In this document: piece by piece, positions 1-35,803 of the stretch | Position numbering within the stretch: the stretch's first letter is position 1 | How the letters are laid out: each line of letters starts with the position of its first letter | From: Rhizaria sp. SCN 62-66 | Taxonomy: Eukaryota | Direction: 5' to 3' | Length of the DNA: 35,803 nt | Assembly (NCBI GenBank): GCA_001724265.1 | Contig: MEDY01000314.1 | Coordinates: 1-35,803 of the forward strand | Made by a program: the position numbers and the translations under genes | The notes under the pieces: generated by a model | Told to the model about the DNA's origin: nothing | The model's database searches: none | Seen by the model: only the letters and a program-made list of their open reading frames with translations

Positions 1-1111
1 GGCGCGCGCGCGGCGGCAGCCCGGGCAGCAGGGGCATCGCCTCGAACCCGGGCGCGGAGACGGCGCCGCCGCCGCTGCCGCCGTAGCCCGCGCTGCTGCT
101 GCTGCCGCTCTGGCTGGAGCTGGCGCCGGCCTGCGCGGCGGCGGTGGCCGCGGCGGCCGTGGACGGCGGCTCAGGCGCCGTGGCCGTGGCCAGCGACGGC
201 TGCAGGCGGCGCCAGTGCGCGCGCGTGACGCCGACCGCCGTGCCCACGGTCAGCGCGGGCGCGGAAATTGGAGAGGACGCAGAAACTGGAGGGATCGGTC
301 CCGTGACGGCCGAGCCGATCGTCGCGCTGGCCGCGGGCGCGGCAGCGCTCGCAGTCGCAGAGTTGGAGCCGACATGAGAGTTTGCGGCGGCGGCAGAGGC
401 AGCGACTGCGGCGGCTGAGGGGTAGCGGTAAGCGTAAACGTCGGGGCCAGATGCAAATACTACAGGGCCAGCGGCACTGGCGCCAGGGTGGTGCTTCTGA
501 TGCTGATGCTGATGCTTCGCACCGTGACCGTGACCGTGGCCGTGAGTGCTACTGGCAGTGCTGTTGCTGTTGCTGTTGCTGCTGCTGTTCGCGGGCATGT
601 TGAAGGGCGTGCTCGCCACACTCAGCTTGCTGCCGCCGGCAACACCAGCAGCAGCACCGGCAGCGCCAGCGCCAGCGACACCGCTTGCACTGATGCTGTT
701 CATGTTAGCATTTGCAGCGTGAGTGGTCGCAGCGTTGCCCTTGCCGGAGCCGGAGTAGGAGCGCGCGCCCATCTTGCCCAGCAGCTGCTTGCGGCCCTCG
801 CCGTGGCCGTAGCCGTAGCCGTCGTCGTCGTCGTACGCGTCGTAGTCGTCGTCGTCGCCGTAGTAGTGCTCGTGGCAGTGCGCGGCGCCGCCCTTGCCGC
901 GGCTGCCGCGCGACCGCTGGTACCCCACGTCGCCGTCGTTGAAGTGCACCGAGGGCTGCTTCCCGCCGCCGACGCTCTCCCGCGAGGCGCGCTTGCCGGC
1001 GCCGGCCGCGGAGGAGGACGGAGACGCGCGGGGCGCCGCCGTACCGGTCGTGTTGCTGGCTGAGCCAGAGGCGGGAGTAGCGGATTTGCCACCAGATTTG
1101 CCGGAGGACAT
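1..1111 (-). CDS. Hypothetical low-complexity protein, N-terminal part (runs off the window's left edge)
   Basis: ATG at 1111 (MSSGKSGGKSATPASG...) begins at the AT-to-GC transition and the frame stays open to position 1. It has NS, HG and HQ dipeptide repeats like the other genes here. It is missing from the ORF track because it has no stop inside the window. Confidence 0.75.
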   Translation of the reverse strand, partial: MSSGKSGGKSATPASGSASNTTGTAAPRASPSSSAAGAGKRASRESVGGGKQPSVHFNDGDVGYQRSRGSRGKGGAAHCHEHYYGDDDDYDAYDDDDGYGYGHGEGRKQLLGKMGARSYSGSGKGNAATTHAANANMNSISASGVAGAGAAGAAAGVAGGSKLSVASTPFNMPANSSSNSNSNSTASSTHGHGHGHGAKHQHQHQKHHPGASAAGPVVFASGPDVYAYRYPSAAAVAASAAAANSHVGSNSATASAAAPAASATIGSAVTGPIPPVSASSPISAPALTVGTAVGVTRAHWRRLQPSLATATAPEPPSTAAAATAAAQAGASSSQSGSSSSAGYGGSGGGAVSAPGFEAMPLLPGLPPRAR

Positions 1112-1546
1112 GTAGCGAGGTGAAGTAGTGTTCGGCGAAGCCAGAACCGAGATATTGCGTAAAACGCAAAGATTTCAGCGTGGTAGTCGGGCGGTGTCGT
1201 CTTAGATGCAGGAGAAACGAACCAGCAGGAAGAACGAAAAGGGTGATCTCGCGGGGTCAGCGCGGTGCCGCTGAGGGCCTGGGGAGGAGGCATAGAAGGT
1301 GATAAACGCGGTGTTAGTAAAAAGTAAAAAGAGAAATGTGTGGAAAACAACATGAAAACGTGTGCATACCCCGCTGTTCCACTATTTGTTGGACGGAACA
1401 TGGCGTAAATAAGACGACAATTTCTCACCACATACGACTTTGGCGACACTTCGAAGTTGCGAAGGTTGGAACGGTAGGTTTTAAAAGTCTCTTGAGTTGC
1501 ACTCCTGGCTCCGTTGTTTGACAAAGCACTGTGCAGAACGTCTCCC
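1112..1546. promoter_or_regulatory. Short divergent (head-to-head) intergenic region, likely a bidirectional promoter
   Basis: 435-nt lower-GC spacer between two divergently oriented start codons (1111 - and 1547 +). No specific element identified. Confidence 0.4.
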
Positions 1547-3332
1547 ATGAGTGAATCTAGCACAAACACGCTTATTGTTGTTGGCGCCAACGCTGCGACG
1601 CGCTCCCATATCATCACAGGTTCGTCCCCTCCCAGACTCTTTTTGCTCGCTCCCATCGTTGTCTGCTCGTTGTTCTCGTCCTGCCAGCGCACCCACACTC
1701 ATTGCCACTTGATGCACCCCTTTGTTCGGTATTTTCTCGCTCTTTACAGCCGTTTCTGGCCTTGCATCAGACTCAGCCAGCGTCGCGCCGCTGTCCTGGA
1801 CGGTCGACAACAAGTACTATTTGGCCCCCGTAAAGGTCCACTCCCTGCCCGCCGCCGCCGCCGCCACTGTCTCGAGCTCCGGCGCCGGCAAGGCCGCGGT
1901 GCGCGGCAAGGGCGCCGTTGCCGCACTGCTGTCCCGTGCCAACGCCGCCGTTTTCCTCTACTGCCCCTCAGTCCCGCACAACGCTAACAGCAACAGCAAC
2001 AGCAGCAGCAAATCTTCAGACAAGCCTGATGCGGCTGATGCTGCGGCGCCGTTCTCGCTGGCGTCCGTGATGCCCGCGCTGCGCGCCGTGTCTTCCGCCG
2101 GCAACATCGACACGACCCTGCTGCTCGCGCTCGTCCCCGACAACAGCAACAGCAACAGCACGGCTCACCCTGACGCTGACGCCGACGCCGCTGCCGCTGC
2201 CGCCGCCGCCGCCGCCACTGTGCGTGCGCGCGTGGACGAGGCCGCGCTGGTCGCGGGGCTGCGCGCGGGCCGGCGCGCGGCGCTGCGGCACACGGCCGAG
2301 CTGGTGCAGGTGCCGCTGCCCGCCGCGCTGATGGCGACCCTGCTCTCGCTCGCCCACAACGCCAGCAGCAGCAACAGCAACGAGGACAGTGACGCTGCTG
2401 TGGAGGCTGATGTGGCCGCTGCCGTCACGGCCGCGCTTGCGGCCGCCAGTCTTGACTCGAGCGAAAACGCCGACGCTGACGCTGATGCTGATGCTGATGT
2501 TGATGACAACGACAATGGCAATGAAGAGGAGGATGACGATGACGGCGACGGTGACGAGAGCGAAGACGAGGACGCGGACTACGTCGACGACGAGGAGCTG
2601 CGCGGCCTCACGCGCGCCGCCGAGGTCCTTGCCTGCTGCATGTGGCCCGTCATGGAGCGCAAGCCGCAGCCGGACCGCAAGAGCGCGCACTCCGCCAAGT
2701 CCGCAGCCGCCAACGCAAGCGCCGCGAGCGCTACTGGTGCCACTGCGGAGAAAGACGTGAGTGTGGTGGGCGCGTTTGCGGGCGCCGGCGCGAGCGCGAG
2801 CGCGACCCGCGCGCAGCGGCTGGGCGCCGGCGACAGCGCCGAGAGCGACGGCGACGGCGACCACGAACATGGTGACGGTCACGAGGGACACGACGGTCGT
2901 CATCTCACTGACCTGGCTGATCTCGAGGGGCCCTATGTCGGCAACAAGAGCAACAGCAACGCCGGCGACGGCAAGGCCAGGTCCGCGGCCAAGTCCGGCT
3001 CTGCTGCGGGCTCTGCGACTGCAACTGCGATGAACGTGAACGGCGACGCGGCGGGTTTGGAGTCGTTCGAGCAGATCATGGCGACGGTGAGCAGCATGCG
3101 CGGCGCGGCGCAGGCCGGCGCGGCCGTGAGCGACGAGGAGCGTCGCCACAAGGCTGCCGAGGTTGCCACGGCGCTCATGCGCATGATGGGGCTCGACGGC
3201 GACGCCGACGACGACGACGACGCTGGCGATCACAACGGCGAGGGTGATGATGACGGCGATGATGAGATGATGATGAAGATGATGGGGCAGATGTTCGCGG
3301 GTATGGGCGGCGGGGGCAAGGATATGATGTGA
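1547..3332 (+). CDS. AAGAB: Alpha- and gamma-adaptin-binding protein p34 (AAGAB/Irc6 family); exons 1547-1619 and 1750-3332, ~551 aa
   Basis: Motifs WTVDNKYYLAPV, GLTRAAEVLACCMWPVM and C-terminal LESFEQIMATVSSMR...SDEERRHKAAEVATALMRMMG match my recollection of the p34 family. The splice is frame-preserving (G|CC). Ends in TGA. Confidence 0.8.
1620..1749 (+). other. Spliceosomal intron (130 nt)
   Basis: GTTCGT...ctctttaCAG, pyrimidine-rich, joins the exons in frame. Confidence 0.8.
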
Positions 3333-4096
3333 ATGTAGTCATGCTGTAACAAGGACACAAGGTTCATATCTCTTTGTAGCTTGCTCTCTATGTCTGGGCA
3401 CGATGTTATTAACCTGTTGATGTCTCCACTACGCTCGACATGCAAGGGACAATGATGCAGGGTAGGTGGGTTATATAGTTATTTGGACAAAAATATGTGA
3501 ATAAAACTGTGTATTTAAGTCTATTATTGCGACTCGTATTGATTTTGAGTCGATATCGATGTAAATGTGCATTTCACTGTGCGACGGGTCAGTAAGGTTC
3601 CGAAAAAATTGGCCGGTGATCGTCGTCCGCCAACTTCGTGTAACGCGACTTCGGGGTGTTGGAGGGTGCTCATGAAATAGTGAAAATCGGGGACATACGA
3701 TCGTTGTTTGCACATAACACGCCTTGAGCGGTGTGGAAACGTGGCTTTTCTGACGTCTAGTTTTATTTCATCGCTGAAACCTGCTCGCTGGGGTCGTATA
3801 TCTCTCCTTCGCTCGACTCATTTGCCTCAAGCCCGCCCGTGGCACCGAGCCCGCCTTCAATGTCTCTGTGCGCCTTGTAACAGCATCGAACCACGGTTGT
3901 CTTCTTTTTCAAGGAATACTTAACATATCATGTGTATATACGATGCTCTGTGGCTTCATTTCTTTCTAACCTCTGTCTCTAGAACTCTTACTGTCCCTTC
4001 GCCCTAATCGTACTTTCGCACTCACTCCCTTTTTTATTTGGTGGGCTTCGCCAATTCTCTTATTTATGCTTTGTTTTGTCCTCCGTCAGAACCCGC

Positions 4097-6079
4097 ATGC
4101 TGTCCCGGCTATCCCGCTCGGCTGTGTCCGCTCTGGGCTTCCGCGCCGCTACGGCCGTCGCCGCCGCTTGCGTCGCCACCGCCCCCGCCGCCCCCGTCAC
4201 CTCCGCCCTCCCTTCCCTCGCGGGCGTCAAGGCCAAGACCGTTTCCAGCGCCGGCGCCGTCCTTTCCACCAAGGACCTCCTCTCGTCGCTCTCCGTCCGC
4301 GCCGCCGCCCCCGCGCGCGCGATGTCGTTTGCGCAGACGCACATCAACGTCATCGACGGCGCTCTCCCCAAGGACGACGCCGCCCTGCTCGCCAACGCCG
4401 AGAAGATGGACGAGATCCTCGCCGACCTCCGCGCCCGCGTCTCGGCCGCGCGCCTGGGTGGTGACGAGAAGGCGCGCGCCAAGCACGTCGAGCGCAAGAA
4501 GATGCTGGTGCGCGACCGCATCGACGCGCTCGTCGACCCCGGGGCGCCGTTCCTCGAGCTCTCGCAGCTCGCCGGCACGGGCCTCTACGCGCCCGACGTG
4601 ATCAACGCCGGCGGCGTCATCACCGGCATCGGCCGCGTCAACGGCGTTGAGTGCATGATTGTCGCTAACGACGCGACCGTCAAGGGTGGCACCTACTACC
4701 CCGTGACTGTGAAGAAGCACCTCCGCGCCCAGGAGATCGCTCAGCAGTGCCGCCTGCCCTGCATCTACCTCGTCGACTCCGGAGGTGCGAACCTCCCCAA
4801 CCAGGTACGTGGACCAACTTGAAACAAATCAACACCAAGATAGGACTTGGTTGAACGCTTTATTCTCATCTCAAACATCTTCTTTTCTCACCACAATTTA
4901 TCTTGTTCTTGTTTTCTTTCCTTCTTTCAGGACGAGGTGTTCCCCGACCGCGACCACTTCGGCCGCATCTTCTACAACCAGGCGCAGATGTCTGCGCAGG
5001 GCATCCCGCAGATCGCCGTCGTCATGGGCTCCTGCACGGCCGGCGGCGCCTACGTGCCCGCCATGGCCGACGAGTCCATCATCGTCAAGAAGACCGGCAC
5101 CATTTTCCTCGGCGGCCCCCCGCTCGTCAAGGCCGCGACGGGTGAGATCGTCTCCGCGGAGGACCTCGGCGGCGCCGCACTGCACTGCAAGCAGTCCGGC
5201 GTGACGGACCACTTTGCCGAGAGCGACGAGCACGCGCTCGCCATCGCGCGCCGCGTCGTCGCCAACCTCAACTGGCGCCGCGATTTCGCCGTCACGCAGA
5301 CGCCCGTCGTGCCCCCGCTGCACGACACGGCCGAGCTGCGCCACCTGGCTCCCGTGGACTTGTCCAAGCCGCTCGACATGTACAAGGTCATTGCGCGTCT
5401 TGTCGACGGCTCCGTCTTCGACGAGTTCAAGGCCCTCTACGGCTCCTCGCTTATCTGCGGCTTCGCGCGTCTCCACGGCTTCCCCGTCGGCATTGTCGCC
5501 AACAACGGCATTCTTTTCTCCGAGTCGGCCAAGAAGGGCTCGCACTTCATCGAGCTGTGCGCGCAGCGCAACATCCCGCTCGTGTTCCTGCAGAACATTT
5601 CCGGCTTCATGGTCGGCAAGCAGTATGAGGAGGGCGGCATCGCCAAGGATGGCGCCAAGATGGTCACCGCCGTCGCCACGGCCAACGTGCCCAAGTTCAC
5701 CGTCCTCTGCGGCGGCTCCTTCGGCGCCGGCAACTACGGCATGTGCGGCCGCGCCTACTCGCCCAACTTCCTCTTCATGTGGCCCAACGCGCGCATCTCG
5801 GTCATGGGCGGCGAGCAGGCCGCGGGCGTGCTGGCCCAGGTCACGCGCGACAACATCGAGGCCAAGGGCAAGACGTGGCCCGCCGAGGAGGAGGAGGCCT
5901 TCAAGGCGCCCATCCGCGCCAAGTACGAGCGCGAGGGCTCGTGCTACTACTCGACGGGCCGCCTCTGGGACGATGGCGTCATCGACCCCGCCGACACGCG
6001 CGACGTGCTCGGCCTGGCGCTGTCTTCCGCGCTCGGCGCCGGCAACAAGGAGACCAAGTTCGGCCTCTTCCGCATGTAA
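4097..6079 (+). CDS. MCCC2: 3-methylcrotonyl-CoA carboxylase beta (carboxyltransferase) subunit, mitochondrial; exons 4097-4804 and 4931-6079, ~618 aa
   Basis: Conserved motifs [85 protein letters not shown] and C-terminal FGLFRM. The Arg/Ser/Ala-rich N-terminus looks like a presequence. Ends in TAA. Confidence 0.96.
4805..4930 (+). other. Spliceosomal intron (126 nt)
   Basis: GTACGT...long polypyrimidine tract...CAG. Splicing restores the conserved LPNQDEVFP motif. Confidence 0.96.
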
Positions 6080-6538
6080 ACGCGTCAACTGGACATGAGT
6101 GCTGATCGCGGGTGCGTGTATGTGTCGGAGTGAGCATGAGGCGAAAGTGCAGCTGAGGGTGATGTGAGGAAGGTTATGAAGTGTTTACTCGCAACGTAAA
6201 GCTTTTGTTCTTTCCAGTTGACTCACTTGCCTTGTCTTTCAAGGATAGTGATCGAGAATGGTTTTTTTGCGTAGAAAATGTGTGTTTATAAGTTATTATT
6301 AATGTATGTATACAAAAGTATTTTATCACAAGCAGTACAGCATGCAGTCTTGGACCTTGTACGTCGATTATGTTGGAAATCTGATATGTGATCGAATCAG
6401 AATTGTAAAACATGTGTATTATTTGTGAAATGGCCACGACACCCTCATGTGCGTGACAGCTCAGTATCAAAAACAACATGGCACAGAGACAGAGCATTTG
6501 ACTATTTATCTCCCCAGCAAATGTATCTGGCCGCTCAC

Positions 6539-9266
6539 TCACTGCGCCTTGGTCTGGCTGGTGATGGCCGCAGTGGCGGCGGCGGTGGCAGCGGCGGCCA
6601 GGTCGCTGGCGCGCTGCGCGCCGGCCAGCGGCAGCAGGGTGGTTTGCGCGAACGCCATAAGCTCAGCCCAGTCCACGAAGCCGTCCTGGTTGGTGTCGGC
6701 GGCGGCGCAGAGCTCGGCGATCTGCGCGGCCGAGAGGCACACCGCGGAGTCGGCCACGAGGGCCGCGAACTCGCTGCCGCTGAGCCGGTCGTCGTCGTCG
6801 GCGTCGAACTCGACGAACTTGAGCCGCATCAGGCGGCTTAGCTCGGACAGCTGGTCGCCGCTCAGCTCGACCACAGCGCCGCTGCCGCTGCCGCTGCCGC
6901 CCGCGCTGCCGTTGGAGAGCGTGAGAGTCGCAAGCGCGCCCAGCGCGCCCAGCCCCGCCCCCGCAGCGGAGTCGCCGGCGTCCGCGCTTGCGCCGCCGTC
7001 GCTCCCCGGGCCAGCAGCGCCGCTGCCGGTCTGGAGGAACGCGGCGAGCTGCGGCACGGCGGCGGCGATGCTGGCGCTCTGCGTGGCCGCCGCAGTCTCG
7101 TCCTCAAAGAGCCGGTACACCACCAGCGACACGATGCGTGAAAACGACACGATGTCCACGAACGGCACCGCGCTGCCGCCACTGCCGGCGCTAGCACCGC
7201 TGTTGTTCGCGTTGGCGGCGATGGCGGCCAGCAGCGCAGCGCCGGCGTCGTCGCCAGCGCCACTAGCAGCGCCGTTGCTGTCCCCGTTGCTGCCGCTGGT
7301 AGCAGAGCCCGCGCCGACGCCGGCGCCGTCGGCGAAGCCGCGGTCGAGGTACCCCGCGGCGGCCAGGAAGGCGTAGACCTGCAGGGCCGAGAGACGGACG
7401 CGGGCCGCGTCGTCGACGAGCGCGGCCGCCACGCGGTCCGCGCGCATCTTCTCGCCCGCGCCGCCAGCAGCCTCGCCGCTGCTGCTCTCGGAAGCAGCAC
7501 TACCGCCCGCGCTGCCGCTGCCGTGGCCGGAGACGTCTGCACGCTTGCGAGCGCGCATGACCTCGAGCAGGTAGCCACCGACGTCGTTGCGGGCGCGCTC
7601 CAGCTCGGCCTCGGCCAGCGCGGCGAGCAGGATGCTCTCGTAATGCAGCTGCAGGTGCTGATACAGCACGCCCGCAGAGCTGCTGCCGTCACTACTCCCG
7701 GCACCGCTGCTGCCGCTGCTGCTGCAGTCGCGGGGCAGCCTGGCGAGCACCGCGCGCGCCTCAGCGGGGCGCAGCGCGAGCCCCTCAACGCCGCCCAGCA
7801 GCAGCACCAGCTCGTCCGCGCTCACCACGCCCGTCTCGTTCGGGTCCAGCGCCACCAGCGGCAGGTCCATTGACGCGTGCAGCGCGGGCGCGGCGGCGCG
7901 GAGCCTGCGCGCGGCGGCGGAGTGCGCCTCGCGGGCCTCGAGCGCAACGGCGGCCACGGCGGCGGCCGTCGCGGCCAGCGCGGCGGCCACCTCGGCCACG
8001 GCGGCGACCGCGTCGGCCACGGGCACGGGCGTCGACAGCGCCGCCAGCGAGGGCAGCGCGGGCGCGGCCGCGGCGGCCGTGGCGGCGAGGACCGCGCCCT
8101 CGGTCGCGCGGCCAGTCACGCGACCCGGCACGCCCGCCAGCGAGAGCGCGCCCTCGTCCGCGCTCTCGCCGGCGGCGGCGACAGCAGCAGCGGCGCCGGC
8201 GCCGGAGCCGGAGTCGGAGCCGGAGCCCGCGGCGGCGAGCGCGTCGAGCGAGAGAAGCGCGTGCGCGGTCTGCAGCGCGTCGCGCGGCGCCAGCGCGGGA
8301 TAGCCGTGCGCAGGCAGTGTGCGCGCCGACACGCGCAGCACCGCCGACAGCGGGACCGTCGCGCCGCCGGCGCCGCCGGCGCTGACGTTCGAGCTGGCGC
8401 TGGAGCCGGCGCTGGCATGAGTGATGTAGGGGCGCAGCGCAGCGGTGAGCGCGGCCTCGAGCTGGGGCACCGTGGAGCGTGCCACGGGCGCTGCGGGCGC
8501 GGCTGAGGCAGAGGAGGATGAGGCGCGCGCGGCGGCTGCGGCGGCGGCAGCGGCGGCCTCGGCGGCGCCAGCGACGCCCAGACCCTGTTGCTCATCCCTG
8601 AAGAGTAGAAAGGGAAGAAAAAATGAAATGGTGAGAACAAATAATAGACCGAGTGCGTGGATCAATAGCACAAGACATGAAATATACGCGCTGAGAGTTG
8701 CGAGTGCACGGCATAACGCACCTGGGCGGGTCTGCGCGGGAGCGGGACGCGAAGCGTGTGGCGTGCTCGAGCTGGAAGCTGCTCATGTTGCGGCTGTTGA
8801 AGAGCGTCTTGGCCTTGAGGATGCGCAGCACGTGCTCGTCAATGTCGCGCGTAACGTCCGTGTGCACGCGGTCCTCGTGCTGCGCGCGCCACGACACGCG
8901 CGGCGCACCCAGAGACAGCGACACAGCGCCTGACTGCTGCTGCTGTTGCTGCCTGTTGCTGGGCAGATTGAGGACGAAGTTGGCTGGCAGCGGCGACGGC
9001 TCCCAGGGTTGCGGAGGCACGCGGGGATTGCTGGGCGGGCGAAAGAAGGCGACGGCAAAGTGCGTGAGCGCGCGCACGTCGGGTAGCGGCAGGTGCGGGG
9101 ACGGCACGCGGCACCAGTCAACATCGAAGAAGACGCAATACTGGGCCATCGAGTTGAACGTGATGGTGTACGAGTAACGGCTGTTCCATGAGTCAAGCAG
9201 GGAACGCAGGAAGTGCTCGCACTCGAGAATCACCTGGCCGCGTGGCGGGGAAGCCGGGGAGGGCAT
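6539..9266 (-). CDS. EF-hand protein with a putative N-terminal AKAP14/AKAP28-like domain; exons 9266-8722 and 8597-6539, ~867 aa
   Basis: C-terminal EF-hand pair (DADDDDRLSGSE; DTNQDGFVDWAE) and an internal EF-like loop (DPNETGVVSADE). Exon 1 contains FDVDWCRVPSPHLPLPDVRALTHFAV...VSWRAQHEDRVH, reminiscent of the AKAP28 domain (less certain). In-frame splice AG|G. Ends in TGA. Confidence 0.72.
8598..8721 (-). other. Spliceosomal intron (124 nt)
   Basis: GTGCGT...tttcttccctttctactcttCAG on the minus strand, frame-preserving. Confidence 0.85.
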
Positions 9267-9837
9267 CAGCGGAGCGGGCAGCGGCGGGACGCAGGAGCTA
9301 TGCTAGTTGGGTGCTGAGGGGGCGGGGAGGAGTTCTGGGGAGGGCACGAGAGAAAGTTTCAATGCTATTGTGAGTTCAACGAAAATAAATAGAATGAAAC
9401 ATGCGTTAATAATCCTAATTTGGTCCTTTCGCGCTGAATGACGGATCTTTGCTGTCAGTAGAACCATTTGCTATCACTCGCTCTTAGGAAACCGTTTCTG
9501 CCGCAGTGGCTAGTGGCCAGATAGAACAGTTTGTGGTGTGCTCGCATTGTCTACTTTCGGCACAGTGATATGCGACGAATATATCGTCAATGCTGGCCCA
9601 ATCATGTGATGCGTATTTAAACATGCGCTCTTGCTTGGTTGGTATATTCTTGTTTCTTAGAAGCGAATATACGCGCTGAGACAGGGTCACAAGTGCTGCA
9701 ACCCAAACGCATCATGCACTTTTTCGACCAGCACTACTTTCTTTGCCCAGCAGACAACACAACAGAGCATTATATCCTCGGCGCAAGAGACATCAGGGTT
9801 TTTTCACTATATTCTTCCGCTGTAACGTTGAGGCACG

Positions 9838-10568
9838 ATGGCAGACCACCCTGGCGCAGATCACCGTGAGCTCGCTGACAATGGTCGTATCTGCGACCTC
9901 CATGTCGCGCTCGCTGAGTTCATGGCTCTGACGACTTAGAGGGACTCTTTTGAACGTCTCTAGGCACGATGATCCGGCTTGACGACGAAAGGTTTCCTGG
10001 CAATGCCGCGCACTTTCGTGTAATGGCTGCAAATCGCCGTCTTGGGACTGATCTTCATACGTGTTTCGTGCCAGCGGACCAGTGTACGGCGGCATGATTG
10101 TCATTCGTCACGCTGTACCATGGGCGCGAGAACGCAAAGCTGTCCTGTGCCACGCAGCCTTTGTTGCTTCCGCGCAGCGACGTTGTCTGCGGCGAGTACA
10201 CAGAGCCGACGGACACGGACGAGACCGCGTCGTATCCCGCTGGCACTGTGCTTATGTATGCCGATAGCGTTGCCGCAGATCGGGATCTTGACAGCAGGTA
10301 TTGCGGCCTCCCGTGGTTCATCGTCTTCAAGTTGTGCCCCACAAGCCTGCTACGCGGCACCGTGCCCGTGGGCCGCGTGGTATCATGCGTGGCGGATGAC
10401 GAGCCTTCGGACGACGAACCTTCGGACGATGACAACATGGACAGGCCCTTTGACGCCGCGATGCTGCAGTGCTTTGAGACGCGCTGCGGGACCAAGGAGT
10501 GCAGTGTTGGCGCCCGCGTGGCGCCGCGTGGCGGCGCTGTCCGCTGAGTACCGACGGCTAAGGCATAA
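9838..10568 (+). pseudogene. Probable decayed gene fragment of unknown family
   Basis: Intermediate-GC, protein-like reading MIRLDDERFPG...CTAA*LSFVTLYHG...GAVR*VPTAKA* with in-frame TGAs at 10095 and 10545. The upstream piece from ATG 9838 is in another frame and contains TAG/TGA. Includes a 15-nt duplication (DDEPS x2). Confidence 0.45.
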
Positions 10569-10735
10569 GCGATAACCTTGCCTTCCAATGTGACAATGAA
10601 AATCTGACATTTACTATCACATGATAATATGAACCAACTAATGTGTTGGTCTTGTATTTTGTACCAATAAAACGTCTTCAGTCAGTGATTCAAGTTATAT
10701 ATCGTAATTCTAGTTAACCAGGGTGTGTCTTCTCT

Positions 10736-13570
10736 TCACCACATCGCACTGCCTTTCATTGCCACTCCCGCGCCCTGGAGCCGCATGGCCGCGAGCATCT
10801 GTGGCAGCGAGAGCTGCGTCACCGCGCGCTCTTTGTTCGTGTCCATCAGCCGGAACACCGCCTTGCTCTTACTCTTGCTCCTGCTTTTGTGCTGGCTCTG
10901 GCTGCGGCTCATGCCAGCGCCGCTGCCGCTGCCACCGCTGAAGACGTCGCCGTCGGCCTCGCAGTCGGGCGCGGGCAGCGGCGCGGTGCCCACGGCCGCA
11001 GAGACGTCGGACGACACGGCCGCGCCCCACAGCCCCAACAGCACGCCCTCTGCAGTCGCGCTCGCGCTCGCGGTCGCGGTCGAGCTGCTGCGACCGGCGC
11101 TGTGAGCAGCTGGTACGAGGGGGAGTCCGGACCAGAGCTGGCACAGCGTCTCAGCGGCCGCAGCCACCGCGTCTGCGGTGACGCCGGCAGTAGCAGCTGC
11201 GCCCACTGTAGCAGCGGGCTGCAGCATAGCCGTGGCCGCGGCCGCGACGGCCGCGCTGCGGGGCGGCGCCGCGGCCCACGCCACGAGCCCCCCCGCGGCC
11301 TCGGCGGCGGCGTCCAGCCCCGCCTCGGCCCAGACGCGCGCGCCCAGCCAGGCCGCGAAGGCCGTCAGCAGACACAGAGGCGCGCTCGCGAGAGCTGCGC
11401 TCGCGGCGGCCGGCGCGGCGGCGGCCGGCGCGGCGGCGGCGGGGGGGTGTGAAGCGCTTTGGGGCTGCTTCTGCAAGAACATCGCCAGCATGCCCCTCTG
11501 CTGCAGCTGTTGCTGCTGCTGAGGCTTCGCCGCCGCTGCTGCTGCCGCCGCCGTCGTCGCCGCCTCCGCAGCGGCAGCTGCTGCAGCGCCGGTGGCCGCG
11601 GCGGCGAGTGTAACTGCAAGCGCGGCGAGCCACGCGTTCCGTAGCTCCGTGACGGCGACGAGCTTGATGGGCAGCAGCGTGCGCAGCTCCCAGCTCCGCC
11701 CCGGCCGCTGCAGCAACTGCCACGGCCGCGCCGGCAGCGGCGGCGGCGACGGCGACGGCAACGAGGACAGCCCTGAGTCGTCAGTAGAGTCACTACCGCC
11801 ACTGCCACTGCCACTGCGATGACACTGCGACTACGACTGGGAGAGCTCTTGCTGCTGAAGCTTTGGCCTTGGCTTCGGCGACTGCGCCTGTGGCCGGGGC
11901 ACCCGAGCGGTGACCGAGAGCGGACGCGTCGCCCGGTCGCAGTCGGCGAAGGACGTGAAGGCCAGCCAGAACGGGCTCCGGCGCAGCGCCTGCGCGCACT
12001 GCGCCCGCGACGGGGAGCCCTCGTGCGAGCGCAGATGCGAGCGCTGCTGCTGGCGCTGCTGCTGGTGCAGGAGCAAGGCTGACACCGGCGCAGCAGTCGT
12101 CGCGTCGCCCGCGTGCATCTCGCCGTCAGCATCGGCGTCAGCGTCAGCGTTGGCGTAGGCGTCGTCACTCATGCCAGAAGCAGCCGAGCGCTTGCTGCTT
12201 GCAACCTTCGAGTTCTGAGTAAAATACGACAGAAACATGGCTGATTGACTCGTTTTGCCCTTGTTGTCACTGTTCGCGCCGCCAACAGCGCTAAACATCG
12301 CGCCGTCGCCGGCATTATTGCTCTCGCTCGTTGTTACCAACGCTGAAGACGTTGATGCCGCCGCCGCAGCGGTCGCCGCAGCGTCGTCGTCCGTCGCGAG
12401 GCGCGCAAACAGGTCGTCGTCGATGGAGCCGCAGTCGCTGTGTTCGCAGTCGCTGCCGCCGGCGCTGCCGTCGTCGCCGTCGCCGTGGCCGTCGTCGTCG
12501 TCGTCGCTGTGCTGCGGCGGCTCGCGGTCGCAGCCGTCGCCGTGGCGGCAGCGGCGGCGGCGGCGGCGGGCGTGCGCAGCAAAGGCAGCAACGGCGGCGC
12601 CGGCAGCAGCCGCAGCGGCTGTTGCGGCAGCCGTCGCTGTCGCTGGCTGTGATTGTAAGTGTGATTGTAAGTGTGAGTGCGACTGCGGGTGCAAATGTAA
12701 GGGTGCGTGTAAGGGCGTCCGCAGCGCGCGAGACAGCGCCGCGGGCTCGGGCGTATACACAAGAGAGCCCTTGGTCACGACCGCTGGGAGTTGATGCTGC
12801 TGGTATGAATCGTTCTCGCTCGCACTCGAAGTCGCAGTCGCAGAGAAGTTAGCACTCGCGCTAGCACTCGCGCTGAATCTAGTACTCAGTGACTGCTGCT
12901 GCAGTAAATGTTGCGGTTGGAAAGGAGAAGAGGGGATGGCGAACGGCGAGTGTGTCTGCGACTGTGAGCGCGATAGCGAGCGCGTGTGCGACAGAGACGT
13001 CGACAACAGAAGTGACTGCGGCTGCAGCCCCTCCTTAGCATCAGCATCGTCCTCGTCGTCCTCCCGCATACTCACTGGCCGAGACATGGCGCCACCAGCG
13101 GCCGCAACTGCACCCGCGGCGGCCGCAGTGCTCGCGTAGGAGGAGGAGGCGGAGGCGGAGGCCGTGGCGGAGTGCGCGAGCGCGGCCGCAAGCGCTGCCC
13201 ACGACTGCTGCGCGCACGCACGGGGCCAGACCAGCGCGTCCAGCGCCGACACCGCACGCGACAGCGCCGCGGGGGATGACAAATGCGCTGCAACGGCTGC
13301 AGCAGCGGCAGACGCAAGAGCGACGACCGGCGAGGCGGATACAGTGGGGGTTGCGAGGGCAGACGCTGCAGCGAAGGCGGCGGCGGCGAGGTCGCTCTGC
13401 CAGGCGGAGACGGCTGCTGGAAGCGACAGCGCGGCGGGGGCAGCGGGGCCAAAAGGAAGTGCCGGTGATAGCTCAGCGCTGGTACGCTTGGAGCGTGTTG
13501 CGGACTGTGGCGTGCGGCCGGAGGCGCGGAACTGAGAGGGCTCGGCGCCCGCAGCGGGGCCGAACTGCAT
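10736..13570 (-). CDS. Hypothetical protein, ~944 aa, single exon, with an in-frame TAG at 11833-11831
   Basis: ORFs 11831..13594 and 10736..11761 share a frame and are separated only by one TAG (ELSQS*SQCHRSGSGSGG). There is no AT-rich spacer or intron signal between them. ATG at 13570; TGA at 10738-10736. Confidence 0.75.
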
Positions 13571-14374
13571 CACACTATAGCGCAACCGGATCAAAAATTT
13601 AGAAAGAGTATATCAGGCATTAAGTGAGTCACCGTTAATTGACTCTATTCGTAAGCGCAAAATCTTATCATAACGATGGTGGACGGAAATACAGGGGCCT
13701 GATAGTCGTCTTCTTGATGGCGCGCTTCGACGCGCGACCACAAAGCAAAAACGCTTCTTTGAGAGACGAAGTTTCGCAAGATCCAGCGGTGGCATTTCAT
13801 CGTCATGAAGCCGTGATTTCTTGCAGTGATGTTTGCCAGTGGGTTATATCTCTGTATGCAATACCACGCGCTTCATGGCGCGGTGTACCGACTGGGATGC
13901 GGGCATAAGAAGAAGTATCGCGAAGTGGGGGCGACGGCTGGCACTCGCCTCTCTCTCGATCAACTTCATTTTTGTATATTTCTGCGTGCAGTCGTCATAA
14001 CAGTCGCTGAATAGCGTACTAGACTTTAATTTGCCACACGTTCTGTTGGATTTTAAATTGTACACTTGCTTGCAATGGATCGCAACACATGTAATATCTC
14101 CTTTCATGTTGGGGTCGGAGCTTTATTGACCCAGCTCAGATCCTCTTTCGTCTTGTTTACCCTGCTTCGGGAACACATTCTCTCACCAAGAAGTTTAATG
14201 TAGAAATACTTTCTCATGACTTCAATCTCAAAACTATGTTAAAACGTCATTTTTACGTCTCTTATCGCCAAAAATCTCTCTTCCAATTTCCACCTCCTCC
14301 TTTCGTCCTCTTCGTTCAACTCGGCAACAAATGTATTCTCGTGTATACTTGTGCCCTTTGTGCAGCGCATCCGG
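13571..14374. promoter_or_regulatory. Divergent intergenic region (promoters and 5' UTRs of two genes)
   Basis: AT-rich spacer between start codons at 13570 (-) and 14375 (+). Confidence 0.4.
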
Positions 14375-16530
14375 ATGAGTTTCCTCGCCGAGTCGATCGA
14401 CTCCGCGTGTGCGGGTAAGCGCCCCGTGCGCATCATTGCGGAGACCCTGCTCATCGCCGGCGCCGTCAAGCTCGCTGCCTCGCTCTTCCGCCGCGTCCGC
14501 CGCCGCGGCCTCAAGGCCACTCTGACCGGGCTCGCGCTCTCCACGGCCGCGGCCGTCCCCGGCGGCGGCTCCGCCGTCTCGGCCTCGATCGCCTCCACGA
14601 TGCGCAAGTCGATGATCCCAGCGGCCGTGCTGGCCGAGGCCGTGAACCACGACCTCCCGGCCGAGGGCGTCCCCGCCGCCGAGCTCCTCGCTAAGCTAAA
14701 GACCTGGGCCGGCGACGAGAAGGCGCTTTGGGGCGCGGGGCGCGCGTCGGGCGCCATCTACCACGGCGGTGAGGAGCTGCTCCGCACGCTCACTGAGGCC
14801 TACACCATGTTTGCGCTCAGTAACCCGCTCCACCCCGACCTTTTCCCCTGGGTTCGCAAGATGGAGGCTGAGGTCGTCCGCATGACCTGGTACGTTCCGA
14901 CCACTTCGTCGATAATATAGCACTCTCTGGTCAGTTTATTGTTGCATTACCGTTATAACTGTGTATGCCTCGTCTGTTTGTCGCTCTTAATGGTGACACA
15001 ACTCTTTAGTACTCTTACTCTTGACCACAAACGTGACACCAACCTGACACACACTATCACTCATGTTTTCACTTCCCCCTTGCCACCGCTCCTGCGCCTC
15101 TGTCTGGCCGCCGCAGCTCTCTGTTCAACGGCGGGCCCGAGACGTGCGGCTCGATGACCTCGGGCGGCACCGAGTCGATTCTGATGGCGATGAAGGCTTA
15201 CCGCGACCGCGCGCTGGACGAGCGCGGCATCACCGCGCCCGAGCTCATCGTGTGCCGCACCGCGCACGCCGCCTTTGACAAGGCCGCCGCGTACTTCCGC
15301 ATTAAGCTCGTGCAGCTCGAGGCGGACCCGGTGACGCAGACGCTGCCGCCGGCTGCCGTGCGCGCGGCTCTGACGGCCAACACCATCGCCATCGCGGCCT
15401 CGGCGCCGACCTTCCCGCACGGCGCCGTGGACCCCGTGCCCGAGCTGGCCGCCATCGCCGCCGCCGCGGGCGTGGGGCTCCACGTTGACTGCTGCCTGGG
15501 CTCCTTCGTCGTGCCCTTCGCGCGCGCCGCCGGCGCCGACATCCCCGCCTTCGACTTCTCGGTGCCCGGCGTGACGTCCATCAGCGCCGACACGCACAAG
15601 TACGGCTTCGCGCCTAAGGGCTCGTCGGTGGTGATGTTTGCGTCGCCCGCGCTGCGCCGCCACATGTACTACGTCACCACGAGCTGGGTCGGCGGCATCT
15701 ACGCCTCGCCCACCATTACCGGCTCCCGCGCCGGCGCGCTCGTCGCGGCCACGTGGGCCGCGCTTATGTGCGTCGGCCGCAAGGGCTACCGTGAGGCCGC
15801 GGAAAAGATGCTGGGCGTGGCGGCGCAGCTGCGCGCGGGCATCCCGCGCATCCCGGGGCTCAAAGTCGTCGGCAAGAGCGCGCTGACCGTGGTGGCCTTC
15901 ACGGTCGACGAGAGCAGCCCCGACAGCAAGGACCGCGAGGGCGGCAACATCACCGTGTACAAGGTGTCGCAGGCCATGAACAAGCTCTTCCACTGGCACC
16001 TCAACTCGCTGCAGGCGCCCGCCGCCGCGCACCTCTGCGTCACCTGGGCCAACCACGAGACAGCGCGCGACGCGTTCCTCCGCGTACGTATTGCAACATT
16101 ATATTCAAATATGCACACTTATGGCACATCTATCGTCGATACAACGCTGTTCTTTGTATTGATCCAAGAATAACGAATAGCTTTAAGTTGAGACTTTAAC
16201 TTAAAGCGTTCTTCCTCCTTCTGTTATTCACCACCACTTATCTCACACGAAATCTCATCTTTTTTTCTCCTTCACTTTTATTTATGCTACCACGATTTAC
16301 AGGACCTTGCCGCCGCTGTGGAGGCCGTGCGCGAGCGCCCCGGCGACTTCGCGGGCGGCTCTGCCCAGATTTACGGCTACGCCGAGGCGCTGGGCGGCGA
16401 CGACGGGCCCGCGGACAAGGACGCCCAGGAGGGCTCCGGCAAGACGGGCGCCGGCGGCGACACCGGGCTCCTCGCAGACTTTGCGCGCGCGTACATTGAC
16501 GTCCTTACCTACGTTCCCGACAGGACCTAA
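14375..16530 (+). CDS. SGPL1: Sphingosine-1-phosphate lyase (PLP-dependent, group II decarboxylase fold); exons 14375-14889, 15117-16083 and 16303-16530, ~569 aa
   Basis: [78 protein letters not shown]-lysine motif [23 protein letters not shown] and AQIYG. Hydrophobic N-terminal segment. Ends in TAA. Confidence 0.95.
14890..15116 (+). other. Spliceosomal intron (227 nt)
   Basis: GTACGT...ccgCAG. Splicing restores MTC-SLFNG. Confidence 0.92.
16084..16302 (+). other. Spliceosomal intron (219 nt)
   Basis: GTACGT...tttaCAG, phase 0, gives AFLR|DLAAAV. Confidence 0.92.
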
Positions 16531-17148
16531 GTCAGTCATCAGCTCGGAAAGAAAAGCGAGGGCTAATGGAGAGGCGCTGCGCTGTGAGTCAATTCGTTTG
16601 ACACAATCGAGCGATATGCGCAGTGTACTTGGGGCTGGAGGTCTGAATGATCCTTATTATCTGTTTCCTTTTGTTACGCGTGTGTTTTGTTTTTGTTTTA
16701 AGCAATTATACACATCAATCAAGTCAATATTCTAATTTTTTTTAGCTCAATAATCTCGTTCGTGATCGTAAATCGCGCGGCTTCACTTTTTTTTTCGGTC
16801 CTTGGTCCGCTCCGTCCGCTCCGTTCGTCCGTTGATGCCCATCGAGCGAGACGTTTGGAAGTGAATATGGCACCCAAGGCCGTCTTTGTTTGAAGTGTAA
16901 TTTTACGAGAATACTGCAATTGCTGTATATATTCGTGCCATACGAACTGCTTTTTATTTGACGACTCACCACCTGCGAACATTACGATTCTTTGCGTCCC
17001 ACAGCGGCTAGTACCCACCCCCGAGTCTGATCTCAAAGCAACCTCTGCCAAGAGCCCTGTCTCAGCTCTCCGCAGCTCTTTGGCCGTTGTCGTCACTCGG
17101 TCCTTGCTCCACTACCCTGCGGCTAGCCCTTTTCCTGCCACAGCCCTG

Positions 17149-17385
17149 ATGTTCTCTTTCGGCGCCAAGCCCGCCGCGCCCGCGGCTGCGCCCGCTGCCG
17201 GTGGCTTCAAGTTTGCGGCCGCGCCCACCGCCGCCGCCACTGCGCCCGCTGCCGCGCCTGCCGCCGGTGGCTTCTCTTTTGCCGCTAAGCCGGCCGCGGC
17301 CCCCGCAGCCGGCGGCTTCTCGTTCGCTGCCAAGCCCGCCGCGCCCGGCGCGGCCGGTGGCTTTTCCTTCGGTGCCAAGCCCGCT
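17149..17385 (+). repeat. Five degenerate FG-nucleoporin-type repeats (GGFSFAAKPAA)
   Basis: Units MFSFGAKP, GGFKFAAAP, GGFSFAAKP (x2) and GGFSFGAKP separated by Ala/Pro spacers. Confidence 0.85.
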
Positions 17386-18520
17386 ACTGGCCTCGCCGGC
17401 GCCGCCGTGCCCGCCGCGCCGGCCGTGGCCACCGCGGGCGTGCCGCTGCCCTCCGGCGCCATTCCCAGCGCGACGCTGCACAACCCCGCGGCCAGTGACC
17501 CGCTGATCGACCGTATTAACGCCATCTCTCGCGCGCTCGACCTCGCCTCCTCGCACTGCCGCCTGCAGACGGTGCTCTACAACAAGACCAACCCGGCGTT
17601 CCTGTCGCAGGTCGTCAAGCCGCCGCACGCGGACGCCGCCGTGTGGGCGCGCGGCGTGGCCGCGAACCCGGACCCGACGACGCTGGCGCCCTGTCTCGTG
17701 GTGGGCTTCCCCGACCTCGAGCGCAGGCTCGGAGAGCACCACAAGGCCGTCCAGTACGTTCCGCACGAATTATAACGCGTTGAGGATCCATGTTATTTAC
17801 GTGGTATATATGTGTGTGTCTTTGTGTGGTATAACTATTTTAATCATAGAACAGGTCACCAACCTCAGCCTTCGTATAAGCCATCAGCCTCTGTCTTACT
17901 TTATTATTATTTTGTGACGAAACATGCATTGATGTGTTCTTTATCTCACGGTATCTTTTTACTTGATGTGCCTGCCCCTAACCTGTTATCTCTCTCTCTT
18001 GCTCAGGACTCACCTGGACGCGCTCGCGGCGACCGGCGAGCGCGTGGACGCGATGCGGCTGACGCAGCAGCGCCACGAGGCCGAGCTGGACCGCCTGCGC
18101 TCGACGGCGGCGGCGCTCTCGCAGCGCGTGCTGCGCGTCGCCAGCCAGGCCGACCTGCTGCGCGCGCGCGGCGTGCCGTTGGCGCCCACGGAGCTGGACC
18201 TGCTGGCCAAGCTCGAGCGCATTGACGCCGAAGTCTCGGGCCCCGGCTCGCGCCTGACCGCGCGCGTCGCCGACGCCAGCGCCCGCGTGGCCGCGACCCG
18301 CGACCGGACGGCCACCGACGCCGGCGGGGCCGCGGCGCAGGGCACGCTGGGTGGCGGCGAGCAGGCCGCGGCTGCCGCGGTGGTTGCCGGCGTAGCGGGC
18401 GCCGCGGGAGCCGCGCTGGAGACGCAGCGCCAGCTCGTCGAGGAGCTCGTGTGCGAGACGGCGCTGGTCAAGGCCGACGTGGCCGCCGCCGTGCGCGTGC
18501 TTGAGGCCGGCCGTCGCTGA
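17149..18520 (+). CDS. NUP54: Nucleoporin Nup54/Nup57-like; exons 17149-17753 and 18007-18520, ~372 aa
   Basis: N-terminal FxF(G/A) repeats, then CRLQTVLYN...KPPHADAAVWARGVAANPDPTTLAPCLVVGFPDLERR, then a coiled-coil region with LSQRVLRV...LRARGVPLAPTELDL. This is typical Nup54 architecture. Ends in TGA. Confidence 0.88.
17754..18006 (+). other. Spliceosomal intron (253 nt)
   Basis: GTACGT...tctctctcttgctCAG, phase 2 (CA|G), frame-preserving. Confidence 0.9.
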
Positions 18521-19013
18521 AGCGGCTGAACTACAACGCTTCATCATAACCCTGAGTCGGCAATCAACAATGAAAAGTGTGCCTGTGAATAGCAAAGAGC
18601 GCGAGCGAGCAGTGATCAGCAAGTGATGTTATCGACTGACTGACTGCAATTTGGTGTAAGCTTATCAAAACGCAGTGTGTGTGGTCTATAAGTATGTCAG
18701 CGGGCCAAAGTGTAATAACAAACGTCTCACAGGTATTGTGAGGTTTAATAAAATTAATGTTTTACATCGATCTTTAGATTGATAATTGTGTTGTATTGTT
18801 TTATTCTTTCGTTTACACCAAAGTTAGTAAGCGTGTGTGAAAGACACTCCGTTTTTAGTGGCGCGTATTTTGCTTGTTGATTACTATTTATACAAACGCT
18901 CTTGCGCTATTACGCTCAAATACATTGTACATGAAACTTTACATGGACACCTACTAGTCAAATACTACTGCTATATTTAACATCGGCAATACTGTCAAAT
19001 GTGTGCGTTTTGC

Positions 19014-19802
19014 TTAGAACACGGTGGCAAAGACGCCCTTATGTCCCTCGACAGGAGCGCCGCTGCTGCCGCTGCCGCTCCCGCCGGCGTTTCCGCCGCT
19101 GCCGCTGTCGGCGTCGTCGTCGTCCGAGTCGGCAGGCGGCTCCTCCTCGTGCGCGGGTCGGTAATAGAGACTCGCGTTCTGCGTCGCCTGCTCGAACTCA
19201 AGCCGCTCCTGGGGAAGGGCAGAAAATAAGAATTGCAAAGGAAACGAAGCACAGTGAGCATTATATAAAAAGATTCTGAACATACGTCAAATGTGACTCA
19301 ACAGACAAATGGTCTTGGTTCGAACACCAACCCAACGACATCAAATTGCTTTGCGACTCCGTGTGTCAGTCAATAAATCCATCAAAACAGCAAGAGTGCC
19401 AGTGATAGCGATGTGTCGAGTACGTACCTGGCGCTTCTTGGTCTCGTCCGCAACGTCGGCGTAAAGGTTATCGAAGATGAGCCGCCGCACGTTCTCGTCC
19501 TGGACGTCGGTGGCGCGGGTCTGCGCGGCCGAGAGCTGCTCCTTGACGCCGGCGTCGAGGTCGTAAAGCGCCATCTGCTCCATCTGTTGCAGCGCCGTCA
19601 GAGCGTCCGTCTCGACGCCGCGCATGAGCGTGGAAGCCTTGGCCGCGGCGAGCGCGGCCTCGGCCTCGGCGGCCGTCACGCGCTTGAGCACCGACTCGTG
19701 CAGCACGCGGGCCTCGCGCGCGATGTGCGTCTGCTGGCGGTCCAGCGACGTCGCCGTCGCGGACGCGGGCGCCGACGAGGAAACGGAGGACGGGGACGAC
19801 AT
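19014..19802 (-). CDS. Hypothetical helical/coiled-coil protein; exons 19802-19428 and 19208-19014, ~189 aa
   Basis: Two GC-rich blocks joined in frame by a canonical intron (ETKKRQ|ERLEFEQ). Ends in TAA. No family recognised. Confidence 0.8.
19209..19427 (-). other. Spliceosomal intron (219 nt)
   Basis: GTACGT...ttctgcccttccCAG on the minus strand, phase 0. Confidence 0.88.
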
Positions 19803-20745
19803 GGGGGCGGTCAGAGGATTATCGAGTGCGATAACTCGGGGCTGTGACAACGGTGGATACGGGCGGGACCGACTGGGAGCTGTTTGCTGTGGGTCGAAAC
19901 GACAAAGTGCAGCGCAGGACGGTGAAAGCACAGCGAGGTGTAGTAAGGTCCTGGTAAAGCCTATCAGGTCTAATACGCTGTGGCGGGGCGGGGTAACTTC
20001 AGATATTGGATGTGGAGCGCCGGACGGATGCGAAGGAAAGGTGGGGTGAAGCGAAGAACAGTGAGAGAATGATATAGCAGCGAGCGCACAGAAGAGTCAC
20101 ATGAGGGTTTCAAGACGTAGAAATTTGACTATGAAAGAAAATAATAGGTATATGTGTGGTAGTGGTCTCCTGTTTGAAATTGACGCTCGCAAGTGCCGTA
20201 GTCTATCCGTGTTGAAAGGAGGCTGGGTACTGGGCCAAAGCAACCATGGTGACCGTGGGATGGTGGGCTACAGTGGTCGAAGAGCTTCGGTTGGCGTGGG
20301 AGTCCGATCTGCGGGTAGTTGCCACGATGCAGTGTGACCGACAGCTGCAATTTAATAGTGTCAGCGAACTATATCCTTTTTTCTTAAACTGCATACTCTT
20401 TTTATCATTTCTAAAGCTTTCTTTGGCCTCCGCCAACTGCACTTGCCGATACCCCGCTCACACTTGATCTATCCCCAACTCATTCCCTCCACTCCCCGCC
20501 GTGCTGCGCGCCACCATCGCATTACTTCACAATATTTCTTCCGCTCCCTCTACAGCGCACTTTAAGACACGCGGCTTGCACTGTCTTGTCGCGCATCAGC
20601 TTCTCTACACTCGCATCACTCTCTTCCCCGCTCGCGCCCGCCCTCGCGTCCCTCAGGCCAGCACTCCGCGGCGCAGCGCGTTGCGTCTATCGCGGCCCCC
20701 AGCGCTGCCCGCGCCTACCCCTCCCGGCCCGTCCGCCGCTGGCCC
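19803..20745. promoter_or_regulatory. Divergent intergenic region and 5' UTRs
   Basis: Spacer with an AT-rich core between start codons at 19802 (-) and 20746 (+). Confidence 0.35.
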
Positions 20746-23700
20746 ATGCAGAGCTCTCTTGTGCGCCGCTTCGCCGCGCGTGCCGGCGCCCATACACCCG
20801 CGCCCGCGCTCCGGCCCTCGCAAGCGACGACAGCAACAGCTTCTAGTGGCGCTAACCACCCCTGCTCGCTGCCTCAGCGCGCAGCCTCGTCGTCCTCAGA
20901 GTTCTAGTCCCAGCAGCGGCAGCAAGGCAGGCCTCCGCGGTCGGTGAACCGGCAGGCGCAGGCAGTCGCCGAAGCCCGCCGCCATGACCGCGCCATCAGC
21001 AAGGGCCCCGGCCGCGGCCACGGCCACGGTCATGACAACAGCCACGGCCATGGCCACGGCCACAGCGTCCACGCGCGCGCGCACGCTCACAGCCCTTTTC
21101 CGGGCCCGGCCGCGCATGCGCACGCGCACGCGCACGCGTCCCGCGGCGGCAGCAGCGGCGGCGGCGGCGCGAGCAGTTCCGCTCTGAGCAGCTCTGCTCT
21201 GAGCAGCTCCGCCCTGGGCGGCTCCTCGCTGGGCAGCGCGCAGAAACGCGTTACCGCGTCTGCCGCCGCCGCCGCCGCCAAAGAGGCGGACCCGGAGGCC
21301 GCGGCCGAGGCCGCCGCCTAGGCCGCCGCCGTGCCGCGCTTCATGTACCCACTGCCACTACTGTCACCGCCAGCGGCCGCAATCGCTCTCCGCGCACGCG
21401 GTCCCCACGGCCGCCGCAGCACCGCCGGCGACGCCGAGGCCGAGGCTAACGTCGGCGAGAACCATGGCCAGAATGAGGGTGATGGTGGGGATGACGTGGT
21501 CGCCATGCTGGGCGCGGACGCCGGCGGTGATGTCGCGGCCTGGCGCCTCCGCGCCGCCGCCGCGCTCGTCGCAGCAGTCTCCCGCACCCGCGTTGCGCTC
21601 GCCCTCGCCCGCGCGTCGGTTCCTGGGGCCGCCGGCGCGGCTGACGCCTCTGGCAGCAACGGCACCGACGGCGGCAACGGCGCCGGGCCGCAGGTCAGCG
21701 CGGCGGACGTGGGTTCCGCGGCCGCGGCGGTGCCGTTCATCCGGGACCTGGCTATGCAGACGATGCTGTTGCTGCCCCCCGCGCTCGACGCCGCCCCTCG
21801 CGTGAACCCCAACGCTTACAGCGACAGCGACGCCGCGGGCGCGCACACCGACGCCGACGCCAACGCCAGCGCCAGCGACTGCTCGAGTGCCCTCCACAGC
21901 GACAGCGACGGCCGCGCGGCGTCGCCGGCCGCGGTGTCGGTGTCGCCGGCCGCGGCGGCGCGGTGGGCCGTGGCGCACGGCGCGGGCGGGCTGCGTGCGC
22001 CCTACGTTGCGCTGGGCTACGAGGACGCGCTGGCGCCCGCCTCGGCCGACGCCGCACTAGCCGTGGTGCGCGGCCCGCTCGAGGCGCTGCCGGAGGTGCT
22101 TGCGCTCGGCCAGCTACCCGTCGCGCGTAAGGGCGTCCTGGACGCCAGCGCCAGGGAGGACGGCCGGGGGAAGGGCAAGAACAAGGGCAAGGGCAAGGGT
22201 AAGAAGTCCGACGCTGACGCAGACGCCGACGCTGACGCTGACGTTCCTGAGGCTGCTGAGGCTGCGACTGCTGCCGAGACTTCCGTTGCGCCTGTTCCGC
22301 CGCCTGCTGTCACCACGCTGGGCGGGTGCGGCAGCGCCGTCGTCTCCGTCGCTGCGGCCGCCGCCGCCGCCGCCGAGGCCGTGGCCGCGCGCGCGGGCGT
22401 GCTGCTGTCGACCTCGGCCAGCCCTCTTGCCGCCGCTGCGCTCGCAACGCTGCCGCTGCTCGACCCCGTCGCCGCCACCGCCGCCGCCACCGCCTCCTCA
22501 ACCGCCGCCGCTGCCGCCGCCTCGACCGCTGCCGCCGCCGGTGCAGGCGAGACCGACTCTGAGCAATCGACCGCGGCTGCGGCCGCGGCTGCGGCTGCGG
22601 CCTCGGTGTCGGTGTCGGTGTCGGTGTCGCCGGCCATGGCTGCGCTGGCGCTGGCCGACCCCTACGGTCGGCTCGTGCTCTCGGTCACGCACACGGACGC
22701 CACGGAGGCGCCCCGCACCGTACCCCTGCCCGCCACGCCCGCCGCCGACGCCGCCGCCGCCGCCGCACACTCGGCGACGGCGACGCCGCCGCCGCCGGCG
22801 GTATCGGTGGCCGGGGCCGTGGCCGCGGCCGACGCGGTGCTGGGTCACGCGGCGGTGCGCGATGTGCCGCTGTCCTCCGCGCTCGCGGCGGCCTACTTCG
22901 TGCTCGCCAACCCGCCGGTAAGTACCCCCTTAGAGGACGACGGCCCCTCCAGCACCAGCACCACCACTACCACTAGCAGCGGCAGGAGCAGCAGCAGCGG
23001 CGGGTCTGTGAGCGTGATGGACACAGCCGCGCACTCAGAGGCCGACGTCGCGGCCACTCTCGTCGCCGTGCTCACCACTCCCCTCGCTCACAACACGGGC
23101 GACGGCGCTGGCGCGGGCGCGCGCGCGATGATGATGACGCCCGCTGAGGCCGCCGCGAGCGCGCGCGCGGCCCTGCGCGCGCTGTCTGCCGCGCGCGCGG
23201 CGGGCCGCATGGCCGCGGCGACGGCGGCGCTGGCGCGTGTCGTGCGCCGCGTCTACGCGCTGCCGGCGCGCAACGCGCTGGGCAACCTGGCCTCGCTGCA
23301 GACGGGCGCGGGCGAGGCCGCCGCGGCCGCCGCCACGACCGTGTTCGCCAGCTTTCACGCCGAGGCCGAGGCGCTGGCCGCCGCGGGCCGCCTCGTCGCC
23401 GCCGCCGCGCAACGCGAGCTGCAGTTCTACCCCAGCCAGAGCCACGGCGCAGATGCTGCCAGCACGGGCAGCAGCAGCGCCAGCGCCAGCAGCGCCGAGA
23501 CCGCCGCGCGCGCCGAGACGGAGCAGGCGCTGGCGACGCTGACGCTGCAACTGGGCGCCGTGCTGCCCGACTGGGCCTCGCAGGCGGCGCTGGCGCGCGC
23601 GACTGCGCCCGCGGGGCCCTGGGCCGGCCGCCACGCCTTCGCGGCCTTCGCGGACCGGCCCTGGACGGCGACCGAGTCCGCGGTCAAGTTCGCCACTGAG

Positions 23701-25344
23701 GCCGCCGCGGCCGCCGCCTCGAGCGCCGCCACGGCCGCCGCGACCGCAGCCGGCAATGCGCCCGGGCTCGGCCGAAGCGGCTTCTCCGCGGCCGCCTCGA
23801 TGGCCGGCAACGCGGCCGCCACCGCCGTGCGCGCCGCGGCCTCAGTGGCGCTGGCCTCGGCCGAGGCCGGCCGCAAGCGATCGCCGGGACAGCTCTCCGC
23901 CCACCCTGTGTTCCCCGCCCCTAACAGCAACAGCAACAAAAACGACACCAAAGCCAAGAACAAGACCGATAACAAGAACACTGGCGCCGCCAGCGCCAGC
24001 GCCGGCACAGGCGCCGAGGCCGACGCCGAGGCCATCGCCGTCGCCACGGCCGCCGCCGCCGCGGCCGCCGCCCCCATGATCGCGGGCCTCGGTGCGCCGG
24101 TGTGGCACTCGCTGCTGTCGCCGTTCCCCGCGTGCTACTCGCTCGAGACGCGCGCGATCCTCGCCGCGGGCCCGCCCTCGCCCGCGCTCTACGCCGCCGC
24201 CGCGCGCGCGCTCGTGTCGCGCCGCACGGCCGCCGCGCGCGCCGCCGCGCTGTCGGCGCCGCGGCCGCTCGCCACGGCCGGGCTTGAGTCCGTCGCGGCC
24301 GAGGCCGACGCCGTGGGCGTGCGCGAGCTCGTCGACTACGCGGCGCCGCTTCTTGGCGCGGCGCATACCAGGGAGGCCATCGTTGCCGCCGTCGTCGCAG
24401 ACAGGCAGCAGCAGCAGCAGCAGCAGCAGCGCCAAGACGATGTGACCGACGGAGCTGACACTGTTCCGGCCTCTTCTCCGGCAACTACTGCTGAGGTGGA
24501 CGTCGAGTCCGGCGTCTCGATGAACGACAATATCATGCTCTGCGCGGGCTACGCTGCGTACGCTGCGGAGCACCGCGCGCTGAGCGACGCCGGAAATAAC
24601 GGCTCCGACGCGAACGAGGCCACGAGCTACGACGGCGCGGTCTACTCCAACGTGGTCCCCCTCAGCACCGCCCACAGCCTCATCAACAGCCACGGGCTCG
24701 GTCTCGGTCAGACGGGCCGCCGCCGCCGCCTCGGTGCCGACGCCCCCTCGCTGGCGGCGGCGGCGGCGGCGGCGGCGACCTTCGCCGAGGCCGCGCCGGT
24801 GCTGACATTCAATGAGTGGCTGCAGCGCGCGCTGCCTCCGCGCGCGCGCCCGCTGCCGCCCGCGCGCCGCGTCGCCGCTGGGCTGCTGTCATGGCCCGTC
24901 GCCGACGGGCTCGCGGGTGCGCTTGTGGCCATGGCCGCGGCGCCCGCCCTCTCGGCGGCCCCCAGCGGGGGCGCGCGCGCGCTGGGCTTTGGCGCGACCG
25001 TGCTGGGCGAGGGCGCCGAGGACGAGAGCACGGCCTCGGCCCTCTTCTTCCCTTTCACCGACCTGCACGCGCGGCGCCTCGGCGCGCGGGCTGAGCCCGT
25101 GACGGCGGTGCCCGCGCTCAGGGCGCTTGTGTCGACGCGCGCACTCTCCTGGGCAGACTGGGTCGCCGAGCACGCGGCGCAGGTACGACACTTCGCCGGG
25201 ATACATCACACTCGGAAATGAAACCATCGTGACTGTTATTTGATATCGTTGTTATTCGTGCTTGTTAATGATTCCTTTTCTATTTTGAACAATGTCTCAC
25301 GACTCTCCACACCTTGCTTTCTTTCTTTCTCACTTGGTTTCGAT

Positions 25345-25380
<36 letters not shown>

Positions 25381-28300
25381 AGGTGCGCCGTTTTGATCAG
25401 CTGGACAAGGAGCTCCGCGAGCTTCACAGCCGCGCCGCCGCGCAGCTGCCCCGCGGCTCCCCGCACGCCGCCGCGCTCGCCACGGCCCGCCAGGCCATCC
25501 CGGCCCTCGCCGCCGCAGTCTCGCTCCTCCGCCCCGACGCCGCCGGCACCGCCGAGGCGTCAGTGCATGCGGCGCTGTCCCGGTCGCATGCGAACAACAG
25601 CGGCAACGGCGTTGACGTCGAAGTGGCGATCCTGAACTACGACGGCAACGGCGCCGCCGCCGGCTCTGGCGCCGCCGCGGGCAGCGCGTCGGAGCTGGCG
25701 CGTCGCCCCGAGCACGTGCTGGGCGCGCTGGGCGTAGCCATCGGCCCCGAGGCGGAGGCCGCGGCCGTTTTCGCGGACGCCGTCGCCCTTCGCGCGCACA
25801 GCGCCGCCCTCGATGCCAACGCCAACACGGCAAGTGCGGTGTCCGCCAGCAGCATGCCGCTGCTGGCGGACGACCCCTGGCAGCTGCCCGCTCGCCGCCG
25901 CCGCGCCGCCGCCGCCGCGCCCCTGCTTAACGCCTCGGGCTACATGATTTTCCGCGCGGGCACGCGCTTCGCCGCGCCGCTGCCCAGCGCCGCGCAGAGC
26001 GGGCTCAGCTACAGCCACACCGTGCCCAACGCAGGCGGCGACGCGGAGCCCGTGGAGGTGTACACCGCGGTCCCGGGTGCGCTGTCGTCGCTGGCGGCCT
26101 TCCCCGCGCGCTCCGTGGCCGTGGACCCGCGCCGCGTGCTCGTCGGCTTCGACGGTGTGGTCGCGGCCCCCCACACCGGGCTCGTCCCCGCGCTGCCGCC
26201 GCTCGCCGCCGCCCCGCCCGCGCCGGCCCCAGCGCACGCCCACGCGCGTACGGCGCTCTCGCGCTCGCTCGCGGACGGCAACGGCGCCACCAACAGCAGC
26301 GCCGCGCGCGCCGGCGGCGGCGGCTTTGACGCGCTGCTGCCGCCCGCGCTGCTGGCCGCCGCGGCGCCGCTGCCCGGCTACGCACTCGATAGCGCCAGCG
26401 CCGCCGCCGTCGCCGCCGCGCACGCCGTGCTGCCCGCGACGGCGACGAGCAGCGCGGGCCACAGCCACGCCTTCGGCCCGGCCGTGGCTGCGCTCGTCGC
26501 CGACGCCGTGCGCCTCCCGCGCCTCGCCGCCACGCTCGCGCCCGACTACCGGCGCGAGGACGCCGCCGCCGCGGCAGTCGCGGCCGCCGTCGCCACTGCC
26601 GCCGCCAGCGCCGCCAGCGCCGCGCGCAGGGTCGCCGCCACCTCTGGCGATGGCGGCGGCAGCGAGCAAGACAAGGCCGACGCCGCGGCCGCTGCGGCGG
26701 TCAACGCGGCCGCCGCGGCCGCCCTGCTCGAGGCCCTCACGCCCTCCGCGTCTTCCGCCTTGGACGCGAACGCCAGGGCCGACGCCAGCGCCAGCGCCAG
26801 CGCCAACACTGCACTGGGCGCTCTGAGCGCAGCGCGCGGCGACGTGGGGCGCATGACGCGCTCCGAGCGCGAGCACTTCCTACTCGAGTGCGCCACGCGC
26901 CTGCCGCCGCAGCAGCTCGAGGCGCTGCTGGACGTGCTGTCGGGCGCCGACCCGCGCGAGCGCGGCGCTGCGCAAACGCTGCAGGACGCCGTGCTGGGCA
27001 TGCCGCCTATCTACGCCAAGGCTAGCCGCCGCCGCAAGCGCAAGCGCCTGTCCACGGCCGCGGCCGCGCCGTGCACCGCGCCGGGCGAGCAGGAGTACCT
27101 GCAGCAGCAGCTGCAGGCGAAACTCGACCAGCAGCAGCTGCAGCAGGAAGTGGCTGAGCGACAGCGAAAGCGTGAGCACGATAGGAATGCGGCTGGCGCC
27201 GCCGGCAGCGGCAGCATAGGCATCAGCAGCAGCAGCATCACCTCGCTGGCCAGCCCGGCCGCGATGGTGGCCGCGCGCATCGCGCAGGTGCCGCCCGCGC
27301 CGCTCTCAGTCCCTGAGCCTGCGGACGCGGCCGCGGCGGAGCTGCGTGCGGCGCTGGCGCAGCGGCCGCTGTGGGCGCGCGGCGGCGAGCAGGCGCTCGA
27401 CCTGGCCATCTCGCGCCGCGTGCTGCGCGAACGCTGGGCCGCCAACAACGCCGTCAAGCTCTACGGCAGCGACAGGGCCAAGGACGGCAAGCTCGCCAAG
27501 AACAAGGCGAAGGGCATCGCCGACGCCAGCGCTGCCAGTGCTGAAAGCGCGGAGAGCGCTGTCCCGATGGCTGCCCCGGCGGCGGGCGCGGGCGTGGTGT
27601 GGCCCGAGGCCGACCTCGACATCGAGCTCGTCCCCGCCGCGACCGTGAGCTCGACCACGAGCGCAACCGTCAGCGCGACTGTTAGCGCGAGCGCGCACGT
27701 CCACCACGTCGACCACGTGGACCACAGCGACCTCTCCGCGGCCGAGGCGATCGCTCTCGACGCCGACGCCGATGTTGAAGCTGACGCTGACGCTGACGCA
27801 GACGATGACGCTCCTGACACAGACCGTGCCGCCGAAAGCAGCAGCAGCAACAACAGCAGCAGCAGCGGCGGGGGCGACAGCGGCTTGAACGACCTGGCTG
27901 CTGTCACGGCGGCCGCCGTGACGGCGTCGCTGCGCGGCCGCCCCTCGCAGATCGTCGCCAGCCCGCGCAAGAGCACAGGCAGCACAGGCAGGTCCGTGGG
28001 CGGCGTCAGCGGCGTGGGCGGCGTGGGCGGCGCGACCGGCGCCCGGCGCTCGGTGCTGCCGCCTCTGCCGCCGCTGCAGCGCCTGCGCGCGGCCCTGGAG
28101 CCGCCGCTGCTGCCGCTGTCGGCCTCCGGCGCGCCCGCGGCGCGGTCCGTCTCGCTCGAGGCGGCCGCGCTCGAGGCGAGTCTGCTCGTGGCGCACGCGC
28201 GGCCGTGCTACCTGACGCTGGGCGAGCGCGTGTCGGTGCGCCTCGTCGCGCTGTTGCGCGCGGAGGAGTGGTACCGTGCGCTGTCGACGCTCGCACAGGC

Positions 28301-31199
28301 CCGCCGCGAGGGCGTCATACTGTGCCGGTTCGTCTACAGCGTCATGGTCGCCAAATTCGCGCTCTTCGGCCGCCTCGAGTTCGTCTCGGCGACGGCGCAG
28401 GCCATGCTCGCCGACGGACTCGCCGACGCCGACGCGATCGTCACCTGGGTGTGCATGGCCTCGCGCGTCGCCGCGGGCCACACCGGCGGCCCCGCGATCG
28501 AGGAGTTGGACACGGCGCTGGACGCACTGCTGGACCTGGAGCCGCCGATGTCGGCCGCGCGCACGCGCCACGTCGCCGCGCAGCTGCGCGCGCACGGCCA
28601 CTACCAGCGCGCGCTGGGCACGGCGCTCTGCATGGCCGACCTCTCCGAGGGGCTCAACGGCGAGGGCGGCGTCGCGGCCGAGGTGCTCCCACTGCTGCGC
28701 TCGATGGTGGACGACGACGGCGCCGTGTCGACCTGGGAGGCGCTTCAGGCCTTCGCGGACCACCCCGCGCTGGACGACATCGTGGCCGCCTTCGTCGACG
28801 CCGCCAGTGCCACGGGCCGCGGCGCCGCGCAGCTCCACGCGCTTTTCGCAGCGCACCCCGGCGCGCTCCCGGCCTCCGAGGCTGCGGCGGCGCAGCAGGT
28901 AGCAGCAGCCGCTCAGGCCCAACAACAGGCGTTCGCCAAGGCCAACGCTGGCGCTGGCGCTGAGGGCGCGGACGACGGCGTGGACGCGGACGCGGTTCTG
29001 GGGCGGTACGCTGAGGTGCCCGACATGTGGTGCGCGCTGCTGCGCACGCTCGCGCGCACGGCCGCGGCCGCGGTGTGGGACGCCGGCGCCTCTGTGAGCG
29101 ACGACCTGGTTGGCGGCGCGGGCCCGGTCGGCGCGCTATCCGCGGCCGGCGGCGGCATGCGGGGGCTGGGCGTGGTGGCGACGCGCGAGGGCGTGACCAG
29201 CGTGGCGCCGCCGCGCGGCACGCACCTCACCTCCGCGGGCCGCCTCGTCTGGCCCTCGGACGCCGAGGCCGCCGACGAAGCCGACGCTGCCGAGGGCGGT
29301 GAGGGCAGTGAGGGCCAGCACGGCGCCGGCGCCGGCGGCGACAGCAGCAGCAGCGGTGGACCGGGCCTCAAAGCGCAGCAGGTGGTCTTCAGCCCGCCGG
29401 TGCGCGCGTCTGTGCGCGCCGCCGTGCCGCCCGACGTGCTGGCCGCGTTGACCGACTGCCTAGCGCGGCTGCGCACCGCGGGCGCCACGGTCGCCGACCC
29501 GCTGCTCTTCTACCACCTCTCGCTGCTCTTCGGCGCGCCGGCCGTGTTCGACACGGCGCCCGTCGCGGCGTGGCTGCGCGCGCCCCAGACGCAGGCCGCC
29601 ATCGCCGCCAGCACTGCCGGCTCGCGCGCCGCGGCCCGCGAGCTGCGCACGGCGCCCGACCCGGCCGCGCACTCGCGCCTCGCGCGCCTGCTCGCGCTCT
29701 CGCGCGCGGCGCCGCACGCGCCGCTGGGCAGTCCCGCTGACCAGCTGCCTTTCGCGGCGCTCGAGGCCGCGCTCCGGCGCGGCGAGCCGCTCGCTGAGGC
29801 CGCGCTGCAGCCGCCGCTCGAGGCGCGCGTGTCGCAGCCCTTCGCCGACGCCGTGTCGGCCGCCGACGCGCGGCTGGCGCTCATGCCGCGGCCCGACGAC
29901 GACGTCGTGGCGGCCTTCGTGGCCGCGAACCCCTTCTTCGCGGGGCAGGACCCCGAGCGCGTGCGCCGTTACGTCGCGCGGCTGGCGGCGGGACACTTCT
30001 ACACCGTGCGCGGGGAGCCTGCGCCGTGGCTCTTCGGCGTCGTCGGCATGGGCGACGTCGCCGCAGCGCCCAGCCAGCTCTATCTCGCCGTCGCCGCCGC
30101 GGTCGACGTCGCCGACGGAGCCGCCAGCGCCAGCGCCAGCGCCGCGGCCTCGGCCGCCTACCTCGCAGTGGCCTCCGGCGAGGACACGGACAACTTTGCG
30201 GCTGCCGTTGATGCTAGCGCTGCGCCCGGGTCCGTGCTCGCCGCAGTGGCGGTCTCGGTCCCCCTGGAGGGCGCGGCGGCGCTGTGCGGCTTCACGCGCT
30301 TTGTAAACCTGCTCGACGAGGCCACCGTGCTGCCCGCCGCGCTCTACCACCAGCTGCTTTCGATCGCCGCCGCCTCGGCCGCCACGGGCGGCAACAGCGC
30401 GGCCGCGATCGTGGCCGCGACCTCGCCCGGCGCGAACTCGACGGCCTCTGCCGCAGCCTCGAGCGCCGCCGCCGCCGCCGCCGCGCTGCCGCTCGCGCTG
30501 CACGTGTTGGACCTGTTGTGGACACACCGCCTGCGGCCGTCGCCGCCGCTGCTTGACGCGCTGATGCGCGTGCTGCTGGGCGCGCGGCGCTTTGCCGCGG
30601 CGGCGCAGCTGGTGCGCGCCGCGCTGGAGCTGCAGACGGCGCTGCTGCCCAGCACGCTGCGCTTTGTCTTCCTCGTCTACGAGGCCGTCGTCTCACGCGA
30701 ACTGCTGCGCGCCGCGGCGGGCGGCGCGGTCGGGCCGTCGCGGTCCCTGTGGGACGTTGACGCGGAGCTGGCCGAGCTGCTCACGGCCGTGGCCAACTAC
30801 GCGCATATCTGCAACACGGACCGCCGGAGCAGCGTGACGCGCCGGCGCCTGGCCGCGCACACGGCCGCGCAGACGGCGGCGCAGCAGGAGCGCTCCATGG
30901 CGCAGCACAAGATGCGCAAGCAAGCGCATGCCAAGCTCGCGCAGGGCGAGGGCTACGGCGCTGTGTACGCGGCCAGGGCCCGGCGCAGGGAGGCTGAGGC
31001 CTACACGCCCGACTTCTCCCAGACGCAGCCGCAGGCCGAGGCGCAGGCGACGGCCACTGTGCCCAAGTTCATGAAGCCCGTGGTCGTGGCCGCGGCAGCG
31101 ATGAGCGTCCCGGTCGGTCAGAACGCGAGTGAGAGTCTGGAGCAGAGTCAGAGTGTCTACGACTTTCACAACGGCGGCGACCAGGAGGACGATGAATAA
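20746..31199 (+). CDS. Very large Ala-rich protein with degenerate PPR-like motifs, probably mitochondrial; exons 20746-25182 and 25380-31199, ~3,418 aa; two in-frame TAGs (20905, 21319)
   Basis: One frame runs from ATG 20746 (MQSSLVRRFAARAGAH..., presequence-like) through two TAGs into ORF 21331..25221, then a phase-0 intron leads into ORF 25314..31199. PPR-like segments: ALSTLAQARREGVILCRFVYSVMVAKFALFGRLEFVSATAQAMLADG and ALHVLDLLWTHRLRPSPPLLDALMRVLLGARRFAAAAQLV. Ends in TAA. An alternative start at ATG 21343 applies if TAG is a stop. Confidence 0.7.
21172..21216 (+). repeat. Three tandem 15-nt repeats encoding SSSAL
   Basis: agcagttccgctctg / agcagctctgctctg / agcagctccgccctg. All differences between copies are synonymous third-position changes in the main frame. 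Confidence 0.85.
25183..25379 (+). other. Spliceosomal intron (197 nt)
   Basis: GTACGA...(CA)16-G ending in CAG; AT-rich; phase 0 (HAAQ|EVRRF). Confidence 0.85.
25347..25378 (+). repeat. (CA)16 microsatellite
   Basis: Perfect 32-nt CA repeat directly visible. Confidence 0.97.
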
Positions 31200-31493
31200 T
31201 CTGGACGGACTCGCAACATTAACGTTATATTAAACCTGAGCAATGATATATATAACGATGAGCAACACGGGTGGCATTAAACCTTAATGTTGCGCTGCGT
31301 TCAATATTTAAATACCATACAGCTATCTTATTTATTATTATTAAAGACATTAAACACTTGATACAACACTTTGTAGGAGTAGTAAAACTAATAAACCTGT
31401 ATTCCTATTGTATCGCCATGCGTATAGCTACGCATTATATTGTAACCGGTAAGCTTTTATAAATGTCAAAAGTGATTTTGATATCAGACATGA

Positions 31494-34400
31494 TCATTCG
31501 GACCCGTGCCTCTTGGTTGCAGGCCCATACTGCTGCTGCTGTTGCGAGTGCTGCTGCGAGGGCAACGGCGACCGCACCCGATAGCCTCCTGCAGCCCTCG
31601 CACTGGCCAGGGGACCAGCGCCACTGCCGCGCCGCTGTTGCTGGTACTGCTGCAGCATCTGTTGCTGGAGCTGCTTCTGGAGCTGTTGTTGCCCCACGGC
31701 AAGCGCGAGCTGCTCCTGCCGCAGCTGCTCGCTGCGCTGGTGGTCCTGCCGGTCGGCCAGGTAGCCCTGCAGTGCGCGCAGCTTGAGGTCCAGGTTCAGC
31801 CGCGCGGCGAGCGGCGCGGGGGGCTCCGCCGCGGCCGCCACCGCGCGCACGACGTCGTTCGCGCCGCTCAGCTCCAGGGCGCGCGCGCGCAGCAGCGCCG
31901 CCTCCCACCGGCCCGAGCCGCGCGCAGTGCTCGCCCGCGCGCGCGCACTGGCAGCGGCACCGACAAGAGCTGTGGCGTCGTTGCTTTCGGCGTTCGCGTC
32001 AGCGCTGTAGGCAGCCGCCTCGGCCTCGGAGGCAGCCACGGCGCGAGCGCGCTGCGTCAACGGGCTGGGAGGCGGGCGCGCTGCCTGTTGCTGTCCCTGC
32101 ATCTGCTGCTGCTGTTGCTGCTTCTGTTGCTGCTGCAGGTGCAGATACAGGAACTGTGCGGAGACAGAGCCCGTGCCGTCGTCGTCATCGTCGTCATCCT
32201 CGTCTTCATCTTCCTCTTCCTCGTCGTAGAACAGCCCCTGTCCGTCGTCGCTCTTGCCCTTAGCGCCCTCGATTGCGACCGTGCCGGCGCCACGCGCCGC
32301 GCCCTGGCGCTTGAAGCGGCGCAGGTAGTCGTTGTCGCCGCCGCGCGCCAACCGCACGCGCCGCCGCGCGCGCCGCCGCACGATCTGCTGCTGTCGCCGC
32401 GCGTACTCGAGCTCGGCCTCCGCAGCCGCCTTGGCCTCCGCCGCAGCGGTCGCCGAGGTCGGGGTCAGAGGCGGACGAGGCTCAGTCTCACTATCATCGT
32501 CGTCGTCGTGGTCATCGACATTGGCGTTATCCTCGCCGTTGTCTTTGTTGATGATAGCCCGGGACTTGGCGATGCCGTTGTCGTCATCGCTTGTCGCGGC
32601 CTCTGCATCCATGTAGCAGTAGTCGCTCTCGCAAGCAGCGCCCTGTGACACCTGCGAGTGCGAGCCTGTGCCTGGAACTCTGACCGTGAGTGCGGCGGCG
32701 GCCTCAAACGCGCACGGGCACTCGCACTCGCACCCGGCGGCGCGCGCGCGCTCCCTCGCGCCAGCAGCGCCGGTGCTGGCGTTACTCGCGTCGGCTATGC
32801 CGCTCGCCTTGACCTGAGCCACGTCGGGCAGCGGGCAGCGTCGGCGCGCGCAGGCCGCGCAGGGGCAGACGCAGCGGCAGCGCGCGCGCGCGGCGCGGGC
32901 ACGGGCCTGCCGCGTGGCCACGCCGACTATGGCCAGCGCCGAGTCCGCGGCGGCGCCTTCGCGCCGCGCCGCCGCGCCCGCCTCGGCCCACAGCTCGAAG
33001 GCGCGCCGCCCGCCCGACAACCGGGCGGCCAGGAACGGCGCCGCGCTGCCGCCGCCGCAGCCCGTGGATGCCGCGGAGGACGCGAAGGACGACGATTGGC
33101 CGGTCTGTGCGGCGGCGAGCGCGGCCGCAGCGGCGGTGGAGGCGGCCGAGGCGGCCGAGGCGGCGGCGGCGGCGCGAGCGACGTCCTTGGCGAGCCTGGC
33201 GCGCGCGCGCTCGTCGCGGGCGTGGACGAGCGCAAGCGCCTCGGCGGCCGGCAGCGAGCGCGTGCCCGCCACGGCCCCGAAGGCGCCCAGCGGCACGCCC
33301 AGGTGCACGCTCGCGGGCGCCACGCCCGCGGCGCCGCGCGCCGAGAGCGGCGGGGAGGCGAAGGCCGCGGCGGGCGCGCGCAGCGCCGCGTCGGGGGCGA
33401 AGGAGCGCGTGAGGCGCGGCACCGGCGGCGCAGGCGCGTGGAAGACGTAGGGCTGCTCGGCGCAGTGCCAGGCGCCCACCGCGGAGCAGTCGGGGCAGCG
33501 CACGCCGGCCTTGTCCGCCTCGCGCGCCAGCGCCTCCTGTTAAGATGGGGGTGGTTCACAAAATTATATTCGGTGAGATAATATCATTAGCGCAATTTGA
33601 TAGATAAATAAATGTTAGAAGATGGAATACATCAATAGAAGAAAGAAATATACACAATTCACTCAAATGTGGCGTACCAGTGGCGTCATGTTGAGTGGGG
33701 TGCGCGCGCTGCCGACCTGTGCAGCGAAGGCGGTGAGGCCGAAGCCCCCGCTGAGCAGCCGCGCCAGCCGCGCCTCGTCCGCGCGCGTCGCGGGCAGGCC
33801 TACCGCCGCACGCCGCCCCGCGCCCGCGCCGGCGCCAGCCCCGGCGCTGGCCTTGCGCCCACGCCTGCCGCGGCCTTTGCCTCTGCCGCTGCGGCCGCCG
33901 CCCCCGCCGCCACCGTGCCCACGCACCTCGCCGCCCTCGTGGTCGTCGTCGTCGTCCTCGCTGCCGTCGTCGTCGCCGGCGCCGCCCCAGGCCGCGGTAA
34001 CGGGCGCCGCCGCGGCCGCCTCGCCCCGCGCCGCGGCGCCGGGACCCGTGGCGGCGGCGCGGGGGACGCCCGCCTCAACCCGCCGTGCCAGCAGGGCCTC
34101 GCGCACCAAGTTAGGCCGCGCGTGCAAGGACTCGGGCAGCGGCGGCAGCAGGCTGAGCGCGCGCGCGCCGCCGGAAATGCCCTCGTTGCTGAGCGCCTCT
34201 TTGACGGCGGCTGCGAGCGCGCCGAGGCGCCAGCCGCGGCCGCGCAGTCCGCCGCTGCCGCCGCCTCTGCCGCCGGCCTGGCTCTGGTCTTGCGCCTGGC
34301 CCTGCCCGTCGCCGCCCTCGCCGTCGCCGCCGTTGCCGTCCCCGTCGCCGCCATCCTCGCCGCTGCCGCCGTTGCTGTTGTTGCCAAAGCCTCTGCTGCC

Positions 34401-35803
34401 CTGCTGTTCGCCGTCAATGTCGTCGTCGTCGCCGTCGCCACCCGCGCCGCCGCCCGCCGCGGCCTCAGTCGTGGCGGCCGCCGCCTCTGCCGCGGCGACG
34501 GCCTCTCTGTATGCGCGCTCGCCCAGGCGCGCGCAGTCGGCCTCGGCCAGCGCAAGCGTCTGCGCCATGGCGCCCGCCAGCCAGCGCGCGAGCGGGCCGC
34601 GGAGCCCCAGCGCGCTGGGCGTCGCGCCCGCGCGGTACAGCGTGTCCAGCGCCGCGCCCGTCGACGGCGCGCGCGCCGCGCGGTGCAGCAGCGCCACAAC
34701 GCGGGCCAGCGCGCGCGCGGGCACACGCCGGAAGCAGCGCAGGCAGCTCACAGCGGGCGCGCGCGAGCGCGGCGACGGCGGTCGCAGCTGCAGCAGCACC
34801 GCGGACGCGGGCAGCGGCGCACCGTCGGCCGCCCCGGCGCCAGCGGCAACGCCCGAGCTGGAAGTAGCGGCAAGCTCAGTGGTGGAGTTCGCAGTGTTTG
34901 CAGAGCTGTTGCCGCTGCCTGCGCTGTGAGCGCTGCCGCCGCTGTCGCCGGGCGCGGCGGGCGGCGGTGCCGTGAGCAGCAGCGCCGCCAGCACCGCCGA
35001 CGCGCCCTTAACACCGCCGCCGCCGCCGGCAGCGCTGGCGGCGACGGCGTGCGCCCCCGGCCGCGTCACAGGCACCTCGCGCATCGCGCTCCGCAGCGCG
35101 GCGGCCTCGGCGGCGGCGGCGGCGGCGGCGGCAGCCTTGTCGGCGGCACGCGCGGCGGCCCTCGCGGCGGCGCGCGCGGCGGCCTTGGCCGACACAGGGC
35201 TCAGCGTGGGCTCTTGCTCTTGTGCCAACTCCGCCGCTGCTGCTGCCGCTGATGCCGCTGTTGCTGCTGTGGACTCTGTCGCGACCGAGGCGGCTGCGGG
35301 CGAGGGCGCGGGGAAAAAGAACACCCTCTTGCCCGCTCCAAAGCGTCTCTGGGCAGCGGCGCCCGCAGCCGTGACCGTGGGCGCACCTGTGGCAGCGGTG
35401 GCGGCGTTCGTCATGGTGGCCAGTCGGAAGCCTGAGGGTGACGCCAATTCTTGCTGCTGTTGCTGCTCAGAGCCATGCTGATGCTGCTGTTGGTGGTGCA
35501 GCGGTGACTGGGCGCGTGCTGTCCCCTGCGGCCTCCACTGCGGCCGCGACGGCGACTGCGCCTCCGACGGGGACTGCGTCGCCGAGCTCTGCTGCTGCTG
35601 CTGCGACGGCGGCTTGCGGGCGAGCGCGCCCCCGCTGCTCGCCGCGGCCGCTACAGCCGCCGCAGCCGCGCGCGGGGACGACCAGGGCGCCGCCGCGGCC
35701 GCCAGCGCCGCCACGGCCGCGGACACCGGCACCGGCACAGGCGCGGCGGCCGCGGCGGCGGCGGGCGACTGCGCCCGGTGCGGGTGCAGGTGCGCGTGCA
35801 GCA
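31494..35803 (-). CDS. Hypothetical low-complexity protein with Cys clusters, C-terminal part (5' end outside the window); exons >35803-33678 and 33536-31494
   Basis: ORFs 33663..35738 and 31494..33503 are joined in frame by an intron (NMTPL|EALAREAD). Contains poly-Q and acidic tracts plus CLRC, CPDC-x6-HC, CRCVCPCAAC and CECECPC motifs. Ends in TGA. Confidence 0.78.
33537..33677 (-). other. Spliceosomal intron (141 nt)
   Basis: GTACGC...ccccatcttaaCAG on the minus strand, AT-rich, phase 0. Confidence 0.88.

Follow-up and report, generated by a model that had tools for sequence, protein, structure and literature searches.

In-frame TAG codons in a GC-rich, intron-bearing eukaryote: UAG as a possible sense codon in a 36-kb window

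Three TAG codons lie in frame within two genes of the window, i.e. the whole stretch of 35,803 nucleotides (36 kb) analysed here. Decoding of UAG as an amino acid, by full reassignment or by efficient suppression, is their best single explanation, with a probability of roughly one half; one 36-kb window cannot prove it. UGA and UAA would then be the working terminators, gene 1 would yield a single 944-codon protein whose translation through its TAG reaches a conserved C-terminal segment, and gene 2/3 would start at ATG 20746 and be read through both of its TAGs. Ribosomes would be expected to insert an amino acid at UAG, presumably by means of a CUA-anticodon tRNA or a modified eRF1; no tRNA gene was found in the window, which does not include eRF1 either. 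The positions and the two genes are those given in an earlier note, made from the letters alone (11833-11831, minus strand; 20905-20907 and 21319-21321, plus strand). The relevant features are as follows:

10736-13570, minus strand: gene 1, from ATG at 13570 to TGA at 10736-10738, 944 codons with one in-frame TAG
13577-13696 and 10569-10740: AT-rich spacers bounding gene 1
11831-11833, minus strand: TAG 1, in frame between open stretches of 593 and 364 codons of gene 1
11114-11818, minus strand: conserved protein segment (P0001 residues 599-833), just 3' of TAG 1
20746-20748, plus strand: first ATG after an AT-/pyrimidine-rich leader, in frame with the main ORF
20905-20907, plus strand: TAG 2, 53 codons past ATG 20746, in the gene 2/3 frame
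21319-21321, plus strand: TAG 3, 7 codons 5' of ATG 21343, at the GAG position of a (GAG GCC GCC GCC) repeat
21343-21345, plus strand: first in-frame ATG past TAG 3, where a standard-code gene would begin
20746-25182, plus strand: gene 2/3 exon 1, counted from ATG 20746
25183-25379, plus strand: canonical intron of gene 2/3 (CAG/GTACGA...CACAG/GAG), joining ORF 21322-25221 to ORF 25272-31199 in phase
25380-31199, plus strand: gene 2/3 exon 2, with terminator TAA at 31197-31199

The window has the character of a compact, uncultured, intron-bearing eukaryote from wastewater/bioreactor metagenomes; its exons have 70-80% GC, and its introns and spacers are rich in AT. Eight introns were delineated, all of them AT-rich and 90-220 nt long and seven starting with GTACG, the canonical type being GTACG...CAG, 90-220 nt and AT-rich. 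The exon models terminate in TGA six times and in TAA four times, with TAG at none of the ten gene ends, and the in-frame stops across their ~9,370 codons are 3 TAG, 0 TGA and 0 TAA, which bears out the claim that neither TAA nor TGA interrupts a gene; a TAA at 33542 is intronic, inside the ...TTAACAG 3' end of an intron. TAG is thus found in 2 of the 11 genes, at ~0.03% of codons, and the conserved genes MCCC2, SGPL1 and Nup54 are without it; SGPL1 of an 83%-identical relative (L002) also terminates in TAA. That TAG alone occurs in frame and ends none of the ten genes supports UAG decoding, but the first observation does not discriminate, because high GC3 makes TAG the expected stop. At local codon usage TAG would be the product of ~72% of random nonsense mutations, and GC3-rich non-coding frames carry TAG stops only, as in an antisense frame with 10 TAG in 1,106 codons. 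If TAG terminated 20% of genes, a background figure, none in ten would still be expected about once in ten.

The strong case among the three is TAG 1. The 593 and 364 stop-free codons share one phase across it, and GC3 and the codon model assign the same frame to both sides. The best coding segment of gene 1 (10769-11689, score 74) lies downstream of the TAG, and the 364 codons there hold no further stop and no frame break. The gene 1 protein matches no Pfam family. Its conserved segment, with the motifs ARPWQLLQRPGRSWELR...NAWL and SAPLCLLTAFAAWLG, found a single relative, P0002, in a search of 1.84 billion cluster representatives (E 1.5e-22; BLASTP E 3e-16); tblastn of P0002 against the window places the match in frame -1 at 11812-11039. 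Between TAG 1 and this segment there is no in-frame ATG; the first one past the TAG is at 11491, and the best-conserved block (11728-11627, coordinates derived from residue numbers) precedes it. Both the joining of stop-free frames of one phase, with the strongest coding signal downstream, and the position of the conserved block ahead of any downstream in-frame ATG support UAG decoding. MAFFT sets TAG 1 opposite an Arg of P0002, in a Gly/Ser-rich stretch where the alignment is unreliable, and the starting Met of P0002 is only ~10-15 residues ahead of the TAG-equivalent point, hence in the relative that point may be a stop, the site of an intron or the beginning of the gene.

Under the standard code, TAG 1 would either be a fixed, truncating nonsense allele or mark where a shortened gene 1 really ends, and the 364 codons beyond it would be a recently silenced remnant, while TAG 2 and TAG 3 would lie in a long GC-rich 5' leader of a gene starting at ATG 21343. 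We consider this doubtful, though the most serious of the alternatives. The bias of nonsense mutations towards TAG is in its favour, as are the single steps CAG to TAG and GAG to TAG, since local repeats have CAG and GAG at the equivalent positions (TAG 1 occupies a CAG position in a local CAG TCG repeat), and the location of all three sites in low-complexity sequence of fast-evolving proteins without a Pfam family. It requires, however, two unrelated oddities within one window, and the 364 codons past TAG 1 display no stop or frameshift and carry the best coding score of gene 1. A pseudogene or nonsense allele is further opposed by the lack of additional lesions, of coding-signal loss and of expression loss after TAG 1, and by the occurrence of the TAG, with RNA present, in two strains that are distinguished by indels and SNPs at other positions. 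A very recent lesion may nevertheless stay compatible with the intact downstream frame.

At TAG 1, RNA-derived sequence agrees with decoding of UAG. A contig of a poly(A) RNA library from another study (X5 record 17) crosses TAG 1 unspliced, spanning 11593-11918 with 0 differences and extending 238 nt past the TAG. All eight X5 pieces among the matches listed are exonic; record 21 begins at the exon start 16303, and a cDNA contig (X6) joins the same junction (16083/16303). Removal or change of the TAGs by hidden RNA processing, whether by editing, by introns that are non-canonical or GC-rich, or by splicing of upstream exons to points past the TAGs, is very unlikely in our view. Hidden splicing is a real risk here, since the two ORFs 21322-25221 and 25272-31199 look like separate genes without their intron; in the relative, P0002 may start at an exon boundary, and a CAG ~55 nt past TAG 1 is preceded by a branch-like motif, CTACTGAC. 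Nonetheless, the RNA-library contig is collinear over TAG 1, and canonical introns cover none of the three sites. In line with the earlier note, which saw no AT-rich intron or spacer beside the TAGs, the closest AT-rich segments (GC below 0.52), 12201-12256 and 20530-20556, are at least ~360 nt away from them, and the surroundings have 62-88% GC, against eight of eight AT-rich introns. A search for the 5' splice motifs GTACG, GTATG, GTAAG and GTGAG gave none on the plus strand at 20460-21400, and on the gene 1 strand only those at 12758, 13071 and 13075, >900 nt upstream of TAG 1. That introns of the local type do not cover the TAGs, and that TAG 1 is crossed unspliced, both support UAG decoding.

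It is extremely unlikely that the TAGs are errors of sequencing or assembly, or that the assembler chose a minor allele, since TAG 1 and TAG 2 recur with 0 differences in X5 and X4 contigs, from another study and year. For TAG 2 the match is X4 record 14, from a DNA-like run (20389-21099). L001 also contains this TAG; over 7,728 nt its sequence is identical to that of the window, and it may come from the same sample. No alternative letter is recorded for TAG 1, TAG 2 or TAG 3, with the reservation that rare variants are lost from contigs. TAG 3, the exception to this recovery in other sequence, is covered by no piece among the matches listed, and those contigs break off at the GCC-rich repeat around it; this is the point in favour of an error.

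Concerning gene 2/3, the intron at 25183-25379, which carries a (CA)16 repeat and makes the TGA at 25219 intronic, unites two ORFs that the earlier note had counted as separate genes. Both TAG 2 and TAG 3 are in the frame of the 1299-codon ORF 21322-25221. The stretch between them has a codon-model margin of 0.13, as have the 140 codons after TAG 3 in the same frame (137-codon control windows: mean 0.25, sd 0.10), and every period of its tandem repeats is a multiple of 3. The AT-/pyrimidine-rich leader typical of local starts sits before ATG 20746, not before ATG 21343, where all six upstream 60-nt windows have a GC of 0.72-0.87. Coding of the TAG 2-TAG 3 stretch like that after TAG 3, and the leader before ATG 20746, thus support UAG decoding.

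The stretch also carries evidence for translation starting at ATG 21343 under the standard code. At 20566-21321 there are stops in all three plus-strand frames, two in the main frame (both TAG) against four and three in the others, so this segment is not stop-depleted if TAG is a stop. The 53 codons from ATG 20746 to TAG 2 show almost no frame signal (margin 0.01), and 20566-20745 is GC-rich with no clear frame, which shows that untranslated sequence here can be GC-rich; TAG 2 and TAG 3 could occupy a long GC-rich 5' leader instead. Such a leader would measure ~600-800 nt, have coding-like composition and hold five upstream ATGs (20746, 20984, 21032, 21050 and 21116), whereas the other leaders and the single measured 3' UTR (~180 nt, ending at 16711/16712) are short and AT-rich. 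The coding-style flanks claimed previously stand on both sides of TAG 1 and TAG 3 and are weak upstream of TAG 2. The proposal of UAG as a sense codon keeps its coding-like sites outside introns of the local type, the TAG in an RNA contig and the ten gene ends; it is weakened by the stops in every frame and the weak upstream signal around TAG 2 and TAG 3, by an uninformative preference for TAG, and by very low usage over three low-complexity sites, none of them at a reliably aligned conserved residue.

The standard code could also be retained if a few genes used site-specific programmed readthrough of UAG to make short and extended protein forms, which we judge unlikely. The sites are few, TAG 1 and TAG 2 have a TAG-TCN-CAG context in common (TAG TCG CAG and TAG TCC CAG), and TAG 1 resembles known cases in that an in-frame UAG in mRNA is followed by an in-frame conserved segment that behaves like a functional extension. 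Unlike those cases, there is no stimulatory context or structure common to the sites: TAG 3 differs (TAG GCC GCC), and the 123 nt folded from each TAG give z of -1.48, -0.30 and +1.72, none of which stands out. Two sites near the N-terminus of a ~3,400-residue protein make little sense as regulated extensions, and TAG is not the ordinary terminator in any of ten genes.

If UAG is decoded, Gln or Glu are the best guesses for the inserted residue, as judged from the repeat units around the sites, in which TAG 1 takes the place of a Gln codon and TAG 3 that of a Glu codon. The earlier preference for Gln is accordingly shared by the first unit (CAG) and not by the second, and nothing here points to Leu, which had been offered as another natural reading at all three sites. 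The identity cannot be fixed from three sites, all in low-complexity regions and none in the conserved genes, as had been anticipated. Tentatively, we picture an early-stage, independent capture of UAG alone, probably as Gln or Glu, in a GC-rich, intron-bearing wastewater-reactor eukaryote, where UAG would be gone as a terminator but would so far occur, within disordered low-complexity sequence, at only ~3 in 10,000 codons.

Only a few lineages are known to have a nuclear code in which UAG and UAA mean different things. If true, the present case would catch stop-codon capture early, with loss of the terminator ahead of widespread sense use, in a GC-rich non-ciliate, and metagenome catalogues built with standard-code gene callers would contain its proteins in split or truncated form. 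Under the standard code, the window would still serve as a warning that in GC3-rich genomes TAG is, for mutational and compositional reasons, by far the likeliest in-frame stop.

As for known systems, an AT-rich macronuclear genome and very short introns are the general rule in ciliates, unlike the 70-80% GC exons and 90-220 nt GTACG introns of this window, where no ciliate feature was seen. In ciliates the meanings of UAA and UAG are reported to have been uncoupled repeatedly, by codes that split the two or reassign UAG alone (PMC10553269, PMC11687900). A usage of ~0.03% is far below that of known UAG-sense lineages. In the rhizarian exLh (Sainouroidea; PMC5304391), UAG encodes Leu, with 384 in-frame UAGs in 71 genes, Leu at 82 of 86 hyperconserved sites, and only UAA (56) and UGA (15) as terminators. 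The present window differs from exLh in its 3 TAGs per ~9,370 codons, none in MCCC2, SGPL1 or Nup54, and in having no sign of Leu, and is alike in its terminators (TAA 4, TGA 6, no TAG). Iotanema spirale reads UAG as Gln and terminates mainly at UAA (Pánek et al. 2017, PMC5304391); that assignment draws on numerous conserved-position UAGs in transcriptome data, against three sites, none conserved, in a GC-rich organism here. In this window Gln suits two of three contexts, QS(TAG)SQ and F(TAG)SQQRQQ, and as in the Iotanema spirale code UAG alone would be a sense codon, leaving UAA and UGA as terminators.

All three TAG codons that the earlier note had reported in frame are present in the window, and no AT-rich segment lies near any of them, in agreement with its description of their flanks:

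11833-11831, minus strand: TAG#1, within gene 1 (ATG 13570 to TGA 10736-10738, 944 codons)
20905-20907, plus strand: TAG#2, in the main ORF frame of gene 2/3
21319-21321, plus strand: TAG#3, in the same frame of gene 2/3 (ending at TAA 31197-31199)

They are the only exon-internal stops in ~9,370 codons of exon models, which upholds the further claim that no in-frame TAA or TGA interrupts a gene: TAA 33542 lies inside the ...TTAACAG end of an intron, and TGA 19341, in the minus-strand gene 19017-19802, is likewise intronic, the terminator of that gene being TAA.

Per-kilobase GC varies from ~51% to 80% along the window, and the Pfam matches correspond to eukaryotic genes, i.e. an MCCC2-type carboxyltransferase, SGPL1, Nup54, a p34 adaptin-binding-like protein and an EF-hand protein. 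Bioreactor and wastewater metagenomes of several studies carry the same DNA. The Atlas clusters closest to MCCC2 are bacterial and those closest to SGPL1 come from several eukaryotic phyla, mostly Chordata and Arthropoda, neither giving a usable taxonomy. AT-rich introns interrupt MCCC2 and SGPL1; the eight introns delineated in the window measure 90-220 nt, have 35-42% GC, start with GTACG (7/8) or GTATA (1/8), and end with a pyrimidine tract and CAG.

Introns delineated in the window
4805-4930
8591-8687, minus strand
14890, start only given
16084-16302, verified by a spliced contig (record 28) of the cDNA run X6
17754, start only given
19209-19427, minus strand
25183-25379, CAG/GTACGA...CACAG/GAG
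33537-33677, minus strand

By eye, six of the eight (those of MCCC2, EF-hand, blockJ, gene 2/3 and geneM, and, as CTCAT, 16084-16302) have a TCTCAC-like motif ~15-70 nt ahead of the 3' CAG, which could be an unusual branch-point consensus. In the p34-like ORF (plus strand, 1713-2070), ~100 coding-like codons stand ahead of the first ATG (2070); upstream, a GC-rich segment (1576-1710) gives way to an AT-rich one (1711-1756), suggesting that a first exon and its intron were missed.

Concerning terminators, the ten genes end in TGA (6) or TAA (4), none in TAG. The EF-hand call is slightly uncertain, its terminal TGA (6538-6545, minus strand) overlapping a perfect GTGAGT (CA/GTGAGT), and a further intron with a short last exon is conceivable. 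If TAG normally ended ~20% of genes, 0/10 would have a probability of ~0.1, and under the standard code the absence must be put down to such chance. The restriction of internal stops to TAG is, by itself, no discriminator against the standard code: CAG, GAG, AAG and TCG are common here and A-ending codons rare, ~72% of single-base nonsense mutations under this codon usage yield TAG, and three TAGs out of three are expected ~0.37 of the time under a nonsense-mutation model. One antisense frame of gene 2/3 shows 10 TAG, 0 TGA and 0 TAA in 1,106 codons. Since frames whose third position is ~90% G or C carry TAG almost exclusively, a TAG-only pattern is weak evidence. Transcript data exist for a relative: positions 1-2046 of the related-species locus L002 are a spliced metatranscriptome contig with a complete SGPL1, 83% identical to exon 2 of the window's gene, free of in-frame stops and terminated by TAA.

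TAG#1 divides 593 and 364 stop-free codons of one minus-strand frame, and codon-model and GC3 scans select this same frame on both sides. The top-scoring coding segment of gene 1 (10769-11689) lies past the TAG. The gene is bounded by AT-rich spacers (13577-13696 and 10569-10740), and its first ATG (13570) sits at an AT-to-GC transition, as for MCCC2 and SGPL1. An antisense origin of gene 1, with the true gene on the plus strand, was rejected, the mirror plus-strand frame having five TGAs in 495 codons. Converging on its 3' end is a 97-codon plus-strand ORF (10254-10547) with coding signal in one plus-strand frame, an acidic SDDEP repeat and no Pfam family.

The read-through protein of gene 1 (P0001), searched exhaustively with HMMER against 1.84 billion cluster representatives, gave a sole match, P0002 (268 aa, E 1.5e-22, encoded on a JGI contig of 11,856 nt), which aligns to P0001 residues 599-833, from five residues past TAG#1; tblastn places it at 11812-11039, frame -1. 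Trp, Cys, Pro and Arg are conserved in non-repetitive blocks (ARPW..RPGR.WELR, SAPLCL.T.FA.W.G and W.AAPP). The best-conserved block (11728-11627) precedes the first in-frame ATG past the TAG (11491), hence under the standard code the segment would be without its own start codon. The first Met of P0002 falls ~10-15 residues ahead of the point equivalent to TAG#1, so a stop, an intron or the gene start may be close in the relative. A profile from the C-terminal part of gene 1 and P0002 recovered P0002 alone, P0001 residues 520-958 had no match in a comparison with proteins of 526-1,677 aa, and tblastn of P0001 and P0002 on 80 loci matched nothing beyond the window's own DNA as it recurs in L001, a locus identical to it over 7,728 nt. 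Pattern scans of genome and viral contigs gave no relative, the patterns derived from the alignment being of low complexity.

TAG#1 is retained in RNA. Record 17 of the poly(A) library X5, a metatranscriptome from another study and year, covers 11593-11918 across the TAG with 0 differences and no gap. All eight X5 pieces listed are exonic, and one runs from 16303, where an exon begins, to 16712, like the cDNA contig; on these grounds, the library behaves like RNA here. The strain it comes from is distinct: relative to the window, it has deletions of 10 and 11 nt in an intron and a 3' UTR, an in-frame one of 6 nt in gene 2/3, and a few SNPs, so that indel lengths follow coding constraint; the indel sites of the X4/X5 strain, X4 being a DNA-like run, are 16209, 16558 and 22603. 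That the TAGs are assembly or sequencing errors is highly improbable; this distinct strain has the same TAG#1. Hidden RNA processing at the TAGs is also quite improbable, no 5' splice motif of the local type occurring near any of them. As candidate introns, a 24-nt GTAGTG...CAG just past TAG#1 and 10-24-nt GT..AG pairs across it were rejected, being far under 90-220 nt and not supported by the RNA-library contig.

TAG#2 and TAG#3 are in the frame of a long ORF starting at 21322. The ORFs 21322-25221 and 25272-31199 form a single gene of ~3,400 codons, joined exactly in phase by the canonical intron 25183-25379, which makes TGA 25219 intronic; this intron holds a (CA)16 microsatellite (25347-25378). 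Neither part has a Pfam family, and P0003 residues 1-560 gave no match against proteins of 820-2,610 aa. By its scores the stretch between the two TAGs is coding in the main frame, its margin of 0.13 being equal to that of the 140 codons past TAG#3 (control windows of 137 codons: mean 0.25, sd 0.10), and its tandem repeats all have periods of 3, 6, 12 or 15. The only in-frame ATGs are 20746, preceded by an AT- and pyrimidine-rich leader as ahead of other starts, and 21343, upstream of which GC is 0.72-0.87 in all six 60-nt windows; a start at 21343 would put five upstream ATGs into the leader. From ATG 20746 to TAG#2 (53 codons) frame signal is near zero (margin 0.01). It should be noted that RNA depth over 20575-21241 (3.06 in X5, 2.9 in X6) is not evidence of transcription, as it sums contigs of other organisms matching GC-rich repeats, and that no listed read contig spans TAG#3, which speaks neither for nor against it. 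TAG#2 and TAG#3 are thus weaker evidence than TAG#1.

We put the probability that UAG is decoded in this organism, by whatever route, at about 0.5; most of this falls to true reassignment, which by itself is a tentative reading, somewhat short of an even chance. Decoding would, as a single hypothesis, account for all TAG observations here. Against it count that its prior is low, that TAG is used very rarely and that no TAG falls in a conserved column. A composite account under the standard code, with a nonsense allele at TAG#1 and a long GC-rich leader for gene 2/3, appears rather unlikely. Stops occur in every frame over 20566-21321 (two in the main frame, four and three in the others), and 20566-20745 is GC-rich without frame, as such a leader would be; however, two separate oddities would be required within 36 kb, namely a fixed, expressed nonsense allele leaving 364 intact conserved codons, and a GC-rich, coding-like leader of ~600-800 nt with many upstream ATGs, where other UTRs are short and AT-rich. 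TAG#1 occupies the CAG position of a local (CAG TCG) repeat and TAG#3 the GAG position of a (GAG GCC GCC GCC) repeat, placements that fit single-step nonsense mutations or Gln/Glu-like usage alike. Site-specific readthrough of UAG is improbable, as the sequence past each TAG shows no conspicuous RNA structure (z -1.48, -0.30 and +1.72). The tRNA scan, the CUA-anticodon check proposed earlier as applied to the window, returned 0 genes, and the Rfam scan 0 matches.

UAG-only reassignment is described in Iotanema spirale (Gln) and in the sainouroid rhizarian exLh (Leu), the latter with 384 UAGs in 71 genes (PMC5304391), and is also reported for some ciliates (PMC11687900, PMC10553269). A literature search on UAG codes and wastewater eukaryotes gave no report on a eukaryote of this kind. 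The proposal of the earlier note that UAG encodes an amino acid stands in part: like UAG-sense lineages, the window is without TAG terminators and keeps UAG in RNA at one site, but it differs from known UAG-only codes in their central feature, many UAGs at conserved positions, none of its TAGs falling in a conserved column. Hence, it should not be filed yet as a member of that group. If real, it would be a further UAG-only code, notable for a GC-rich genome and very low UAG usage.

Follow-up and report, generated by a model that had tools for sequence, protein, structure and literature searches.

The window, by which we mean the whole 35,803-nucleotide stretch of DNA analysed here (contig C314 in an assembly of 34.9 Mb from a eukaryote with GT-AG introns), carries on its minus strand a long reading frame with one TAG in its middle (Table 1). 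The letters there are CAA GAG CTC TCC CAG TCG TAG TCG CAG TGT CAT, and the translation reads ...QQQELSQS, then the TAG, then SQCHRSGSGSGGSDST.... Upstream of the TAG, 593 codons are open; downstream, the frame runs for 364 codons until a TGA closes it, the latter as a preliminary description of this locus had stated. Between 10736 and 13612 the TAG and this TGA are the only stop triplets of the frame, against 11 to 23 stops in each of the remaining five frames. No tRNA gene was found within the window.

Table 1. Positions in the window of the in-frame TAG codons and of the reading frames that contain them
Feature	Position	Strand	Remark
In-frame TAG, codon 580 from the ATG at 13570, most likely Glu	11831..11833	-	meaning inferred from other genes
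CAG TCG TAG TCG CAG, short Gln-Ser dipeptide repeat with the TAG	11825..11839	-	
944-codon ORF with the TAG read through, low-complexity, Ala/Ser/Gln-rich, ATG 13570 to TGA 10736, start inferred	10736..13570	-	
Terminal TGA; GC 0.73 to 0.49 past the TGA	10736..10738	-	
Second in-frame TAG of the window, in the N-terminal part of the 20746-25221 ORF	20905..20907	+	X2/X3 and X4 contigs span, 0 differences
Third in-frame TAG of the window, in the 20746-25221 ORF; 1299 open codons follow	21319..21321	+	none of the listed contigs spans
ORF of about 1490 codons, low-complexity, two in-frame TAGs, TGA end, no Pfam family, start inferred	20746..25221	+	

The TAG at 11833-11831 is a real in-frame codon. 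It is covered by a 414-nt contig (11737-12150) present in X2 and X3, whose tables are near-identical and possibly represent one data set, and by a 332-nt contig (11593-11918) from the polyA RNA run X5, both without a differing letter or a gap. Because these contigs span the site unchanged, the TAG is not an assembly error. Moreover, among the matches listed, no alternative letter was seen at any TAG site in any strain; runs X6-X8, with small shares, were left out of this comparison. A polyA RNA library can contain DNA, so the X5 contig is not proof of transcription, and in three largely non-coding bins the depth of X5 was 0.27-0.6 and that of X4 3-10. The preliminary description had regarded the two halves as one gene read through the TAG, without a spacer that two genes would need, and both statements hold: the frame is open on both sides, the GC content of the 300 nt on each flank is 0.72 and 0.73 (0.46 and 0.49 outside the ORF) with no AT-rich spacer, and the nearest downstream Met lies 114 codons away. 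Scored by codon usage within 60 codons of the TAG, this frame is not ahead of its best competitor; at 300 codons it is, with 44 versus -28 upstream and 77 versus 59 downstream. No RNA structure was found in the 131 nt folded downstream of the TAG (z -1.04), and, together with the genome-wide pattern described below, this makes gene-specific programmed readthrough unlikely.

What the TAG encodes is another question, and here the earlier interpretation, which took the TAG for a synonymous Gln codon, is supported only in part: TAG is a sense codon, but Gln as its meaning is not supported. The TAG does sit in the slot of a CAG in a (CAG TCG) hexamer repeat, but this repeat extends over only about 2.5 units. 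Judging from the flanking CAG TCG, origin from CAG is probable; a synonymous Gln change finds no support. The repeat slot tells which codon mutated and not what the new codon means. Similarly, the locus had been called the strongest single site, which does not apply to what the codon means. We found no Pfam family for the 944-residue product, and a search of the genome with this protein gave as other matches only two short repeat-like ones, so there is no column of orthologues or paralogues for this TAG and the site is not the best one for reading its meaning.

Across the genome, about 1.0 Mb of the 34.9 Mb was read (overlaps included), some of it picked at random and some for its tRNAs or conserved genes. 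A codon model was trained on the long ORFs of the genome and used to test what follows stop triplets that end coding-like stretches. Coding continues past TAG in 26 of 31 cases, past TAA in 1 of 59 and past TGA in 0 of 51 (Fisher p 2.7e-22), which gives 1/110 for TAA and TGA combined. Two of the five non-continuing TAGs come after a splice-donor-like motif and one after a helicase exon that runs into an intron; the remaining two (L104 and L067) are not attributable to an intron and are unexplained. UAA and UGA are retained as stops, UAA being the commonest stop, and all nine long ORFs of the window (9/9) terminate at TAA or TGA. UAA as a sense codon, as in codes with UAR=Glu or in that of the ciliate PL0344 discussed below, was considered and rejected in view of the single continuing TAA and the lack of a UUA tRNA among the genes found.

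TAG is rare as a codon, with 33 occurrences among 121,207 sampled coding codons (about 0.03% of codons and about 0.6% of Glu codons), beside 5,282 GAG/GAA and 4,579 CAG/CAA, and the chance of at least one TAG in a gene of 437 codons is 11%. It occurs in frame in conserved and otherwise intact genes, namely those for Thg1, eRF1, UBE2J, five kinases, quinone reductase and an AROM-like fusion protein (L130), where it lies between the two domains. Searches by protein family overstate TAG as a sense codon, because TAGs of introns and splice acceptors are among the flagged ones. In the kinase search, 11 out of 142 matches carried a TAG flag; 6 of these 11 proved to be intron sequence or splice acceptors, as did the single DEAD flag (1/1) and the single myosin flag (1/1); all these were dropped before counting. 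In the ABC family search, none of 20 was flagged.

The residue is best read from conserved columns. In Thg1 (C25; L164 + 1447), the TAG stands opposite Glu in all four solved sequences, at the position of human E77, and the Pfam score is 87.8 bits for Glu, 84.6 for Asp and 83.9 for Gln. According to the available parts of the papers, E77 belongs to a set of three conserved carboxylates (PMC3701042, PMC6471195); it positions a catalytic arginine and does not itself bind the metal (PMC3701042). The UAG of this gene, then, falls at a conserved active-site carboxylate. In eRF1, the TAG is at position 107, where 120 homologues have Glu in 109, Asp in 10, Val in 1 and Gln in none. The TAG of quinone reductase is opposite Glu in its one solved match. 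For a Nudix-like domain with two TAG columns, a word-indexed homologue search found none, and an exhaustive search gave 10 homologues, 8 of which entered the alignment, with P0123 and P0129 excluded because they match only over short repeats; Glu is present in 3/8 (Gln 0) and 4/8 (Gln 1), and the two closest homologues carry Glu at both columns. One Nudix-like gene carries 10 UAGs within its first 474 codons, whereas the 1067 codons that follow are free of UAG; the composition at third positions does not change.

Summed over nine sites with a Pfam match, the scores are 669.4 bits for Glu, 662.6 for Gln, 661.2 for Lys, 655.6 for Ser, 647.0 for Tyr, 643.7 for Leu and 641.4 for Trp; relative to Glu, Gln is 6.8, Ser 13.8 and Leu 25.7 bits lower. 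Thg1 alone contributes 3.9 bits of the lead of Glu over Gln, three of the nine sites tie (the ubiquitin-like protein and two kinases), and Lys is ahead by 0.3 bit at two kinase sites. The column of the UBE2J TAG has Asp or Ser in solved homologues and that of the CaMK TAG has Tyr or Lys, while 11 more TAG sites have either no domain match or an E/Q difference of at most 0.2 bit. No conserved Gln column with a TAG was found. Gln appears only in repeats and in the ubiquitin-like paralogue, whose TAG stands where the genome's own ubiquitin has Gln. The Gln meaning given in the preliminary description is thus at odds with the Glu columns of Thg1, eRF1, quinone reductase and the Nudix-like domain as well as with the Glu-like tRNA described below. 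Leu, as in the rhizarian exLh, was also rejected, by its Pfam sum and by the variable loop of the CUA tRNA, which has 4 nt and is not of the long-arm type.

The flanking residues give a mixed picture. Gln on both sides is found for 3 of the 33 TAGs (9%) versus 0.3% for GAG, and a naive Bayes classifier on flanking residues places Leu first, with Gln 1.2 and Glu 5.6 bits lower. In poly-Gln runs, TAG was counted 3 times, the missense neighbours CGG and GAG 9 and 7 times, and the synonymous CAA 95 times. Since TAG in poly-Gln is no commoner than the missense neighbours, the flank-based preference for Gln is weak. The mean number of acidic residues among the eight flanking positions is 1.06 for TAG, close to the 1.09 of GAG and unlike the 0.62 of CAG.

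The TAG-bearing eRF1 is the only canonical eRF1 found in the genome. It has T32S, G57S and L124M, each unique against 120/120 homologues, and also T58K and K130Q, of which T58K is shared with the closest homologue. This homologue, P0004, with an identity of 84%, retains both T32 and G57 and has Val at 107. Because of this Val and of 36 other columns at which the genome's eRF1 departs from the consensus, column 107 alone is not decisive for the meaning of UAG. When metagenomes were scanned for eRF1, the matches were nine distant loci and a single contig with 100% identity (L142), which has the TAG and may come from the same material; no close relative carrying a different codon at 107 was among them. 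T32 contacts the G of UAG, and Iotanema spirale has T32G (PMC5304391, available parts). In our eRF1, T32S, G57S, T58K, L124M and K130Q in the stop-reading domain plausibly weaken UAG recognition. The mRNA of this eRF1 contains its own in-frame UAG, which could form a negative feedback loop; the chance of a UAG at that gene length is about 11%.

Pattern searches recovered a single tRNA gene with the CUA anticodon (G000:C84:76009-76081, minus strand), which ARAGORN folds into a full cloverleaf and which is followed by a poly-T run 3' of the gene. One pattern search gave 12 matches, including seven Glu(CUC), one Glu(UUC) and one CUA; no tRNA-UUA was among the 12, in a search by patterns that miss intron-bearing and long-arm tRNAs and on an assembly that may be incomplete. 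The acceptor stem of tRNA-CUA is identical to that of Glu(CUC) at 11/14 and to that of Glu(UUC) at 10/14 positions, versus 2/14 for each tRNA-Gln. Its first five acceptor pairs are common to both tRNA-Glu isoacceptors, and its discriminator G is shared with Glu(UUC). The nearest relative in the genome is tRNA-Glu(CUC), with an identity of only 47/73. Three pattern searches with spacing fitting the genome's tRNA-Gln genes found no CUA tRNA on a Gln body. Judged by these identities, the tRNA-CUA is built like the genome's tRNA-Glu and not like its tRNA-Gln. The label 'Pyl' given by ARAGORN is its name for the CUA anticodon; the body matches tRNA-Glu, and tRNA-Pyl was rejected.

These results are very probably to be explained by a nuclear code in which UAG is read as Glu through a single tRNA-Glu(CUA) and UAA and UGA remain stops. 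In such a code, belonging to a GC-rich and probably rhizarian protist, UAG alone would have moved from stop to glutamate. The tRNA-CUA would be charged by glutamyl-tRNA synthetase and would decode UAG, not UAA, the changes in the stop-reading domain of eRF1 may weaken its recognition of UAG, and the codon stays rare. At 11833-11831, a CAG would have mutated to TAG, and the resulting exchange of Gln for Glu would be tolerated in a low-complexity region, giving one protein of 944 residues.

A code of the Iotanema type, in which UAG means Gln and the TAG in the repeat is synonymous, seems highly improbable to us. It would fit the CAG slot at the locus, the Gln replaced in the ubiquitin-like paralogue, the three TAGs inside poly-Gln and the flank classifier, which prefers Gln over Glu by 4.4 bits, but it meets no conserved Gln column, a Pfam sum lower than that of Glu, Glu columns in four proteins and no tRNA of the required body. 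An ordinary stop at 11833-11831, whether through a nonsense mutation, in a pseudogene, between two genes or inside an intron, is the least probable of the readings that we weighed. It would fit the lack of a known domain in the product, the weak coding score close to the site and the six flagged kinase TAGs that proved to be intron sequence or 3' splice sites. Against it, neither an AT-rich spacer nor an intron is present, the RNA-library contig runs through the site, Thg1 and the only canonical eRF1 found would be broken as well, the tRNA-CUA is there, and TAA and TGA show no comparable read-through.

An intermediate state also deserves attention, in which UAG would be ambiguous, mainly Glu but with a real share of Gln, if the CUA tRNA is mischarged, and/or a real share of termination. 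In E. coli, some Gln can be incorporated by amber suppressors of the tRNA-Glu type, and the avoidance of TAG everywhere, the single tRNA gene, the occurrence of TAG in acidic as well as Gln-rich contexts, and the five TAGs that were not scored as continuing, with L104 and L067 not explained by introns, would agree with such a state. On the other hand, TAGs at Thg1 E77 and in eRF1 demand efficient insertion of Glu, the TAGs in poly-Gln are at the level of missense noise, and the Nudix-like gene with its 10 TAGs would be hard to translate with frequent termination. We consider ambiguous decoding improbable. A related idea is that the genome is a late intermediate of stop-codon capture, in which tRNA-Glu(CUA) and an eRF1 with weakened recognition of UAG would compete for the codon, a competition used by the cell as a control. 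If eRF1 still competes at UAG, the UAGs of eRF1 and of the Nudix-like gene could be control points. This idea is speculative, with a small chance of being right.

To which group the protist belongs is suggested mainly by Brr2. In a FastTree analysis of 55 sequences and 865 columns, it forms a clade with Bigelowiella and Amorphochlora with support 1.0 and a long branch, in a tree of one protein from a set without named stramenopiles or alveolates. The organism is probably a member of Rhizaria. Its ubiquitin genes start with Met-Ser-Met, in agreement with the one- or two-residue insertion at polyubiquitin junctions in Rhizaria (PMC3014934, PMC13746701, available parts); no monomer junction was recovered. 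Judged by eye, the 18S sequence of the bin, on an rDNA contig that could be mis-binned, is very divergent, and helkesids have very divergent 18S (PMC6133090, available parts), so that membership in Sainouroidea may serve as a lead. Its coding DNA has about 65-75% GC. Runs from bioreactors, wastewater and activated sludge contain the organism repeatedly, so that UAG=Glu could be tested by metaproteomics or in culture.

UAA and UAG nearly always have the same meaning, and in the literature covered here UAG=Glu has been reported only alongside reassignment of UAA. In the ciliate Oligohymenophorea sp. PL0344, UAA is Lys, UAG is Glu and UGA is the retained stop (PMC10553269). As far as the available parts of that report go, it resembles our genome in reading UAG as Glu and in CUA tRNAs most similar to tRNA-Glu, but differs in its UAA=Lys and its 10 CUA tRNA genes, whereas our searches found a single CUA gene and UAA is here the most frequent stop. 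In Blastocrithidia, UAR is Glu and UGA is Trp, which was explained by AU pressure (PMC12153298), and peritrich ciliates have UAR=Glu (PMC11687900). From the available parts of these papers, UAG is read there, as probably here, by a tRNA-Glu(CUA) derived from canonical tRNA-Glu, but UAA is also Glu and is read by a tRNA-Glu(UUA), whereas our organism keeps UAA and UGA as stops and no UUA tRNA was found. The route by AU pressure proposed for Blastocrithidia is not obviously applicable to a GC-rich genome. Because UAG is so rare, standard annotation would cut short about one gene in ten (11% for a 437-codon gene). Moreover, a natural eukaryotic Glu-tRNA(CUA) together with a T32S eRF1 would offer a test case for discrimination of the third stop-codon base.

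Codes in which UAG alone is reassigned are the closer relatives. Known nuclear examples, according to the available parts of PMC11687900, have Leu in the rhizarian exLh and three ciliate MAGs, Gln in Iotanema, Hartmannula, Trochilia and Protocruzia, and Ser in Scotinosphaera; within phyllopharyngean ciliates UAG is Leu or Gln. The available parts of PMC5304391 likewise give Leu for exLh and Gln for Iotanema spirale. A literature search, covering a small part of the subscription journals and main texts without supplements, found no code described in which UAG is Glu and UAA a stop, and none of the UAG-only codes found in print, which have Leu, Gln or Ser, combines UAG=Glu with termination at UAA and UGA. 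In I. spirale the same eRF1 residue is altered as here, to Gly (T32G) instead of Ser. exLh is a rhizarian like our organism, but its UAG is Leu, whereas ours is very probably Glu; if this is true, Rhizaria would have two UAG-only changes, the second to a residue other than that of exLh and with both the tRNA gene and eRF1 known. Compared with the other UAG-only codes, the one proposed here stands apart by Glu, by a cognate tRNA gene in hand, by a GC-rich genome and by the great rarity of the codon. In other respects they are alike, with UAG as sense, UAA still a stop and a CUA tRNA needed. Thus, the code would work like the known UAG-only codes, and the difference would be the residue.

An in-frame TAG lies at E107 of the eRF1 gene itself, and a feedback of TAG reading on eRF1 synthesis is possible, though at least one in-frame TAG in this gene is an 11% event by chance. 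In the Thg1 gene, TAG falls at the conserved carboxylate E77 (human numbering), so that maturation of tRNA-His would, from the sequence, depend on the single tRNA-CUA.

In the Nudix-like gene, ten in-frame TAGs are located within codons 1-474 and none in the following 1067. Third-position composition and CAG frequency are equal in the two parts, and the frequency of GAG is reduced in the part that is rich in TAG. A single in-frame TAG was also found within a Cys-rich linker of the AROM-like gene, and in-frame TAGs lie inside the kinase domain of two of the three related atypical kinases, where the TAG at the hinge site corresponds to Asp at the same position of the paralogues. L102, one of these kinases, carries two further in-frame TAGs downstream. 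The five neighbour genes in the window are ordinary, and no in-frame TAG was found in their matched exons; we take the pyridoxal-dependent decarboxylase family gene to be S1P-lyase-like.

Features and their positions (L, locus; C, contig of the assembly; window, C314)
Feature	Position	Contig	Strand	Remark
eRF1, TAG at E107	L004 1594-1596	C63	-	
Thg1, TAG at E77	L164 1447-1449	C25	+	
Nudix-like gene	L127 8376-9800, running on into L153	C44 (L153, from about 22,400)	+	>1,500 codons
AROM-like fusion gene	L130 909-1508		-	downstream part matches EPSP synthase; name of the upstream domain assigned by eye
Atypical kinase	L102	C148		
Atypical kinase	L103	C49		
Atypical kinase	L104	C9		
Adaptin-binding p34-like	window 1713-3332			
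Carboxyl transferase (MCC beta-like)	window 4844-6079			
EF-hand protein	window 6539-8782			
Pyridoxal-dependent decarboxylase family	window 15037-16173			
Nup54-like	window 16894-17775			
18S match	L037 1501-5945	C706		
Ubiquitin	L039, L041-L043, L156, L157			

Ubiquitin of this genome is unusually divergent and has Met-Ser-Met at its start. A tail of three residues closes one form, others are L40 fusions, and several copies are interrupted by contig ends. In one ubiquitin-like fusion, TAG stands at the position of a Gln of ubiquitin. The 18S match extends over 4,445 bases against a model of 1,831 positions, and its insertions (about 2.6 kb in all) look by eye like group I introns, the first being long enough for an ORF. 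This 18S is AT-rich and very divergent, and its contig may be mis-binned.

Compared with the window, contigs of the sequencing run X4 showed deletions of 10 bases at 16209 and 11 bases at 16558, the latter shared with the polyA RNA library X5. These deletions indicate that study P3 contains a strain slightly different from that of the window. Judging from their sequences, the metagenome proteins P0004 (eRF1) and P0133 (Brr2 region), 84% and 87% identical to those of this organism, represent a related lineage. In the eRF1 of that lineage, T32 is retained and position 107 is V.

Follow-up and report, generated by a model that had tools for sequence, protein, structure and literature searches.

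Probable use of UAG as a sense codon in a GC-rich nuclear contig, probably from a cercozoan

Genes of the window and their source

The window, that is, the whole stretch of 35,803 nucleotides analysed here, is a GC-rich piece of eukaryotic DNA. It carries genes for MCCB, sphingosine-1-phosphate lyase (SPL) and Nup54, a p34-like gene and an EF-hand gene. Two further genes, a giant one on the plus strand and one of 944 codons on the minus strand, contain in-frame TAG codons, referred to below as TAG 1 to TAG 3. Eight introns were found in the window, with a GC content of 0.32-0.48. Their 5' splice sites are very uniform, GTACG in seven of the eight and GTGCG in the remaining one, and a contig from X5 skips from 19207 to 19427 with the intron spliced out. 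The window holds no tRNA genes, and Rfam gave no matches.

The proteins of the window are swollen by alanine runs and dipeptide repeats (DA, NS, GH, AH, VS, SQ), and alanine makes up 24% of all residues. On the minus strand at 31494-35801, two open reading frames belong to a single gene, which exceeds 1,388 codons, has an intron near 33537-33677 and gave no Pfam match. The intergenic section 9790-10590 has a GC content of 58%, open reading frames on both strands and no match in Pfam or Rfam. The frame 10024-10575 was considered as a gene and rejected, its codon score of -4.66 being that of non-coding DNA.

Judging from one gene, MCCB, the window organism is probably a cercozoan. The best named eukaryote match of this protein carries taxid 136419, which is Cercozoa, with an identity of 78%. 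Closer matches are P0122 (93%) and P0124 (86%), whose contigs measure 11.9 kb and 214 kb. In a FastTree tree of 28 of the 120 MCCB matches the window sequence groups with P0122 and P0124 (support 97), and the cercozoan row lies in a sister group inside a clade of 16 rows (86). This row is the sole named eukaryote in the tree, and for this reason the cercozoan placement is called probable.

By their labels, the runs with matching contigs belong to bioreactor, wastewater, activated sludge and microbial fuel cell samples. A poly-A RNA contig of X7 differs from the Nup54 gene at 16 of 121 letters (17497-17617) and suggests that a related species is present in activated sludge. The X4 strain has a deletion of 57 nt within the Nup54 intron (17844-17900), and pieces from X4 and X5 show 6-nt gaps at about 19060-19125, in the repeat-rich last exon of a small minus-strand gene. 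In a metagenome scan with the SPL alignment none of the at least 80 loci listed exceeded 54% identity, and no relative was found among them; a viral collection gave no match to the TAG 2 motif or to MCCB. Two loci in prokaryote genomes were considered as stray contigs of the organism, and both were bacterial on inspection. P0123, considered as a stray eukaryote gene, is instead a bacterial-type sequence with a duplication.

The giant gene with TAG 1 and TAG 2

The candidate start of the giant plus-strand gene is ATG 20746, the first ATG after position 20327. The first-pass annotation had described an Arg/Ala/Ser-rich beginning free of acidic residues, and this description holds: the translated fragment 20746-20904 begins MQSSLVRRFAARAGAHTPAPALRPS, and Asp and Glu are absent from the first 50 residues. 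TAG 1 (20905-20907, codon 54) is located between SSSSEF and SQQRQQG. TAG 2 (21319-21321, codon 192) is located between EAAAEAAA and AAAVPRF and occupies the GAG slot of a 12-nt repeat, GAG-GCC-GCC-GCC. In translation both codons share the frame of ATG 20746 and of the open reading frame 21331-25221, as had been claimed. They are the only stops of the gene frame within 20746-21345, while the other two forward frames contain three and four. Past TAG 2, the gene frame first meets a stop at a TGA inside the intron.

Joining of the open reading frames gives exon 1 (20746-25182) and exon 2 (25380-31199), the latter ending at TAA, with 3,418 codons for both. The 197-nt intron between them (25183-25379, GTACG..AG, GC 0.43) was inferred from the sequence. 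What had been taken for a single 10-kb open reading frame is therefore two exons around this intron, and the frame of 1,296 residues named as the body of the gene begins at GTG and extends into it.

The stretch between the two TAGs (20908-21318) is of low complexity but coding-like. It had been considered translated because its repeats differ only at synonymous positions. The variation among the three SSSAL copies (21172-21216) is indeed synonymous only, and the HG repeat is found at 21016-21066. The codon score of the stretch is -3.47 per codon, as compared with a median of -3.46 for 61 windows of the same length from known coding sequence, and all eight non-coding controls fall below it (-4.7 to -5.5). 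Its GC3 is 0.85. This codon profile is that of real coding sequence. The first 53 codons (20746-20904) are less clear-cut, with a score of -3.90 that is 0.03 ahead of the next frame, a very small margin.

The next in-frame ATG, at 21343-21345, would be the start under the standard code. It is preceded by ATG 20746 and by four ATGs out of frame, and would rank sixth among the ATGs of the message. In the 200 nt upstream of it the share of G is 0.38, whereas seven other starts have 0.12-0.21. Upstream of ATG 20746 the GC content over 200 nt is 0.70, exceeding that of the seven other starts (0.40-0.58).

Independent sequences were compared from the assemblies of four of the 13 matching runs (X4, X5, X7 and X8), over positions 17000-21900, a stretch that does not include TAG 3. 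TAG 1 is spanned with no differences by X4 record 7 (20389-21099) and by X8 record 28 (20689-20949), from two studies distinct from the possible source runs. Since these copies are identical to the window, they point to fixation in the species and not to long-term conservation. TAG 2 is spanned by none of the 32 contig pieces listed (there are 551 further pieces), so that it stands without independent confirmation. RNA contigs over TAG 1 or TAG 2 are absent from the pieces listed.

The N-terminus may be a mitochondrial presequence. The suggestion of the first-pass annotation is plausible, with four Arg or Lys and no Asp or Glu in 30 residues and a helical moment of 0.58; the MCCB presequence reaches 0.65 and the start at ATG 21343 has 0.25. 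The helical-moment test is not specific, because the start of the non-mitochondrial SPL also reaches 0.59. The name "PPR-like" is a lead from structure comparison rather than a family assignment: Pfam gave no families in either exon, and no PPR family was found in two sub-segments at E<=10. Residues 900-1200 of exon 2 fall near PPR clusters in the ESM Atlas (0.93-0.95). A single-sequence AlphaFold (AF2) model of the plus-strand segment 28077-28979 is all-helical, with 14 helices and a low-confidence pLDDT of 54.7, and Foldseek places TPR and designed-PPR chains among its top rows, with a best E of 0.0035 and none at E<=0.001. The segment may be a PPR/TPR-like helical repeat, and that the whole protein is PPR-like and mitochondrial is no more than a fair guess. 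The Atlas clusters, the all-helical hairpin model and the presequence-like N-terminus resemble the helical-repeat proteins of the PPR/TPR kind. However, the protein differs from them in lacking a Pfam PPR and in its giant size of 3,418 residues, mostly Ala-rich sequence of low complexity.

TAG 3 and the use of stop codons in the window

The minus-strand gene (10736-13570) has 944 codons in translation, a TGA end and one internal TAG. This is TAG 3 (11831-11833, codon 580), located between QELSQS and SQCH in a TCG-CAG hexamer repeat. In both halves of the gene around TAG 3 the reading frame is the best of six and contains no TAA or TGA, as compared with 2-18 in each other frame. The gene is an orphan with no Pfam family. 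P0241 is its single homologue among 1.84 billion representatives (E 1.5e-22), the common motif being PARPW..RPGR.WELR. The conserved stretch (11126-11734, residues 613-815) lies downstream of TAG 3, and the alignment with P0241, residues 615-815, is wholly downstream as well. The motif starts at residue 613, and the first Met after TAG 3 is at residue 694, 81 codons later. None of the frames contains an ATG between these two points, where only near-cognate CTG and TTG codons occur. The motif behind TAG 3 is not preceded by an ATG and is therefore conserved protein sequence beyond the reach of a ribosome that uses the standard code.

It is important to compare the three TAGs with the true gene ends. 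Inside the ten gene models, about 9,260 codons in all, there are three TAG, no TAA and no TGA, the TAGs being found in two of the ten models, a small sample. All nine complete genes end with TAA (four) or TGA (five) and none with TAG. The probability of finding no TAG among nine ends is 0.03-0.13 if TAG is assumed to form 33-20% of stops. The GC content of the next 150 nt is 0.32-0.50 after the nine stops and 0.72-0.74 after the three TAGs, with no overlap (rank P 0.0045). Another in-frame TAA or TGA follows 2-47 codons past the true stops, while at least 300 codons stay open past each TAG.

When 1,336 stop triplets were scanned blindly for coding sequence on both sides (40 codons), TAG 2 was the only one to pass the strict rules. 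With relaxed rules TAG 1 passed as well, along with TAG 2 and six off-frame or antisense triplets, and TAG 3 was missed; in the flanks of TAG 3 (40-100 codons) the antisense frame scores equally well locally. All three TAGs sit in unalignable low-complexity segments, none at a conserved alignment column, and the conserved MCCB, SPL and Nup54 genes have no in-frame TAG. The searches gave no homologue spanning both sides of any TAG. For residues 1-460 of the giant protein there was none among the best 8,000 candidates (proteins of 30-812 residues), and among 240 SPL and MCCB relatives there was no usable case ending cleanly at a conserved column.

These data allow us to propose that UAG is a sense codon, and UAA and UGA are stops, in the nuclear code of the window organism, a proposal that we consider quite likely to be correct. 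Translation from ATG 20746 through both UAGs would then give one protein of about 3,418 residues, which may be imported into mitochondria, and the minus-strand gene read across its UAG would give one protein of 944 residues. The organism would be expected to have a tRNA carrying the anticodon CUA, for which the simplest origin is a mutation of tRNA-Gln(CUG) or tRNA-Leu(CAA), and an eRF1 that terminates poorly at UAG. A CUA tRNA and an altered eRF1 are the mechanism proposed for the rhizarian exLh and for Iotanema (PMC5304391). The claim of the first-pass annotation that both TAGs of the giant gene are decoded is thus supported, but mainly by evidence outside its own argument, namely TAG 3, the gene ends, the coding-like flanks and the motif behind TAG 11831.

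The main alternative is plain nonsense under the standard code; both genes would then have been truncated or have become pseudogenes recently, and ATG 21343 would now be the start of the giant gene. The first-pass annotation had considered two nonsense mutations of the same type unlikely. This argument is weak, since TAG is the commonest nonsense product here, reached by 72-74% of the possible single-base changes to a stop, so that three TAGs out of three are expected at P 0.37-0.40. In addition, all three TAGs are one step from abundant CAG or GAG codons in repeats, and the X4 and X8 copies of TAG 1 come from identical strains (no differences). However, this would mean three stops in two of ten neighbouring genes without a single TAA or TGA, and without any frameshift in repeats that are prone to slippage; the strain length differences listed in coding repeats are of 3 or 6 nt (g19 exon). 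Codon bias is unbroken on both sides of the TAGs, TAG occurs at none of the nine gene ends, and initiation would have to take place at a sixth ATG. We regard this alternative as improbable. An ambiguous or leaky UAG, a partial stop read by a suppressor or near-cognate tRNA in a code in transition or by context-dependent readthrough, is slightly less probable again. It would agree with the extreme rarity of in-frame TAG (three in about 9,260 codons) and with its absence from MCCB, SPL and Nup54, but other A/T-rich codons are equally rare in this GC3-rich genome (TTA 6, ATA 4, AGA 7, CGA 9), and with two leaky stops in a row in the 5' part of the giant gene the losses would multiply. There is no common 3' context and no stable 3' structure at the TAGs (z -0.34, +1.72, -1.59), and programmed readthrough by a 3' hairpin was rejected.

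Restorative RNA editing of the UAGs, by A-to-I change to UGG as in filamentous ascomycetes or by U-to-C change to CAG, appears very unlikely. We know of no nuclear restorative editing of this type in Rhizaria, which counts against it. None of the pieces listed is an RNA contig over a TAG that would contradict editing, and there is a precedent in Fusarium graminearum, with 71 pseudogenes restored by editing (PMC10776026), but two genes in ten seem far beyond this precedent, and editing alone leaves the absence of TAG from nine gene ends unexplained. It is even less likely that the TAGs lie inside introns that escaped recognition or in a 5' UTR rich in GC. TAG can serve as a 3' splice site, one intron of the window begins with GTGCG, and this pentamer is found at 20761 and 11999, so that an in-frame intron could take out TAG 1 alone, TAG 1 and TAG 2 together, or TAG 3. 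However, the introns needed would have a GC content of 0.68-0.75, the range of the listed candidates with a GTRCG start, as compared with 0.32-0.48 for all eight introns of the window, and they would have to hold in-frame codon bias and repeat variation that is only synonymous. No intron of the organism's type removes a TAG: the 81 candidates at TAG 1 and TAG 2 have a GC content of at least 0.62 and the 166 at TAG 3 of at least 0.58. The least likely explanation of all is an error of sequencing or assembly. TAG 2 and TAG 3 are unconfirmed and both lie within repeats, but TAG 1 is identical in two further studies, and three substitution errors all yielding an in-frame TAG are implausible.

The meaning of UAG and comparison with known codes

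If UAG is reassigned, glutamine is the most likely single meaning, with rather less than half of the weight in our estimate; about a third goes to leucine and about a fifth to Ser, Glu, Tyr, Trp or another residue. This estimate takes precedent into account: the rhizarian precedent is leucine, and the precedents for glutamine are more numerous. The reading of TAG as glutamine adopted in the first-pass annotation is not established, leucine being nearly as likely. A neighbour-context model trained on the window is unstable, giving Asn (0.34), Gln (0.40) or His (0.28) as the top residue depending on its width. The value for Gln is 0.40 at +-2 and 0.11 at +-3, and at +-1 Gln is outside the top ten; that for Leu is 0.04-0.09 (0.09 at +-2). 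TAG 3 fills a place in an SQ-SQ-SQ repeat and is one C-to-T change from CAG, which counts for glutamine. The repeat settings of TAG 2 (GAG) and TAG 3 (CAG) show, however, the mutational origin of the codons rather than their meaning.

Codon usage was also considered. The ratio of TAG to CAG is 3 to 287, or about 1%, while the analogous first-position variant TTG stands to CTG as 29 to 391 (7%). A free glutamine codon at the TTG:CTG ratio would therefore be expected about 20 times per 287 CAG, and not three times. TAG is as rare as TTA (6) and CTA (13), and the same scarcity is seen for ATA (4), AGA (7) and CGA (9). This would fit leucine or a disfavoured new codon.

UAA and UAG nearly always change their meaning jointly. 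The literature consulted lists few nuclear exceptions, one of them in Rhizaria, in an uncultured insect dweller for which there was no genome in 2017. In the literature searched, mainly non-subscription and without supplements, there is no report of a second nuclear UAG case in Rhizaria; the organism may already have an entry in the code tables of a supplement or database. If our reading is correct, a case of the rhizarian type recurs in samples from treatment plants and reactors, and its tRNA and eRF1 basis is directly testable: public DNA assemblies would allow the CUA tRNA and eRF1 to be read directly, neither of which could be had for exLh or Iotanema in 2017. It would also mean that a reassigned stop can be rare enough in a GC-rich genome to be easily missed. 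Gene callers that use the standard code truncate such genes, with the loss of their N-terminal targeting signals.

The only rhizarian case described in PMC5304391 is Rhizaria sp. exLh (Sainouroidea), with nuclear UAG for Leu and UAA and UGA as stops; in 71 genes there are 384 UAG codons, and the ends are 56 UAA and 15 UGA. The window organism, probably a cercozoan too, is similar in that all in-frame stops are UAG and the true ends are UAA or UGA only. However, exLh dwells in insects and uses UAG abundantly, while here UAG is very rare and the samples are of the bioreactor and wastewater type. The sainouroids Guttulinopsis and Rosculus have the standard code according to the same source, and for this reason kinship with exLh is not to be assumed. 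An independent change of UAG in a free-living cercozoan to a residue other than leucine (Gln, or one new for Rhizaria) is a possibility that we put forward only tentatively. The change would then be in its first stages, or its outcome still ambiguous, with UAG no longer found at gene ends but little used within genes.

In Iotanema spirale (Fornicata) nuclear UAG stands for Gln, with UAA and UGA as stops and UAG forming about 8% of glutamine codons (PMC5304391; PMC9161772). The reassignment of UAG only and its use as a minority codon are common to Iotanema and the window. However, Iotanema is an unrelated anaerobic lineage, while in the window the N-terminus of MCCB resembles a presequence, and the share of UAG among glutamine codons would be about 1% in the window if it means Gln. 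Among phyllopharyngean ciliates UAG is reported as Leu in TARA MAGs and as Gln in Hartmannula sinica and Trochilia petrani, and the same source gives UAG as Gln in Protocruzia tuzeti and as Ser in Scotinosphaera (PMC11687900). PMC10553269 and PMC9161772 agree with this account. All of these are independent changes of UAG only, with UAA still a stop, as in the window, but they belong to other supergroups. In recoded species UAG forms 6.5-31.8% of the codons of its amino acid and is found in 78-91% of genes (PMC11687900), as compared with two of ten genes here. The use of UAG in the window, one codon in about 3,000 against a background very rich in GC, is far under that of the known recoded species, and this counts against reassignment. 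We consider that the window probably represents a new case of a known rare kind of code, set apart from the others by its very low use of UAG.
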